Counted from the stretch's first letter, positions 1-61,596 are shown. The stretch is DNA of 61,596 nt from Nanobdellota archaeon (GCA_038045445.1 JBBSYC010000003.1:1-61596), one strand, 5' to 3'. A program made the numbers and translations. The notes: generated by a model from the sequence alone, not told the origin.

Positions 1-144
1 TACAATTAGAGATATTTATAGTTTATAAAACCTCTCTAAATAGGGTCACTCTCTTTTTTCTATCTAACTATTGTAATTACTTTATAGTTAATTTATAGTT
101 AATTTATTTTCAATTTTATAAAATATCCACTATTAAACAAAAAT

Positions 145-2682
145 TCAAACTTTAACTTCTTCATCTGGAACAAGAACAACATCTGCAATCTTATCACCTT
201 CTTTAAGCTTGACAACCCTTACTCCTTGTGTAGCTCTTCCCATTTCACGAAGTTCATCAACAGAAATCCTAACAACCATTCCTTGTTTTGTAGTCACAAT
301 TATAGAACTATCATCAGTAACAGGCAAAGAACGCACAACACTCCCATTCTTATCTTCCGTTCTAATATTAATTACACCCTTCCCTCCACGACCAGTCAAT
401 CTATATTCATCAAGAGCACTTCTCTTTCCATACCCTTTATCTGTAACGGTCAATATTGAAGTCTTTTCAGGATTTTTTACAGGCACGGGCACAAGAGAAA
501 CAACTTCATCTTTTGTATTAAGTTCAATTCCCCTCACACCATAACTAGCGCGACCCATCTGACGAACATCATCAGCATCAAAGCGTATAGCTTTTCCATC
601 AGTAGTTGTAATCAAGACCTCTTGCTTATCCGAAACGCGCATTACACTAATCAACAAATCAGAACCATCAAGAGGCATATTCATTACACGAACACCTGTC
701 GCTCGAGGCTTAGAAACATCCGAAACAGCTATTTTCTTTACAATTCCAAGTTTAGTTACAAACATCAGATACCCTTTGTCAAAATCTGAAACAGACATTA
801 CACTTGCAACAGCTTCATCTCTTAAATCAAGAACATTTACTAAAGCCTTTCCTTTACTCTGTCTTTCAGAAGCAGGAACATCATTTGCTTTCAACCAATA
901 TAAACGACCCCTAGTTGTAAAGAATAATAAATGGTCATGAGTTGAACAACTAATCATACTAGTAACAAAATCTTCTTCCTTCAAATCTGTTCCAGTCACT
1001 CCCACGCCTCCACGTCTTTGTTCCTTATAAGACTTCAAATCAACACGTTTAATATATCCAGAGTTAGTTATCATTACAACTACATCTTTTTTCTCAACTA
1101 AATCTTGTTCTGTAATTTCATCTACATTACGTATTACTTTGGTTCTACGGTCATCTCCAAACTTGGATTTAATTTCATTAACTTCCTTTTTTATCACCCT
1201 AAATATTTCTTTTTCATCTCCTAATATCTTCTCAAGTTCTGTAATTAATTCTTTAAGTTTTTTCTCTTCATCTTTTAGTTTATCAGCTTCCAAGTGCGTA
1301 AGTTGTTGTAAGCGAATTTCTAAAACCGCCTTAGCTTGTCTATCAGTCATTTCAAATTTCTTCATGAGACCTTCATGAGCTGCTTTTGTATCAATAGATT
1401 TTCTAATCAATGCAACTACAGCATCAATATCTTTCAAAGCTAAAAGAAGACCCAAAACAAGTTCTAACCTTTCTTGAGCCTTGTTTAAATCAAACTCGCT
1501 TCTTCTACGCACAACAAGCTGGCGGTATTTGACATATTCTCTAATTATATCTAGTAAATTGAGCACTCTAGGTTGTTTACCTACCAAAGCAAGTAGATTA
1601 GCATCAAAACTAGTTTGTATATTTGTCATTTTATACAATTGGTTCATTGTAAATTTAGGGTCAACTCCCTTCTTTAATTCTATAACAATTCTTACTTTAC
1701 CCCGGGCAGATTCATCCCTTAAATCAGAAATATCAGGTAATTTTTTTTCAGTTGCAAGTTGAGCAATATTCTTTACAAGGTCTGCCTTGTTCACCATGTA
1801 GGGGATTTCTGTAATTATAATAGAACTTTTTCCTTTTTTATCTTCTTCAATTTCACTTCTAGCACGTATGATTATTTTTCCCTTACCATTTCTATACATT
1901 TCTTTAATTCCAGGACCAGTAATCAAACCACCAGTAGGGAAATCAGGCCCTTTAACAATTCCAATCAAATCATCAACAACACAATTAGGATTTTCTATAA
2001 AATGAATAACAGCATCAGAAATTTCAGTTAAATTATGCGGGGGAATATTTGTGGCCATTCCCACTGCAATACCTGTTGCTCCATTCAATAAAAGATTAGG
2101 TAGTTTAGCAGGAAGAGTTTCAGGTTCTTTCAAATCATTAGAGAAATTAGGTCTCATCTTAACAGTATCTTTTTCAATGTCTGCAAGTAATTCTTCAGAT
2201 ATTTTACTTAGCTTGGCCTCTGTATACCTATCGGCTGCGGGCGAGTCCCCATCCAAATTCCCAAAATTTCCCTGTCCATGAACTAAAGGATAACGTAAAG
2301 AGAAATCTTGAGCCATACGTACAAGCGAATCGTAAATTGCTAAGTTTCCATGAGGGTGATAATTGCCCATTGTTTCCCCAACAATCTTAGCACATTTACG
2401 AGTAGGTTTGCTGAAGTCTAAACCCATAACATTCATAGCGTAAAGAATTCTTCTATGTACTGGCTTAAGACCATCCTCTACAGAAGGCAGAGCCCTATCA
2501 ACAATAACTGACATCGCATAGTCAATGAAGGCTTGCTCCATCTCTTCTACAATTTCAGCGCCAAAGACTCCCTTCTCGTCACCTATCTGTTCTTTCTCGC
2601 GTCTCTTTTGTTCAGCCTTAGTTACTTCCTCTTCAGCCATCTCTTCTTTCTTTCCATTCTCATTATTTTCTTCTTCACTCAT
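145..2682 (-). CDS. gyrA: DNA gyrase subunit A
   Basis: The 858-aa ORF spans 145..2721. It has a GyrA N-terminal region ([36 protein letters not shown] active-site Tyr region) and C-terminal repeated beta-pinwheel blades. I placed the start at ATG 2680-2682 (MSEEEN), which overlaps the stop of the upstream small ORF. ATG 2721 is the alternative. Confidence 0.93.
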
Positions 2683-2890
2683 GTTTAATTTCCTCCACCT
2701 GATGCCCCTCATTATCTTCATCCGAATAATTAACTGACAAGTCTAGATCAGAGGCAAGAGGAAATTGAACATTTGTCTTATGTTCTTTCAATTCCATCAA
2801 ATGTGCAATCATCTCATCTATCTCACTTTCACTAAGAGTAACATCGATTACTTCAATTTCTTCATTTGTTTCTTCAATTTCTTCAGCCAT
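2675..2890 (-). CDS. small highly acidic protein (71 aa) encoded between gyrB and gyrA
   Basis: The ATG at 2888-2890 lies 1 nt after the gyrB stop (TAA 2892-2894). Its TGA stop (2675-2677) overlaps the gyrA ATG (2680-2682). Of 71 residues, 23 are Asp/Glu, 3 are Lys and none is Arg. I recognise no family. Confidence 0.5.
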   Translation of the reverse strand: MAEEIEETNEEIEVIDVTLSESEIDEMIAHLMELKEHKTNVQFPLASDLDLSVNYSDEDNEGHQVEEIKHE

Positions 2891-2891
2891 C

Positions 2892-4781
2892 TTAAATATC
2901 AATTTGCGCCTCACTCGCTCTTTCTGCAATGAATTGCTTTCTATGTTCAACTTCGTCCCCCATCAATTTAGAAAATACTTCATCAGCTTTAACTCCATCT
3001 TCAATTGTAACTTTCTTGAGCATTCTTGTTTTAGGATTCATTGTAGTATCCCATAATTGTTCTGCATTCATTTCTCCTAGACCTTTAAATCTTTGAACAT
3101 CCACATTGCTCCCAAGTTTAGCTAATAAATCTTTTAATTCTTTATCAGAATAAACGTAATGATCTCCACGTTTACGAGCTCTATAAAGAGGAGAAACAGC
3201 GATATAAATATGCCCATTTTCAATTAACTTCGGAGTAAATCTAAAGAAGAAAGTAAGCAAAAGGGTTCTAATGTGAGCTCCATCTACATCTGCATCCGTC
3301 ATAATTATTATCTTAGAATATCTCAATCTAGAAATATCGAATTGATCGTTAATTCCTGCACCCATGGCTGTAATCATATTTGCAATTTCTTCATTAGATA
3401 AAACTTTTACAGGCTGTGCTTTTTCAACATTAAGTATTTTACCCTTTAGAGGCAATATTGCTTGGAATTCTTTGTTCCTAGCTGTTTTTGCCGACCCTCC
3501 AGCTGAATCGCCTTCCACCAAATATAATTCTGTCTCTTCAGTCTTATTTGATGAACAATCGGCAAGTTTTCCAGGTAATCCTCCGACAGAGAAAGCATTT
3601 TTCCTTCTAACAAGTTCTTTTGCTTTTTTTGCAGCGGCGCGTGCTTTCTGTCCTTCAATAGCTTTGTCAACAATTTTCCTAGCAACTTGAGGGTTCTCCT
3701 CAAAGAATTCAGACATAGCAAGCATGCAGACACTATCCACAATTCCCTTGACATCGCTGTTTCCAAGTTTTGTTTTAGTTTGGCCTTCAAACTGTGGTTC
3801 AGGAACCTTAACAGAGATAATTGCAGTCAAACCCTCTCGAACATCATCTCCAGTAACATTTCCATCCTTTAGTAATTTGTTCTTATTTCCATAATCATTT
3901 ATTGCTCTAGTCAATGCAGTCTTGAAACCAACAACATGAGTTCCACCCTCAATTGTATTAATTGTATTTACAAAACTCAAAACATTTTCTTGATAACCAT
4001 CATTATACTGAACAGCACATTCAACAAAAGTCTTATCCTGTTCTTTCATAAAGTAAACAGGTTTAGTGTGTATGACAGTCCTTGTTCTATTTACCCATTT
4101 CACAAAGTCAATCAATCCGCCTTCAGCACTAAATACTTCTTTCTTATTTGTTATTTTATCTGTCAGGCTTATTTTAACACCTTTGTTCAAAAAGGCAATC
4201 TCTCGAAAACGAGTCTCCAAAACAGAAAAATCAAACTTAGTAGTTGAAAAAATAGTTTCATCCGGAGTAAATGTAATTGTTGTCCCTGTCTGCTTCTTAT
4301 CACAATCTCCAATAGTCTTCAATTTATAAATCGGCTTGCCTATTTCATACTCTTGCTGATATATTTTCCCATCCCTCTTAACAACAACCTTAAATGCCTT
4401 GGATAATGCGGCAACTACGCTTATTCCAACTCCGTGAAGTCCTCCTGAAATCTTGTAACTTCCCTTGTCAAATTTTCCCCCTGCATGAAGCTTTGTAATT
4501 ACAACTTCAACAGTTGGAATCTTGTAAACTGGATGAGGATCAACAGGGATTCCTCTTCCATTATCTTCAACAGTTACACTTCCATCTGCGTTAAGAGTAA
4601 TATCAATAGTATCTGCATAACCAGCCATTGCTTCATCAACAGAGTTATCAACTATTTCATCAACAAGTTTGTGCAGACCGTATTTACTTGTGCTACCTAT
4701 ATACATACTAGGTCTATGTCTTACTCCCTCTAATCCTTCCAAAACCTTGATATTTTCACCCGTATAACCTTTTTCACTCAT
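2892..4781 (-). CDS. gyrB: DNA gyrase subunit B
   Basis: 629 aa with GHKL ATPase and Toprim motifs (VDEIVDNSVDEA, GGLHGVGISVV, LYLVEGDSAGGSAK, PLKGKILNVEKA, IIIMTDADVDGAHI). Confidence 0.95.
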   Translation of the reverse strand: MSEKGYTGENIKVLEGLEGVRHRPSMYIGSTSKYGLHKLVDEIVDNSVDEAMAGYADTIDITLNADGSVTVEDNGRGIPVDPHPVYKIPTVEVVITKLHAGGKFDKGSYKISGGLHGVGISVVAALSKAFKVVVKRDGKIYQQEYEIGKPIYKLKTIGDCDKKQTGTTITFTPDETIFSTTKFDFSVLETRFREIAFLNKGVKISLTDKITNKKEVFSAEGGLIDFVKWVNRTRTVIHTKPVYFMKEQDKTFVECAVQYNDGYQENVLSFVNTINTIEGGTHVVGFKTALTRAINDYGNKNKLLKDGNVTGDDVREGLTAIISVKVPEPQFEGQTKTKLGNSDVKGIVDSVCMLAMSEFFEENPQVARKIVDKAIEGQKARAAAKKAKELVRRKNAFSVGGLPGKLADCSSNKTEETELYLVEGDSAGGSAKTARNKEFQAILPLKGKILNVEKAQPVKVLSNEEIANMITAMGAGINDQFDISRLRYSKIIIMTDADVDGAHIRTLLLTFFFRFTPKLIENGHIYIAVSPLYRARKRGDHYVYSDKELKDLLAKLGSNVDVQRFKGLGEMNAEQLWDTTMNPKTRMLKKVTIEDGVKADEVFSKLMGDEVEHRKQFIAERASEAQIDI

Positions 4782-4962
4782 ATTTTATGAAAAAGAAAAC
4801 CCCCTTTATAAACTTTTATGCTGAAAAGTAGATTTTTACCGACGATAAAATGTATTCGTTAAAATAGTAAAAATCCAAGTAAAACCAAACAAAAACATTT
4901 TACAACTACTGTTTAATGACATAAATACAAAGATTTAAAAGGTCATTAGATTCAGAGAAAAT

Positions 4963-5514
4963 ATGATAACCTTTGAATTTCAAGACTTAAAAGAATTGAA
5001 AAGAAGATTGACTAATCAGAGAGAGAGAGATATAGATAAAATAGCCAAAATTCTTGGTGAAGGCAATGAATGGAAACAAACTCTAAAAAGTACAAATCCC
5101 CCTCAACCTTGGTATGTGCATTGTGGAAGCATTTCATTAATTGAGCCTTTAGAAAGTGTCGATATACACTTTAACTCAAATGGCGAATTTTATTGGGGAA
5201 ATGCAAAATTAGAACCAAAACCAGGTGAAAGAATAAGACTTCCTGATATTGATAATTCTATCGGGGACGAAGATACAAAAACTATTGTCCTTGACAGAGA
5301 ATCCATGTTTAGCATCGCTAAATCATCTTCAAGTAGTGGATTATTATATCTTTCATTTGGAGATGCAGGCACAAAAAGAAGACCCGTAAAAGCATCAGAT
5401 GATGAATTTGAGAGGGACTTAAGAACATTCACAGGCTTAATTGGAAAAGTAGTGAATGCACAATATCCAGAAGGAAATGCTCCAAACATAAATTATTACC
5501 TCAATCCTTCTTAA
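4963..5514 (+). CDS. hypothetical protein
   Basis: 183-aa ORF with an ATG start, in a gap with no competing ORF of comparable coding look. No recognisable motifs. Confidence 0.5.
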   Translation: MITFEFQDLKELKRRLTNQRERDIDKIAKILGEGNEWKQTLKSTNPPQPWYVHCGSISLIEPLESVDIHFNSNGEFYWGNAKLEPKPGERIRLPDIDNSIGDEDTKTIVLDRESMFSIAKSSSSSGLLYLSFGDAGTKRRPVKASDDEFERDLRTFTGLIGKVVNAQYPEGNAPNINYYLNPS

Positions 5515-5538
5515 AATTAAATGCGATTAAAGAATAAT

Positions 5539-5736
5539 TTACTTCTTCTTCACAACTTTATGCACGTTTCTATAAGCCTCTGTCCAACTTACACGCTTCC
5601 TATCTCTCTTAAGTTTTAAATGACTCTTCCTGCATTTTGAACTGCAATAATAATTCGTGCTTCCATCGTTCTTGAACAAGTAAGTTCCCCTGAAATCTTC
5701 CTGTTCACAACCACAAAAAGAACATTTTGCAATCAT
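5539..5736 (-). CDS. rpl24e: 50S ribosomal protein L24e
   Basis: 65 aa with a zinc-ribbon pattern (CSFCG...CSSKC). It is the last gene of the conserved archaeal L7Ae-S28e-L24e arrangement. Confidence 0.85.
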   Translation of the reverse strand: MIAKCSFCGCEQEDFRGTYLFKNDGSTNYYCSSKCRKSHLKLKRDRKRVSWTEAYRNVHKVVKKK

Positions 5737-5857
5737 GTTTAATTTCTTCCCTCTAATGCGAATGTAGATGAGCAGTTAGAAATTAAACAGACAGAAACTT
5801 TCATCAGACAAGTTTCTGTATCTGAAAATTTCTTATTAATTAGTAAAATTTTCATGT

Positions 5858-6151
5858 TCATGAGTGTGCTCCTTTTGTAGCTCCTTTTACACGTCGAGCC
5901 TCAATTTCAGTTTCTCTTAATGTAATCAAATCTCCCAAACGAACAGGACCCTTAACATTTCTCCTCATTTCCTTTCCAGAATTCTTTCCCTCTAAAATTT
6001 TGCATTCTACTTGAGTAATCTCGCCTCTTGCTCCAGTTCTGAGAATAAGCTTCTGAATAACCGCTTTTACAGGAGCCTCATTAGATAATCTCTTGGAAGG
6101 GGTAGAAACATTCGAAACTTCCTTGGTCTTTTGAGGTTTGCTTTCACCCAT
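5858..6151 (-). CDS. rps28e: 30S ribosomal protein S28e (with N- and C-terminal extensions)
   Basis: Core sequence TGARGEITQVECKILEGK...RNVKGPVRLGDLITLRETEIEARR matches the S28e signature. It carries about 25 extra Lys/Ser-rich N-terminal residues and a short C-terminal tail. Confidence 0.85.
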   Translation of the reverse strand: MGESKPQKTKEVSNVSTPSKRLSNEAPVKAVIQKLILRTGARGEITQVECKILEGKNSGKEMRRNVKGPVRLGDLITLRETEIEARRVKGATKGAHS

Positions 6152-6153
6152 TA

Positions 6154-6468
6154 TTACTTGCCTCTTGTTTTACTCAATGACTGTAACTCTTTATCAGTCT
6201 CTCCAGCATCAATTATTGCAACAGCGCTAGTAGAGACAGGAATACCAACAGCAACACCCAATTTTTGTTTAGAATCGACTTCAAAACAAGGGATATTTTT
6301 TTCTTTAGAAATTACAGCTAGATGCGCAACAATCTCCTTAGGGCTCACATCCGTAGCATAAAAAACAGCCTTAGCAACTCCTCTTTCTATTGCCTTGGTA
6401 ACCTCGTTAGTTCCCTTGTCAACTTTTCCAGTTTTCCTTGCCTTTTCAATTATCGAGTAGTAATCCAT
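6154..6468 (-). CDS. rpl7ae: 50S ribosomal protein L7Ae
   Basis: 104 aa with the L7Ae/L30e signature (KGTNEVTKAIERGVAKAVFYATDVSPKEIVAHL). The start of rps28e lies 2 nt beyond its stop. Confidence 0.9.
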   Translation of the reverse strand: MDYYSIIEKARKTGKVDKGTNEVTKAIERGVAKAVFYATDVSPKEIVAHLAVISKEKNIPCFEVDSKQKLGVAVGIPVSTSAVAIIDAGETDKELQSLSKTRGK

Positions 6469-6495
6469 TTTTGTTCGTGCAATGAAAAAGAGTAA

Positions 6496-6513
6496 GCCTC
6501 ATAAGTCATTGGC
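6496..6513 (-). promoter_or_regulatory. candidate K-loop/K-turn in the L7Ae 5' leader
   Basis: The minus-strand RNA reads GCC-AAU-GA-CUUAU-GA-GGC. That is a 3-bp canonical stem, a 3-nt bulge, and tandem GA/GA positioned for sheared G-A pairs closed by a 5-nt loop. It sits 27 nt upstream of the rpl7ae ATG. Confidence 0.45.
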
Positions 6514-6537
6514 ATGATTGTGTAAAAATATGAGTAT

Positions 6538-6565
6538 ATAAACTTTACTTAGAAGTAAAGTTTAT
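6538..6565. repeat. perfect 13-bp inverted repeat (ATAAACTTTACTT-AG-AAGTAAAGTTTAT)
   Basis: Read directly from the sequence. It lies between the stop of the HTTM gene and the rpl7ae leader, so it could be a terminator hairpin or an operator. Confidence 0.6.
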
Positions 6566-6613
6566 GAGTATTAACTCCATCAACTTAGTATAAATGTTAC
6601 TCTGAAAATAAGT

Positions 6614-8059
6614 TCATGTATTACAATCAACCTCTTCCAAAACAACTTCTTTAATAGGTTCTATTTTGTAATCAGGACCAGTTACTTCGAGCATAAATAT
6701 AAGTTTAACATGCCCTATATCTTCGTCGTGTTCTTTATTCCAATTATAACATAAATAATTCAAATAATAAGACCTATGATGTGAATAACCCCCATCCCAC
6801 AAATTCATTAAATACTTTCTCCATCTTTCGTGTTTATATAAAGCCGCAACATGCCCGGGTTTTTCATAATTGACAACTTGTCCTTCTCTAAGTAAATCTA
6901 TTTTAACACCATTGTCAAAAGCCCCTTCTGCAACATACCACCCATCATCTTTAAGAGGAAATGGTGAAAACATATTCCAGTATTGATCTATTCTAAGCAA
7001 TTGAGCAACAAATTCTATCTTGTCAGGCACAGCATTGTTCCCAAGTGTCTGAATGTTCCAGAACAAAATATAAATTATAAAGAAAAAGGCAAAGAAATTT
7101 AAGATATATTTAAGATATCTTTCTTTATAATCTCTGTTAATAAAATTAATTGGAGCGTGCTTGGTTTTAAACAAATATCTCTTATTAGATAATTTATCCC
7201 AAAATACTGAAGGTAAAAATAATATAAATGCTGTCAAACCAACAAAAGGAAAGTGGCCAAGACGTAGAGATAAAGCCATTCCCCCTAATAATATAATAAA
7301 AGCAAATGTAGCGGTCAATCTAACCTTCTTAAAATAAAATGGAAAAAATAATAAAATTGGACCAATAAGTTCTAAAAAATAAGTAAAATAAGTTAATCCG
7401 ATCATAATGGCAGGAAAACCTAGCAAGAATTTCCCAAAATAAGTTACAAATTGGTCTAGTTGTAATGCATAATAAATAGCAGTTCCATTGGGAATCCATT
7501 CATTTCCAGTTTTTAAGAGCGCAGAGAAAAAATAAACAAAAGCAACTTGAAATAGTATTCCTGCTGTTCCAAATGATAAAATATTCTTTCCACAATTTTT
7601 AACCTTACAAAATTTAGCATCAAGAGAATACCTTAAGTTAAGAGGAATGAACATCGCCCAAAAAACAAGAACACGAAGCATTATATCTCCTCCTTGTAAT
7701 ATTGTAGGGTTTCGTGAATGAAGAGATATAAGCATAAACCAAGATAATATTGTAGCAAGTTTGGTTTGGTATCCAATTAATAAACAAACAGCAAAAATGC
7801 CAGCAATAATAAATAAAATAGACTCAAACAAAGGGCTTCCATTCAAAGTGTGTATTGAAATCCAACTAGTCTCTAGATAATTATTAAAATAAAAACTCAA
7901 TGGCAACGTACCAAAATCAGTATAATGTGCAATCAAAGCAAAAGATCTTACAATTAAATCAAAAATTAAGAGCAAAGCAATACAAATACGAAATAAAGCA
8001 AGAGCGCGAGCATCAATACAAAAAACATTTTTAATATAATCTTTAATTTCGTAAATCAT
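6614..8059 (-). CDS. HTTM (vitamin K-dependent gamma-carboxylase-like) domain membrane protein
   Basis: 481 aa and polytopic. The N-terminus (ALALFRICIALLLIFDLIVR...AHYTDFGTLP) is typical of HTTM domain proteins. It lies 21 nt downstream of the giant secreted protein gene on the same strand. Confidence 0.7.
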   Translation of the reverse strand: MIYEIKDYIKNVFCIDARALALFRICIALLLIFDLIVRSFALIAHYTDFGTLPLSFYFNNYLETSWISIHTLNGSPLFESILFIIAGIFAVCLLIGYQTKLATILSWFMLISLHSRNPTILQGGDIMLRVLVFWAMFIPLNLRYSLDAKFCKVKNCGKNILSFGTAGILFQVAFVYFFSALLKTGNEWIPNGTAIYYALQLDQFVTYFGKFLLGFPAIMIGLTYFTYFLELIGPILLFFPFYFKKVRLTATFAFIILLGGMALSLRLGHFPFVGLTAFILFLPSVFWDKLSNKRYLFKTKHAPINFINRDYKERYLKYILNFFAFFFIIYILFWNIQTLGNNAVPDKIEFVAQLLRIDQYWNMFSPFPLKDDGWYVAEGAFDNGVKIDLLREGQVVNYEKPGHVAALYKHERWRKYLMNLWDGGYSHHRSYYLNYLCYNWNKEHDEDIGHVKLIFMLEVTGPDYKIEPIKEVVLEEVDCNT

Positions 8060-8080
8060 CGTCGATAAAATTAAATATAC

Positions 8081-11000
8081 TTAACTTCTACCAAATAACT
8101 TATTCAATATTCTTGCAAACCATGTATCTAGTTTTGCATTTTCACCCGCAATTACAGCCCCACCCCCAGTGCTTCCACCACTAGAATCTCCTCCACTAGT
8201 AGAACCGCTTGTCGAACTACCAGAATCCCCACCACTAGTGGTCCCTCCACTATCTCCTCCAGTGGAACTTCCAGTGTATGAACCCCCTGAATCCCCTCCC
8301 GTATAAGTTCCCCCTGTGTAACTACTTCCTGAATCTCCCCCAGTGGAACTTCCTCCAGATACATAAGTTCCAGAGCTATCATAATACCCTCCGCTTCCTC
8401 CAGTATATCCAGAACCACTATAAGTTCCTACATAAGCTCCTGAAGAATCATATCCTCCATAAGACCCACCTACGTAATTGCCAGAAGAATCATACGCTCC
8501 ACCATAAGCACCTGTTCCAGAACTGGAATAACCCGGATAATAACTTCCAGGACCACCAGGATATCCCCCACTTACAGGTCCCGTATATTGTCCGGAATAA
8601 GGAGCAACTCCTCCTGGATAAGCGCCACCAGGCCAACCAGCGGCAGCGGCTGCAGGATTGTATCCCCCAGAATAAGAAGAAGCATAAGCAGCGGCAGCGG
8701 CTGCAGCACTAGCATAACCAGCAGCTTGAGCAGCAGAATCCATTTCAGCAGTATATCCACCCTGAGGAGCAACATACTGACCACTATATCCAGAACCCGC
8801 ACCCGTCGAGTAACCATACCCACCAGAAGGATAACCATAACCTCCGTAAGAAGAAGGAGTTTGTGTTGTGTCATATCTCTCAGTAGCTATCCACTGACCA
8901 TCAACTTTTTGATAAATTCTAGCATCGTTAACTCCTGTCTGAGTTTCTATTCCATTTTCAGTGCGCACATTTGCTTGATATCTTGAAGCATATTGACCAG
9001 CATAAGCTCCAGCGGGAGAATAATCAGAACTTCCGGCCAAAGAATCAGCTTCACTTGCAGTCGTAACAGCTCTCCAAGTTCCATCCTCTTGCCTAACATG
9101 TCCGAAACCACTACTATAAGTTTGTCCAGACCCACCAGAGTAATATCCATATCCACGACCATAATCTCCATATCCAGTATTACTTACACTAGCTTGAACA
9201 CCCCCAAAAGAAGTTCCGAATGTAGAATCATAACCCCTAGCATCTCTTACAGCATACATCTCAATTTGTGCACGAATAATCTCCGAGTTAGCTGAATCAG
9301 GAGCAACACCAGGAGGAAGCCAAAGAGCTGTTTGTTCCCCAGTATCAGGATTTGTATAAACATAATTATAATTCCTATCATTTCTAGAACCAAAGTCAGA
9401 GTAAGCACCATAACGACCAGCACCAGCAGAACTTGGCTGTTGAGCCCCATTAACAACTGGAGGAGGAACAGCTATGTCTTCAGAATTAGTCCAACCTCTA
9501 TCAGAAGTTACCCTATAAATTTGCCCATCATCTCCAGTAACCGTTCTACCAACCTCAGCAAATTGTTCATTTCGCATATAATTCTGATAACCATAATATG
9601 TTTGCCCCACAGATGAAGAAACATAATATCTACCGAATGGATCAGCAGTCCAAGTCACAGTCGTTCCATCAGACAAAGTTTGTTCTCTTGTTGGAGGATT
9701 TATAGGATCATATCCAGGAATTCCAGCCCTAGAAACAAATTCATAATCTCCCCTAGTCCCTAAAGCAGGGTTAAAAACAAACCGACCATCCGTTCTGAAA
9801 GTATAACGTGCAACTTCGCTTCCTTCAGAGTCGTATTCAGCACCATAAACTCTCGAACCACTAGAAGAGTCCCCAGTTCCTTCAATAGTACCTTCTATGG
9901 GGTTATAAATAACTCCACTTTCTGAAAACCAGTTTCCACCAGGAGTTTCTTCCCAATTTTCACCAGCTAATGTAGCTGTTTCTACAACATCTCCATTAGA
10001 ATCAAGATAAACTCCGTCTTCTTCATCATGAAGATAAACTTGATTAGGTGCAACTAAAAATTCAGTAACAACTTCTTCTTGTGTCTCTGAATCAACTGTT
10101 TCAGATGTCCAAACACCTTCAACCAAGTCATAAGTTAAAGTCTCACCATGTTCAGTAACAATTTGTCCATTAGCAATTACCTCATCTTCAAGACCAATTG
10201 GAGCGGATGGAACAGGAGGATTAATTACTGCAGAATCATCAAACTCAAAAGAGTTGTCTGTTGGATTAAAATCTACATTTACTCCACCCAATTCATACTC
10301 GTAAACTCTCTCTTCAGAATTATATACTGGATTCTCATGATGCATAATTCCAGGAGCATAAGTATAACCTGTAGCCAAATCCATATAATTTCCATACGCT
10401 GGATTTTCAGTAAAACGTGTTGCTTCACCATTGTAAATAAAATCATAATTATATAGTCCATAACGAGCTTCGCCACCGCCTACAAAAGTAGCTGTAGAAA
10501 CAGTTTCCCCATAAGAAACTTCTTTAGTTGTTCCATCAGGATTAGTTACAGTATAACCTGTAGGATAATAGTTATATTGATAATTTCCATCTTCAGTTTC
10601 AGAGGTATAACTATAAGTTTCAGAACCATGTTCCATGGGACGAGGATTATAATCGGCAGCATAATTAATTGGATACTCTGTTCTTGTTAATGGAGAGTTC
10701 CATAAATAACCACTACTACCATATTGATAAGTTGTTCCTCGAGTGTCACTATAAGACATGCCCTGTACAAAACCTCCACCATATTCAACATTCACAGAAC
10801 CGTCTCCATTAGCATCACTTAATTGAGTATATCCAATAGGATAATACGTGCCACCATCAGCATAAAAATATTCTTCTGCTTTAAGACCTTCTACTTTCGC
10901 AATTGCTTCCTCTTCACTCATTCCTTGATATTTATATTTTTCAACAGAAGCATCGTCAACTAGCTCAATAGAAGCTTCTAGCACAATCATGTCAGCTACT

Positions 11001-12331
11001 TTAGTATATTCTTTATCAAGATCTGTGCGATATTGTGGATACTGCTCTACAAGTCTATCACGAACACCTTCTGTTTCGTAAGCAACAGCTACTTCAGTAT
11101 TTTTTTGTTCAACTCCAGAATTTATTTGTTCAAAATTGTTATAACCACCTTCAACATCATCAAGAGCACTTTCGCCCTCTGCAAAATAATTTTCTAAAGT
11201 TCTAATCATATAATTTGCAGTCTGGTATGAATCAAATGCTTCAGAATAATCTTCGTCAACCAAACCATTACGAGCATCCTGCTGTTCCATTCTAGCATAC
11301 ATATACAAAGGAGCAATATCTGCAAAATCTCTTTCATCAGATTCGGTAATTTGTTGTTTTAATCTTTCCAAAGTAAATCTATTTCTAGCAATGTCCTCTG
11401 AAGTAACGGTATCTTGATAATTTAATTTGGCAAATCCAATAGCATCATTTTCAGCTCTCTGCCTATATTCAATGTCTAATAGGGTAATTTCTCCATTAGA
11501 TTCAGAAGCAATCTTTCTGGCAACTTCATCATTTCCGGAAGCAATTATGGTTGCAAGTTTTTCAGGTCCGGACATTGCAGAAATTATTCTATCCGCATCT
11601 TCTTGAGTAAGTTTTCCTATTTCAACAAGACTTAAAATTCTTCTTTTGGATTCCTCTGCCTCAGCTATAATCTGCTGATTTGCTCTTTCAATATCTGTGT
11701 ATCTGTAAATAACGCTTCCAGGATCAATATTAAAACCAGGATCAATAACATCTCTACGATAATCTTCATAAGTAATATCTACCCCATCATAATAATGATT
11801 CATAACCTCTCCTGCTCTCTGCATTTCAGAACCAAATTCTTCTGCAATAGACTTGACCAATGTGTAATCCCCCACCTCAAGAGCGGTCTCTAATTCAGTC
11901 AATTTTTCAGCTCCAATTTCTGCAGAAAGTCTTGATTTAGCCTCATCATTCGAAAGGAAATAACGCATTCCTCTGAACATCCCCTCCACAAACCCTGGAT
12001 GCTCAACTTCCCCCATAAATTCGGGAAGTCTGCATTCTTCATTAACAAAATCATAATATTGTCCCTCATCGCAGGAATAACCAGTAATTTCACGTAGAAC
12101 ACAACCCCTTTCTTCCTCACAAACATATCCATCTTGACATAAAGCTAAAGCACAATCAATTCCTGCAACACTGCTACCAGTTTCATCTGGCAAATCAGGT
12201 GTATCAACGGGAGCGCTTCCCTTAACAGAAGCGTCCTGGGAATAAACTCCAACAGAAAAAACGCTAAAGAAGATTAATGATATTAAAAAGAAAGAAGAAA
12301 CCTTGGAAAAAACTAGTTTATTCATCACCAA
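8081..12331 (-). CDS. giant secreted protein (1416 aa) with Cys-rich N-terminal module and Gly/Ser/Tyr/Ala low-complexity C-terminal third
   Basis: N-terminal signal-like hydrophobic segment, then a Cys-rich stretch (CALALCQDGYVCEEERGCV...CDEGQYYDFVNEEC). A long Glu/Asp-rich helical-looking region follows. The final ~260 aa are almost only G/S/Y/A/T/D, ending in an amphipathic tail (AKLDTWFARILNKLFGRS). Confidence 0.8.
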   Translation of the reverse strand: MVMNKLVFSKVSSFFLISLIFFSVFSVGVYSQDASVKGSAPVDTPDLPDETGSSVAGIDCALALCQDGYVCEEERGCVLREITGYSCDEGQYYDFVNEECRLPEFMGEVEHPGFVEGMFRGMRYFLSNDEAKSRLSAEIGAEKLTELETALEVGDYTLVKSIAEEFGSEMQRAGEVMNHYYDGVDITYEDYRRDVIDPGFNIDPGSVIYRYTDIERANQQIIAEAEESKRRILSLVEIGKLTQEDADRIISAMSGPEKLATIIASGNDEVARKIASESNGEITLLDIEYRQRAENDAIGFAKLNYQDTVTSEDIARNRFTLERLKQQITESDERDFADIAPLYMYARMEQQDARNGLVDEDYSEAFDSYQTANYMIRTLENYFAEGESALDDVEGGYNNFEQINSGVEQKNTEVAVAYETEGVRDRLVEQYPQYRTDLDKEYTKVADMIVLEASIELVDDASVEKYKYQGMSEEEAIAKVEGLKAEEYFYADGGTYYPIGYTQLSDANGDGSVNVEYGGGFVQGMSYSDTRGTTYQYGSSGYLWNSPLTRTEYPINYAADYNPRPMEHGSETYSYTSETEDGNYQYNYYPTGYTVTNPDGTTKEVSYGETVSTATFVGGGEARYGLYNYDFIYNGEATRFTENPAYGNYMDLATGYTYAPGIMHHENPVYNSEERVYEYELGGVNVDFNPTDNSFEFDDSAVINPPVPSAPIGLEDEVIANGQIVTEHGETLTYDLVEGVWTSETVDSETQEEVVTEFLVAPNQVYLHDEEDGVYLDSNGDVVETATLAGENWEETPGGNWFSESGVIYNPIEGTIEGTGDSSSGSRVYGAEYDSEGSEVARYTFRTDGRFVFNPALGTRGDYEFVSRAGIPGYDPINPPTREQTLSDGTTVTWTADPFGRYYVSSSVGQTYYGYQNYMRNEQFAEVGRTVTGDDGQIYRVTSDRGWTNSEDIAVPPPVVNGAQQPSSAGAGRYGAYSDFGSRNDRNYNYVYTNPDTGEQTALWLPPGVAPDSANSEIIRAQIEMYAVRDARGYDSTFGTSFGGVQASVSNTGYGDYGRGYGYYSGGSGQTYSSGFGHVRQEDGTWRAVTTASEADSLAGSSDYSPAGAYAGQYASRYQANVRTENGIETQTGVNDARIYQKVDGQWIATERYDTTQTPSSYGGYGYPSGGYGYSTGAGSGYSGQYVAPQGGYTAEMDSAAQAAGYASAAAAAAAYASSYSGGYNPAAAAAGWPGGAYPGGVAPYSGQYTGPVSGGYPGGPGSYYPGYSSSGTGAYGGAYDSSGNYVGGSYGGYDSSGAYVGTYSGSGYTGGSGGYYDSSGTYVSGGSSTGGDSGSSYTGGTYTGGDSGGSYTGSSTGGDSGGTTSGGDSGSSTSGSTSGGDSSGGSTGGGAVIAGENAKLDTWFARILNKLFGRS

Positions 12332-12455
12332 ATCAAAAACAACAAAACAAAAAGGATATTTAAATCTTACTGCAATAAATGAATCTAAGTTACATAAACT
12401 ATTATTTTTTGATTTTATCTTTTAAAAAACAAACAAAAATATTCTAATTAAAGAA

Positions 12456-13376
12456 TTAATCTATAACTCCCAAAAGCAACATTTCTAATATTGCCATCCG
12501 AATATAAAGTCCGTTTTCAGCTTGGCGAAAATATGCAACACGAGAGTCATTCATTTCAACATCAACGGGAAGACTTATCTCTTCAACATGAGGCAATGGA
12601 TGAAGCACCCTACTAGATGGTTTCAACAAATTAAGATTTTTTTCATCGAGAACATATTTTCCCTTAGCATCAAAATATTCTATAGAGGGCATCCTCTCTT
12701 TCTGGATTCTAGTCATATAAACTACATCCACAATTGGTAGAATTTTATCTAAGTCCGTTTCCTCACACCACTTAATACTATGCTTGTCAAGATACTCCTT
12801 TATATCTTCTCCAATTTTAAGATGTGGTGGGGAAACAAAAAACAATTGTATATTTTCATACTTACCAAGAAGATAAGAAAGAGAACGGACTGTTCTTCCA
12901 TGAGCTAAGTCTCCAACAAAAGCTATTTTCAGGCCATCTATTTTTCCAAATTCCCTGAACAAAGTGTAAACATCAAGCAAAGCTTGTGAAGGATGCTGTC
13001 CCTTACCATCTCCAGCATTAATTATGGGAACATTACTTATTTGTGAAGCTCTTTTAGAAGTGCCCTCTTCATAATGTCTCAAAACAATGCAGTCTACATA
13101 ACTTCCTACTATCCTTATAGTATCCTCTAAAGATTCTCCTTTTACTGCAGAAGAAAATTCCTTCGCATTTTCAGTAGTAATCACCTGTCCTCCAAGTTTA
13201 AGCATTGCAGCCTCAAAACTAAGCCTTGTTCTTGTAGATGGTTCATAAAACAGCGTCGCCAAAACCTTTCCAGCAAACAAAGGTCTCTTCTCAAACCTTA
13301 ACTCATCAGCACGAGCAAAAAGTTTCAATAGTAATTCCTTTGTAAACTGTTGGGACTCTACAATATGAAGTACCAT
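12456..13376 (-). CDS. pyrB: aspartate carbamoyltransferase catalytic subunit
   Basis: 306 aa with ATCase motifs (STRTRLSFE, HPSQALLD, LHPLPHV). No pyrI or other pyr genes are adjacent. Confidence 0.9.
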   Translation of the reverse strand: MVLHIVESQQFTKELLLKLFARADELRFEKRPLFAGKVLATLFYEPSTRTRLSFEAAMLKLGGQVITTENAKEFSSAVKGESLEDTIRIVGSYVDCIVLRHYEEGTSKRASQISNVPIINAGDGKGQHPSQALLDVYTLFREFGKIDGLKIAFVGDLAHGRTVRSLSYLLGKYENIQLFFVSPPHLKIGEDIKEYLDKHSIKWCEETDLDKILPIVDVVYMTRIQKERMPSIEYFDAKGKYVLDEKNLNLLKPSSRVLHPLPHVEEISLPVDVEMNDSRVAYFRQAENGLYIRMAILEMLLLGVID

Positions 13377-13464
13377 TTAAACAAAAAAGATAGGGGCTAT
13401 AAAAATATACTTGCAAAGCCAAAGATAAAGCAAGGTTTAAATATATTCAAAACATAATAAGAGA

Positions 13465-13752
13465 ATGAAAAGAAAGGTGATGCATAAATCTCACAATAAA
13501 GTTAACTCCGAATCTAAAACTGACCTAAAACCCTACGCCTTAGGACATGCTCTCGGTATGATGAGCATGATAGTTTTAGTTTTTTACGGAATATTTGTAT
13601 GGTTTAGCGATTATGAATCTGCGTTTCTTATAGCAAAGTACCCAATTTCATTCTCATTTTATGATTGGACAATGCTCTTTGGATTGGTTCAAAGTTATGT
13701 TATGTTCTACATCTTAGGCTGGGGATTCGCTAGACTTTACAACAGTGTTTAG
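13465..13752 (+). CDS. small membrane protein
   Basis: 95 aa with two to three hydrophobic helices. No family recognised. Confidence 0.45.
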   Translation: MKRKVMHKSHNKVNSESKTDLKPYALGHALGMMSMIVLVFYGIFVWFSDYESAFLIAKYPISFSFYDWTMLFGLVQSYVMFYILGWGFARLYNSV

Positions 13753-14609
13753 GAAAGCAGTTTTTTAACACAATCTTTAGAGCAACAAGAATGATTTTCT
13801 TTCCTACATTCAGGGCACATAAAAGCGAGTTTATTGCAGGACTTATTTTTACAATTCCTATATTGATCGCACTTTTCATTACAGTGTATACAAAAACTTA
13901 ATGGGTTTTCCATCTGACCAACATTTGAAACAAGCCTATTATCAAACACGAAACAGCTACCTTCCCAAAGAGTATTCGGAAGTTTCTGACAGAAATTTAT
14001 AATCCCTCCATGAAGCTGACTTACATTAGTAAAGCCTTTCTGAATCATATATGCAGAAGCCTTTTCGCATCTTATTCCTCCAGTACAATACATTAATATC
14101 GGCGTATCTTTAGAAACACTCATTTTATCTACAAAGTTTGGGAATTCTCTAAAAGAGTTTATATCTGGAACAACTGCTCCCTTAAATTTACCTGCACGAC
14201 TTTCATAATCGTTTCGAGTGTCTAAAATTAAAACATCTTGGTTAGAAGAGATACTCAAAAACTCTTGAGGAGAAATATGTTTACCAACTCTGTTTAAATC
14301 AAGTTCGCAGTCAATTCTTATTATCTCTTTTTTAACTTTTACAACCATTTTCTCAAAAGGGTGGTACAGACCTTCTTCTTCCTTAAATTCAATTCCTCTA
14401 AAAATTTCTTGATTAGAAATCCAATCCTTGTAAGCCTCAACTTGGTCCGTAGTTCCAGAAACTGACCCATTTATTCCCTCATTAGCGAGCAAAACTCTAC
14501 CTTTAACACCAAGATTATTACAAAAATCAAGATGCTCTTTTTTTAATTTTTCCGTATTCTCTAAATTAACAAACTTGTAAAATAAAATTATTTTTATCAT
14601 GAAACTCAA
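13749..14609 (-). CDS. trhO: rhodanese-domain protein, UPF0176/TrhO family (tRNA U34 hydroxylase-like)
   Basis: N-terminal FYKF...GRVLLANEGINGSVSG, rhodanese active-site loop YCTGGIRCEKAS, and the Cys-rich C-terminal tail typical of this family. Confidence 0.8.
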   Translation of the reverse strand: MSFMIKIILFYKFVNLENTEKLKKEHLDFCNNLGVKGRVLLANEGINGSVSGTTDQVEAYKDWISNQEIFRGIEFKEEEGLYHPFEKMVVKVKKEIIRIDCELDLNRVGKHISPQEFLSISSNQDVLILDTRNDYESRAGKFKGAVVPDINSFREFPNFVDKMSVSKDTPILMYCTGGIRCEKASAYMIQKGFTNVSQLHGGIINFCQKLPNTLWEGSCFVFDNRLVSNVGQMENPLSFCIHCNEKCDQYRNCKNKSCNKLAFMCPECRKENHSCCSKDCVKKLLS

Positions 14610-14677
14610 GATAAAATAGAGTATTTATCCCTTTTTGTTTGCGATGATTTTAAATATCTCTCTGTTTAAACAGTAAA

Positions 14678-15298
14678 GTGGTGATACCTAATTTCATAAA
14701 CTTTTTAGGAGAAATATCTATAAATTATCCAAAAATATATCCAGTTGCCGTTTATATGGCATTAATCTTCATATATTCCTTATTCATATGGAATGTCTAC
14801 AAAACAATATCTAAAAAAGACCTTATTTCAATAAATCTTGCCCAATATAACTCTTTTGAACATCCAGTACTTAACAAAATCTTTGCAGGAATCCTTTATT
14901 TTATAGAATACATAATAATTCTACCTTTCCTAATTCTTTTCTGGTACATTGTATTTGCACTAATGCTTCTATTCTTTTCTGAAAACTTGTCTCCTGAAAA
15001 TATCCTCCTTCTTTCTGCGGCGGTAGTAGGTTCTATCAGACTGTTAGCATACTATAAACATGAAATAGCGATGGATATCGCAAAACTCCTACCACTAACA
15101 ATTTTAGGAATAGCTCTTCTAAATCCAAAATTTCTCGAAATAAGCAAATTTATAGAATCTTTTAGACAAATTCCGGAGTTAATATTATCATTTGGATATG
15201 CTCTAATCTTCATAATTTCTCTAGAGATTGTCTTAAGATTTCTAGATTTATTTAAGAGAATAATCTTAAATTATAGTGAAGAAAAAGAAGAAGACTAG
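14678..15298 (+). CDS. polytopic membrane protein, unknown function
   Basis: 206 aa with a GTG start and about 5-6 hydrophobic helices. Confidence 0.55.
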   Translation: MVIPNFINFLGEISINYPKIYPVAVYMALIFIYSLFIWNVYKTISKKDLISINLAQYNSFEHPVLNKIFAGILYFIEYIIILPFLILFWYIVFALMLLFFSENLSPENILLLSAAVVGSIRLLAYYKHEIAMDIAKLLPLTILGIALLNPKFLEISKFIESFRQIPELILSFGYALIFIISLEIVLRFLDLFKRIILNYSEEKEED

Positions 15299-16971
15299 AT
15301 AGAATTATCCTTGAGTCTTTCCAAGATTTGTTTAATATGTAATTTGCCTTCTTCTCTTAATGACTTTTTGTTAAAATCATCTCTGACAAGCATACTAGCC
15401 ATATAATCTCCTCCTAAGTAATGTGGCGTTATAACATAGTCAGCACCGTTCTTATACAACTCAATTGCATTGTGTATCTGATTAGACGTTGCTATAAACA
15501 CGCAATCTTTGTTTTCTATGGTTTTGATAACATTAAGGTTTGAGGAGTAATCGGGTATTGTAGAAATCACCATTTTCACAGAATTTATCTTTATATTTTT
15601 CAAAAATTCCCTATCATTGACATCTCCATATACACAATTTATTCCTTTCTTGGAAAGATTCATTATAGTAAGAGGATTATAATCTACCACCAGATACTTC
15701 TTCTTTGTAAGATTGAATGCCTTGACTAGATTAAATCCAAGACGACTATAACCTAAAAGAATTATATCATATTTATCAACCTTGACAAGATTACCTAAGT
15801 TCCTTTTATTACCATCAAAAAGTCCCAAGAATCTAGAAAGGTACTCATATAAAGGATTGGAAAAATATATTGCATAACTACTTAACGAAACAGTAATCAA
15901 AGTCACCAAAATAGTAAGTGAAAATATAGACTGAGAGATATGTCCCAAATTATAACCCATAAGAATAACTATCAATGAGAATTCACTAACCTGTGTCAAA
16001 CTTGTGCCAACCATAAAATTAGTTCTCTTCTTAAACCCAAACGATCTTGTAAGGCTCATCACTATCAACGGTTTGCCAACTAAGATAAATAATGAGAAAA
16101 TTATAGCTTGTTTAAACAATTCAGATGATATAGGAGCACTTAGTTGAGCCCCAAAATATACAAAAAACAATATAACAAAAAAGTCTCTTATTCCTTTAAC
16201 CTTAGATTTTATTTCCAAATTATATCTTGAAGAAGCAATAACCATTCCCGCAATAAGAGCCCCAATCTCTGAAGAAAGACCAGTCAATTCAAATAAAGCA
16301 GATACCACTAAAGCCCATCCAATGCTTACAAGAAAAAGAACTTCCTGGCTTCTGGCAGCAAAACCAAGCATCTTAGAAAAGACAATCCTTCCTACAAAAA
16401 CAGTAAAAAATATGGCTAAAATAAATTTAGATATTTGAGATAACACTCCAAATGCACCCTCATTAGAAATGACAGGAATTATCATCAAGGCCAGAGCAGC
16501 AATAAAACTTTCTACAATTAAAATGCCCAAAGCTATCTGGCCATGCAAAGTCTCTATTTCTTTTTTATCAGATAAAATCTTCACAACAACCACTGCACTT
16601 GAAAAAGAGAATGCAAGAGCAATATAAAGCGAAGGAACGACTTCAAAACCTAACCAACTAGAAATAAGAAAACTAGCAGAACAAACAATAGCCACAGTTG
16701 ATATCCCTCCAACTATCGAAGCACCACCTATGCTCTTTATCATCCTAAAGTCGAGACTTGTCCCTATAATAAAAAGCAAAAGCGCTATACCCACACCAGC
16801 AAGAGATTGAAGATAAATAGAAGGGTCTATCAAATTAAGAAAAATTGGGCTGACAACAACTCCTGTCAAAAGATAAGCAATTATAAGCGGTTGTCTTATG
16901 GACCTTCCTATAAATGCTATAACTGCCGCTATTCCTACAATTATCCCTATTTGTGAAAGTAAACTCTCCAT
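15295..16971 (-). CDS. CPA2-type cation:proton antiporter with C-terminal TrkA-N/RCK domain (Kef-like)
   Basis: 558 aa. The ~380-aa N-terminal part is a polytopic Na/H-exchanger-like region. It is followed by a Rossmann-like IILLGYSRLG segment. Confidence 0.85.
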   Translation of the reverse strand: MESLLSQIGIIVGIAAVIAFIGRSIRQPLIIAYLLTGVVVSPIFLNLIDPSIYLQSLAGVGIALLLFIIGTSLDFRMIKSIGGASIVGGISTVAIVCSASFLISSWLGFEVVPSLYIALAFSFSSAVVVVKILSDKKEIETLHGQIALGILIVESFIAALALMIIPVISNEGAFGVLSQISKFILAIFFTVFVGRIVFSKMLGFAARSQEVLFLVSIGWALVVSALFELTGLSSEIGALIAGMVIASSRYNLEIKSKVKGIRDFFVILFFVYFGAQLSAPISSELFKQAIIFSLFILVGKPLIVMSLTRSFGFKKRTNFMVGTSLTQVSEFSLIVILMGYNLGHISQSIFSLTILVTLITVSLSSYAIYFSNPLYEYLSRFLGLFDGNKRNLGNLVKVDKYDIILLGYSRLGFNLVKAFNLTKKKYLVVDYNPLTIMNLSKKGINCVYGDVNDREFLKNIKINSVKMVISTIPDYSSNLNVIKTIENKDCVFIATSNQIHNAIELYKNGADYVITPHYLGGDYMASMLVRDDFNKKSLREEGKLHIKQILERLKDNSI

Positions 16972-17153
16972 CTCTTTATAGAGTTAGAACTAAAACAATT
17001 TTAAATGTATTGGCTTGGAAAAGAATTAAAAACCCTCATAAAAACCCAATTATGGATAACTGCGTTGGATATGTCACACTTTAGCGCAGTTATACAGATA
17101 GAAAACTGAAAAAATAAATAGGATATAAGCTATGCAGTTCTCTATAAGTCATA

Positions 17154-17209
17154 TTCATCTCCCTAAGACTGAGATGAAAGGGCCTGGTTTTCGCGGCGAA
17201 GACCAGGTC
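17154..17209. other. locally GC-rich double-hairpin element in a 380-nt divergent intergenic region
   Basis: Hairpin 1 is TCATCTC-9 nt-GAGATGA (17154-17176). Hairpin 2 is GGGCCTGGT..TCGC-G-GCGA..ACCAGGTCC (17179-17209), with one G-U pair. GC richness stands out against the AT-rich flanks. Confidence 0.35.
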
Positions 17210-17251
17210 CACTTTCAAAAACTTTAAATATAATTGCAAACAATAAAACGC

Positions 17252-17347
17252 ATGAAAAAAAATAAAGTGGTAAAAAAAAGCAAAAAGCAAGAAGAAAACA
17301 AAAAAGAAGAAAACAAAGAATCTAAGAGTGCCTGTGAGTTTTGTTGA
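17252..17347 (+). CDS. possible 31-aa Lys/Glu-rich micro-ORF ending in CxxC (MKKNKVVKKSKKQEENKKEENKESKSACEFC)
   Basis: The ATG sits ~21 nt downstream of a TATA-like TTTAAATATA. The stop lies 4 nt before the ATG of the next gene (17352). It is too short for the ORF track, so support is purely positional. Confidence 0.25.
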   Translation: MKKNKVVKKSKKQEENKKEENKESKSACEFC

Positions 17348-17351
17348 TTAA

Positions 17352-18095
17352 ATGGAACTTCTGTCTTCAATGCTTATCATAAAGATAGCATTTGCCTGGA
17401 CTTTTTTATTTACCATATTTCTGTTATTATTTAGACAAAGATTCATTGATTTAGGAAACAATAAAAATAAAATACTAAACAATAAAACAAAAATGTATAT
17501 ATTTATTATTTTCACTATTCCCATAATAATCTCTACTTTATATCTATCTATTACAACAGTAAGTGAAAATATAGTTTCTGTAACAAAGGGACCTGTTCAT
17601 TGGCATGCGGACTATGAAGTCTGGGCATGTGGAGAGAAGCTCGATTTAATAGACCCAAAGTTTCCAAGAAATAAAATAGGCACACCACTCCTTCATGAAC
17701 ACAACGATGATAGAATCCATGTTGAGGGAACAGTAAAGAATCTTGAATCTGTATCCTTATCAGAATATTTTAAAGTTATAGGAGGACTTTTATCAGAAGA
17801 TAATCTAACATATCAAACAAATGAAAAAATAGTTTCATACCAAAACAGTCAAAAATGCTCGGATAATAGCAATGGTAAAATCAAGGTATATGTAAACGGA
17901 AATAAAATAGATGATTATGAAAATTACTTAATCTACCCCGATTCATACGCACCTCCTGGAGATTGCATAATAATAGAGTTCTCATCAAAAGAATCTGAAG
18001 AAACGGATAGGCTATGTTCCAGCTGGAAATCAAAAGGCTGGATATATAAAGAGTTTAAGAGAAAAGAGAAAACAATTGGTGAAAAGATGTGGTAG
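17352..18095 (+). CDS. membrane-anchored extracytoplasmic protein with conserved His/Cys motifs
   Basis: 247 aa with N-terminal hydrophobic helices, then HWHADYEVWACGEKL...LLHEHNDDRIHVEG. It overlaps the downstream CcdA/DsbD-like gene by 7 nt. Confidence 0.55.
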   Translation: MELLSSMLIIKIAFAWTFLFTIFLLLFRQRFIDLGNNKNKILNNKTKMYIFIIFTIPIIISTLYLSITTVSENIVSVTKGPVHWHADYEVWACGEKLDLIDPKFPRNKIGTPLLHEHNDDRIHVEGTVKNLESVSLSEYFKVIGGLLSEDNLTYQTNEKIVSYQNSQKCSDNSNGKIKVYVNGNKIDDYENYLIYPDSYAPPGDCIIIEFSSKESEETDRLCSSWKSKGWIYKEFKRKEKTIGEKMW

Positions 18096-18796
18096 CAGGT
18101 TTTTCTCTTCCAACATTAAGCACAGTTGTTGCAACAGCAGTAGTTGACTCAATAAATCCCTGCGCAATGGGAGTCCTTATTCTTCTTGTCTCAACATTAA
18201 TAATGACAAGAAGAAAACAGTATATGTTAAAAATAGGCATGTTGTATATAGGAGCAGTATTTCTCACATACTTTGCATTTGGTCTAGGGTTGATAGCATT
18301 TCTTTCATCAATTCCTCAAATAATCTCAGAATACATCTCAATTACAGTCGGAACAATAGTGGTTTTTGCAGGATTAGTTGAAATAAAAGACTATTTTTGG
18401 TATGGAAAAGGACCAAGTTTGGCAATAAATGCGAAATATGTCTCTAAAATAAAAGAAAAAATGACAAGAATTTCATTAGGAACAGTTGTCTTTTTAGGGA
18501 TATTTGTGGCTGCAGTAGAACTTCCTTGCACAGGAGGACCTTACTTGGCGATAACCCTATTACTTTCTCAACAATTCAACATGATCTCATTTTTTATGCT
18601 GATAGTCTACAACTTAATATTTGTCATGCCTCTGATAATAATACTTATTATGGTAATGTTTGGCTGGAAAATACAAAAAATACAAAACTGGAAACAAACA
18701 AATAAAGCATATATGAGGCTTGCAACAGGAATTCTGCTTATAATACTTGGTTGGCTTTTGATATTGATGGCCAATGGAACAATTAACTTAAATTAA
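18089..18796 (+). CDS. CcdA/DsbD-like thiol:disulfide transfer membrane protein
   Basis: 235 aa with a GTG start and six hydrophobic helices. Two helices each carry one conserved Cys (DSINPCAMGVL and ELPCTGGPYLA), as in the DsbD/CcdA superfamily. Confidence 0.7.
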   Translation: MVAGFSLPTLSTVVATAVVDSINPCAMGVLILLVSTLIMTRRKQYMLKIGMLYIGAVFLTYFAFGLGLIAFLSSIPQIISEYISITVGTIVVFAGLVEIKDYFWYGKGPSLAINAKYVSKIKEKMTRISLGTVVFLGIFVAAVELPCTGGPYLAITLLLSQQFNMISFFMLIVYNLIFVMPLIIILIMVMFGWKIQKIQNWKQTNKAYMRLATGILLIILGWLLILMANGTINLN

Positions 18797-18835
18797 TCAC
18801 CCAGGTTTTTATACTAAACAATATTCAAAGAAACA

Positions 18836-21517
18836 ATGGGTAATGATACATATTCTCTTGAATCAAACAAAACAATAGTATCCCTAGAATCAGACAAATC
18901 AAATGGCTTAAGTGAAGAAACAGCAAATAATAGGTTAAAAGATTTCGGTCTCAATGAAATAAAAAAGGAAAGCAATGTTCACCCAATAAAATTGTTCATA
19001 AGCCAGTTCAAAAGTTTCATAATCTATATCCTTATTTTTGCGCTTGTCTTTTCAGTCATAGTCAAAGAGTATATCGATGCAACCGCAATATTTGCAATAT
19101 TAATAATAAATGCTGTCTTAGGATTCGTACAGGAATATAAAGCTGAAAAATCCATTGAAGCTTTGCAAAAGTTATCATCTTTGAAAGCAAGAGTAATAAG
19201 AAACAGAGAGTTAAAAGAAATAGACTCCATATTTTTAGTTCCTGGAGATATAGTTGTCCTTGAAGAAGGAGATAAAGTACCTGCAGATGGGAGAATAATT
19301 GAGAGCTATTCCTTGCATGCATTGGAATCCTCATTGACTGGAGAATCATCTCCTTCGTCAAAGAACAGCAGTGCGTTAGAAGGAAATTTAGTAATAAATG
19401 ACCAGAAAAACATGGTCTTTTCAGGAACGCTTATAACAAAAGGAAGAGGACTCTTTATAATAACGGCAACAGGAATGCATACGGAATTAGGAAAGATAGC
19501 CCATTTACTCACAGATGTAAAAAAAGAGCAAACTCCATTGCAGAAAAAACTTGATGTATTCGGTAGGTATGTAGGTTATGGTGTACTGATAATATCGGCA
19601 ATAATATTTATCATAGGATTTTTACGTGAAAACCTTCTTGCAGAATTACTTGCCGGAGAGTACTCAAGGTTTTTGACACATTCAAAAGAATGGCTTATTA
19701 CTGCAGTTGCTCTCGCAGTGGCAGCTGCTCCCGAAGGTCTACCTGCAGTTGTAACAATCTCTCTGGCAATAGGGGTCAAAAGAATGTTGAAAAAAAAATC
19801 GCTAATAAGAAAACTCCCTTCAGTAGAAACATTGGGAGAAACAAATGTTATTTGCTGTGACAAAACAGGAACATTAACTAAAAACGAGATGACTGTAAGA
19901 AACATATTTGTTAATAACAACAATTATAATGTAAGTGGTGAGGGATATTCTACAAACGGAACAATCTCATTATATGGAAAGCCATTTACAGAAAAAGAAC
20001 ATTTAATCTTAAAAATAGGAGCTTTATGCAACAACGCATTCTTGCGTATTAATTCAAATAATGTATCAATGACAGGAGACCCAACAGAAGCATCCTTATT
20101 GGTAAGTGCAACAAAGGCAGGAATAGATCTCCAAATTCTAAGAAACCTTTATCCAAAAATTGATGAGTTCCCTTTTGAATCAGAAAGAAAAATGATGAGC
20201 ACATTCCATAAAGAAAAAAACAATATCTTGATGTATACAAAAGGTGCTCCAGAAAGAGTTCTGTCAAAGTGCAGTTATATTTTACATAATAATAAAATAA
20301 TAAAACTAAACACTGAGATAAAAAATAAAATCCTTGAACAAAATAAAATTTATGCAAATCAAGCATTAAGAGTATTAGGATTCGCATATAAGAATATCAA
20401 AAACCAAAAAGACAAAACAGAGGATAATTTAATATTTGTAGGACTACAAGGAATGATTGACCCTCCTAAAAAAGAGATTAAAGAGTATATTGCAAGCTCA
20501 AAAAAAGCAGGAATAAGAGTCATAATGATTACTGGGGATAACATCAATACCGCCTCTGCAGTCGCAAGGGAGATAGGTTTAACCGGAGAAAGTATAGAAG
20601 GTTCGTACTTTGCCCAATTAGGAGAAATAGAAAAAAAACAATTAATAAAAACAACTAATATATTTGCAAGGGTAGAGCCAGCTCATAAATTAGAGATTGT
20701 AAATTTGCTTCAACAGTCAGGTTCTGTTGTCGCAATGACTGGTGATGGTGTCAATGACGCACCCGCATTAAAGAAAGCTGATCTTGGGATTGCAATGGGT
20801 ATGAAAGGAACAGATGTATCTCAAGAAGCAAGTGATATGGTTCTACAAGATGATAACTTTTCTACAATCGTGTCCGCAATTGAAGAGGGTAGGGGGATAT
20901 ATACAAATATATTATCTTTTGTTAAATACCTCATATCTTCAAATCTCGCAGAGATAATGATAGTAGCAATAGCAATTTTATTCGGCCTTCCACTTCCATT
21001 AACAGCACTAATGCTTCTATGGATAAATCTTGTAACGGATGGATTTCCAGCACTAGCATTGAGTCTTGACCCCTATCCTAAAGGGCTTATGGATAGACCT
21101 CCTAGAGTAAAGAATGAACCATTGATAACGAAGGCAAGGGCATTCAATGTACTTTATATGTCCTCATTGATAGCTGCGGGAGTTTTGAGTCTATTTATAT
21201 GGGGCCTTAAAACTTATGACGGTGAAATGCATGCACAGACAATTGCATTTACATCAATAGTCCTTCTTGAGCTCGTGAGAGTTTATTCTATAAGAGCAGA
21301 ATCAAAAGTACCAATGTTCGGCAACTTTTGGCTGATAGGGGCAGTTATTGTGTCATTTGGATTACAATTAATGGTAATCTATACTCCGTTAAGCAAAGTG
21401 TTCAATACAGTAGCTTTATCAACAAAAGACTGGTTGTCAATCATAATAGTAATTGCAATAGTTTTGATTCTAAACATTTTAACGATTTTCGTGCAAAAAC
21501 TGCTAAACAAAAAATAG
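18836..21517 (+). CDS. P-type ATPase, P2 (Ca2+/cation-transporting) type
   Basis: 893 aa with motifs TGES, ICCDKTGTLT, MITGDN and MTGDGVNDAPALKKADLGIAMG. It has ten-helix topology. Confidence 0.9.
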   Translation: MGNDTYSLESNKTIVSLESDKSNGLSEETANNRLKDFGLNEIKKESNVHPIKLFISQFKSFIIYILIFALVFSVIVKEYIDATAIFAILIINAVLGFVQEYKAEKSIEALQKLSSLKARVIRNRELKEIDSIFLVPGDIVVLEEGDKVPADGRIIESYSLHALESSLTGESSPSSKNSSALEGNLVINDQKNMVFSGTLITKGRGLFIITATGMHTELGKIAHLLTDVKKEQTPLQKKLDVFGRYVGYGVLIISAIIFIIGFLRENLLAELLAGEYSRFLTHSKEWLITAVALAVAAAPEGLPAVVTISLAIGVKRMLKKKSLIRKLPSVETLGETNVICCDKTGTLTKNEMTVRNIFVNNNNYNVSGEGYSTNGTISLYGKPFTEKEHLILKIGALCNNAFLRINSNNVSMTGDPTEASLLVSATKAGIDLQILRNLYPKIDEFPFESERKMMSTFHKEKNNILMYTKGAPERVLSKCSYILHNNKIIKLNTEIKNKILEQNKIYANQALRVLGFAYKNIKNQKDKTEDNLIFVGLQGMIDPPKKEIKEYIASSKKAGIRVIMITGDNINTASAVAREIGLTGESIEGSYFAQLGEIEKKQLIKTTNIFARVEPAHKLEIVNLLQQSGSVVAMTGDGVNDAPALKKADLGIAMGMKGTDVSQEASDMVLQDDNFSTIVSAIEEGRGIYTNILSFVKYLISSNLAEIMIVAIAILFGLPLPLTALMLLWINLVTDGFPALALSLDPYPKGLMDRPPRVKNEPLITKARAFNVLYMSSLIAAGVLSLFIWGLKTYDGEMHAQTIAFTSIVLLELVRVYSIRAESKVPMFGNFWLIGAVIVSFGLQLMVIYTPLSKVFNTVALSTKDWLSIIIVIAIVLILNILTIFVQKLLNKK

Positions 21518-21552
21518 AAGCCTTTTTAAACCGATTTTTGTTCAGTGCAACA

Positions 21553-21861
21553 ATGGGAGTAGTAAGAATAAAACTAAGTAGCATTGACATAGGTCAGTTA
21601 AACTCAGTTATAGACATGATTAAGGATCTATCTAACAAATCAGGGATAAACATGCGCGGACCTATTCCTTTACCAACAAGGCATATGAAAATAACCACAA
21701 GAAAGTCTCCTTGTGGAAACGGTACAGCCACATTTGACCGGTTTGAGATGAGAGTCCATAAGAGAATCATAGATATCCCTGCTCAAGACAGAATATTAAG
21801 ACCCTTAATGATGCTGAAGATTCCTAGAAGTGTACAAATAAAGATAGATATCAAAGAATAA
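21553..21861 (+). CDS. rps10: 30S ribosomal protein S10
   Basis: The S10 signature starts at the internal ATG 21553 (MGVVRIKLSS...GPIPLPTR...RFEMRVHKRIIDI). The longer ORF from 21328 overlaps the ATPase gene and looks non-coding there. Confidence 0.85.
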   Translation: MGVVRIKLSSIDIGQLNSVIDMIKDLSNKSGINMRGPIPLPTRHMKITTRKSPCGNGTATFDRFEMRVHKRIIDIPAQDRILRPLMMLKIPRSVQIKIDIKE

Positions 21862-21891
21862 GCTTATAATTACAGTTTAATTTTAGTCATA

Positions 21892-22914
21892 ATGAAAAGA
21901 GTTGCTGTTATTGGAGGCGGTTTTGCCGGAGCAAATGTAGCTAAGAAATTGCAAAATTACTGCAATTTAACTCTAATAGATACAGAAGATTTCTTTGAAT
22001 ATACTCCTGGAATATTAAGAGTGCTTGTTGAACCCGAACATTACAAGAAACTACATGTGAGACATAAAGAATATCTAAAAAAAGCCAAAGTAATTGTGGG
22101 ACATGTAAAGAAAGTAAATGATAAAACCGTATTGTTAAACAACGGAAAAGAAATAAATTATGATTATTTAGTCATAGCCTCCGGAAGCAATTACAATAGC
22201 CCAATAAAAGAAGAAGATATTTTTTTCGCGACAAGAGTCAAGCATCTTCTTGAAGCACAAGAAAAAATAAATAAATCAAAAAGAATATCTATAGTCGGTG
22301 GGGGCATTGTGGGGGTAGAATTAGTAGCAGAATTGGCTACCCATTACAATGATAAAAAAATATCTTTAATACATTCAGGAGATAAATTACTTGAAAGGAA
22401 TAGCACAAAAACTCAAGATTATGCTACTAATTTTTTAAAAAATAGAGGAGTAGAAATAATACTAAACGAAAGAATTATTGATAAAAATAACAAGAAACTA
22501 AAAGGCGAAAGTGGAAAAGAATATCCCTATGATTTAGTTTTCTTCACAGTGGGCATAAAACCAAATATCTCTTTTATGAATAAAAGATTTGTAAAAAAAG
22601 GGATAATAGTCAATAATTATTTACAAATTCCTGAAAAGAATAATATCTTTGTCGCAGGAGATGTATCTGATATAGTCGAAGAAAAAACTGCACAAACCGC
22701 AGAAAAGCACGCAAATATTGTTTCAAATAATATTCTTGCATTAATTAATCACAAAAAAATGAAGGAATATAAATCAAAGAAAGGGCTCATGGTAATAAGC
22801 CTTGGGAAGTATTCTGGCATAATTGAATATGAGAGTTTTGTTTTAACAGGATTGATTCCAGCAATTTTAAAGTCCTGTATTGAAAAGATGGTTATGTCTA
22901 AGTTCAAAGCCTAA
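21892..22914 (+). CDS. FAD-dependent pyridine nucleotide-disulfide oxidoreductase (type II NADH dehydrogenase-like)
   Basis: 340 aa with two dinucleotide-binding motifs (VAVIGGGFAG and ISIVGGGIVGVE) and GD near the C-terminal third (FVAGDVSD). Confidence 0.75.
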   Translation: MKRVAVIGGGFAGANVAKKLQNYCNLTLIDTEDFFEYTPGILRVLVEPEHYKKLHVRHKEYLKKAKVIVGHVKKVNDKTVLLNNGKEINYDYLVIASGSNYNSPIKEEDIFFATRVKHLLEAQEKINKSKRISIVGGGIVGVELVAELATHYNDKKISLIHSGDKLLERNSTKTQDYATNFLKNRGVEIILNERIIDKNNKKLKGESGKEYPYDLVFFTVGIKPNISFMNKRFVKKGIIVNNYLQIPEKNNIFVAGDVSDIVEEKTAQTAEKHANIVSNNILALINHKKMKEYKSKKGLMVISLGKYSGIIEYESFVLTGLIPAILKSCIEKMVMSKFKA

Positions 22915-22946
22915 ATGCTTAAATAAACTGATTATAAAATCTAATA

Positions 22947-23333
22947 ATGGAATACAAAGAGTATGCTGAAAAAAGTAAAAGAACATGTCCTAATTTGCAA
23001 GATAATCTAAGAAAGGGTTTGGCAGATGAGATGCATATGGTTATAGGAATCTCCACCGAAGCAGGAGAGCTATTAGACGCTTATAAAAAACATTTCGCAT
23101 ATGGAAAGAACCTTGATAAAATAAATGTTGAAGAGGAAATAGCAGATATAATGTGGTATATCTCAAATCTTTGCAGGATATTAGAGATTAGTTTTGAAGA
23201 TATACTTCAAAAGAACATTGACAAATTAAAAGCCAGATTCCCTGAAAAATTTGATGAACTTAAAGCATTAAAAAGGAACCTTGAGATTGAAAGAAAAATA
23301 TTAGAAGGAAATAAATCCTTGTCTACTAATTAA
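22947..23333 (+). CDS. MazG-like all-alpha nucleoside triphosphate pyrophosphohydrolase
   Basis: 128 aa. The paired acidic helices (ISTEAGELLDAYKK and EEEIADIMWY) are typical of the MazG/dUTPase-like superfamily. Confidence 0.7.
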   Translation: MEYKEYAEKSKRTCPNLQDNLRKGLADEMHMVIGISTEAGELLDAYKKHFAYGKNLDKINVEEEIADIMWYISNLCRILEISFEDILQKNIDKLKARFPEKFDELKALKRNLEIERKILEGNKSLSTN

Positions 23334-23505
23334 CATGAAATGGTTTCTGGTCAATTCCATTCTACAGGACATTTATACACTCTCGGAGAACTTGAGAGAA
23401 TGTTTAATAACAATAATAATGAAGTAGAAACATGGACAAGAATTTCCTGGCAATTTATCAAAGATTATTTGAGTAAATTGTAATTATATACTTTACAAAA
23501 CCTAT

Positions 23506-24891
23506 TTGTTTTTAAATAAAACACTTCAATTCGAGATAGTGGGAGATGATTTAATTTCTAGATTAAAGCATACGTCTGTTAATCTGTCAAGTGGAGGAGA
23601 AGTAATTGTGCTTGATACCGGAGCAGTTATAGATTGTGAAGCCGAAGCAATGTTACAAGCACTACACTCTCGTTCAACTGGAGGCCTTAGATCTCATCTT
23701 GAAGTTTTGGCTCAAAAAGGAGCAGATAGATTTATGGAAAAATTTTATGTGGGATATGGACATAAATCAATAGGAGATTGTGGAACAACCACAGTATTTG
23801 TAGAAGGAGTATCTATATTGGCGGCAAAGGCCATACAAGACAGCCCCCTTTATTCAGGTCAAGAAGCATCTACAAGATATATTGATTTTTCAAACCAACC
23901 ATTCATAGACCCAACAAGAACTCCGACGGGAGCAAATTTGTTAGAATCACAAAGAAAAATTTATTTTGAGGCACAAGAGCCGACGAGAACAAAACTAAGA
24001 AAACAATTTCCAAGAGCAGAAGGAGAAGATGAAAAAGATTATGAGAAAGCAATCTCCGCAAGAGCTTTTGATATAACAAGAAGTTTACTTCCTTCAGGAG
24101 CATCTACAAATTTGGCTTGGCACACGAATTTGCGCCAAGCTGCAGATAGAATTCTATTATTAAGACATCATCCTCTTCCAGAAGTAAGAGAAATAGCCAA
24201 ATGTTTAGAAGAAGCTCTTAAGTCTCGTCATCCAAACTCATTCGGACATGAAAGATACCCTGAAACTGAAGCATATCAAGATGTAGTATCTGGAGGATAT
24301 CTTTTCCACAACCCTACAAGCCCCATTGAACCAGTTGTTGACTTTGGAAAAATTGATAGGGGAGAATTAGAAAGATTCAGAAGCCTACTAAATAAAAGAC
24401 CTAAAAAAACAGAAATTCCCAGATATGTTTCCCAAGCAGGAGTTTTAACTGCAGAATTTCAACTAGACTTCGGTTCATTTAGAGATATTCAAAGGCACAG
24501 AGCAATAAATCAAAGAATGCCCTTAGTTACTGCAGATTTAGGATTCAATTTATGGTATTTGCAAAACTTACCTGAAGAAATAACTGCTAGGCTCCCAGAA
24601 CACTTAAGAAGAATAGGGGAAGGGATTATTAACCTCAGAATACCTAAGGAGTTGGCACAGTATTTCTTACCTATGGGGTATAATGTTTCAAATAGATTCA
24701 CAGGTGACATTCCAGCCTCTGTTTATATGATAGAGTTGAGAGACACAAGATTTGTTCATCCTACGTTACAAAGAGTAGCACACCACATAGGAAACCAAAT
24801 AGCTGACACCTTAGAAATTCCTCTTCATAGAGACTCAGAACCTGGAAGATTTGACATCGGGAGAGGTAAACACGATATTACTTTAAGATAA
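23506..24891 (+). CDS. ThyX-like protein with two tandem Thy1-type domains
   Basis: 461 aa with a TTG start per the ORF track. The first half resembles ThyX (GHKSIGD..., SGQEASTRY, ITRSLLP...NLRQ...LLLR) but lacks RHR. The second half carries FRDIQRHRAINQ and a second LP...ELR helix set. Confidence 0.6.
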   Translation: MFLNKTLQFEIVGDDLISRLKHTSVNLSSGGEVIVLDTGAVIDCEAEAMLQALHSRSTGGLRSHLEVLAQKGADRFMEKFYVGYGHKSIGDCGTTTVFVEGVSILAAKAIQDSPLYSGQEASTRYIDFSNQPFIDPTRTPTGANLLESQRKIYFEAQEPTRTKLRKQFPRAEGEDEKDYEKAISARAFDITRSLLPSGASTNLAWHTNLRQAADRILLLRHHPLPEVREIAKCLEEALKSRHPNSFGHERYPETEAYQDVVSGGYLFHNPTSPIEPVVDFGKIDRGELERFRSLLNKRPKKTEIPRYVSQAGVLTAEFQLDFGSFRDIQRHRAINQRMPLVTADLGFNLWYLQNLPEEITARLPEHLRRIGEGIINLRIPKELAQYFLPMGYNVSNRFTGDIPASVYMIELRDTRFVHPTLQRVAHHIGNQIADTLEIPLHRDSEPGRFDIGRGKHDITLR

Positions 24892-24892
24892 A

Positions 24893-25564
24893 ATGGTAAC
24901 TGGAATGTTTGTAGTTTTCGAGGGAGTGGATGGTTCTGGAAAAACTACTCAAATCGGAAATATTGGAAACGCAATAAGAGAATGGAATAAATATCAATCA
25001 ATAGTGTTTGAAAGAGAACCTACATATAAAGCAGGAGAAATAATTCAAAGATTAGTAAGTGAAACAGACCCATTATCTAATGCTGAAGTGATGGCAATAG
25101 GGTTTATAGAAGATCGAAGAGCCCATTATCATGGCCCAATAACAGGAGATATGCAAAATGGAAGAGTTGTTCTATGTGATAGATTTTCAATGTCAACTCT
25201 TGCCTATCAGTCAGTTCAAGGGCAAAAAATGGATGATCTCGTTAAAGCACATTTTCAAAATAAGATAGGTTCTCCAGACATTACATTCTATCTCGGATTA
25301 ACGCCAGAAGAAGCCACCTCAAGAATAAATAAAAGAATATCTGAAATGGGAGGGAAAAGAGAGAAGTTTGAGGAACCAGACTTCATAGAAGAACTTGTTA
25401 AAAAACACGAATTTTTATATGAAGAATCCCAAAAAGATGGAGATATTAAAAGATTGCTTGGAAGAGTTGTGAAAATCAACGCAAAACAAACAATAGAATG
25501 TGTAACAAGAGACATAGTTGAAATATTAAATCCATTCTATCAAGAAAAACAAAAAGTAGCATAA
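24893..25564 (+). CDS. tmk: thymidylate kinase
   Basis: 223 aa with P-loop FVVFEGVDGSGKTTQ, DRF motif (LCDRFSMST) and a lid region. It starts 2 nt after the ThyX-like stop. Confidence 0.85.
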   Translation: MVTGMFVVFEGVDGSGKTTQIGNIGNAIREWNKYQSIVFEREPTYKAGEIIQRLVSETDPLSNAEVMAIGFIEDRRAHYHGPITGDMQNGRVVLCDRFSMSTLAYQSVQGQKMDDLVKAHFQNKIGSPDITFYLGLTPEEATSRINKRISEMGGKREKFEEPDFIEELVKKHEFLYEESQKDGDIKRLLGRVVKINAKQTIECVTRDIVEILNPFYQEKQKVA

Positions 25565-25607
25565 ACAGGCAATATTTAAAAGACAAGAATGTCCTAATTT
25601 TCAAGAA

Positions 25608-25690
25608 GCCCGGATGGCCCAGCGGTTACGGCGCAAGTTTGGAGAACTTGTTTCCTCACGGATTCCCCGGTTCAAATCCGGGTCCGGGCG
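25608..25690 (+). tRNA. tRNA-Ser (anticodon GGA), class II with long variable arm
   Basis: Hand-folded. Acceptor GCCCGGA/TCCGGGC is fully paired. Anticodon stem is CAAGT/ACTTG with loop TTGGAGA. The variable arm has TCC/GGA pairing. T arm is CCCGG-TTCAAAT-CCGGG. Confidence 0.9.
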
Positions 25691-25794
25691 TACTTTTTAC
25701 CTAAGATAAAATGACGTTTTGAGAAAAGGAGTGTTGAACCTTGTAGACATAAAATGTAGAAACATTTAAATATGTAGTCACATATTATATTATT

Positions 25795-26745
25795 ATGTAC
25801 ATTGAAAAAAGAAAAGTAAACGGTAGAATCCAGTACTATTTAGGACATTCTTTTAGAGAAGGTACCAAAGTTCAGAAAATTAGAAAATATCTCGGGGCAG
25901 ATCTAAATGCTACTGTTCTAAAAGATAGAGAAGAAAAGATGAAAATATTAATTCTGGAAGAAATTAATAGATATAAAATTATTAAAGACCCTTTATCTGA
26001 AAAGCTTTCTGTTAAAGAAATAGAGTTTGTAAAAAGATTAGAGAAAAATATTCCTGTTAAAATTAAACATTTATCTGATGATGAATGGATTGCTTTTTCA
26101 GAATTATTTACTTACAACACAAATGCTATTGAAGGATCAGAACTTAATATTAAAGAAGTAGAAGAAGTCCTTAAAGAGGATAAGTGGCCTAAAAAATCAA
26201 AATTTGATATAGCTGAAGCTTATGGAGTGAACGATGCTATTTCATTCGTTAGAAATACTAAGGAACATATTTCAATTGACTTAATAAAAGAAATTCACAA
26301 GATTATATTCAAAAATTCTAAAGATTTCGCAGGCCAATTAAGAAAACCTGGTGAAGAAGTTGTTGTAATGGGTAAAATAGGAAATATTGTTCATGAGGGT
26401 GCACCTCAAACAAGAGTTGTAGCTCTTCTTAATGAACTTGTCGTCTGGTATAATCAGAATAAATCAAAATACCCAGCTTTAGTTTTAGCAGCAGTAATAC
26501 ATAATCAATTCGAGAACATTCATCCATTTAGAGATGGAAACGGGCGAGTTGGAAGAGTATTGTTAAATAATATTCTAATAAAACACAAACTTCCTCCAAT
26601 TAATATTGATTTTAAAAATAGGGCAGAATATTATCAATCGCTACAAGAATATGAAAAGAATCACAATATCAAACCAACATTGGAACTATTCGTAAAAGAG
26701 TATAAATCACTGAAAAAGATATTGAATAAATCAAAAAGCCCTTGA
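25795..26745 (+). CDS. Fic/DOC family protein (AMPylase-type)
   Basis: 316 aa with the canonical Fic motif HPFRDGNGRVGR. The N-terminal beta-hairpin-like segment is KVNGRIQYYLGHSFREGTKVQKIRKYLG. Confidence 0.9.
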   Translation: MYIEKRKVNGRIQYYLGHSFREGTKVQKIRKYLGADLNATVLKDREEKMKILILEEINRYKIIKDPLSEKLSVKEIEFVKRLEKNIPVKIKHLSDDEWIAFSELFTYNTNAIEGSELNIKEVEEVLKEDKWPKKSKFDIAEAYGVNDAISFVRNTKEHISIDLIKEIHKIIFKNSKDFAGQLRKPGEEVVVMGKIGNIVHEGAPQTRVVALLNELVVWYNQNKSKYPALVLAAVIHNQFENIHPFRDGNGRVGRVLLNNILIKHKLPPINIDFKNRAEYYQSLQEYEKNHNIKPTLELFVKEYKSLKKILNKSKSP

Positions 26746-26763
26746 ATTCTAGTCAGGGCTTTG

Positions 26764-26801
26764 GGATGCTCAAAGTATTCTATCAAGACACACTTTGACA
26801 T
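26764..26801. repeat. conserved extragenic hairpin, copy A (GGATGCTCAAAGT-loop-ACTTTGACAT)
   Basis: 38 nt, identical to copy C (31748-31785) except for one C/T at the predicted bulge. It shares the basal stem with copy B (28486-28525). It starts 18 nt after the Fic stop. Confidence 0.7.
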
Positions 26802-26802
26802 G

Positions 26803-26836
26803 ATATGACTACACTTTAGAATGATTGTAGTCATAT
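26803..26836. repeat. perfect 11-bp inverted repeat (ATATGACTACA-12 nt-TGTAGTCATAT)
   Basis: Read directly. It immediately follows hairpin copy A. Confidence 0.6.
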
Positions 26837-27035
26837 GCAAGCTAGTCTTATCGTAGTTCTGGTGTAATTTTACAGATGATATACCTAAAAAAGATGCAAC
26901 AGCAATTTTGAAATAGTCTATTTTTTACTTCTTGTTCCTTCGTTTTTTAGCATTGCGTTTTCTTGCTATTCTTGTTGACTTTCTCATAATATCCAATGGA
27001 CTAATGTTTATATAGAGTTATTGTTTTTATTGTTC

Positions 27036-27197
27036 ATGGCAGCAACACCACCTGGAGCAAAGAAAAGAAAACTTGATTATATGGTTGACCAGAATGCATT
27101 TGATGAATTCATGAAAGCCTGCAGTAAAAAGGGCTTTGCACCTCAAGTAGTTTTAGAACAAGCAATGAGAAAGTTTACCCAAAACGGACAAATTTAA
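27036..27197 (+). CDS. possible small ribbon-helix-helix-like protein (53 aa)
   Basis: MAATPPGAKKRKLDYMVDQNAFDEFMKACSKKGFAPQVVLEQAMRKFTQNGQI. TATA-like TTTATATA sits ~22 nt upstream. Its layout resembles the 69-aa RHH-like ORF at 30475-30684. It is below the ORF-track length cut-off. Confidence 0.4.
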   Translation: MAATPPGAKKRKLDYMVDQNAFDEFMKACSKKGFAPQVVLEQAMRKFTQNGQI

Positions 27198-27206
27198 ATC
27201 TTAAAT

Positions 27207-27803
27207 TTACTTACTAATATTTCCAACACCACCAGACATTTTGTCCTTAAGCGCATGATATTCTCTCACATTTCCAAGTTTATAATATAATTCTAACAAT
27301 TTGTTTTGCACTTCTATTTTTTCATCAGGGTTTAAATCAAGAGAAAGAATCTTTTGATACATCTCTTTAGCATTATTCCTTCTATCATTCTTCAAATAAT
27401 TTTGTGCTTGAAAAATATAAAATTTTTTATATAACTGTTTCATCTCCCACTTTTCCTGATCATTGCCTAAAGCAAGAGCCTGCACAAATAATCTTTCCGC
27501 CTCTCCAAAATCATGACCTCTAACATTAAATTCAACAGCCTTCATGAACTGACCAATCTTCTCTTTAAACGTTGTAGTAATGTCTGCAGCTGCCCTTACA
27601 GTTTTTGCAGCGTCAAGAAACATCCCTTTTTGTTCATATATCTTAGATAGTTCAAGAAGAACAAATTTGCGAGTGTCAAAATCAAGTTGAGATTTAGTAG
27701 CCCTCTGCAAATAAGACATCTTAACATACTCCCCCATTGTTTTTATTTTAGCATCTATCTCTGCTCTAGTTCTTTCAACAATAGGTTTATCCACAACGTG
27801 CAT
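27207..27803 (-). CDS. hypothetical helical-repeat (TPR-like) protein
   Basis: 198 aa. It looks all-helical with repeated hydrophobic/Ala/Tyr spacing. No catalytic motif. Confidence 0.55.
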   Translation of the reverse strand: MHVVDKPIVERTRAEIDAKIKTMGEYVKMSYLQRATKSQLDFDTRKFVLLELSKIYEQKGMFLDAAKTVRAAADITTTFKEKIGQFMKAVEFNVRGHDFGEAERLFVQALALGNDQEKWEMKQLYKKFYIFQAQNYLKNDRRNNAKEMYQKILSLDLNPDEKIEVQNKLLELYYKLGNVREYHALKDKMSGGVGNISK

Positions 27804-27825
27804 CTTATAAAAGAAAGATATCTCT

Positions 27826-28392
27826 TTATAATGATTGTTGTTGTGAGAACAAATCTTTGTTTAATAAGTGAATAATAGCATTACGAACAGCCTCTGTAAG
27901 ATATTGCTCTCTATTTAAAATTCCGTTACTCAACAAATCAATTACCCCTCTACCATAACCTATTCTTTCCTCATTAGTAAGTCCTTCCCTTCTCCATGCC
28001 TCGTCTAGTTGAATTCCTTCACCTCGTATTCTTCTAGATACTCTTCTTGGAATCATAAATCCAGAAGTCTGTCCAACATAAAGATTTCTTCCATCAAAAA
28101 TAACACATGCTCCTAGATTCATCCTAGGAAGGTTTTCTCTTGGCAAAGGCACCGATTCTAATCCACATTCTAAACCAATACCCTAGTCACAACCTACAAA
28201 TGCATTTCTTGCTCTAAATAACGCACCAGCATATATCTCTCCCATTTCAATGGGTTGTTCGGGTATTCTACTTGGAGGTACAGGAACTTCAACTCCTCTA
28301 ACTTCAGCACCTTTAAAAAAATCAAACAAAGACAAACCAGATTTAACAGCCCCAATCTTAACAGGATTCTTAGACCCAACATTTACAATCAT
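27826..28392 (-). pseudogene. DUF84/YjjX-type non-canonical purine NTP phosphatase interrupted by a single in-frame TAG
   Basis: ORFs 28183-28392 and 27826-28152 are in the same frame. Only one TAG (28180-28182) separates them: ...NAFVGCD*GIGLECGLESVPLPREN.... The joined product looks like a full-length DUF84 NTPase (GSKNPVKIGAV, PEQP, G.G.E.G). Confidence 0.7.
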
Positions 28393-28485
28393 GTTGAGAT
28401 TTTATATCAAAGATATAAAAAGATTATTATCAAAAAATTTTTGAGTTCACCCAGTATTTTAGTGTAGGTTTTGTTTTAAATTTTT

Positions 28486-28525
28486 GGATGTTCAAAGTTG
28501 CATTATGTATCAGCAACTTTGACAT
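28486..28525. repeat. conserved extragenic hairpin, copy B
   Basis: GGATGTTCAAAGTTGC-ATTATGTATCA-GCAACTTTGACAT. The basal stem matches copies A and C, with a different apical part. Confidence 0.65.
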
Positions 28526-28529
28526 AATG

Positions 28530-28636
28530 TAATATTCAAAGACAACCAGAGGTGATTGTTTCATAATAGGTTCGAAATAACAAAAGTTTTTTCGCTATAA
28601 AATAATCTTAAAACCACACCTCTGAATTGAATATTA
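28530..28636. repeat. 107-nt imperfect palindromic element (MITE-like or structured RNA)
   Basis: Arm pairs are TAATATTCAA (28530-39) with TTGAATATTA (28627-36), and CAGAGGTG (28547-54) with CACCTCTG (28617-24). They enclose 62 nt. Confidence 0.4.
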
Positions 28637-28827
28637 TAAATATCCTAGGTTGAACTTATATATAAACCTATGCGTCTTCTATTCCGCTTCCATTAATCTA
28701 AAAAAGTAAAATATCCCTACGGTCAAAAGTGAATAAGTGATGAATCTTACAGTTTGTTGGGGTATTAGAGAGACTATGCCTTCAATGAATGATTCAGTTT
28801 TCATATTGTTTAGAACTATTTTTAGAA

Positions 28828-30105
28828 TTACTTCTTAGATGTAATCTCTAGGCAAACACCTGCAGCAACGGTTGCTCCAGCGTCTCTAACTGCAAATCTT
28901 GACATGTTTGGATTTGTTGCTTGAGTTTCCAAAACAAGGTTACCAATAGGTCTTATTCTAACCTTAGCAAGATCTCCGTTCTTCAAGAAATCAGGATTTG
29001 AAGCTTTTGTACCATCAGGAGATTGCTTCTCAATCAATTCAACAAATTGACATGGCACTTGAGCTGTATGTATGTGAAATACTGGAGTATAACCCTTAGC
29101 AATAACAGTTGGATGTGAGATTATAGCAACTTGAGCAATAAATTCCTGAACAATTGAAGCTGGCTGAGAAGCATCACAAACTACATCTCCGCGAGCGATA
29201 TCTTTCTTTCCAACTCCACGAATGTTAATTCCAACATTATCTCCTGCCTCAGCTTGAGGCATCTGTTCATGATGCATTTCTATAGTTTTAACCTCTCCAT
29301 TTATTCCCGTTCCAGATCTTCCGGGCAAGATAACTACTTTTTGACCAACTTTCATAACTCCAGTTTCAATCTTCCCTACAGGAACAGTCCCGATACCAGT
29401 AATTTCATAAACATCCTGTAACGGCATTCTCAAGGGCAAAGAAGTAGGTTTATTAGGTGGCTCAAATAAGTCAAGTTGCTCGCGAACAGTAGGACCCTTA
29501 TACCAAGGCATATTATTAGACTTGTTAACTACATTATCTCCAAGGTAACCAGCAGCAGGTATAAATGCCATAGTATCGGTCTTATATCCGGCCTGTTTTA
29601 ATATAACTGAAACATCTGCAACAACTTTCTTGTAAGCATCTTCCTTCCACTGAACAGTATCCATCTTATTTACAAGAACAGCTATCTGCTTAACTCCCAT
29701 TGTTCTCAAAAGCCATGCATGTTCCTTTGTTTGTGGTTGAACTCCTTCAGCAGCTGCAACGGTCAAAAATGCAGCATCGGATTGTGAAGCACCAGTAATC
29801 ATGTTCTTGATAAAGTCCTTGTGTCCGGGAGCATCAATTATTGTAACTTCATATTTATTTGTAATTAATTTCTGATAAGACAAATCTATAGTAACTCCAC
29901 GCTCTCTTTCTTCCTTAAACTTATCCATAATGTAAGCAAACTCAAAACCTGCCTTACCATGTTCCTTAGCAATAACCTTAAGCTTGTCAAGTTCCTGCTG
30001 AGGAATAGCTCCAGCATCAAACATCAATCTACCAATAGTAGTACTCTTACCATGGTCTACGTGACCTACAAATGCAATATTTATTGTTGGTTTTGTCTTT
30101 GCCAT
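28828..30105 (-). CDS. tuf: translation elongation factor EF-1 alpha
   Basis: G-domain motifs GHVDHGKST, DAPGH and NKMD, plus domains II and III. Start placed at ATG 30103-30105 (MAKTKPTINIAFVGHVDHGKS). The 23 upstream codons of the ORF look non-coding. Confidence 0.95.
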   Translation of the reverse strand: MAKTKPTINIAFVGHVDHGKSTTIGRLMFDAGAIPQQELDKLKVIAKEHGKAGFEFAYIMDKFKEERERGVTIDLSYQKLITNKYEVTIIDAPGHKDFIKNMITGASQSDAAFLTVAAAEGVQPQTKEHAWLLRTMGVKQIAVLVNKMDTVQWKEDAYKKVVADVSVILKQAGYKTDTMAFIPAAGYLGDNVVNKSNNMPWYKGPTVREQLDLFEPPNKPTSLPLRMPLQDVYEITGIGTVPVGKIETGVMKVGQKVVILPGRSGTGINGEVKTIEMHHEQMPQAEAGDNVGINIRGVGKKDIARGDVVCDASQPASIVQEFIAQVAIISHPTVIAKGYTPVFHIHTAQVPCQFVELIEKQSPDGTKASNPDFLKNGDLAKVRIRPIGNLVLETQATNPNMSRFAVRDAGATVAAGVCLEITSKK

Positions 30106-30291
30106 TTTAATCGTTAAGTAAACACTTTTATTTTTGAGGGTATTTAAACTTTGCGCTTTAATTCTTTTTTGCAAAGTTTAAGTTAGAAAATCTTTAATTT
30201 TCTTTATATAAATGTTTTCTTTTTAAAAAATAATTTAAACTACAAAATAAAATTGCAAAATATATTTAAACAACTCTCTTCAATAAAAATA

Positions 30292-30471
30292 ATGGAAAAA
30301 GATCAAGAGATGATTGTAGAACAAGGAGACTACAGTCTAATTGCTAACACTGACAAGGATTTTAAAATAACTCACTTAGTCTTAAAGGCGAGTAATGGTT
30401 CCAAAAGGGTTTGGAAAATCAAAGAACTAAGTGAAAAAGAAGTATCCTTTGATATAGAAAAATTTTCATAA
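30292..30471 (+). CDS. hypothetical small protein
   Basis: 59 aa from the first ATG (MEKDQEMIVEQGDY...). No motifs. Confidence 0.35.
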   Translation: MEKDQEMIVEQGDYSLIANTDKDFKITHLVLKASNGSKRVWKIKELSEKEVSFDIEKFS

Positions 30472-30474
30472 ATT

Positions 30475-30684
30475 CTAGCAATACTTACTAAAACTATGAT
30501 TTCCAGCGTGAATATTTGTCTTCTCAACAACCCTCTTACTATCTAAAACCTTGACTTTTATTTTTGAAATCTCTTCTCTTAAGAAGTTCTCAACTCTCTT
30601 ACTCATACTTATGCCATTCTTCTTACAATAAGCAGAAAACTGTTTATACACATCTTCATCAATGTTAAATGTCCTAATTCCCAT
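30475..30684 (-). CDS. ribbon-helix-helix (CopG-like) small DNA-binding protein
   Basis: 69 aa. The N-terminal strand plus two helices (IRTFNIDEDVYKQFSAYCKKNGISMSKRVENFLREEI) fit the RHH pattern. Confidence 0.5.
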   Translation of the reverse strand: MGIRTFNIDEDVYKQFSAYCKKNGISMSKRVENFLREEISKIKVKVLDSKRVVEKTNIHAGNHSFSKYC

Positions 30685-30800
30685 CTTTTTAATAATTATA
30701 TAATGTTATTTAATCTTAATAAATCTATCTTTCACGAGAAAAACAGGAAAAATCCAAGAGATAATAGATAAATAAAGTTATATAAGATTATATAAGAAAA

Positions 30801-30842
30801 TGCGGGAGGGAGGATTACTTCAAAATATACTTGTTTTGAAGT
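30801..30842 (-). repeat. partial copy of tRNA-Leu 3' end (16 nt) abutting a 9-bp hairpin
   Basis: TGCGGGAGGGAGGATT (30801-30816) is identical to the plus-strand sequence of the tRNA-Leu 3' end. It is directly followed by ACTTCAAAA-8 nt-TTTTGAAGT (30817-30842). Confidence 0.7.
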
Positions 30843-30892
30843 CCCAGAAGTGACTTGTTCGCTTCTGAGCGTTCGAATCCGACAAAAATAGA

Positions 30893-30942
30893 TGCGGGAG
30901 GGAGGATTCGAACACTTCAATTTGTCCAGTTAAAATTGAAGT
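30893..30942 (-). repeat. partial copy of tRNA-Leu 3' end (21 nt) abutting a 10-bp hairpin
   Basis: TGCGGGAGGGAGGATTCGAAC (30893-30913) is identical to the tRNA-Leu 3' end including half the T-loop. It is directly followed by ACTTCAATTT-9 nt-AAATTGAAGT (30914-30942). Confidence 0.7.
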
Positions 30943-31005
30943 CACCGATAACATCAGTTAGCGTGTGCTTTCAACTCGTCAGAGTTGTAAAGGTGAGAAT
31001 CTAAA

Positions 31006-31133
31006 TGCGGGAGGGAGGATTCGAACCTCCGAAGGCACTAAGCCGCGAGATGACTTACATCTCGTTTGCTATTCCTTCTCGTGAAGGAGTGACATCTTAA
31101 GTCTCGTGCATTTGACCGCTTTGCTACCCCCGC
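31006..31133 (-). tRNA. tRNA-Leu (anticodon UAA), class II, with a ~44-nt intron at 37/38
   Basis: Hand-folded on the minus strand. Acceptor is GCGGGGG/CTCCCGC. Anticodon stem CGAGA/TCTCG is split by an insertion after CTTAAG. A central helix CUUA/UAAG flanked by 3-nt bulges (AGA, UCA) gives a BHB-like motif. It also has a long variable arm and T arm GGAGG-TTCGAAT-CCTCC. Confidence 0.85.
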
Positions 31134-31178
31134 AATACAAATATAAAGTAAAATCGCTTTAAAATGTTTCTATACTCC

Positions 31179-31607
31179 TCAAGCAAAAACAATACTCAAC
31201 AAACCAGCAAGACCAAGAGTCACAAGCCAGTAAAGACCATTAAAAGCAAAGAGACTCCAAGACTTCCCTTCCCACAAGACGCTTCCTAAAAGAGTAGTAC
31301 AAACAAAAAAGCCCAACCATATCCAGAAACCCAAGACAATTCCTTGCATTGCAGAAGTAATTCCAAGCAAAGAAACAAAGCCAAAAATAATATAAACCAT
31401 AATAAAAGTACCTATGAAATTAAGAACCATAGATTTCCACATACCCTTCATTCCCTTTTTCTTAGCCTTAGCAACTTCAACAGCAGGAATCTTAGATAAC
31501 TTTATCCAAGTACGCCCAAAAAAAGGACCATACCATAAAAACCCAACAAAAAACAGAATAATTGCAGTCAGAAGAACATCACCCAAACTTACAAAACCAC
31601 CAAACAT
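31179..31607 (-). CDS. DUF1761-like membrane protein
   Basis: 142 aa with four helices. The N-terminal FFVGFLWYGPFFGRTWIKL segment is typical of DUF1761. Confidence 0.6.
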   Translation of the reverse strand: MFGGFVSLGDVLLTAIILFFVGFLWYGPFFGRTWIKLSKIPAVEVAKAKKKGMKGMWKSMVLNFIGTFIMVYIIFGFVSLLGITSAMQGIVLGFWIWLGFFVCTTLLGSVLWEGKSWSLFAFNGLYWLVTLGLAGLLSIVFA

Positions 31608-31747
31608 AACTTACAAAATATATATTCCTTTATATACTTTTCTTTTTGCAAACCGTGTTTTTTTAAGAATCAGACATATTGTTGACAAACCTATTACCTA
31701 GAGAACAAGAACAGGGATTGATTCTGTAATTTAAAGAACACTCTTTT

Positions 31748-31785
31748 GGATGTTCAAAGTATTCTATCAAGACACACTTTGACAT
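31748..31785. repeat. conserved extragenic hairpin, copy C
   Basis: GGATGTTCAAAGTATTCTATCAAGACACACTTTGACAT matches copy A at 37 of 38 positions. A 10-bp hairpin follows (GAAAGACATA...TATGTCTTTC). Confidence 0.7.
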
Positions 31786-31933
31786 TAATAGAAAGACATA
31801 CAAATTTATTCAATAGATTATGTCTTTCACTATAGATTTAACATTCCAGCATAACAGAAGTTGTAAAGTGAAAGGGAGGATATAATTTTTGCAGAGCAAA
31901 TAGTTTTTTATATCTGTAAAGTTTTATCAACTT

Positions 31934-32419
31934 ATGGGGGTTAGAAAAGCAAAAAAAGAGGATATTGAAGATATAAATAAACTTGATAGAGAATCTACAA
32001 AATATCATAAAAAATTTGATAAGGATTTTTATTCAATTTCAGAAAAATGGTGGAAAATGAAAAGAGAGTCTCAAATAAAAGCAATAAAAAGTTCAACAAA
32101 TTTAATTCTTGTTGTAGAAATAGATGGAAAAGTAGTTGGTTATATTTGGGGTTTTGTAGAAACAATTATGAAATATAGAATCGGCAAGATACAAGAATTA
32201 ATCATAACATCAAAGCAAAGAGGAAAGGGTATTGGAACAAAATTAATCAAACAAATGTTGGACTTTTTTAAAGATAAGAAATGCATTATCTCTGAAATTG
32301 AAGTTTTTGTAGATAATATTCCCGCTATTCAAGTTTATGAGAAAGCAGGATTCAAAAAAAGAGAATATAAGATGCAATTAAAGTTGAATAAAACTAAAAG
32401 ATATAGACCATTCTTGTAG
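31934..32419 (+). CDS. GNAT family N-acetyltransferase
   Basis: 161 aa with the acetyl-CoA binding motif QRGKGIGTKLIKQM. Confidence 0.8.
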   Translation: MGVRKAKKEDIEDINKLDRESTKYHKKFDKDFYSISEKWWKMKRESQIKAIKSSTNLILVVEIDGKVVGYIWGFVETIMKYRIGKIQELIITSKQRGKGIGTKLIKQMLDFFKDKKCIISEIEVFVDNIPAIQVYEKAGFKKREYKMQLKLNKTKRYRPFL

Positions 32420-32578
32420 CGGAAACCCCTCATAAATTTGTAGAATTGTGGAAGTTCCACCAATAAATAAGAGAGATTATCAGGTTATTTGGGAAAATTG
32501 GGGGTGAACGACTTTGCGCGAAATTTATATTTAGAGAAACACCATAAGAACAATATCAAATAATCTTAAATTTTTTGA

Positions 32579-35500
32579 TTACGATTTGTCTAATGCAATT
32601 TTGCTCATTTGAACATATCTTCTGTGAATTCTTAAATGCTTTAATATTAATATTAAAGATATTGCTATTCCCATCATCAACGTCGATAAAATTATCCAGA
32701 AAATAAATCTTATATCCTTGTTAACTTTACTTGAAACTTCTTTATTAATTTTATCAATCTCTCCATTATCTGAATATCCTTCTAACTGACTCGAATCCAA
32801 CTCGACATTATCGTCTACATTAAAACATCCTTTATCTGCAGAGTAATCTATCAATCCGTCTCCATCATTGTCAAGACCATCACTGCATTGAGTAACAACA
32901 CGATTAATCACTGGTCCAGAACTTGTTCTTCCACCACCGCCCGAGCCACCGCTAGAACCTCCACCAGTACCTTGACATGAACCACAATCAGCGGAACACG
33001 AAGAGCATGATTCTGCAATGGAGCAAATAGAGTCTCCGCAAGAACCTTGTGAAACAGAGTAGCTAGAGAACCCAGAAACATTTGCAACAACATCTCCAAA
33101 TATTGTATCAAAAGAAAGAATATAACATTTACTTGAATCACAAATAACTCCATCTTTATACAAAACCGGATTAGTAAGTCCAGTGTCAAAGAAAGTTACT
33201 TCAGCAGAAACATTGAAAATAGGTCTTTTAGTGGAATTTATAAAAATCAAGTTTTTTGTAATATTAATTGCCCACTCACCGAAACCTATTGGAAGTTCAT
33301 GTGCAACAAGAGGACCAGTATTATTTCTCCATAATACATTTATCGGTCTGTTAAATGTAATTGCAGATTTTCCGATAATTCCTATCCTCAAGTTTTCAAC
33401 ATTAAACAAGTCAGGAACATTTGAAAAGTCAGTTGTAAGAGAAGTGCTCATTGGATAAATTGGTGGAATAGGGCAACCATTAAATCTGTTGATTCCATAA
33501 GTAGTCACCGCATAAGACGGAGTATTGGAACATCTATCTATTGTGTCAGGAACTCCATCCCCATCGCTATCCACAGCACTTCCTTGAGTAACTGTCAAAG
33601 GCAAAGAATTGCTTGTTCCAATTATAGCTCCTGAATTAAGAGTAACTGCCGACAAACTGTAAGTTCCAACAGAAATTGAACCTGGAACAGTTAAATTTAT
33701 TCTCTGGTCACTAACACAATTAACTGTATAATTCAAAGAGCTTGCCAAGTTACCATTAACATTCACATCACAAGAAGCTGTTGAAAACCCTGTTCCTATA
33801 AGCTGAACAGTTTGAGAAACTCCATTTTGAATATAATTTGGGTTCAAAGATGTTAATACTAAATTTTGACTGACTCCTAAATTATAATTCGCCTGCTTTA
33901 AGGTGTTGTTTAACAAACTTCTTCCCGTGACTGAAAGAGAATATGATTGTGCAGGAGTCGTAGAAGAAGTTTGGAGAACCATATTTGAGGTACAAGATTG
34001 GGTCAATGTCGGAGTGCAACTAGCTGGAGTAAACTGCGCAGTTACTCCTAGGGGTAAACTTGGCGCTGTGAAAACGACCCCTTCAGGAATTCCGCTCAAT
34101 GAAGTAACTGTTAGAATGTAAGGTTGAGTTGTCTGCCCTTGCTGCACAGTTTGTGTTGTAGGAGTAATGAAAAGACTGTAATCAAATGGTGAGGACCCTG
34201 AAGATATACGTGGTAAAATAAGCCATTTTGGATTTTCATTTTGTTTTTGGAGAGCCAAAGGATTATTTGGTGCTGTAAGAATAAGTTGATTTGCTAAATT
34301 CCATGCTTCTGTTCCTCCAGGTTTATCAGTAATCATTGAAAGTCCCGGAATAATTATATAAGCATAACCATGAATTGTATCTCCAAGACTGTTACTTTCA
34401 AAATAATTCCTTGCGTAACGTGAATCTTGCGGATTATAATACCAAGATTTGAAGCCGTTTTTGACTTCCCCCCAAGTAGTATGCCATGTGCCATACCATT
34501 GTCCTGAAACTTGTTTCGCAGTCGGAGTCATATAGGCGATAGTCAGATAAGGATCATAGGAAGGATTTGTTAACTGACCTATAAGGTAAGGTGCTAGCCA
34601 TGTGAGTAAAGCGTCTGTTGCAAATCCAAGCTCCTTTCCACGTCCAAGAGCATAAAGAAGCATGTTTTCTTCCCATGTGGCAGACACCGATGTTGTAATG
34701 GTTTCATTAATAGGATTTGTTGGACCAGGTAGGAGTAGATTATTGAAGGACGCCCAATGATGTAATGGAGGTATTCCAAGATTATGAGTTTCTGGATATG
34801 GTCCATTTTGAATCCATCTTCCCTTTCCAAAGGTGTTTGCCCAATCCCATACTCTAGTATTATCTGGATAATTTGCGCAAGTAGAACAAGGAATATCTCT
34901 TTGACCTTCCCACCTGGCAATTGCATCATTAGCTAATGTAGTGAAATATGTTTTCTCTGTATCTGTATCTGGAGCCAAAAATGCTGTTTGCGTTCTGAAT
35001 CTGAAAACCCATGCCTCTCCTCTTACTTGATCTTGGATTCCTCCAAATTCTCCCGAAGGTCCGCGGAAATAATTAAGCCTTAGTTCATTTGCATTTCCGG
35101 CTGCAAATTTAGCAGCACTCCATGAAGACCAAAAATACATTTGTTCCAGATACCAGTAATCTCCTGTTAAAGTATAGAGCACTGAATAAGGGTCTGGTAG
35201 ATGTGCTCCATCTGGAACCCAAGATGAAGTTGCAGGTCCTACATAAGTAACTGCGTCAGAACCTTCTCCATTCAAAAGTCTGCCTTGTACATTAGGTCTT
35301 GCAGTAATAGATATAACTTTTCCTAAAGCAGAAACTGCAGTTGAGCCTCGTAAGAAATATGTTCCTTGTCGAGCCTCTCTAAACTGCACTGGCCATGCGC
35401 CTGCTAAGTCTGCTAATCCTGATGCAATTTCTTTAGAACGATAATCTCCAGTATAAAGCCATCGAACAACCCAGTCAGTATAGGGTCCAATATCTCGACG

Positions 35501-36640
35501 ACCCCCTGTAGAACCCATATCAATCTGCCATAATGCAGAGTTTCCTATGTCTTTTTGTGCTCCTATCCATTCAGAATAGTCTGAAGAAATTTTGCTTTCG
35601 GGAATCACTTTAGAAGTATCATAATTAGGAACAAAAAATGTTTGAATAAGATAAGGTAAATTATGGTCTATATTTACTGCTGAAGGAGCTCCTCCAATCC
35701 AAAACTCTTTTGTCCAACGGCTTGCGCTATTTTGTGTAAACGCATTTTTTGTATAGACTAGAGTTTGAGGACTCAACCCTAATTTTAAAGCTAAATTATA
35801 TGAAAATTCTCCTAATTCTTCAGTATTGGCCGCTTCGCCAATATAACGGACTCTAATTTTATTAATCAAGGGAAAGAAGGTTGCATGATAGATTGGTCTA
35901 AATGGGCGGTATTGATTAAATCCTATATCATATGTTCTTTGAGATGAATGGTCTGCTAAAATAATGGAAGTAGCTATTGATCCTTGCATCCAATAAGTAA
36001 GGTCTCCTGCAATAAGCATATCTCTTGCCGAAACTGAACGAACTTGTGCATTACTTGTTAAATCCATGACTGCGTCAAAATTATACTGTGATTGCAACAT
36101 ATTTTGTTGGGTCAAGTATCCTTCATTATTCCCATCAAGTTGGTTTTGAAAAAATATTTGTAAGGAACTATCCGCATTCAACGAGGGAATATAAAAAGTA
36201 AGAATTGCATGCTTCACGCTTCCATCTGGCCAGCGTTGTTTAACATCTGCCTGTGTTTGTAATGGGACATTATTAAGAACTGCTTGAGGGTAGTTTGAAA
36301 TCTCTCCTTGGATAAATGGTCTTGCAGTTTGAATAGGGTAGTTTTGTATTGTTTGATGCGATTTTTCTGTGACTGTAATAAAATTAAGAGGATTATTACT
36401 TAGAAAAATTATACCTTGGTCGCCACCCCCTCCATCCAGAGATACTAAACTCGATGAATCTTCTGGGGGAGATGTCTTTACCAAGACAGAAGAATCATCT
36501 AATATTTTTCCTTTTCCATTAGAGTAAATTTTTTCAATAATAATAGATTCAATATCTGATAAATCAACCGATTTGATTAAAAGAAACAAACCAATAAAAA
36601 TTAATAATCCTAATAAAATCGCTCTCTTCATTAAAATCAT
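32579..36640 (-). CDS. giant surface protein (1353 aa), N-terminal signal anchor, C-terminal TM anchor
   Basis: A large N-terminal globular region of unknown fold, then Ig-like Thr/Ser-rich repeats. A thrombospondin-type-3-like Ca-binding motif (DSDGDGVPD) follows. Next come the Cys-rich module CGDSICSIAESCSSCSADCGSC plus a Gly/Ser linker, DGLDNDGDGLID, a TM helix and a basic tail. Confidence 0.8.
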   Translation of the reverse strand: MILMKRAILLGLLIFIGLFLLIKSVDLSDIESIIIEKIYSNGKGKILDDSSVLVKTSPPEDSSSLVSLDGGGGDQGIIFLSNNPLNFITVTEKSHQTIQNYPIQTARPFIQGEISNYPQAVLNNVPLQTQADVKQRWPDGSVKHAILTFYIPSLNADSSLQIFFQNQLDGNNEGYLTQQNMLQSQYNFDAVMDLTSNAQVRSVSARDMLIAGDLTYWMQGSIATSIILADHSSQRTYDIGFNQYRPFRPIYHATFFPLINKIRVRYIGEAANTEELGEFSYNLALKLGLSPQTLVYTKNAFTQNSASRWTKEFWIGGAPSAVNIDHNLPYLIQTFFVPNYDTSKVIPESKISSDYSEWIGAQKDIGNSALWQIDMGSTGGRRDIGPYTDWVVRWLYTGDYRSKEIASGLADLAGAWPVQFREARQGTYFLRGSTAVSALGKVISITARPNVQGRLLNGEGSDAVTYVGPATSSWVPDGAHLPDPYSVLYTLTGDYWYLEQMYFWSSWSAAKFAAGNANELRLNYFRGPSGEFGGIQDQVRGEAWVFRFRTQTAFLAPDTDTEKTYFTTLANDAIARWEGQRDIPCSTCANYPDNTRVWDWANTFGKGRWIQNGPYPETHNLGIPPLHHWASFNNLLLPGPTNPINETITTSVSATWEENMLLYALGRGKELGFATDALLTWLAPYLIGQLTNPSYDPYLTIAYMTPTAKQVSGQWYGTWHTTWGEVKNGFKSWYYNPQDSRYARNYFESNSLGDTIHGYAYIIIPGLSMITDKPGGTEAWNLANQLILTAPNNPLALQKQNENPKWLILPRISSGSSPFDYSLFITPTTQTVQQGQTTQPYILTVTSLSGIPEGVVFTAPSLPLGVTAQFTPASCTPTLTQSCTSNMVLQTSSTTPAQSYSLSVTGRSLLNNTLKQANYNLGVSQNLVLTSLNPNYIQNGVSQTVQLIGTGFSTASCDVNVNGNLASSLNYTVNCVSDQRINLTVPGSISVGTYSLSAVTLNSGAIIGTSNSLPLTVTQGSAVDSDGDGVPDTIDRCSNTPSYAVTTYGINRFNGCPIPPIYPMSTSLTTDFSNVPDLFNVENLRIGIIGKSAITFNRPINVLWRNNTGPLVAHELPIGFGEWAINITKNLIFINSTKRPIFNVSAEVTFFDTGLTNPVLYKDGVICDSSKCYILSFDTIFGDVVANVSGFSSYSVSQGSCGDSICSIAESCSSCSADCGSCQGTGGGSSGGSGGGGRTSSGPVINRVVTQCSDGLDNDGDGLIDYSADKGCFNVDDNVELDSSQLEGYSDNGEIDKINKEVSSKVNKDIRFIFWIILSTLMMGIAISLILILKHLRIHRRYVQMSKIALDKS

Positions 36641-36740
36641 AAAGAAATCTCTTTAATAAGGTTTAGCTAATGTCTTATTTGAATGACAATTACATTATAG
36701 TCATTATTAAATCATGGTGATTTTTGAAAGAAAATAAAAC

Positions 36741-37115
36741 TCAGTTTGAGACTTTACATTTAGAACAAACCCCACTCACTTCAACTTGAACATGACAAAC
36801 ATCTCCATCAAGATGTTTTTTTATAAAATCAATCTTATCCAAATGTATATGCCTTACATTACCACACTTCTCACAAATAAAATGTGAGTGAGACATCCCG
36901 CTTTTTGAATAAAGATTCTTTCTATCACAAACAAATACATGTATTGCTCTTTCTTTCTGCAGTTCATTCAAGAATCTATACACCGTAGCAATACCAATCT
37001 TCGGGTTATCTTTTCTCAATTTCTCATAAAGATCCTCTGCAGTAAAAAATTTATTCGTCTTTCCAATAGTCTCTTCAATTGCCCTCTTCTGTTTTGTCTC
37101 TCGTTTTTCTATCAT
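36741..37115 (-). CDS. Fur family metalloregulator (Zur-like)
   Basis: Winged-helix N-terminal part (IGIATVYRFL) and two CxxC pairs (CEKCG..., CSKCK). Start placed at the internal ATG (MIEKRETKQKR), which leaves the palindromic box in the intergenic region. Confidence 0.8.
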   Translation of the reverse strand: MIEKRETKQKRAIEETIGKTNKFFTAEDLYEKLRKDNPKIGIATVYRFLNELQKERAIHVFVCDRKNLYSKSGMSHSHFICEKCGNVRHIHLDKIDFIKKHLDGDVCHVQVEVSGVCSKCKVSN

Positions 37116-37129
37116 CGTGTTATTGATAA

Positions 37130-37152
37130 TGACAATCAATAAGGTTTAAATA
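37130..37152. promoter_or_regulatory. Fur/Zur-box-like palindrome between divergent fur-family and ZIP transporter genes
   Basis: TTATTGAT-AATGACA-ATCAATAA has 8-bp perfect arms. The core TGATAATGACAATCA resembles the GATAATGATAATCATTATC type consensus. Confidence 0.5.
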
Positions 37153-37174
37153 CTTTTTTTTAATTGAATGAAAA

Positions 37175-37924
37175 ATGAATGAAGCGCTTTTATACACAAT
37201 AGTCAGCGTAGCAATAGTAAGCCTAATATCTTTAGTAGGAATATTTTTCCTCTCAATAAAAAGAGAAAGACTTAACAAAATCTTAATATATCTTGTGAGC
37301 TTTGCAGCCGGAGCACTTTTAGGAGACGTTTTTATACATTTAATACCTGAATTGATAGAAGAAAATAATTTCACCATTCAAACCTCATTTCTTATTTTGG
37401 GAGGAATTTTATTATTCTTCACAATAGAAAAAATAGTCCACTGGCAACACTGCCACGTGCCTCAAAACGGAGAACACTCTCATCCCTTTGTGATAACTAA
37501 TCTTGTCGGAGATGGAGTGCACAACTTCATAGACGGATTAATCATAGGCGCAAGTTATCTTGTTAGCTTTCCAATAGGCGTGGCAACAACAATAGCAGTA
37601 ATATTCCACGAAATACCTCAAGAAATAGGAGATTTTGGAGTGCTTCTTCATGGAGGATTTACAAAATTAAAAGCTTTATTGTTTAATTTCCTTTCGGCCC
37701 TAACTGCAATAGCTGGGGGGATTATAGCAGTGACAGCATCTAGCATCATGCCATCAATAACAAACTACCTAATTCCTATTGCAATTGGGGGATTTGTCTA
37801 TATAGCTGGGTCAGATCTGATACCTGAACTCCACAAGAACTTCGAAACAAAGAAATCTGTAATAGAGATAATCTCCCTAGTTGCTGGAATAGCTGTAATG
37901 GCTCTATTGCTATTTTTAGAGTAA
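37175..37924 (+). CDS. zupT: ZIP family zinc transporter (ZupT-like)
   Basis: 249 aa and polytopic, with a His-rich loop (HWQHCHVPQNGEHSH) and the ZIP signature helices (GDGVHNFIDGL, HEIPQEIGDF). Confidence 0.85.
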   Translation: MNEALLYTIVSVAIVSLISLVGIFFLSIKRERLNKILIYLVSFAAGALLGDVFIHLIPELIEENNFTIQTSFLILGGILLFFTIEKIVHWQHCHVPQNGEHSHPFVITNLVGDGVHNFIDGLIIGASYLVSFPIGVATTIAVIFHEIPQEIGDFGVLLHGGFTKLKALLFNFLSALTAIAGGIIAVTASSIMPSITNYLIPIAIGGFVYIAGSDLIPELHKNFETKKSVIEIISLVAGIAVMALLLFLE

Positions 37925-37961
37925 AGCAAAGAGTTTTAACTTCTAAAAATCTTATGTTTAC

Positions 37962-38585
37962 ATGAATGAGCTTATTGAAAAAGTGAGGGAATTAGAAAAA
38001 TCTCATATAAATGATATTGTGAATCAAAGATTATCTGATTTTGAATCGTTCAAGTCAAAGACAGATGATGAATGGTTTTCAGAATTATGTTTCTGCATCC
38101 TAACTGCAAATGCAAAACAAAAAACGGGGGCGGCAATACAAAACCAGATAAACGCCGAGGGTTTCAAAACTCTTTCAGAAGAAACTCTTGCAAATTTAAT
38201 AAAATTAAATAAGCATAGATTCCACAATACAAAAGCAAAATATATCGTGAATGCGCGCAAATTTGCCGAAGTAAAGAAAATAATAAAAGATATGACTGAA
38301 ATAGAATCCAGAGAATGGCTCGTAAATAACATAAAGGGTCTTGGAATGAAAGAAGCCTCACATTTCATAAGAAATACTGGGGGACAAAACCTTGCAATAT
38401 TAGATAGACATATATTAAGAATATTAGCAGATAATAAAATAATAGATAAACCAAAAAAACTTAATTCACAAACTTACTTAGAAATAGAAAAAAAATTCTC
38501 AGAGTTAGCAAGCACATTAAGAATGTCTCTTGCAAAACTTGACCTATTCCTTTGGTATATGCAAACAGGGGAAGTCTTAAAATGA
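37962..38585 (+). CDS. ogg: 8-oxoguanine DNA glycosylase/lyase, archaeal Ogg2-type (HhH-GPD)
   Basis: 207 aa with a helix-hairpin-helix (IKGLGMKEASHFIRNTG) followed by catalytic Asp context (LAILDRHILR). Confidence 0.8.
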   Translation: MNELIEKVRELEKSHINDIVNQRLSDFESFKSKTDDEWFSELCFCILTANAKQKTGAAIQNQINAEGFKTLSEETLANLIKLNKHRFHNTKAKYIVNARKFAEVKKIIKDMTEIESREWLVNNIKGLGMKEASHFIRNTGGQNLAILDRHILRILADNKIIDKPKKLNSQTYLEIEKKFSELASTLRMSLAKLDLFLWYMQTGEVLK

Positions 38586-39043
38586 AAATAGGAAGCATTG
38601 TACCAGATTTTATACTTAAAGACAGACTTGATCAAGATCACCAATTATCGAAAATAAACAGAATAAAAATATTGTATTTTTATCCAAAAGATAATACTCC
38701 TGGATGTACGATAGAAGCAAAAGAATTTTCAGAAGCACTACCTAAATTTGATGAAGTAAATTCATCTATTATGGGAATCTCTGGAGGAGATAAAAAATCA
38801 AAACAAAAGTTCTGCACCGATCACAATTTAAAGCATGTTCTATTATCTGATCCGGACTTTAAGATTTCAAAAGAATATGGAGTCTATGGGGAAAAATCAT
38901 TCATGGGAAGAAAATATAGGGGGATTGAAAGAACAACGTTCATAATAGATAAAAACAACAAATTAATTCATGTTTTTGAAAAAGTAAAATCGTTAGGACA
39001 TGCAAAAGAAGTCTTAAATTATATAATTTTAGAGATACCATGA
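38582..39043 (+). CDS. bcp: peroxiredoxin, Bcp/PrxQ type
   Basis: Start at ATG 38582, an ATGA overlap with the ogg stop. The peroxidatic Cys motif is FYPKDNTPGCTIEA. Confidence 0.8.
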   Translation: MKIGSIVPDFILKDRLDQDHQLSKINRIKILYFYPKDNTPGCTIEAKEFSEALPKFDEVNSSIMGISGGDKKSKQKFCTDHNLKHVLLSDPDFKISKEYGVYGEKSFMGRKYRGIERTTFIIDKNNKLIHVFEKVKSLGHAKEVLNYIILEIP

Positions 39044-39339
39044 ATTTCAACGAAAAATGTTATGAAATATTAAAGACAATTCCTAAAGGTAAAGTAACCA
39101 CCTACAAATTAATAGCAAAAAAATTAAATTCCAAGGCCTATCGAGCAGTAGGCAATGCAATGAACAAAAACCCCTATGATACTAACATCTATCCCTGCCA
39201 CAGAGTCATAAGCTCTTCTGGAAAGATAGGCGGATATGCTCAAGGAACAGAAGCAAAAATAAAGCGCTTAAAATCAGAAGGAATACAAATAAAAGATAAT
39301 GAGATTGACATAAGCAAGTATGGGTTTAAGTTCATTTAA
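39040..39339 (+). CDS. ogt: methylated-DNA--protein-cysteine methyltransferase (DNA-binding/active-site domain only)
   Basis: 99 aa with active-site motif PCHRV. Overlaps the bcp stop (ATGA). Confidence 0.85.
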   Translation: MNFNEKCYEILKTIPKGKVTTYKLIAKKLNSKAYRAVGNAMNKNPYDTNIYPCHRVISSSGKIGGYAQGTEAKIKRLKSEGIQIKDNEIDISKYGFKFI

Positions 39340-39376
39340 AGCAAACGCTTAAAATACCATTTTTAATTATGTTATC

Positions 39377-40552
39377 ATGATAATAGGTTTGTTAGGAAAA
39401 CCCAACGTAGGAAAAAGCACTTTCTTCAAAGCAGCAACGCTTTCAGATGTTCTTATAGCAAACTATCCTTTCGCAACAATCAAACCAAATCACGGCATGG
39501 CATATGTTAAAATTCATGACCTTGCAGCAGATTTTGGAAAAGTCTCAAATCCAAGACAAGGATACGTTAGAGAAGGATGGAGATTTGTTCCAATTGATTT
39601 ATTTGATGTAGCTGGTCTAGTAGAAGGAGCGTCAGAAGGAAAAGGCCTCGGAAATCAATTTCTAGATGATTTAGCAGGAGTAGATGCATTCATCCATGTA
39701 GTTGATATGTCTGGAGAAACAGATGCAGAAGGAAAACCCATAATAAATTATGATCCATCAAAAGATATAACCATAATAGAGAAAGAACTTGACCTTTGGT
39801 ATCTTGGAGTACTTAAAAGAGCATGGGTAACTCTTATGAAATCTATGGAAATGCAAAAATCACAATTCGCAAAAACAGTGGCGAAGCAATTTTCGGGACT
39901 CAAAGTAACTGAAGATGATGTTAATCATATTGTGCTTCATGAAAAACTGGACATAATAAGACCCTCGACATGGGATGACAAAACCCTATTCAATTTTGCA
40001 AGAGCTCTCAGAATTTACACAAAACCAATGATAATTGCAGCTAATAAAGTTGACAGACCAAATGGAATACCTAACTTCAAAAAAATTAAAGAAAACTTCA
40101 GTTATCCAATAATACCTTGTTTTGCAGATGGAGAACTTAGTTTGAGACAGGCAGACAAAGCAGGTATAATAAAATACATCCCTGGAGAAAAAGACTTTCA
40201 GGCAGTTGGAAACTTAAACGAAGCTCAAAAAAGTGCTCTAGAAACAATAAGAAAAATAATTAAAGAATTTGGTAACACCGGCGTTCAAGAAGTTTTGAAC
40301 CACATCGTATTCAATATCTTGAAATACGTTGCAGTATTCCCCGCAGGATCAAAAATGGAAGACAGCAAAGGTAATGTTCTTCCAGACTGCTTTCTCATGC
40401 CCCCAAATTCAACAGCCCTTGATTTTGCTTATAAGTTACACACAGATATAGGAAACAAGTTTGTGAAGGCAATAAATCTTAAGACAAAACAGGCAGTAGG
40501 TAAAGATTATATTATAAAACACTTAGATGGGTTAGAGATACTAACAAGATGA
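39377..40552 (+). CDS. YchF/OLA1-like P-loop GTPase with C-terminal TGS domain
   Basis: G1 motif GLLGKPNVGKST, G3 motif DVAGLV and G4 motif NKVD. The C-terminal beta-grasp-like segment is GKDYIIKHLDGLEI. Confidence 0.8.
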   Translation: MIIGLLGKPNVGKSTFFKAATLSDVLIANYPFATIKPNHGMAYVKIHDLAADFGKVSNPRQGYVREGWRFVPIDLFDVAGLVEGASEGKGLGNQFLDDLAGVDAFIHVVDMSGETDAEGKPIINYDPSKDITIIEKELDLWYLGVLKRAWVTLMKSMEMQKSQFAKTVAKQFSGLKVTEDDVNHIVLHEKLDIIRPSTWDDKTLFNFARALRIYTKPMIIAANKVDRPNGIPNFKKIKENFSYPIIPCFADGELSLRQADKAGIIKYIPGEKDFQAVGNLNEAQKSALETIRKIIKEFGNTGVQEVLNHIVFNILKYVAVFPAGSKMEDSKGNVLPDCFLMPPNSTALDFAYKLHTDIGNKFVKAINLKTKQAVGKDYIIKHLDGLEILTR

Positions 40553-40776
40553 TCATTAAAGTAAAAGTAAAGCCAAACGCATCAAATAATAAGATAGAAA
40601 AACTATCTGAAAATAATTATTATATATCTACAACAGAAAAAGCAGAATCAGGAAAAGCCAACACCTCAATAATTAAACTGTTATCAAAAGAGTTTAATAC
40701 AAATTACAAAAACATCAAAATAAAAAATCCAACAAGTAGAAACAAGATAATAAGCATCAAAAATATCAACCTTTAA
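40549..40776 (+). CDS. DUF167 (YggU-like) protein
   Basis: 75 aa showing the VKVKPNASNNKI...SGKANTSIIKLLSKEF pattern of DUF167. Overlaps the previous stop by 4 nt. Confidence 0.6.
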   Translation: MIIKVKVKPNASNNKIEKLSENNYYISTTEKAESGKANTSIIKLLSKEFNTNYKNIKIKNPTSRNKIISIKNINL

Positions 40777-40800
40777 ATAAGAATTAACCAAATTAATAAA

Positions 40801-41178
40801 ATGAGGTATGATTACGCTCCAGACTTGAAAGCAAGACTTGCAGAAATAGTCAAAACGCTTGAAATGAGCCATATAGACTTGAACAGAGTAGAATGTCTTA
40901 GAAGCTTTGGCTCAAGCACCAAAAGAACAATTGCAAGATGCCATACAATAGGCAAAGTAATGCAAAAAGGAATGAAAACTCCTGCATTCTACACAATAGA
41001 ATTTTTAGAAAAATTTAACAAATTAAACAAAACAGAACAAGACAAGGTCATAATCCACGAACTTTTGCACATACCCAAAACTTTTGGTGGTGGCTTTAGG
41101 CAACACGATTTCGTTTGTGAAGAAAATATTGACAAACTTTATAAGAATCTTAACTCTTTAAATAAGTTTTTCATTTAA
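40801..41178 (+). CDS. predicted zinc metallopeptidase (HExxH)
   Basis: 125 aa with HELLH followed by IPKTFGGGFRQHD. It resembles the small archaeal predicted-metallopeptidase family. Confidence 0.55.
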   Translation: MRYDYAPDLKARLAEIVKTLEMSHIDLNRVECLRSFGSSTKRTIARCHTIGKVMQKGMKTPAFYTIEFLEKFNKLNKTEQDKVIIHELLHIPKTFGGGFRQHDFVCEENIDKLYKNLNSLNKFFI

Positions 41179-41294
41179 TTTAATGTAAGAGAACCAATTA
41201 AACACAACTGGAAATCCTTATAAACAAACAATCACTTAAAAAAGCATAAATTTAGTGTCTCTTTTTTGTAAGAGAACTAAGTTTATATTAAAAA

Positions 41295-44200
41295 GTGGTG
41301 CACAAAAAATATACTTACAAGGATGGAAAACGTTTCGGACCCTATTATTACGAAACAAAAAGAATAAATGGAAAGGTAGTAACAACATACTTAGGTCCAG
41401 AACACAAAAATAATTTTTTCTCTGAATATAAGGCTCTTTTAATAATCTATATTTTATCTTTTACCATAGCCCTTTCCTCAGTTCCTATGAGCTTTACAGG
41501 CTACGCCTCTTTAGACATAAAGGCACAATATAATTTAGGAGAACAAATAGAAGGGGAGATTAACTTGAATATCTTAGAAGGAGAACTCATCCCCGCAGAT
41601 TCATTAATAACTATTACTTACGAAAACATCTCAAAGGAAATAATCCTCTCGGATATTGTAGAAGAATCTCCTGTGAATGGGTCATTTTACGCAAAAGATA
41701 TAGTGTTGTCTGGAGAAGGTATTGGATACGGCCTGATAGGTAAAATAAAAGAACACCCTTACGTAGATTTTAAAGTAAGTATTTTAGATAAAAAAGAAAC
41801 TAATGATAATAAGATTACATCTGAAGAACCAAACATTAACTCTGAAGAAAATGGAATCCCAGAAGAACCTGAAACCATTGAAGAAACAAACGAAGAAAAT
41901 AATGAGACAAACACAGAAAATAAAGAAGAAACAAACAATCAAGAAGAATCAAATCTTCAAAATGAAGAGGAAACAGTAATCAATGAAGCAAACACAGAAA
42001 GTGAAGAACAAAACGAACAAGCTGAAGAACAAACAACAATAACTGGGTCTTCTATTTCAGAACAATATATTTCAGGAAAAACTTCAAAAGATGAACCATT
42101 TAAATACATAATAAATGAAGATGAAACTGCAGAAATAGTGCCAGATAGTGTTTACTATAACAGTAAGCAATTAAGCGATGATGAAATAAAATTAAAAATA
42201 AACAACAACGAGATAACTGTCTCAACAAATTATTATATTGAAAACGAGGGATATGGTGAAAAGTATCTTGGCAAAAATGACAAAAGATTATCAATAGATA
42301 TTTCGAAATTGGAGCTAATAGCAACAGAAAGTTCAGAAATTTCTGTAACAATAATGTATAAAAACGAAAAAATATTGGAAGCGCACAAAGACATAGAGGT
42401 AATTAAACCTAAAAATGAAAGCATAGAAGAAAAAACTCCAGAAATTGAGTTGAATATCTCTCAAATAAACGAATCTGAAATAGAAAACATAACTAAAATA
42501 AACCAAAGCATAGGAAATCTAACTGAAAACAATATAACTCTGCAGAATATAACCAATTTTACAGAAATAGCGATAAATGAAACGACCGTAAATGTAACTC
42601 AATTTACTGCAGTAATAGGGCAACCAGTTCGTTGGATAAAAACCATAGCAATAGACTTGAATGAAAGTGTAAATCTTGTAGTCGAAATCCCTATAGAAGC
42701 TGAAAATATAACTCTTGATAAAATAGACTTGAATGAATACGCGGAAATAAAAGGCATATCAATAGAAGATTTAGAAATAACAGAATCAGAAATTCCAACA
42801 GAACAACCCCAAGTTGAAAACATCACTGCAAGGATAACTGGAAGCGCTTCTGCAAATATTGACCTTAACAATGATTTATTATATAAAATATTAAGATTTC
42901 TAAGGTTAACTGGAAAAGTTATAGATGAAAACCAAAAAGAGAAAGTCCAAGAAGTTTCAATAGAGCTAAATAAAACAGACTTCGGAGTCGAAGTAGAATA
43001 TTACACCGAAGCGCCTCAAGCAACAGAAGAAATTTCAAGCTCAACAAGTAAAAAAGTTCTTGTATCCAGTCCAGAAAACTTACACTATGAAAATGTCCTT
43101 ATATTTACAAACATTTCAGATAATCTAAGATTAACAGACCAATCAAATATCATTATAGAATGGATAGAAAACAACTCAAGGTTAGAGATATTTTCAATAA
43201 ATGACTCAAACAATGATGGAAACTACGACTATGTCCAATGGATTGCACCTCACTTAAGCAACCAATCATTTAACATAATAGTCATAATAAACGCACAGCA
43301 TCTCAATCAAACAAGAGAATTCATATCAAACATTTATAATGAAACAAAAGAATTAGATAATATTTGGAGCGAAACAATTCCAAACGGACATTATGTAAGA
43401 GTCACCTTTGAAAGAAATCTTACTTCTGAGAAAGATATCACTGTTTATCCAAGAGCCTCAAATGGAACAAATATCTCTGAAGTTTCAATAAAAATATATG
43501 TAAAGAATTCAAATGAAACAATAGCAGAGTTCAGCAATCTGGCAGAGAACTCCTATAATAAAGTTCTGCTCACAAACCTAAACCAATCGCAAGATACATT
43601 CGATTTAGAAATTGTTAATGGTAATTTAGAATTTGACCATATAATAGACCCAAATCAAGGTCCAGATGTATTCAATTTAACATCTCCAATTAATGGCTCT
43701 TCTACGACAATAAGAAGCGTAAACATATCTATGTTCATAAATGATACTGATGGAGCTGTTGCAGGCAGTTCGGGAAACAACTCTCTGTTCTATATAGATA
43801 CTTCAACCACATTTACAAATGAACACTTAGTTTATGTCGATGATGAATTCAGCTTCCCAAGAGATTCTTATTTTAATTATAGCATACCCCCTCTAAAATA
43901 TGATCCAACTGGAATGATTATTTTGTATCACTTCGACAATAACTCCCATTATAATGAAAATAAAACAAGAGTAACAGACTTTGCAACGGGCAAGTTTAAC
44001 GGCACAGTGACAAGTGCAGAAGGAGAGAGACAAAAAAGCATTACTGGCGTAGGTAGAGCCTTAAGAACAAATTTCAGCCAAATAATTACTATTCCTGACG
44101 ACCCTCTGTTGAATTCCCCCTTTTACACTGGACAGATTACTATAGCATTTTGGTTTAATTTAACCACTAACGAAACAATAAATAACTTCCCAGCAGTACT

Positions 44201-47200
44201 TGAAAAAGTAAGTGGAAATTCTACAAACAGAGATTATAGAATAGAATTTCTGAATACTACTTTCAAAAAACTATCATTTAACACGGCAAATGGAACTGCA
44301 TCAGAATCAATAACCACAGGAAAATCTTTTGCAAATTCAACATGGTACCATTACGCAGTAACTTACACTAATGTAACTGGAAACATGAGCACATATGTTA
44401 ATGGTATTCCCGATAGTTCGAGAACAGCCACGGCAAAGAACCTTCTAATGGATTCGAACGCAGACCTTCGAATAGGAAGATCTAGCGGGGCGAATTCATT
44501 TGTTCCAGGATTATTTGATGACATAGTAATCTACAATAGAACCCTTAACTCTTCTGAAGTATTAGATATGTATAGATTAAGAGAGGGAACTTACTATCTA
44601 AGAGTAAACTCTACAGACTCTCTTGGAGCTTCAAACAGCAGTCCGATATATACATTTTCAGTAGACTTGACAAATCCAGGCCTTACTTTAAACGACTCCT
44701 CAAACGCTTCCAGTTTCTCTTCCGCAACTTCAGTTTCATTCAATTGGACTGCAATTGATTATATTGACACATCTCTTAATTGCAATCTGACAATAGACAA
44801 CGCAGTAAACAAATCAAACATAGCCTCTGCAAATAATACTATGATTAATGTAAGTGTCAGTGGATTTTCAGTAACAGACCATTATTGGAATGTTACTTGT
44901 TTAGATGACGCAGGAAATAAAAATATCAGCCAGACGAGAACTTTCACTATAACAGAAAGTTCAGATACTCAAAATCCAAATGTCTCATTCGTTAATCCAA
45001 CACCCTCAAGCGGAAGTATTCAAACTGGAAATTCTATCTTTGTGAATGTATCGACTTCAGATTCAAACAATGTAAGTACATTTATTGATTTTGGTAATTC
45101 AATTATTGGATTATGGAGAATGGATGAATATAACTCTACAAGTGTGCATGATTATCTTGGAAAAATAAATGGAACAATAAATGGAAATGCTCAAGTAAAT
45201 ACTAGTGGAAACTTCAATAGTTCATTTTCATTTGATGGAAATGGAGATTTCATAAATCTTGGAGACCCCCTTTCAGGAGGAAGTTCTAAACTAAATGTTT
45301 TAAATAATTTTACAATAGTTGTATGGATAAAACCTTTCACATTAGGAGGCACCGTATTGAGCAGAGAAGATTCAAACGTAGTCCAAAACTTCCAGTACAC
45401 ATTTGGAATAAATGACAGTGGCAATATTTTTGCAGGTTCAAGTTCAATTCAAACATCCTCCTTGCAAGTTTCAGCAAACACCTGGAGTCAAATAGCCATT
45501 ACAGTTAACGGGACTAATTCAAGAGTATATAAAAATGGAATAAACAGTTCCATATTTACTTTCACATCAAATAACCTTGATGGAGGTAATGTAGTAATAG
45601 GAGATGCGGGAGAATTATCAGATGATTACTTCAATGGTAGCATTGACAATATAATTTTCTTCAACAGAACCCTTTCTTTGACTGAAATAGAAGCATTGTA
45701 TGATAATGCTTCAAGTAAATACGCCCAAATAAATTATACTAATCTTGCATCTGGAAACCATTTATTCAAAGCCTATTCTCAAGATTTAAGCGGAAACATA
45801 AATTCTACTGAACTGAGAAGCGTTACTGTGGATACTATTTTGCCCGTGATTAACTTCACATCACCTACCCCTGCTAATGGAAGTAGTCTATCCGTAAATT
45901 CTATGGTTGTTAATGTTTCTGCAAGTGACTTGAATAATGTTAGTTCATTTATTGATATGGATAATTCCCTTGTTTCGTGGTGGAGAATGGATGATTTGAA
46001 TAGTTCTGGTGGTGTTGTAGATTATACTGGAATAAATAATGGAACTGCTACAGGGGGTGCTGTGCAGAATAATTCGGGGAAATTAGGAAAAAGTTTTAGT
46101 TTTGATGGAAGTAGCGGGTATATTGACACAGTAGATTTAAATTGGGATTGCACCACAATATCTTTACCTAATTTCACTGGAGCCATGTGGATATATCCGG
46201 AAAGTTTGTCTTCAAGTCCAGAGATGTTTGATGGTGTTCAAAATACTTATTTTTTAATGGGCTCATTAACTACTACAGATATAGTTTTTAGTTCTTATAA
46301 TGGTTCGTCAGATTTCTTGTGTTCAAAAACTCATGGGATATCTTTAAATCAATGGCATTTAGTTGTGTGGAGCAATAATGGAACGGCTATAAATTTGTAT
46401 GTAAATGGAACTTCTGTTGGTTCTTGTTCAAATCTTGGATGGGGTTCTGTGGCTGGTCTTTGTAAAACAATAAATATTGGGGCAGATGGTGATCGTGGAG
46501 AGAATTTCTTTGATGGCTCAATTGATGATGCAATGATATTTAATAGAAGTTTAAGTGTTGAAGAGATTAATGCTCTTTACGCCAACACCTCTTCGAAATA
46601 TTACTCAAATAACTTTACTTCACTTACTGAAGGCAATCATAATTTCAAAGCATATGCCCAAGATATTGCAGGAAATGTGAACTTTACCGAACTTAGAACT
46701 GTAAATATAAATACAAATCCAACCCCCTACAACGGAACAGCACTAATACTAAATTCCACATTAGGTCTTAACAGAACATTAGAAAATTTAAACGTCAGAA
46801 CAACTCTCCTAGACCAAAATAATAACAGTATGAATGTAACAGTCAGATGGTATAATAATAGCATTCAACATTTAGTATTTGAATACAACTCAAGCTATTC
46901 AAATGGAACAACATTCATAGCAACATTAGGACATCAAAACACCACAAAAGGTCAGAATTGGTCTGTTGGATTAACAATAAACGATGGATTTAGTAGTTTA
47001 TCTGTAAATTCAAGCAACCTAACAATACTTAATTCATTACCAAACGCAACACAAACTTCACCATTAAATGGCTCAATAACTCTAAATCGTTCAACCCAAA
47101 TTTTCACATGGGTGATGAGCGATGATGATGGAGATTCCATTCTTACAAACAGAATAAATATAAGTTTAGTAGCCTCCTCAACTTGCACAGATTCAAGTTT

Positions 47201-47831
47201 TGATGGCACAGATATTTACGAACCAGAAGAATTGGGCAGTTTCTCAATGAGCACAATGTTTCTAACATTTAGATGTTTAAGTGATAACAATGACTACTAT
47301 AAATGGAGCGTAGCAGCTTCGGAAGATGGAACTAATTATGGGTCGTATTCAGCACCATTCAACCTAAGCGTGCAAGCATACCTAAACACAATAATGAATA
47401 TAAGTTCCATAGAGTTTGGAAATCTAAACTATCTAGCAACAAATGACACGGTAGATAATTCTCCAAACCCTCTAATCATAATAAATCAAGGTAATTCTCT
47501 TATAAATATTTTCATGGAAGCAACAAATCTGTGGAGAAGTGTAACCAATCCTTCAACATACTATCAAGCAAAAGTGGCAAATGTCACCACAAATGGCATT
47601 TCAGAAAATGGCTCATTCTCATGGGCAAGCTCTCAAACAAGCTATACTAATGTTCTATTAACAACAAACATATCTTCAGATTCTCCTCTGATAACTAATC
47701 TAAACTACTCCGATTCCACAGACAGCGCAGAAGTAGACGTAAATGTCACAGTTCCATCTGGAGAAGAACCTGGAGCAAGAAGCTCCACAATAACTTTTAC
47801 TATAGTCTTGGGCAGTGGGGACACCTATTGA
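41295..47831 (+). CDS. giant N-anchored surface protein (2178 aa) with three LamG (Laminin_G_3-type) lectin-like domains
   Basis: GTG start. The cytoplasmic N-terminal hairpin motif is KDGKRFGPYYYETKRINGKVVTTYLG, followed by one TM helix. An acidic E/N/T tract spans ~41.80-42.04 kb. Three LamG modules end in LFDDIVIYNRTLNSSEVLDMY, FNGSIDNIIFFNRTLSLTEIEALY and FDGSIDDAMIFNRSLSVEEINALY. NxS/T sequons are very dense. Confidence 0.85.
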   Translation: MVHKKYTYKDGKRFGPYYYETKRINGKVVTTYLGPEHKNNFFSEYKALLIIYILSFTIALSSVPMSFTGYASLDIKAQYNLGEQIEGEINLNILEGELIPADSLITITYENISKEIILSDIVEESPVNGSFYAKDIVLSGEGIGYGLIGKIKEHPYVDFKVSILDKKETNDNKITSEEPNINSEENGIPEEPETIEETNEENNETNTENKEETNNQEESNLQNEEETVINEANTESEEQNEQAEEQTTITGSSISEQYISGKTSKDEPFKYIINEDETAEIVPDSVYYNSKQLSDDEIKLKINNNEITVSTNYYIENEGYGEKYLGKNDKRLSIDISKLELIATESSEISVTIMYKNEKILEAHKDIEVIKPKNESIEEKTPEIELNISQINESEIENITKINQSIGNLTENNITLQNITNFTEIAINETTVNVTQFTAVIGQPVRWIKTIAIDLNESVNLVVEIPIEAENITLDKIDLNEYAEIKGISIEDLEITESEIPTEQPQVENITARITGSASANIDLNNDLLYKILRFLRLTGKVIDENQKEKVQEVSIELNKTDFGVEVEYYTEAPQATEEISSSTSKKVLVSSPENLHYENVLIFTNISDNLRLTDQSNIIIEWIENNSRLEIFSINDSNNDGNYDYVQWIAPHLSNQSFNIIVIINAQHLNQTREFISNIYNETKELDNIWSETIPNGHYVRVTFERNLTSEKDITVYPRASNGTNISEVSIKIYVKNSNETIAEFSNLAENSYNKVLLTNLNQSQDTFDLEIVNGNLEFDHIIDPNQGPDVFNLTSPINGSSTTIRSVNISMFINDTDGAVAGSSGNNSLFYIDTSTTFTNEHLVYVDDEFSFPRDSYFNYSIPPLKYDPTGMIILYHFDNNSHYNENKTRVTDFATGKFNGTVTSAEGERQKSITGVGRALRTNFSQIITIPDDPLLNSPFYTGQITIAFWFNLTTNETINNFPAVLEKVSGNSTNRDYRIEFLNTTFKKLSFNTANGTASESITTGKSFANSTWYHYAVTYTNVTGNMSTYVNGIPDSSRTATAKNLLMDSNADLRIGRSSGANSFVPGLFDDIVIYNRTLNSSEVLDMYRLREGTYYLRVNSTDSLGASNSSPIYTFSVDLTNPGLTLNDSSNASSFSSATSVSFNWTAIDYIDTSLNCNLTIDNAVNKSNIASANNTMINVSVSGFSVTDHYWNVTCLDDAGNKNISQTRTFTITESSDTQNPNVSFVNPTPSSGSIQTGNSIFVNVSTSDSNNVSTFIDFGNSIIGLWRMDEYNSTSVHDYLGKINGTINGNAQVNTSGNFNSSFSFDGNGDFINLGDPLSGGSSKLNVLNNFTIVVWIKPFTLGGTVLSREDSNVVQNFQYTFGINDSGNIFAGSSSIQTSSLQVSANTWSQIAITVNGTNSRVYKNGINSSIFTFTSNNLDGGNVVIGDAGELSDDYFNGSIDNIIFFNRTLSLTEIEALYDNASSKYAQINYTNLASGNHLFKAYSQDLSGNINSTELRSVTVDTILPVINFTSPTPANGSSLSVNSMVVNVSASDLNNVSSFIDMDNSLVSWWRMDDLNSSGGVVDYTGINNGTATGGAVQNNSGKLGKSFSFDGSSGYIDTVDLNWDCTTISLPNFTGAMWIYPESLSSSPEMFDGVQNTYFLMGSLTTTDIVFSSYNGSSDFLCSKTHGISLNQWHLVVWSNNGTAINLYVNGTSVGSCSNLGWGSVAGLCKTINIGADGDRGENFFDGSIDDAMIFNRSLSVEEINALYANTSSKYYSNNFTSLTEGNHNFKAYAQDIAGNVNFTELRTVNINTNPTPYNGTALILNSTLGLNRTLENLNVRTTLLDQNNNSMNVTVRWYNNSIQHLVFEYNSSYSNGTTFIATLGHQNTTKGQNWSVGLTINDGFSSLSVNSSNLTILNSLPNATQTSPLNGSITLNRSTQIFTWVMSDDDGDSILTNRINISLVASSTCTDSSFDGTDIYEPEELGSFSMSTMFLTFRCLSDNNDYYKWSVAASEDGTNYGSYSAPFNLSVQAYLNTIMNISSIEFGNLNYLATNDTVDNSPNPLIIINQGNSLINIFMEATNLWRSVTNPSTYYQAKVANVTTNGISENGSFSWASSQTSYTNVLLTTNISSDSPLITNLNYSDSTDSAEVDVNVTVPSGEEPGARSSTITFTIVLGSGDTY

Positions 47832-47840
47832 TGGAGAAAC

Positions 47841-48284
47841 ATGATTAACAAAAAAAACATACTAATAATAGATTCTATTTTGGTACTTGGAATCTTGATA
47901 TCTGCATTTCTTCTAATTGGATACAGTCAGCCATTAGCAATAGGACCTTTATATGAAGAACCAAAAAATTCATTAATTTTTTCAATACAAACAACAGATT
48001 ATATAATTTTAGATAGCAATTTAAATTTCGATTCTCCCCATACTATATTTATAGATGATAAATTAACTTTAGAACCGGGAACATATTATATAAAAACATT
48101 TTCTGAACTGTCAAGTGAAATCAGAGAGATAAAATCGGAAATAGTTTTGGAGTTACAAATTAGAAGAATAAATGATGGTCTAATTGGGCTATTTAATATA
48201 GGAAGCTCTCCAGTCCAAGTAGAAACCTACAATGTGGGTTCTCTGATTAACTCTTCTTTAATAAATAACGAGGGGAAAAAATGA
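47841..48284 (+). CDS. small N-anchored protein (147 aa), cluster member
   Basis: One N-terminal hydrophobic helix, then a beta-rich-looking domain. It starts 9 nt after the giant gene stop. Confidence 0.6.
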   Translation: MINKKNILIIDSILVLGILISAFLLIGYSQPLAIGPLYEEPKNSLIFSIQTTDYIILDSNLNFDSPHTIFIDDKLTLEPGTYYIKTFSELSSEIREIKSEIVLELQIRRINDGLIGLFNIGSSPVQVETYNVGSLINSSLINNEGKK

Positions 48285-49471
48285 TAAATTTGAAATTAGG
48301 ATTCATTATAATAATCATTGCAATAATACCCCTAACATCCAGTTTTGGAATTACTCCTGCACAACAGATTATAGAATACGAGCCTGAAACTGAACAAAAA
48401 TTCTCTTTTAGCATAATTAATTCAGAAAATAAAAAGATTAATCTAGTTTTGCTTCCACAAGGAGAACTCAACAGAAGCATTGCATTATCAAATTATTCTA
48501 TATCTCTTACTCCAGAAATTTCAAGTATTACAATAGAATATTCTGTAAAAATTCCCAAAGGACTATCTCCAGGAAAACACAATGCAGAAATACTGATTCT
48601 AGAAATACCTGAAGCCCCTTCATCTGAACTAACATACATAGGGTCGATAGTAGGAATAATTACAAAAACGGTAATAGAAGTTCCTTACCCTGGAAAATAT
48701 GCTGAATCTGGATTTGGTATAGAATCTAGTGAAGAAGGAAAAGTAAATTTTGTAATTCCACTAGTAAGTAAAGGAAACCTTGATATAGCCCGTGCAAAAG
48801 CAGTAATAGATATATTTACCCCATTGAATGAAAAAATAGTTTCAATAACCACTCAAGAAATATCTTTAGCAAGTGGCGAACGTAAAGAACTCGCGGCTCA
48901 ACTAGAAGCCTCCCAAATAACTCCGGGAAAATACCTTGCTGTAGCAACAATCCTGTACGACGAATCCACTCTAATCTTAGAAAGAGAATTCTCAATAGGA
49001 AATGACGGAATAAGTATAAAAAATATAGAAGTAAACGATTTCAGTTTAGGAGAAATAGCAAAATTTGAGTTTCTTTTAGAAAACAATCAAAACTTTCAAG
49101 TAGAAGATGCATATATCTTAATGCAAGTCCTAAATAATGAAGGAGATATAATGGCCGAGTTCAAATCCGCCACATATAATTTACCTCCATTTGGAAGCGA
49201 ACTTCTAGTGGCATTTTGGGATACAGAAGGAGTTAAAACAGGTACATATGATGCAAAAGCATTCATTAACTTCGGACAGAGCTCTATTCAAAAAGAACTG
49301 ACTCTAGATATCTCCAACAATGATATCACTGTAGTGGGAGTAGGTTATGTAATAAAATCTGGAAGTTCTAATGGAAGCCTAACCACCATTTTAATCATTG
49401 CAATAGCAGTTCTTGTCATACTCAATCTAACTTGGTTCCTCATATTAAGAAAAAAAGTCAAAAACAAATAG
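48281..49471 (+). CDS. bitopic beta-sandwich surface protein (396 aa), paralogue of 50402-51505
   Basis: Signal-like N-terminus and C-terminal TM plus basic tail (ILRKKVKNK). It shares motifs with its paralogue: GI(T/S)PA, PG(K/Q)H, VPYPGxYxE, (T/K)PGxYLA. Confidence 0.7.
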   Translation: MINLKLGFIIIIIAIIPLTSSFGITPAQQIIEYEPETEQKFSFSIINSENKKINLVLLPQGELNRSIALSNYSISLTPEISSITIEYSVKIPKGLSPGKHNAEILILEIPEAPSSELTYIGSIVGIITKTVIEVPYPGKYAESGFGIESSEEGKVNFVIPLVSKGNLDIARAKAVIDIFTPLNEKIVSITTQEISLASGERKELAAQLEASQITPGKYLAVATILYDESTLILEREFSIGNDGISIKNIEVNDFSLGEIAKFEFLLENNQNFQVEDAYILMQVLNNEGDIMAEFKSATYNLPPFGSELLVAFWDTEGVKTGTYDAKAFINFGQSSIQKELTLDISNNDITVVGVGYVIKSGSSNGSLTTILIIAIAVLVILNLTWFLILRKKVKNK

Positions 49472-49530
49472 CCCTAAAAAAAGCAAAATGTTTAAATATC
49501 AAATTTATTTAGTAACAATGAGTTGATGTC

Positions 49531-49734
49531 ATGGCCAAGCTACAAAAAGTCGTTGTTGTTTTACTTATTCTTACAATAGTTCTTTCTGCTATGTCTGTAG
49601 TTTTTAATCTAATAATCTACAAAATGAGCTCGGATAATAGCAAATATCTAAAACAAACAGCTTCGTCAAACTTTGGAAATGTGGGCCTCGTTGTTGAAAG
49701 TTCAAACACACAAAAGGGAGATTCAAATGGTTAG
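49531..49734 (+). CDS. small N-anchored protein (67 aa) with post-TM GLxVES motif
   Basis: N-terminal TM helix, then ASSNFGNVGLVVESS. It overlaps the next gene by 8 nt. Confidence 0.5.
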   Translation: MAKLQKVVVVLLILTIVLSAMSVVFNLIIYKMSSDNSKYLKQTASSNFGNVGLVVESSNTQKGDSNG

Positions 49735-50362
49735 CTCTAAAGTAGTAGGAGCATTAGCAGTAATAGCAGTAATAACTTCAATTTTTTCAATAGGTCTTGT
49801 ATACTTATCAAGTAGAAATTTATTTAGTGTAATTTCAGGTTATGCCACAAGCACAGGAGAAGCAAATCTCACTGTAGAATCTGTCGTAGCAATTAACTTT
49901 ACAACAAGAGCAATAAACTGGGGTTCTGGAAGAGTTAACTCTGGAGCATCATCCGCAGGACTTAACACCTATGAAACAAACAACGTCACTAATGGAAACT
50001 GGACACTTCAGAACGCTGGAGGTCTTAGAATAGAGAACATAGGTAATCTCAATGTAAGTCTTAATCTCAGTGGAACAAAAACAGCCACACAGATGATTGG
50101 AGGCACAAGCCCTTCATACAGTTGGAATATAAGCAGTTTTGAGACTGGAAGTTGTCGTAATTCAACGGGTGGAACCTCTTTTCTTCCTCTTGACAACTTC
50201 TATAACATAAACACCTCAACAACTGAATTTTGCCGTTTCTTCCAATTTAACAACAGCCAAGATGTAATTAGAATAGACTTCAACTTGACAATACCCTCAG
50301 ACTCTTTAACTGGAGCATTAGGAGACACAATAACTGCCACGGCATTTGCAGCGCCTTACTGA
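49727..50362 (+). CDS. N-anchored or secreted beta-rich protein (211 aa) with post-TM NLTVES motif
   Basis: Start at ATG 49727 (MVSSKVVGALAVIAV), preceded by GGGAG. Motif ATSTGEANLTVESV. Asn/Thr/Ser/Gly-rich with many sequons and no C-terminal TM. Confidence 0.65.
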   Translation: MVSSKVVGALAVIAVITSIFSIGLVYLSSRNLFSVISGYATSTGEANLTVESVVAINFTTRAINWGSGRVNSGASSAGLNTYETNNVTNGNWTLQNAGGLRIENIGNLNVSLNLSGTKTATQMIGGTSPSYSWNISSFETGSCRNSTGGTSFLPLDNFYNINTSTTEFCRFFQFNNSQDVIRIDFNLTIPSDSLTGALGDTITATAFAAPY

Positions 50363-50401
50363 TTCAAAAAGATATTTAAAACAAGGTAGCCAAAGCAAAG
50401 T

Positions 50402-51505
50402 ATGACATTAAAAAAGTTATTCATAACTATCTTCTCAATACTTTTATTATATAATGTAAGTGCTCTGGGAATTTCTCCCGCAATAAAAGATATTAGTTTT
50501 ATTCCAGGAGAAACTGTAAATATAACATTCAATGTTCTGGATGCATCAGAAGACTCAACATATGATATTTCAATCAGAGGGGGCAGTCTAACAAAATACT
50601 CAGTTCTAAGTGCTCAAAGCATAAAAGGACAAGGAACATTTATTTTAACAATCAAATTTCCAAATTCTCTTGAAGAACCTGGACAACACACAGTAAGCGT
50701 TAGCATAAAAGAAAGACCTTCAGAAGAGTCATTCATAAACACAGTTGTAGAAGTAGGCTCCGTTATTAGAACTTTTGTTCCATATCCGGGGATATATGGA
50801 GAATTATCTCTGAATATTCCAGATGGAAATATAGATGATAAAATCCCAGTAGAACTTAAAGTAATAAACAGAGGAGATAAAATTTTAGAGCTAGATGAAA
50901 TCCACATAGATTTTATATCTGCAGAGGAGACTATTTCAAAAACATTAAATTTCACACCGGTCGATATTCAAGTAAACGGAGAGAGATATTTTAGAAAATA
51001 TCTTGATACTCAAGGCATTAAACCTGGAAACTATCTCGCAAGAGCCAGAGTATTATATTCCGAAATAGAAAGAGAGATAAACAAATCCATGCGCATAGGT
51101 TCTCCATTTGTGAATATAACTAATCATAGCAAGATAGCTCAAAAAGGGGGCATACAAAAGTTTTATATTTCTCTTGAAAGCCTATGGAACACTCCAATAT
51201 CTGCAATTTATGTGGACGTAAATATTTCAAATAACTTGGAAAGCTATTCATTCAGAACACAATCAACAGACCTTAATCCATGGGAGAAAAAAACAATTGA
51301 AAGTTATTTTGATACAGAAAGATTACAAGGCAACTATAACCTAACTCTAAACGCAAGTTATGTTGGAAAATCAACAACAATTGAAGGAAATATATTAATA
51401 GAAGATAAAAACATGACTCTTTATATAATTGCAGGATTAGCTCTATTACTTATAATCATAATCATCACTGGAATAATATTAAAAAATAGAAAGAGAAAAA
51501 AATGA
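50402..51505 (+). CDS. bitopic beta-sandwich surface protein (367 aa), paralogue of 48281-49471
   Basis: Signal-like N-terminus, C-terminal TM plus basic tail (LKNRKRKK), and the shared motifs listed for the paralogue. Confidence 0.7.
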   Translation: MTLKKLFITIFSILLLYNVSALGISPAIKDISFIPGETVNITFNVLDASEDSTYDISIRGGSLTKYSVLSAQSIKGQGTFILTIKFPNSLEEPGQHTVSVSIKERPSEESFINTVVEVGSVIRTFVPYPGIYGELSLNIPDGNIDDKIPVELKVINRGDKILELDEIHIDFISAEETISKTLNFTPVDIQVNGERYFRKYLDTQGIKPGNYLARARVLYSEIEREINKSMRIGSPFVNITNHSKIAQKGGIQKFYISLESLWNTPISAIYVDVNISNNLESYSFRTQSTDLNPWEKKTIESYFDTERLQGNYNLTLNASYVGKSTTIEGNILIEDKNMTLYIIAGLALLLIIIIITGIILKNRKRKK

Positions 51506-51906
51506 GAATATTACTTTTAGCCCTTTTTATTTCAATTATGGTTCTTTTAATGTCTGCATCGATGTTTTTTTATTATACGACTCCATTAAGTGAATCAACA
51601 TATCTAACAAGCGGTAAAATAACTGAAAACACTGGGGGTTTTGATATAAACACCTCTGCAATAACATTTGGAAGTATAACAATAGGGGGAAGTTCAACAA
51701 GATCTATATGGATAAACAACTCATACCCATTTGCAATAAAAGTCAAACCAGTTGTGAAAGGCTCCATATCTGAAAAGGTAAAATACGATTCAATAATCAT
51801 AAAACCTTACGAAGCAAGTTCATTCAAACTAACATTTTTCGCAAATAATAGTTCTTCTCTTGGGTATTACAATGGAGAAATATCTATACTTTTACTTCGC
51901 GCATAA
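51502..51906 (+). CDS. small N-anchored single beta-sandwich protein (134 aa)
   Basis: N-terminal TM, then ITFGSITIGGSSTRSIWINNSYPFAIKV, an Ig/PapD-like-looking strand pattern. Overlaps the previous stop by 4 nt. Confidence 0.6.
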   Translation: MRILLLALFISIMVLLMSASMFFYYTTPLSESTYLTSGKITENTGGFDINTSAITFGSITIGGSSTRSIWINNSYPFAIKVKPVVKGSISEKVKYDSIIIKPYEASSFKLTFFANNSSSLGYYNGEISILLLRA

Positions 51907-51937
51907 ACTATTTAAGATACCTTAATCAAGTAACTAA

Positions 51938-52999
51938 ATGACTAAAAAAAACTTTGGAATGATAGTCTTATTTATATTTGCGATAACAATTTCAATATCA
52001 AGTCTGTATTTTTCAATATGGATTTATGTAAATGATTTCGGTTCAAAAATAGCCGCACATTCATCTTCAGAAGCGAGTATAGGCTTGAGTGTAGAAACCT
52101 CTGGAGCAACTTGTGGAGATGACCTTTGTAATGGGGTAGAAACATGTTCTATATGTCCGGGAGATTGTGGAACATGTCCTTCCGGAAGCAGTTCAGGTTC
52201 TGGAGGCGGAGGTGGAGGAGGTAGTGGAACATATACTACTCCAAAATTTAAGATAAGTCAAGATAACTTCAATATAAAATTAACTTCTGGAGAAAGCGAA
52301 ACTAATGAAATAATAATAGAAAATATTGGAGAAGGGCAATTAGATATAAAAGTATCGGTAACGGGAATAGAAAACATTATTGTGCTAAATTCAAATTCTA
52401 TATATCTTTTCAAAGGGGAAAGCGCCCCCCTAAGATTTACAATAAATGCTCCAGAACCAGGAGTATATGCTGGAAAAATTATATTAACTCACCAAGGAGT
52501 GAGTAAAGAAGTCCTTATCTTGCTAAATGTAGTGAGTGAGGGAGTTCTGTTTGATACTATAGTAACGGTACCAGACTTATATAGAGTCCTCCGTGAAGGG
52601 CAAAGATTACCTGTACTAATAGAACTAATTGAAATAGGTGGAGAAACTGGTGTAGATGTTACAATGAATTATATAATAAAAGATTTTGAAGGTAATACTC
52701 ATTACACTGAATCAGAAACATTTTATGTGAAAGGAGCAAAAAGTTATAGCAAAAGATTCTCTACTCAAGGCATTAAACCTGGAGACTATGTTCTCGGAGT
52801 AGAATTAATTTACATAGGGGGATTTGCAACATCTACAGCACACTTCAAGATATCAGATTCTATAATAACTCCCCAAACATGGGTCGCAGTAGGTTCTATG
52901 ATTATTGCAATAATTGTTGCCCTATCTTCAATTATATTTTTCAAAATAAGGTCTAAAAAGCAGAATGCTCCTAAATTAAGATCAACAAATCACAAATGA
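51938..52999 (+). CDS. bitopic surface protein (353 aa) with Cys-rich CGDxxC module, Gly/Ser linker and beta-sandwich domains
   Basis: N-terminal TM, then SSEASIGLSVETSG, then CGDDLCNGVETCSICPGDCGTCP plus SGSSSGSGGGGGGGSG. Two beta-sandwich-like domains follow (GIKPGDYVLG), then a C-terminal TM. Confidence 0.7.
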   Translation: MTKKNFGMIVLFIFAITISISSLYFSIWIYVNDFGSKIAAHSSSEASIGLSVETSGATCGDDLCNGVETCSICPGDCGTCPSGSSSGSGGGGGGGSGTYTTPKFKISQDNFNIKLTSGESETNEIIIENIGEGQLDIKVSVTGIENIIVLNSNSIYLFKGESAPLRFTINAPEPGVYAGKIILTHQGVSKEVLILLNVVSEGVLFDTIVTVPDLYRVLREGQRLPVLIELIEIGGETGVDVTMNYIIKDFEGNTHYTESETFYVKGAKSYSKRFSTQGIKPGDYVLGVELIYIGGFATSTAHFKISDSIITPQTWVAVGSMIIAIIVALSSIIFFKIRSKKQNAPKLRSTNHK

Positions 53000-54027
53000 A
53001 AAAATTAGTTTTATTCCTAATAGTAGTCAACTTAGCAATAGTAAGCGCTGAAATAGAACAAACTCCATATACTCCGGAGATAATCACTGCAATTGATCCA
53101 ACAGTAATACCTGTAAGTTTCTTTAACGAAGGAAAAGAAGCCCAATATAAAGCAGTTATAAAAGAAGAATCATCTCTAGTAAAACTCGAATATTCTTCAA
53201 TAAATGTAAAAGAGAATGAATTTGGTTCATTCAACTTACTTATAGGAGAAAATAATCCTGAAGAAGGTATCTATTTCAATAGCATGTCAATATACAAGGA
53301 TGAAGAATTATTTCAAAAAATCCCTATTATAATAGCAATAGAGTCAAAAAAACCATATTATGACCTTTCAATAAAATTAGACCAATCATCAGATGTTTCA
53401 TTTATAGGAACTAGTTCTGAAGTAATAATATCTCCGACAATTACAGTATACAAGTTAAACTACAATATAAGAACCCCATCAAGCACGGCATTAAGATTTT
53501 TTGTTTATAGTTTAGAAGGAAAACTTCTTTATTCATCTGAAGAAGTAATCTCTGTATCAAGACAAAGTTCGTTTGAGATATTAGCAAATATTGGGGCAGA
53601 CTATCCAGAAGAAGTGATTGTATATGTTGAAGCCCTAAGTAACCCAAGCGGAAGCGAACAAACATTGGGTTTAGATTTATATCAGCTAAGCTTAGAAGAT
53701 AAACTTCTATTGAGTCCTCCTCTTGAAATAAATGATTATTCCTCAAAAATATATTTTGGAATATTCTTATTTCTTTTATGCTCAATCATTCTAATAAGCT
53801 ATCTATGGCATAATAAATCGGTAGAACAAGCAAAGGGTTGGAAATCAAGACTAAACGAAATAAAGAACACTAATTTTGGTGAAGCAGCTAAAAGTCTGAG
53901 AAAACTAAAAGACCAAAAAGATACACTTGAAAGAGCCTATTCAAATCACTACATTTCAAAGAACTCATTCGATACTGCTATGAAAGAAATATCAAAATTA
54001 GCAAACCAATTAAAGAAACGTTTATAA
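52996..54027 (+). CDS. bitopic surface protein (343 aa) with ~70-aa cytoplasmic coiled-coil tail
   Basis: Signal-like N-terminus, beta-rich ectodomain, TM (IYFGIFLFLLCSIILISYLW), then a Lys/Glu-rich helical tail. Overlaps the previous stop by 4 nt. Confidence 0.65.
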   Translation: MKKLVLFLIVVNLAIVSAEIEQTPYTPEIITAIDPTVIPVSFFNEGKEAQYKAVIKEESSLVKLEYSSINVKENEFGSFNLLIGENNPEEGIYFNSMSIYKDEELFQKIPIIIAIESKKPYYDLSIKLDQSSDVSFIGTSSEVIISPTITVYKLNYNIRTPSSTALRFFVYSLEGKLLYSSEEVISVSRQSSFEILANIGADYPEEVIVYVEALSNPSGSEQTLGLDLYQLSLEDKLLLSPPLEINDYSSKIYFGIFLFLLCSIILISYLWHNKSVEQAKGWKSRLNEIKNTNFGEAAKSLRKLKDQKDTLERAYSNHYISKNSFDTAMKEISKLANQLKKRL

Positions 54028-54058
54028 ATAGAATTGCTCTAAAACCCCTAGATAAAAA

Positions 54059-54349
54059 ATGGTGACAAAAGGAAAATCCGCACTCTCTGGTGCAATAAAA
54101 GATATTGAAAACGAGATAAAATCTTTAAACAAGGAAAAAGATTCTCTAAAAAAATCAATAGAAAATATTTCAGGAAACATTTCTGAAAGTCGTCAGAAAG
54201 AATTGTCACTGCAAAAATCTCTAGCAAACCTCGCAGAAAAAGAAGCAAAACTTACAGAACGTAAAAAATCTCTTGAAAGCAAATCAGACAATCTAGCAGA
54301 TAAACTAGGCAAAATGTCTAAGATAAAATCTGAAATGAAAGATATTTAG
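54059..54349 (+). CDS. small coiled-coil protein (96 aa)
   Basis: Lys/Glu/Ser/Leu-rich heptad-like sequence with no hydrophobic segment. It directly follows the surface cluster. Confidence 0.5.
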   Translation: MVTKGKSALSGAIKDIENEIKSLNKEKDSLKKSIENISGNISESRQKELSLQKSLANLAEKEAKLTERKKSLESKSDNLADKLGKMSKIKSEMKDI

Positions 54350-54356
54350 ACATTTC

Positions 54357-54725
54357 ATGAAAACATCCATATTATATAAAGGAAAAAGATTATTAATAGA
54401 AGTAAAAAAAACTAATTTTTTAACAAAGGGCTTAGGCTTAACATTTAGAACAAAAAATACTCAGAATCTTATATTCGATTTCTCAAAACCAGTAACATGG
54501 CAAGGCAACTTGACTTCTATTTTTGTATTCTTTCCATTTTTAGCATTGTGGCTCGATAATAGAAATCGTGTAATTGCTGTAAAAATAGTAAACCCTTTCA
54601 CTATATCTATATCTCTAAAAAAACCATTTTACAAGATAATAGAAGTCCCATTTAATTCAAAAAACGAGGCAATTTTAAGGAATTTTATTAAAAAAGGTCA
54701 TTTTAACAGGTATTTTCGACGATAA
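54357..54725 (+). CDS. DUF192-like protein
   Basis: 122 aa. The pattern GLGLTFR...LIFDF...FPFLALWLDNRNRVIAVKIVNPF loosely matches DUF192. Confidence 0.45.
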   Translation: MKTSILYKGKRLLIEVKKTNFLTKGLGLTFRTKNTQNLIFDFSKPVTWQGNLTSIFVFFPFLALWLDNRNRVIAVKIVNPFTISISLKKPFYKIIEVPFNSKNEAILRNFIKKGHFNRYFRR

Positions 54726-54795
54726 AATAGGTATTTTGGCATTTACCGTCGAAACATTTATATATTGGAGGCATTTTTATATTATGGAGGTGTTT

Positions 54796-54921
54796 ATGGG
54801 AAAAATTATTGCAAAGAATATCGTTAAGCGCCAACATGGTTACTTGTACTATGTAGATGCTCACGGCAACGTTTGTGAGGCTAAAATGTCTCGCGGCGGA
54901 AGAAAGAAGAAGCGCAAGTAG
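54796..54921 (+). CDS. small basic protein (41 aa)
   Basis: ATG 54796 follows a strong GGAGGTG (54786-54792). Sequence: MGKIIAKNIVKRQHGYLYYVDAHGNVCEAKMSRGGRKKKRK. The upstream part of the track ORF (from 54736) looks non-coding. Confidence 0.5.
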   Translation: MGKIIAKNIVKRQHGYLYYVDAHGNVCEAKMSRGGRKKKRK

Positions 54922-54998
54922 TTGCGTTTAAAAAAGAATTTATAATTTTTAATATTTTATTTACATAGTTTTTTAATGTCTTTTTTATTAAGAAAAAG

Positions 54999-55970
54999 AT
55001 GATAGTCGGAATAGAAACAACAGCTCACACATTCGGAGTGGGCATAGTAGACAAGGGAAAGATTCTCGCAAACGTAAAAGACATGTATAAGCCTCAAGAA
55101 GGAGGTATAATCCCAAACAAAGGCGCAGAACACCATAAATTAGTTGCAGACAAAATATGGCATGAAGCTCTTTCAAAAGCACAATGCTCTGATTCAGATA
55201 TCAAAGCAATAGCTGTCTCAAATTCTCCTGGTCTAGCCCCATGTTTGCATGCAGGCATCAATTTCGCAAAAGAAAAAGCAACAAAACTAAACATCTCATT
55301 AATTCCTGTAAATCACTGCATCGCTCATCTTGAGATAGGTCAAAGCGTTGGTGCAAAAGACCCTGTTTTGCTTTATGCTTCTGGAGCCAATACTCAAATA
55401 ATTGCATACTCTGCAAAAAAATACAGAATCTTTGGAGAAACCTTAGACTTAGGAGTAGGAAACTTCATAGACACATTCGGAAGATATGTAAATATTCCAT
55501 TTCCCGCAGGTCCTGTATTAGAAGGAAAGGCAAAAAATGGAAAATATATAGAATTACCCTATTCAATAAAGGGTATGGATGTCTCTTTTTCAGGAATGCA
55601 GACTAAATTAAAACAACTATATGACAAAGGCAATAAGATAGAAGACCTTGCATTTTCCATACAAGAAACAGCATTCGCAATGCTTGTTGAAGCAAGTGAA
55701 AGAGCTCTAGCACACACAAACAAAAGCGAGCTAGTCTTAGGCGGAGGAGTAGCATGCAACTTAAGACTTCAGGAAATGTGCAGACTAATGTGTGAATCAA
55801 GAAATGCAAAATTATTTTGTCCTGCAAAAGAATTCCTCACAGATAATGGTGCAATGATAGCATATACAGGAGAGATAATGTTCAATTCAGGAATAAAGTG
55901 CAAACCAGAAAGCATTGAAGTCTTACCGAGAGAAAGAACAGATATGATTGATGTTGTGTGGAAAAAATAA
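54999..55970 (+). CDS. kae1: tRNA N6-adenosine threonylcarbamoyltransferase Kae1
   Basis: 323 aa. It has the ASKHA fold signature IVGIETTAHTFGVGIV, metal-binding HCIAHLE, and GGGVACNLRL...DNGAMIA. No Bud32 fusion. Confidence 0.9.
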   Translation: MIVGIETTAHTFGVGIVDKGKILANVKDMYKPQEGGIIPNKGAEHHKLVADKIWHEALSKAQCSDSDIKAIAVSNSPGLAPCLHAGINFAKEKATKLNISLIPVNHCIAHLEIGQSVGAKDPVLLYASGANTQIIAYSAKKYRIFGETLDLGVGNFIDTFGRYVNIPFPAGPVLEGKAKNGKYIELPYSIKGMDVSFSGMQTKLKQLYDKGNKIEDLAFSIQETAFAMLVEASERALAHTNKSELVLGGGVACNLRLQEMCRLMCESRNAKLFCPAKEFLTDNGAMIAYTGEIMFNSGIKCKPESIEVLPRERTDMIDVVWKK

Positions 55971-55979
55971 AAGAAAGAA

Positions 55980-56390
55980 TTATCTAACTATCAAGTTTCC
56001 TTTCATTCCATTTGCCCTGTGCTCCCCAACACTGCAATAATACTCAAATGTTCCTGTCTTGTCAGCAGTAAACTCCGCAAATGTGACCCCATCAGTATCT
56101 TTAACTTGTTTTGTCGCAATTTCAAACTCATCGACTACCCAATCATGAAACCCCTGGGTGCTTGAAAACTCAATTCTTACTCTTTCTCCTTTATTGACTA
56201 TAATATCCGGATTACTCTTTCCATCCATCACAAACTTGAAATTCTCTCCAGTAATAACAAACTCATTAACCTCACCTTCAATATTTAAGTTAGAATCGCG
56301 AACATTTTCAGAGTCAGACTTTCCAGAGAAGGAAAAAGCAAGTACTCCTGCAATAACCACAACTATCAAACCAATCACCAGTTTATTCAT
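55980..56390 (-). CDS. cupredoxin (plastocyanin/halocyanin-like blue copper protein), membrane-anchored
   Basis: N-terminal TM from the internal ATG (MNKLVIGLIVVV). Type-1 Cu ligands are in GFHDW...YYCSVGEHRANGMKG. Confidence 0.75.
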   Translation of the reverse strand: MNKLVIGLIVVVIAGVLAFSFSGKSDSENVRDSNLNIEGEVNEFVITGENFKFVMDGKSNPDIIVNKGERVRIEFSSTQGFHDWVVDEFEIATKQVKDTDGVTFAEFTADKTGTFEYYCSVGEHRANGMKGNLIVR

Positions 56391-56468
56391 TAGATTATTT
56401 CGTCTCCACATTTTATAAATGCTTCGAAGTAAGATTTAAAAGGTAGTTTTTTATTGATGTTTAAGTAA

Positions 56469-56540
56469 GCTCGTCTAGTATATCGGTTAGTACATGGCCC
56501 TGTCGCGGCCAAGAGCCGGGTTCGATTCCCGGGACGGGCG
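56469..56540 (+). tRNA. tRNA-Asp (anticodon GUC)
   Basis: Hand-folded. Acceptor is GCTCGTC/GACGGGC. Anticodon stem is TGGCC/GGCCA with loop CTGTCGC. T arm is CCGGG-TTCGATT-CCCGG. Confidence 0.9.
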
Positions 56541-56626
56541 TAAAGAAAACATGTAACGTTCTAACAACATTGATAAGGGAGGGCTTTTATTTAAATCTAT
56601 TGTCTTATTGATATAAATTGAGATAA

Positions 56627-56851
56627 TCATTTTATATAATATCTAACTAAATATATTGTAAGTCCAAGCAAAGCAACAATAAATATAATCCAATCAAGAG
56701 GAAGAGATAAAATTGTGCAAGTTAATTTAATCACTAGCTTTGCAGTTCCTAACTCTTGATTTACAACTTTGCAAACCTCCTCTTTCAATATTAATCCTAA
56801 TGCAAGACCAATTATTGCTATGAAGATTATAAGTACCCATTTGTTTGCCAT
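56627..56851 (-). CDS. small two-helix membrane protein
   Basis: 74 aa with two hydrophobic helices. Confidence 0.45.
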   Translation of the reverse strand: MANKWVLIIFIAIIGLALGLILKEEVCKVVNQELGTAKLVIKLTCTILSLPLDWIIFIVALLGLTIYLVRYYIK

Positions 56852-56899
56852 TATGCAAATTAAGATTTCAAGTTAATAAAGATAGGGGTAATTTGTTTC

Positions 56900-57814
56900 T
56901 TAACTATTTGATTCTTCCTCTTCTATCACAAATATTCCAGCTCTTCTTAGATAACTATCAAATCCAAATGGCATCATTCTGCTATAAATAAGATCATTAA
57001 TTATCTTCCCTAATTTATATTGATAAGAAGTAATGGAGTTATTGATAGAATGGGGATAAGGAATAGTGCAACGTCCACCATCAACACTTACAGCCCAAAG
57101 CTTATCTATCTCAGAGTTACCGTAGAAAACTAAGTAATGGTCTGTAGTTCCATGTTGATCTGGGAAATTTTTTAACCATTCTCCTTGAAATTCATGTGAC
57201 TGCTCAAATGGTTCTGCTTTTATGAATAGTTGAGCATCTTTTTTATAAGTATAAATCTTCAAGTCCCCACTTACATTCCAGTCATTTGGTTCAGATTCCA
57301 TTATTCTCTTTTTTATGTTTTCTAATGAAGAATGCCTGATTACAAACTGAGGAAAGTGTTTAACCATCAAATCATCACTCTCTGCTAATTTTAGACAAAT
57401 ATCTTCCCAAAATAAGATTCGTATTCCAAATTTGCCAGAAGCCGTTCTTTTTTCATCAATGAGTCTTACTTCTTCTTGTATCTTAGAATCATGGCTTGAA
57501 GAGGTAGCAATTATGAAATCTTTCAGAGCAGGTTTGAATTTTTCTGCTAGATTTATCATTTCTTCGATGTCTTTTATTGAAATTTGTGAATCTTTGCATT
57601 GAACACCAGCATAACCTCCCTTTAAAAAAATAGGTTTACCGTATATGTCTATCCCCTCCTGTTTTTGACCTAGTCTTCCGTTTCTAGTTGCTAAATTATC
57701 TCCCCAAACTAGCTTTATTGCATCTGCAACTATATTTTCAAATTCTTCCCAAGACTTTGGTTTTGGTAAGTCTGTTGTAGCAAATGAGGGCATACCTCGC
57801 AGATTGTTTTTCAA
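56900..57814 (-). CDS. Mrr-like (PD-(D/E)xK) restriction-endonuclease-fold protein fused to an unknown C-terminal domain
   Basis: The N-terminal ~150 aa show the Mrr_cat-like pattern (WEEFENIVADAI...GQKQEGIDIYG...YAGVQCK...FIIATSS). The C-terminal ~150 aa have no recognisable motif. Confidence 0.55.
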   Translation of the reverse strand: MKNNLRGMPSFATTDLPKPKSWEEFENIVADAIKLVWGDNLATRNGRLGQKQEGIDIYGKPIFLKGGYAGVQCKDSQISIKDIEEMINLAEKFKPALKDFIIATSSSHDSKIQEEVRLIDEKRTASGKFGIRILFWEDICLKLAESDDLMVKHFPQFVIRHSSLENIKKRIMESEPNDWNVSGDLKIYTYKKDAQLFIKAEPFEQSHEFQGEWLKNFPDQHGTTDHYLVFYGNSEIDKLWAVSVDGGRCTIPYPHSINNSITSYQYKLGKIINDLIYSRMMPFGFDSYLRRAGIFVIEEEESNS

Positions 57815-57871
57815 TATAAATAACTTCTGGAACTGTAGAAAAGTCTATTAAATAAGACTCTTTCTAAAGAT

Positions 57872-58015
57872 ATGGCAAAAGATGATTTTTGGGACGAATT
57901 GGCTAAAATAGGATTGGTCTTGGGTTCAGTATGGCTGGGTGCAAGATTTTTAGAAACTTTTACAGATAAAGACAAGAACAAAGATAAGGGTGCTGGAGGG
58001 AATGTTAATGTCTAA
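57872..58015 (+). CDS. possible 47-aa single-TM peptide
   Basis: MAKDDFWDELAKIGLVLGSVWLGARFLETFTDKDKNKDKGAGGNVNV. It overlaps the start of the next small membrane ORF and is below the track cut-off. Confidence 0.3.
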   Translation: MAKDDFWDELAKIGLVLGSVWLGARFLETFTDKDKNKDKGAGGNVNV

Positions 58016-58217
58016 TAAACAGATAATTGGAGGTCTCTTAGGCTTTATTGTTTTTACAATACCTCTCGTTTTTCTTGGAATTTCAATATTTTCATCAGGA
58101 ATAGCAAGAATTGTAGGAATGATATTATCTTTTCTATGTCTTGTAATCTTAATGACAAAGGACTTTAAGGAGCTTGGTGCTGAATTATCAAAATTAAAAT
58201 TTTGGGTAAAAAGATAG
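58002..58217 (+). CDS. small two-helix membrane protein
   Basis: About 71 aa from ATG 58002. GGAGGG lies just upstream. Confidence 0.45.
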   Translation: MLMSNKQIIGGLLGFIVFTIPLVFLGISIFSSGIARIVGMILSFLCLVILMTKDFKELGAELSKLKFWVKR

Positions 58218-58224
58218 ATAAAAA

Positions 58225-58647
58225 TTATATATCTTTAAAGATGCCCATCAAAATAAGAGGTTTGACTTCTTCACCATCTCTTAACTTTAATCTTCCTCTC
58301 TGGATTATTTTCCCATCTTCTAACTTTGAAACAATCATAAAACCAGATAGAAATTTCTGAAATATTAAGACATTCTGGATACCAATGTGTTTTTGTTCAT
58401 CAAAAGAAGGAATAATACTTTTTTCTGTAGCTTCGTGACAAGGTCTACAGACCAGTTCTGCATAGCGATAACCTTCGGTTTCATAGCTAAGATGGTGAAT
58501 TTCAAGATTGAGCAAAGGCAAGACTTTTTTACAACGATTACAAAATGGTTCTGAACTAAAATTTGTTGAATAATGCTCAAGAATCATACTATGATGTTTA
58601 TTCAGCTTTCTTCTGTCTGATTTGCGAATTGTTTCTTTTGTAGTCAT
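58225..58647 (-). CDS. HNH-type nuclease-like zinc-finger protein
   Basis: 140 aa. CNRCKK...LEIHHLSY...LVCRPCHEATE fits a CxxC...HH...CxxCH HNH-like motif. Confidence 0.5.
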   Translation of the reverse strand: MTTKETIRKSDRRKLNKHHSMILEHYSTNFSSEPFCNRCKKVLPLLNLEIHHLSYETEGYRYAELVCRPCHEATEKSIIPSFDEQKHIGIQNVLIFQKFLSGFMIVSKLEDGKIIQRGRLKLRDGEEVKPLILMGIFKDI

Positions 58648-58697
58648 TAATTATCTCAAATATAATATCTTATAAACTGTTCTGTTATGTTTTTAAC

Positions 58698-59588
58698 ATG
58701 GCTAAGAAGAAAGGAAAGAGATTTAAACAAAAATTAGAGGAAACCATGTTTTCCTATTTTGATAGATTAAACGAAGATGTTAAAGTCAGAGATAAAAAAT
58801 CCAAGCAAGAGGAAATAGCTAGAAAAAATCAGCAAGTTCTTTATAAATGGGCTTTCTTTATTGCATTGACATTGTCAATTACAGTTTCTTTTTTGCTTTA
58901 CCTATACTTACATCTACCAGGAGGATTATGGTTTTTCATACTTTTTGGGATAACTTTTATGTTTGGGATAATCTTAGCAGATGTCTTTGTTACAAAAAAT
59001 GAAGCGAGAAATAAAGACAATATAAAGATATTATTTGAGATTATTACTTTACTAGTGTTAGTTGGACAATTTGTTGTAATGGTAAATCAGTCAACCATAC
59101 TATCACAACAAACTTCAATTTTAGATAGAAGTTCTTCTCCGAATCAAGCATCTATAGAGATAATTGAAGATAAGTCTGATCTAAAAATCTCAGCACTTGA
59201 AATGGTTAGAAGCAATGAATTAAATAAAAAAGTCGAAGAAAGATGGGCTAGAATTAAATTAACTTTTCTCAATTTTGGGCAGATGGAGACTTCAGAATTA
59301 TATTGTTTTGAAAAACATAAAAGCGACTCAATCTCTGTTTATATTAACCCACCTGAATCTGGAGATTTTAGTAATATTGCTCCTTTGTCTCATATCGGTG
59401 CAGAATTACATGTGAAATATAGTGAATGTTATGAAGGGAATGAAAAAATGTGTGATAAACCTGAATTAGTTCCAACTGGAAATTATACTGTTTCTCTAGA
59501 ATGTGAGTGCTATGGGTGTAAAGATCAAAGGATTTTTGAGAAGAATATTTCAATTTGTATTTGGCAAAACAATGAGAGAGAGTGTTAA
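58698..59588 (+). CDS. membrane protein with Cys-rich extracytoplasmic C-terminal domain
   Basis: 296 aa with a charged N-terminus and three hydrophobic helices. The C-terminal domain has several Cys (CYEGNEKMC, LECECYGCKD). The stop lies 2 nt before the next gene. Confidence 0.5.
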   Translation: MAKKKGKRFKQKLEETMFSYFDRLNEDVKVRDKKSKQEEIARKNQQVLYKWAFFIALTLSITVSFLLYLYLHLPGGLWFFILFGITFMFGIILADVFVTKNEARNKDNIKILFEIITLLVLVGQFVVMVNQSTILSQQTSILDRSSSPNQASIEIIEDKSDLKISALEMVRSNELNKKVEERWARIKLTFLNFGQMETSELYCFEKHKSDSISVYINPPESGDFSNIAPLSHIGAELHVKYSECYEGNEKMCDKPELVPTGNYTVSLECECYGCKDQRIFEKNISICIWQNNEREC

Positions 59589-59590
59589 AA

Positions 59591-60328
59591 ATGATAAAAT
59601 GTTCAAAATGTAAATCTGAGTTAGAAATTCTTGAAGAGGATTTTGAATCTATGAGTGAGGGTCAGCAGGCAGATTATAATGCTGGTCTTTGGAGAACTTG
59701 TTATTGTCCTACTTGTAAAACATCTAGTCTTGTGGAAGGTCATTTCTCGGAGCCTTCATTTCTAGATGAAGAGGATTATATTGATGACACAATTGATGAA
59801 AGCACTTTTGAAGATTTAATTGATAGAGCTATAGATAAGAGGTGCTTTATTGAAGTCATTTCTCTTGTTCATAATGCAATAGAATTTTATTTGAAAAAAA
59901 GACTAATTAAAAAAATATTCCCGATGAGCAAAGAAGAATACAATGATCCGAGTATTAAAGAAAAAGTAAATATTTTAGAAAATAAATGGGGTTCTATAAA
60001 ATATATGAACGATTATAAAGAAATGTGTTTTTTGTTTGATTTAATAAAAAAGGACATTTATGATAAAATCACAAAATTCAATAGTTTAAGAAATACAGCA
60101 ATACATAAACTTTTGAAGACTGATAAAAAAGAATGGGCTGTATCTAAATACAAGTATGGAGAAATTGTCCAAACAGCAATATTAGGCAGAGAAATTCAAT
60201 TAAGATTAAGTCCAATTGACCACTCAGAAAAAGATGTAAATAAGATTCTTGAAAGATTTAAATTAGAACCAGAAGACTCAGATGACCCATTTTTAAGTGA
60301 TTATGGTGTTGGTTATAACATTTTTTGA
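59591..60328 (+). CDS. zinc-ribbon protein with C-terminal HEPN-like Rx4H motif
   Basis: N-terminal CSKC...CPTC. Motif LRNTAIHK places Arg at 60089-60091 and His at 60104-60106, within an all-helical C-terminal half. Confidence 0.45.
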   Translation: MIKCSKCKSELEILEEDFESMSEGQQADYNAGLWRTCYCPTCKTSSLVEGHFSEPSFLDEEDYIDDTIDESTFEDLIDRAIDKRCFIEVISLVHNAIEFYLKKRLIKKIFPMSKEEYNDPSIKEKVNILENKWGSIKYMNDYKEMCFLFDLIKKDIYDKITKFNSLRNTAIHKLLKTDKKEWAVSKYKYGEIVQTAILGREIQLRLSPIDHSEKDVNKILERFKLEPEDSDDPFLSDYGVGYNIF

Positions 60329-60427
60329 AAATCTTACATTTTCTAACTATTTTTAACATTTTTATTTATAGATATGAGAAAGATTTAAAGTGAATAAGAA
60401 TAAATATAACCAACTCTTCATATTATA

Positions 60428-60976
60428 ATGAAACTCGAGAAATGCAAGGTAACGAAACACCCTGAAATTGCAAAAGAAATTGAGAAACTTAAAATGAGGG
60501 GCTTTGGGTTAAGGACAATTAAATCTCTTATTTCTCAAGAACACGGAATTGAATTTAGCCACCAGACAATCGCTAATTATCTTGATACAAAGGGCGTTTC
60601 AATGGAAGTTATTATAGAAACAGACAAATCTTTGAAAAAAGAAGCTGAAGATTGGCAGAATAGATATTATGAGAGATATAAGAGGTTATGTGGTTGGAGC
60701 GATGATTTAGGAGATATGATGGATAAGCTAAAGAACCAACTAACTCCTGAAGAATACCTAAAGTATGCTCCACTTATAATAGCCTTATCAAAAGAAATAT
60801 TAAATCAGTTAGAATTTATCCGAAAAGAGCAAGAAAGAGTGGACAACAAAAAGAAAGAAGAACGCCCAAGTAATAAGGACTCATTACAAGAACTAATAAA
60901 AAACTTAGGAGAGTTAGAAAGAGAAGGTATAGTGACAGTCAATCCAAAATACAGAGAGTTAATTGTTTTAAGATAG
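60428..60976 (+). CDS. helix-turn-helix DNA-binding protein
   Basis: 182 aa. The N-terminal HTH-like segment is GFGLRTIKSLISQEHGIEFSHQTIANYL, followed by a charged helical rest. Confidence 0.45.
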   Translation: MKLEKCKVTKHPEIAKEIEKLKMRGFGLRTIKSLISQEHGIEFSHQTIANYLDTKGVSMEVIIETDKSLKKEAEDWQNRYYERYKRLCGWSDDLGDMMDKLKNQLTPEEYLKYAPLIIALSKEILNQLEFIRKEQERVDNKKKEERPSNKDSLQELIKNLGELEREGIVTVNPKYRELIVLR

Positions 60977-60994
60977 TGTCAATATTTCGTCAAA

Positions 60995-61492
60995 CTATAT
61001 TAAACCTTCATTAAGTAAGACAATTTGAAGTATTTCATGTACTACTTTAAATGAATGCTCTACAAGATTCATATTTCTTTGTCCAATACTATCATCCCTC
61101 TCCAAATCCTTTGCTCCATGATTAAGATTACCTCTTGGAACATAGCAGAAGTTTAATATTTCATTTAAGTCTTTCTCAGAATTAAGGTAAAAAACCTTAT
61201 TATTTTCCACATTAACAACGGGGCTTTCTTTAATTAGGATCTTAATACTGTTCTTGAATAAGTCGGTTTTATTCCAGTTGTTAAACATTATTTGATGAGC
61301 TTGTGCAAACTTTTCTCTTTTGTTTCTATTATTTCCAGAATACCCCTTATGATCCAAAAAACCATCAAATGCTGTCCAAATATCTCTTAATCCTTCTGCA
61401 TAGAATAGTTTATCCAATCCATCTCTCAAACCAATTATCTTTTTGTTAGCTCTCTTGTAATGAGTTAAGCAAGCCTCTTTACTTTCAGCCAT
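60995..61492 (-). CDS. HEPN-like protein (RxNLxHGxK motif)
   Basis: 165 aa, all-helical looking. Motif VPRGNLNHGAKD (61118-61135) resembles the Rx4H motif of HEPN RNases of the MAE_28990-like type. Confidence 0.45.
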   Translation of the reverse strand: MAESKEACLTHYKRANKKIIGLRDGLDKLFYAEGLRDIWTAFDGFLDHKGYSGNNRNKREKFAQAHQIMFNNWNKTDLFKNSIKILIKESPVVNVENNKVFYLNSEKDLNEILNFCYVPRGNLNHGAKDLERDDSIGQRNMNLVEHSFKVVHEILQIVLLNEGLI

Positions 61493-61596
61493 ATTCTTCT
61501 GAAATCATTTGTACATTTAAAGATTTATATTGTAATTTCTAAATGTAGTATCCCGAAATTATTGCACCCCTATCTTGAACGTTATTTCTATGTAAT

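Follow-up and report, generated by a model that had tools for sequence, protein, structure and literature searches.

A cluster of ten plus-strand genes (g1–g10, positions 41295–54349) in a 61,596-nt stretch of DNA from a Nanobdellota archaeon, hereafter the window, appears to encode a glycoprotein fibre or stalk that is built by strand complementation, depends on Sec and signal peptidase I, and displays the giant adhesin g1. We give this reading, which draws on sequence profiles, structural models and analogy, a probability of about 0.5. A sequence-only reading of the same DNA had offered, as a reasonable hypothesis, a dedicated attachment or envelope-scaffold apparatus made of several proteins in a probably host-dependent small archaeon. 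Conserved gene order supports a dedicated surface apparatus, here of a DPANN archaeon, and the view that the locus is no pilus also stands; the views that it matches no described system and lacks assembly machinery do not.

Table 1 Features of the cluster and its immediate neighbours (coordinates in the window)
Feature	Coordinates	Strand	Description
HExxH metallopeptidase, PF18894	40801..41178	+	125 aa, cytoplasmic; Pfam E 3.3e-18; 116 nt upstream of g1
g1	41295..47831	+	2178 aa; giant LamG adhesin
g5-like beta-sandwich in g1 C-terminus	47439..47804	+	residues ~2049-2170; preceded by g2-like domain
g2	47841..48284	+	147 aa; N-terminal TM, GY[AS]xPLVIAP motif, Ig-like domain, partial g5-like N-terminal half
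g3	48281..49471	+	396 aa; standard signal peptide, three Ig-like beta-sandwiches, C-terminal TM, basic tail
g4	49531..49734	+	67 aa; TM helix, variable linker, G49-NVGLVVE-S57 strand (nt 49675-49701), short polar tail
g5	49727..50362	+	211 aa; leader helix 2-40, SGYA|T, G44-EANLTVE-S52 (nt 49856-49882), beta-sandwich 56-208
g6	50402..51505	+	367 aa; g3 paralogue: signal peptide, three Ig-like domains, C-terminal TM, basic tail
g7	51502..51906	+	134 aa; N-terminal TM, one ASH/PapD-like Ig domain
g8	51938..52999	+	353 aa; leader, A46-SIGLSVE-T54 (nt 52073-52099), Cys-rich module (nt 52112-52177), Gly-rich linker, two Ig-like domains, C-terminal TM, basic tail
g9	52996..54027	+	343 aa; signal peptide, Ig-like ectodomain, TM 248-274, 70-aa charged, probably coiled-coil cytoplasmic tail
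g10	54059..54349	+	96 aa; cytoplasmic coiled-coil protein, no TM
122-aa ORF	54357..54725	+	7 nt past g10; weak DUF192 match (Pfam E 0.044 only); outside assigned system

The ten ORFs, all of which were also predicted by an independent gene caller on public contigs, are as tightly packed as had been described (gaps of 60 nt or less). In gene order the gaps measure 9, 59, 39, 31 and 31 nt, the largest thus being 59 nt, and the four remaining junctions overlap at exactly the start/stop pairs reported before (48281/48284, 49727/49734, 51502/51505 and 52996/52999), the g2 stop overlapping the g3 start by 4 nt and g4 overlapping the g5 start by 8 nt. A hydropathy scan reproduced the N-terminal hydrophobic segment in nine of the ten proteins, g10 being the exception. 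A C-terminal TM helix with a basic tail, ascribed to four proteins, is present in g3, g6 and g8; the fourth, g9, carries a 70-aa charged tail behind its TM and is therefore more than a plain TM plus basic tail. Likewise, the cluster end placed at 54349 holds for the ten ORFs but not for the co-directional run, which continues after 7 nt into the 122-aa ORF; the whole plus-strand run reaches from 37175 to 55970 and takes in clearly unrelated housekeeping genes. The 122-aa ORF is syntenic in 15 loci, and an unrelated 70-aa basic protein occupies its slot in L007. On the other side, the PF18894 metallopeptidase (HELLH motif, no TM) is a syntenic neighbour of the cluster, lying upstream of g1 in the window and in eight related loci, and downstream of g8 in L066.

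A g3 profile search found relatives in 173 GTDB species genomes, with DPANN-type or unclassified labels save for four apparently misfiled bins. HMM assignment recovered g1-g2-g3-g4-g5-g6-g7-g8(-g9-g10) in this order in the majority of the 80 loci whose flanks were long enough. The L007 locus, on an 885-kb contig and with a g3 47% identical, keeps the series metallopeptidase-g1-g2-g3-g4-g5-g6-g7-g8-g9-g10-...-Kae1. Gene order is thus strongly conserved in relatives, and profile and structure searches assigned none of the small proteins to a characterised, unrelated function. The modules g1-g2-g3 and g4-g5-g6-g7 are separable, and g4 is co-duplicated with g5 in L035, L086, L047 and L008, with a separate g4-g5 pair alone in L089. 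The cluster is best read as an operon passed on by vertical inheritance in DPANN archaea of the Woese-/Pacearchaeota type. Housekeeping genes within the plus-strand run, and the putative membership of g10 and the 122-aa ORF, could suggest that unrelated secreted and membrane proteins adjoin here by chance on one strand. However, the order is kept across the 80 loci despite g3 identities of 32–66%, four junctions are translationally coupled, a dense homology network joins nine of the ten proteins (hhalign), g4 and g5 are duplicated together, and the triad g1-g2-g3 does not vary. Chance adjacency is hence extremely improbable and, as far as sequence data reach, is refuted by conserved order, coupling and the homology network.

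Profile comparisons resolved three building blocks: the g5-type beta-sandwich, a PapD/ASH-like Ig domain (g3, g6, g7, g8 and g9) and a shared leader. At the profile level, the cluster proteins thus go back to two superfamilies of beta-sandwich and one common leader, and the previous count of eight small beta-sandwich proteins was too coarse, as g4 consists of a TM helix and one strand motif only. N-glycosylation sequons are concentrated in g1 (115, or 5.3 per 100 aa) and g5 (5.2 per 100 aa), compared with 0–1.0 per 100 aa in g2, g3, g4, g8 and g9 (none in g8), indicating that g1 and g5 are probably the exposed components.

The giant protein g1 begins with a 44-aa cytoplasmic head (KKYTYKDGKRFGPYYYETKRINGKVVTTYLG), followed by a hydrophobic TM segment at residues 45–68 (hydropathy scan), the sequence TGYASLDI, a stalk, a middle region and a C-terminal module. 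The three LamG domains seen earlier were recovered in the middle region as three Laminin_G_3 stretches (Pfam, E 2.4e-61). Head, stalk and C-terminal module are conserved and the LamG-bearing middle is variable; between g1 and its L007 orthologue, conservation is confined to the ends (residues 1–786 at 35%, 1809–2175 at 43%). The head and a TG[NRY]xSLDI motif, which is related to the strand motif of g4, g5 and g8, recur in most of the 15 full-length orthologues listed. Profile evidence shows that g5 and the final g1 domain are homologous: the g5 HMM matches residues 2049–2170 with 16.8 bits, and the g1 C-terminal profile aligns with the g5 profile over 146 columns (hhalign, 98.7%, E 3.4e-16). 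The same profile also matches g2 (94.6%, E 6.6e-8), which is related to the penultimate g1 domain and, in all 76 loci where it occurs, lies between g1 and g3.

The shared leader comprises a TM helix, [ST]G[YNR]x and a G-x-h-x-L-x-V-E strand, and forms the entire content of g4. A post-TM motif common to three proteins had been noted before; these are g4, g5 and g8, whose leaders match at 93.4% (g4 and g5), 91.3% (g4 and g8) and 82% (g5 and g8) by hhalign. The full motif is present in 45%, 43% and 21% of g4, g5 and g8 orthologues, respectively, versus 1% of shuffled sequences, and G-x-h-x-L-x-V-E is specific to these three proteins relative both to shuffled sequences and to g3, g6, g7 and g9. 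The g4 architecture is common to 55 orthologues. Because g4 is a TM helix plus strand, translationally coupled to and co-duplicated with g5, we propose from architecture and gene pairing that it is a membrane-tethered donor strand.

We propose g5 as the major subunit. By sequence it constitutes a new family, with no match found in Pfam or the PDB and with 318 homologues (53–79% identity among the 119 matches listed); a search of 1.84 billion representatives placed the family in 1597 clusters at 50% identity. Several genomes hold 2–3 paralogues. The leader ends in a signal-peptidase-I-like site, and the sandwich carries two invariant cysteines. Identity among g5 proteins is 72–76% where that of Kae1 is 81–84%; g5 is far more conserved than typical pilins, which counts against a fibre. 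In the AF2 model (pLDDT 85), a 39-residue N-terminal helix precedes the beta-sandwich, and the most conserved residues, 44–52, lie between the two in the stretch of lowest confidence (block mean 56). This recalls a TLP-1 homologue, whose donor strand AlphaFold left disordered (PMC11494351). Foldseek matches to g5 were weak (best E 0.024, none below 0.001; TM-scores 0.3–0.47) and were mostly donor-strand-exchange subunits, led by TLP-1a, FimG/A/F, the cannula subunit 9h8b (probability 0.82), CsuA/B, CfaB and PapE.

The helix-plus-sandwich model of g5 superficially resembles a pilin lollipop, g7 has a very weak NCBIfam match to the pilin UpsB (E 0.061), and the visible portion of the genome is 61.6 kb; g2, g4, g5 and g7 might therefore be type IV pilin-like, with the genes for the processing prepilin peptidase and for the assembling ATPase and platform lying elsewhere in the genome. 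We consider this very unlikely. No class III-like signal peptide is present: across 30 aligned g5 sequences the hydrophobic core is usually preceded by K and never by a conserved G/A/S; a 15-residue low-confidence linker separates the g5 helix from the sandwich; and the top 50 g5 Foldseek matches include no archaeal pilin or archaellin. Pfam and NCBIfam scans agreed with the sequence-only reading that the cluster contains no Walker-A pilus ATPase, prepilin peptidase, sortase or glycosyltransferase, and found none among the 40 flanking window ORFs of ~100 aa or more. The 61.6-kb window encodes no motor ATPase or prepilin peptidase, and no T4P ATPase, TadC-like platform or PibD/FlaK-like peptidase was found in it or in the flanks of L007, L029 and L036. 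Lacking both a class III signal peptide and, across 61.6 kb, the ATPase and peptidase, the locus belongs to neither an archaellum nor a type IV pilus, as had been argued.

Related clusters hold signal peptidase I, not III. A SipW/Sec11-type enzyme lies inside the cluster in ten related loci (TIGR02228, E 2e-10 to 2e-17, one copy above cut-off) and carries GSMxP, VHRV and GDN motifs, and in some relatives a MoxR AAA+ ATPase is directly downstream, so that the claimed absence of recognisable assembly machinery does not extend to the family. The window's own cluster contains no signal peptidase gene. The in-cluster enzyme parallels tapA-sipW-tasA and TafD, and the logic of the arrangement, said earlier to match nothing described, fits Sec- and signal-peptidase-I-dependent, chaperone-free, strand-complemented fibres. 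TasA, archaeal bundling pili (ABP), tafi and threads are all ATPase-free fibres, to which the cluster, known here from its genes, would be analogous rather than homologous in sequence. Tafi carry a LamG protein at the tip, end in a terminator anchored by a TM segment and have a signal peptidase I (PMC11821415); threads combine a Sec/SPI signal, an N-terminal donor strand and heavy N-glycosylation without known machinery (PMC9715654); and ABP come from an operon of eight genes that includes neither chaperone nor usher (PMC9245690).

The remaining proteins are built largely on Ig domains. The paralogue pair recognised before is g3/g6 (BLASTP E 1e-18; hhalign 100%, E 5e-74). Alignment of g3 (275 homologues; 42–72% identity among the 119 matches listed) revealed a conserved TM motif, LxxxxxxLxxxNxxWFxxxR, with invariant residues, and its AF2 model (pLDDT 85) matched hydin/ASH domains and the Enterococcus faecium WxLIP structure 9i25_C (E 1.5e-8), as well as WxLIP 9i1y (E about 1e-8). 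Following g5 in 50 loci, g6 has a sub-threshold GG_III-CTERM match (E 0.0014). From architecture and gene pairing, we propose g3 as a membrane-anchored holder or chaperone for g1 and g6 as a holder or anchor partnered with g5, much as WxLIP holds WxL proteins. On similar grounds g7, conserved behind g6 in 48 loci, is possibly a minor or adaptor subunit; it matches g8 (97.8%) and g3 (95.6%) by hhalign, and Cep192_D4, ASH and TMEM131_like_N below threshold in Pfam. The Cys-rich module pointed out before can be read directly in g8 (residues 59–80, 6 Cys), whose Ig domains match those of g3 and g6 (97.8%) and of g9 (99.9%, E 1.8e-32); g8 is proposed as a base anchor donating its N-terminal strand. 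Present in 14 loci, g9 is replaced in at least 15 others by a 1270–1355-aa protein with a signal peptide and C-terminal TM. The coiled-coil protein g10, which gave only sub-threshold matches, to many coiled-coil families, is 44–74% identical in 16 loci and adjoins g8 in L073 and L074, where no g9 is recognised; it likely belongs to the system. The roles suggested for g2 and g9/g10 similarly come from architecture and gene pairing.

The main competitor to a fibre, possible although less probable, is a non-filamentous anchored surface coat or complex. Here g5 and the g5-like end of g1 would be lattice or canopy glycoproteins held non-covalently by the C-terminally anchored g6 and g3, much as SlaB carries SlaA in Sulfolobales or WxLIP carries WxL proteins in the Csc/WxL clusters of Gram-positives, and the conserved strand would serve as the domain's first strand or as an anchor-docking element. 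The WxLIP/SlaB-like layout of g3 and g6 (signal peptide, Ig domains, C-terminal TM), the g3 Foldseek matches and the precomputed PF11797 assignment on 17 of the 119 g3 matches listed speak for it, as do the presence of one g3-type partner per g5-type protein in separable modules, and the almost Kae1-level conservation and core-genome context of g5, expected of an essential envelope component. In g1, and in P0303, which fuses a leader and LamG domains to a complete g5 domain, the segment equivalent to the strand lies internally, directly before the sandwich, and so could be the domain's first strand, folding in cis; a coat, too, would need no assembly machinery. Yet folding in cis only hardly explains g4, nothing but TM helix and strand, or the free N-terminal strand of g8 on its long Cys/Gly linker. 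Mature g5 would have ~170 aa, which is small for an S-layer protein, its top structural matches are fibre subunits rather than S-layer or lattice proteins, and no WxL domain or SlaA/SlaB homology was found in Pfam or NCBIfam.

In the strand-complemented fibre or stalk that we favour, g1, g2, g4, g5, g7 and g8 would enter the membrane by the Sec route through their long N-terminal leaders. Signal peptidase I, presumably the housekeeping enzyme for the window's cluster and the cluster-encoded SipW-like one in some relatives, would cut past [ST]G[YNR][AV] and expose the conserved amphipathic strand h-x-L-x-V-E. In the g5 leader, the distance from hydrophobic core to putative cleavage site is unusually long (~13 residues); g5 could also stay N-terminally anchored, its leader uncut. 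The exposed strand would enter the beta-sandwich of a neighbouring g5-type domain, and by such donor-strand complementation N-glycosylated g5 could form an ATP-independent polymer, a fibre or stalk with which the g5-like domain of g1 would be continuous. The 2–3 g5 paralogues in several genomes, the paired g4-g5 duplications and the modular build of P0303 also fit this reading. The strand of g4 would cap or prime g5, while g8, whose flexible N-terminal tail bears the same strand and whose C-terminus holds a TM helix, would fix the fibre base to the membrane. Finally, g3 and g6, C-terminally anchored and with three Ig domains each, may hold or chaperone g1 and g5, respectively, and g9 and g10 may connect the assembly to a cytoplasmic coiled coil.

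Collectively, these results make the operon, whose gene order is shared by at least 170 species, a concrete candidate for host attachment by tiny DPANN archaea, through an apparatus with a giant lectin-like adhesin that is probably sugar-coated and assembled with no motor ATPase.

All ten plus-strand genes of the sequence-only reading, here g1 to g10 in order, reappeared at the same positions in our ORF table, as did the tight packing it had described, with four start/stop overlaps and gaps of 9, 59, 39, 31 and 31 nt. On eleven public contigs with an identical g3 protein, from Hainich groundwater and Logan assemblies, an independent gene caller predicted the same genes. A hydropathy scan confirmed an N-terminal hydrophobic segment in nine of the ten proteins. 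The C-terminal TM helix plus basic tail claimed for four of them was found in g3, g6 and g8 but not in g9, whose TM helix is followed by a 70-aa charged tail. The three LamG domains proposed for the 2178-aa g1 correspond to three Laminin_G_3 stretches (Pfam, E 2.4e-61), the only match of the ten proteins in Pfam and NCBIfam, where all else fell below threshold. g2 carries the motif GY[AS]xPLVIAP. The window is archaeal, encoding EF-1alpha, Kae1, Ogg and gyrase, and has a GC content of about 33%, with no compositional break at the cluster. We rejected a mobile or viral origin, since the cluster has an even GC throughout and lies between conserved core genes.

Positions of the cluster, neighbouring ORFs and related features
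Feature	Position	Strand	Properties
Ten-gene cluster, g1 to g10	window 41295-54349	+	
g1 cytoplasmic head	window 41295-41430	+	residues 1-45
ORF after g10 (122aa)	window 54357-54725		
HExxH metallopeptidase PF18894 ('phage metallopeptidase')	window 40801-41178		small, cytoplasmic (predicted)
1353-aa ORF	window 32579-36640	-	signal peptide, C-terminal TM + basic tail, no Pfam match
1416-aa ORF	window 8081-12331	-	signal peptide, no Pfam match
ThyX-like ORF	window 23506-24891		461 aa
Signal peptidase ORF of related locus	L036 11174-11647		157 aa
Long cluster variant	L029 15708-20851		
Long cluster variant	L036 16085-20971		

Profile-profile comparison of orthologue alignments, with g1 orthologues aligned over their N- and C-terminal segments only, linked nine of the ten cluster proteins. 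g1 ends in ~150 residues with homology to g5, a 211-aa beta-sandwich protein (98.7%, E 3e-16; the HMM sees the same), and its penultimate domain is homologous to g2 (94.6%). An Ig domain is common to g3, g6, g7, g8 and g9, pairing the three-Ig paralogues g3 and g6 at 100%, g8 (353 aa) and g9 (343 aa) at 99.9% and other named pairs at 95.6-97.8%, with an all-pairs range of 60-98% for the five. An unrestricted iterative HMM search had merged g3, g4, g6, g7, g8 and g9 into one set; this was discarded as drift and replaced by best-family assignment and hhalign. The AF2 model of g3 (pLDDT 85) comprises a signal peptide, three beta-sandwiches and a TM helix. Foldseek grouped the sandwiches with hydin/ASH (PapD-like) domains and matched g3 to the Enterococcus faecium WxL-interacting protein 9i25_C (E 1.5e-8, TM-score 0.25/0.36); a PDB sequence search with g3 and g5 profiles returned nothing meaningful, and for g5 no match at E up to 10.

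A leader is common to g4 (67 aa), g5 and g8, with g4 matching each of the other two at 91-93% and g5 matching g8 at 82%. It consists of a TM helix and a ~20-residue spacer followed by G-x-[VIA]-x-[LVI]-x-[VI]-E. Complete copies of this motif are present in 45% of g4, 43% of g5 and 21% of g8 orthologues, compared with 1% of shuffled sequences and 0-2% of g3, g6, g7 and g9, and a related TG[NRY]xSLDI follows the TM helix in g1 orthologues. g4 is the leader alone, a layout common to its 55 orthologues (58-113 residues, most below 90). In g8, a Cys-rich and Gly-rich linker separates the strand from the first Ig domain. The g1 cytoplasmic head, KKYTYKDGKRFGPYYYETKRINGKVVTTYLG, hardly varies among 15 orthologues whose ectodomains share only ~35% identity; a weak DUF6788 match (E 0.043) is the sole hint to its role, which may be targeting or docking to g9 and the 96-aa g10.

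g5 is the most conserved secreted component (72-76% identity, against 81-84% for the downstream core gene Kae1), and an exhaustive HMM search placed 1597 clusters at 50% identity in its family. No Pfam family emerged for 30 members at E up to 5, only scattered noise; FeS_assembly_P, seen in nine of the 30 with a best E of 0.0036, was rejected as such. In one relative, P0303, a leader, a Cys-rich region and two LamG domains are fused to an entire g5 domain. In the AF2 model of g5 (pLDDT 85), a helix (2-40) and a low-confidence linker (41-55) precede a nine-strand sandwich, and the most conserved residues, N47, L48, V50 and E51, lie inside that linker. Foldseek matches of g5 to the PDB were weak (best E 0.024) and were headed by donor-strand-exchange subunits: TLP-1a, FimG, FimA, FimF, Pyrodictium cannula subunit, CsuA/B, CsuE, CupB6, CfaB and PapE. 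The cannula subunit, 9h8b, ranked sixth, itself a weak match (E 0.084, probability 0.82, TM-score 0.36/0.47); TasA and AbpA did not appear among the first 50 matches. Alignment of 30 g5 sequences revealed a conserved SG[YHF]A site after the hydrophobic core, and the putative cleaved g5 would begin TSTGEANLTVES. N-glycosylation sequons reach 5.3 and 5.2 per 100 residues in g1 and g5 compared with 0-1.0 in g2, g3, g4, g8 and g9; judged by this density, g1 and g5 are probably exposed and glycosylated, and the other five probably membrane-proximal.

The lack of assembly machinery in the cluster, noted earlier from sequence, extended to the ORFs scanned across the 61.6-kb window, which encode no pilus ATPase, platform protein, prepilin peptidase, sortase or glycosyltransferase. 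Specifically, Pfam and NCBIfam identified no FlaI/PilB-type ATPase, FlaJ/TadC platform or prepilin peptidase in the cluster or in 40 other scanned window ORFs, and the flanks of the related loci L007, L029 and L036 contain no type IV pilus (T4P) ATPase, platform or prepilin peptidase either. A class III signal peptide (G/A/S at -1 and K/R at -2, before the helix) is absent from the 30 g5 sequences, which have no conserved small residue before the core, and was not found in g1, g2, g4 or g8. On the 61.6 kb covered, a T4P-like system is poorly supported, and we consider it very improbable. No archaeosortase was found in the window; the g6 tail gave sub-threshold GG_III-CTERM and LPXTG matches only, and the g3 TM helix is strongly conserved (N382, W385, F386), unlike a cleaved sorting signal.

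A candidate processing enzyme was found in relatives. Ten related loci (L036, L023, L030, L032-L035, L050, L053 and L058) encode an in-cluster ORF of 151-181 aa, located after g3 in five of them, after g7 in four and, in the remaining one, after g8. It matched the archaeal signal peptidase I (SPI) model TIGR02228 at E 2e-10 to 2e-17, one copy exceeding the curated cut-off, and the SipW model at E 1e-5 to 8e-12; human SEC11A was matched too, and the GSMxP, VHRV and GDN boxes are conserved. The L036 copy, without a Pfam match, was identified as SPI via NCBIfam, motifs and SEC11A alignments. The window has no copy. The cluster-embedded SPI itself carries a TM helix followed by [ST]G[NFY]x, as in its presumed substrates g1, g5 and g8. 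The earlier statement that no ATPase is linked needs a qualification, since some relatives have a MoxR-type AAA+ ATPase beside the cluster. In this long variant (L029, L036, L041, L057 and L079), g8 is ~660 aa, the g9 slot holds an anchored protein of 1270-1355 aa, and the MoxR-type ATPase follows (AAA_3, E 1e-57); in L079 the latter two are inverted as one unit. This enzyme is not a pilus ATPase.

The arrangement is conserved. Among 275 g3 homologues, the 119 listed share 42-72% identity over almost the entire length, and those listed with names are all Nano-, Pace- or Parvarchaeota MAGs. On an 885-kb contig with a 47% identical g3, the entire arrangement recurs from the upstream metallopeptidase through Kae1. 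When one genome per GTDB species was pattern-scanned with the g3 profile, 173 genomes gave matches; the ORFs of the 80 returned loci were sorted into families by HMMs. Most sufficiently flanked loci among the 80 kept the order g1-g2-g3-g4-g5-g6-g7-g8(-g9-g10-122aa-Kae1). Departures are modular: the g1-g2-g3 triad stands alone in L043, L050, L062, L069 and L072, one genome carries g1-g2-g3 and g4...g10 on opposite strands of a single contig (L014, L091), and the g4-g5 pair is duplicated in four loci, with an additional pair away from any cluster in L089. Solitary extra copies bring g5 to 2-3 per genome. That these genes form no system at all is, against this recurrent order, poorly supported and hardly credible.

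The solitary g5 copies of L093, L094, L095, L101 and L090 share a second conserved context, in which a 469-480-aa g8/g9-like protein is encoded ~5 kb downstream of g5. Relatives of g3 also occur in bins labelled Patescibacteria (L035, JAHYJW010000006.1), 'bacterium' (L048, DAITPU010000001.1), Methanosarcinales (L049, CAYWLA010000080.1) and Aenigmatarchaeota (L075, JAGGYQ010000027.1). They are 35-47% identical and three of the four contigs carry other cluster genes; therefore these contigs, or their labels, are probably misassigned.

Several neighbouring ORFs were also characterized. The PF18894 metallopeptidase lies directly upstream of g1 in the window and in eight related loci, and downstream of g8 in L066, which hints at a link to the cluster beyond mere neighbourhood. 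It was rejected as leader peptidase because, having neither TM helix nor signal peptide, it should be cytoplasmic. The 1353-aa ORF contains the Cys-rich and Gly-rich module of g8 (g8 HMM positions 68-113, E 8e-12), behind which lies a DNDGDG calcium-binding-like motif, and is a predicted second large anchored surface protein assembled from shared parts. The 1416-aa ORF has an extreme composition (enriched in G, S, Y and E), which accounts for a local GC of 0.435 versus about 0.33 elsewhere; it has C-terminal GS/GY-rich repeats and no N-glycosylation sequon. The Thy1 domain of the ThyX-like ORF covers residues 66-244 only, and its C-terminal half has no Pfam match.

With synteny, homology network, motifs, composition and the lack of T4P parts established, we give a probability of roughly 0.5 to the reading that the cluster builds a motor-free fibre through Sec export, SPI trimming and beta-strand complementation. 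We base this on a conserved strand directly after an SPI-like site, which also occurs by itself on a membrane tether in g4 and on a flexible tail of the C-terminally anchored g8, on a small, sequon-rich, multi-copy g5 and a giant lectin g1 ending in a g5 domain, and on a SipW-like enzyme in relatives' clusters together with the absence of T4P components. Donor-strand exchange is indirectly suggested by the conserved amphipathic strand, which AF2 models at low confidence, the stand-alone strand of g4 and the Foldseek matches. We infer cleavage, strand exchange, polarity and every individual role as follows. g5 would be the major subunit, and g1 the adhesin, attached to the fibre through either the N-terminal strand or the g5-like domain of g1. 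g8 would serve as membrane anchor and g4 as a tethered capping or priming strand; g9 and g10 may form a cytoplasmic link. g3 and g6 would be cognate holders or chaperones, for which the WxL-interacting protein (WxLIP), a TM-anchored Ig protein with strand insertion, offers a precedent (PMC10599100).

Weak points of the fibre reading are the weak fold matches of g5, the predicted nature of the cleavage and a g5 conservation unusual for a pilin. In addition, the strand-equivalent segment is internal in g1 and P0303 and could thus represent no more than the domain's first strand. A serious, if rather less probable, alternative is a non-filamentous coat, with g6 and g3 acting as membrane holders for g5 and the end of g1 after the fashion of SlaA/SlaB or WxL/WxLIP.

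We compared the locus with described systems. The Tat-fimbriae (tafi) of Haloarcula hispanica combine small beta-sandwich subunits, including the major subunit TafA, with a LamG tip TafC, a TM-anchored terminator TafF and an SPI, TafD, in a proposed donor-strand assembly without ATPase; Sec-dependent DUF1102/TafD-like clusters occur in Thermococcales and Archaeoglobus (PMC11821415). The present locus is likewise a multi-gene cluster of small beta-sandwich proteins, in which g8 is comparable to TafF, the signal peptidase of the ten related loci to TafD, and the LamG-bearing g1 shares the domain of the putative major subunit g5. However, this g5-homologous domain is C-terminal rather than N-terminal, reversing the domain order of TafC, and the adhesin here measures 2000-3400 aa. 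Tafi and this locus share no sequence homology: DUF1102 and DUF5305 (TafG) were not matched in the cluster (Pfam, E up to 0.1), g5 has no family, and equivalents of TafG or TafB are missing. The leaders are Sec-type, with no RR motif in any of them when read by eye, whereas tafi use twin-arginine signals, and the three-Ig anchors g3/g6, strand-only g4 and g9/g10 coiled coils are additional parts.

TasA (tapA-sipW-tasA), the AbpA/AbpB bundling pili and cannulae share an SPI-processed subunit, a conserved N-terminal strand and chaperone-free polymerisation; TapA and AbpB are accessory proteins proposed to supply the complementing strand, and the eight-gene ABP operon encodes several N-terminally anchored beta-rich proteins (PMC9245690, PMC9674648, PMC12518558). 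A SipW-type peptidase is encoded inside the cluster of ten relatives but not in the window, and g4 or g8 is comparable to TapA/AbpB. g5 matched neither the jelly-roll family of TasA, camelysin and AbpA (Pfam Peptidase_M73/TasA, PF12389) nor any PDB sequence, and a giant LamG adhesin and three-Ig TM anchors are both missing from the TasA and ABP loci. The Sulfolobus thread protein Saci_0406 has a Sec/SPI signal helix, an invariant post-cleavage donor strand and heavy N-glycosylation, and is encoded in a small conserved, PibD-independent cluster with a cap-like paralogue and no identified assembly machinery (PMC9715654). The Sec/SPI-type leader, a conserved segment right after the putative cleavage site and the many sequons recur here, but there is no sequence relation, the isopeptide Asp and YYY motif are absent, and the thread cluster of ~5 genes has no adhesin or anchors of the present kind.

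In the WxL/Csc clusters of Gram-positive bacteria, WxLIP (DUF916-DUF3324-TM; PDB 9i25, 9i1y) inserts a beta-hairpin to hold two WxL proteins of its operon, one large and adhesin-like, the other small (PMC10599100). g3 and g6 resemble it in signal peptide, tandem Ig-like domains and C-terminal TM helix, but have three Ig domains, not two. The match of g3 to Pfam WxLIP_HBD (PF11797; E 6e-4, 20 bits) is below the cut-off of 28.9, although a precomputed PF11797 match exists for 17 of the 119 homologues listed; no cluster protein contains a WxL domain, and the context is archaeal, not Firmicute, without peptidoglycan. Among chaperone-usher pili (Fim, Pap, Csu), the FimH tip adhesin joins a lectin-type module to a pilin-like domain at its C-terminus. 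The present locus shares a lectin-type adhesin ending in a pilin-like domain, subunits with an N-terminal extension and PapD/ASH-like Ig proteins encoded beside them, and Fim, Csu and Pap subunits prevail among the Foldseek matches of g5. Yet there is no outer membrane, no usher-like or PapD Pfam match and no sequence homology, and g3/g6 are TM-anchored with three domains whereas the PapD chaperone is soluble with two.

Collectively, the locus matched no sequence family that defines TasA/ABP, tafi, threads, chaperone-usher pili or WxL clusters. In principle, it would encode a strand-complemented, SPI-dependent surface assembly of a known kind. New are the subunit family g5, the accessory parts g4 and g3/g6, the very large modular adhesin, and the occurrence in Woese-/Pacearchaeota, a lineage for which no attachment structure is defined. 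We found no account of the locus in the searchable literature on DPANN and Woese-/Pacearchaeota surface structures, in which coverage of papers is incomplete. More speculatively, and in our view improbable, it could represent an unseen appendage class specific to Woese-/Pacearchaeota: a rigid, heavily glycosylated, possibly hollow g5 fibre, strand-exchanged like cannulae or TLP-1, which would physically bridge to hosts with an exchangeable giant lectin tip and be rooted in the membrane through Ig-repeat anchors and a cytoplasmic coiled coil, with g4 as the first minimal chaperone or primer made of a membrane-tethered donor strand alone.

Few uncultivated DPANN archaea are as widespread as Woesearchaeota and Pacearchaeota, whose genome papers usually name just 'large surface proteins' or type IV pili; we know of no mechanism by which they attach to partners. 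Our analysis defines a specific conserved ten-gene locus, an abundant new family, g5 (~1600 clusters at 50% identity), and an explicit assembly model. If the motor-free fibre reading is true, the strand-complemented archaeal fibres of this type (ABP, threads, tafi, cannulae), a class recognised only recently, would extend to DPANN, and with the g4 peptide and the g3/g6 anchors the accessory factors would gain new kinds. It would also provide targets for cryo-ET, proteomics and host-range prediction, and would reveal a modular mounting of huge, fast-evolving lectin adhesins on a slowly evolving scaffold.
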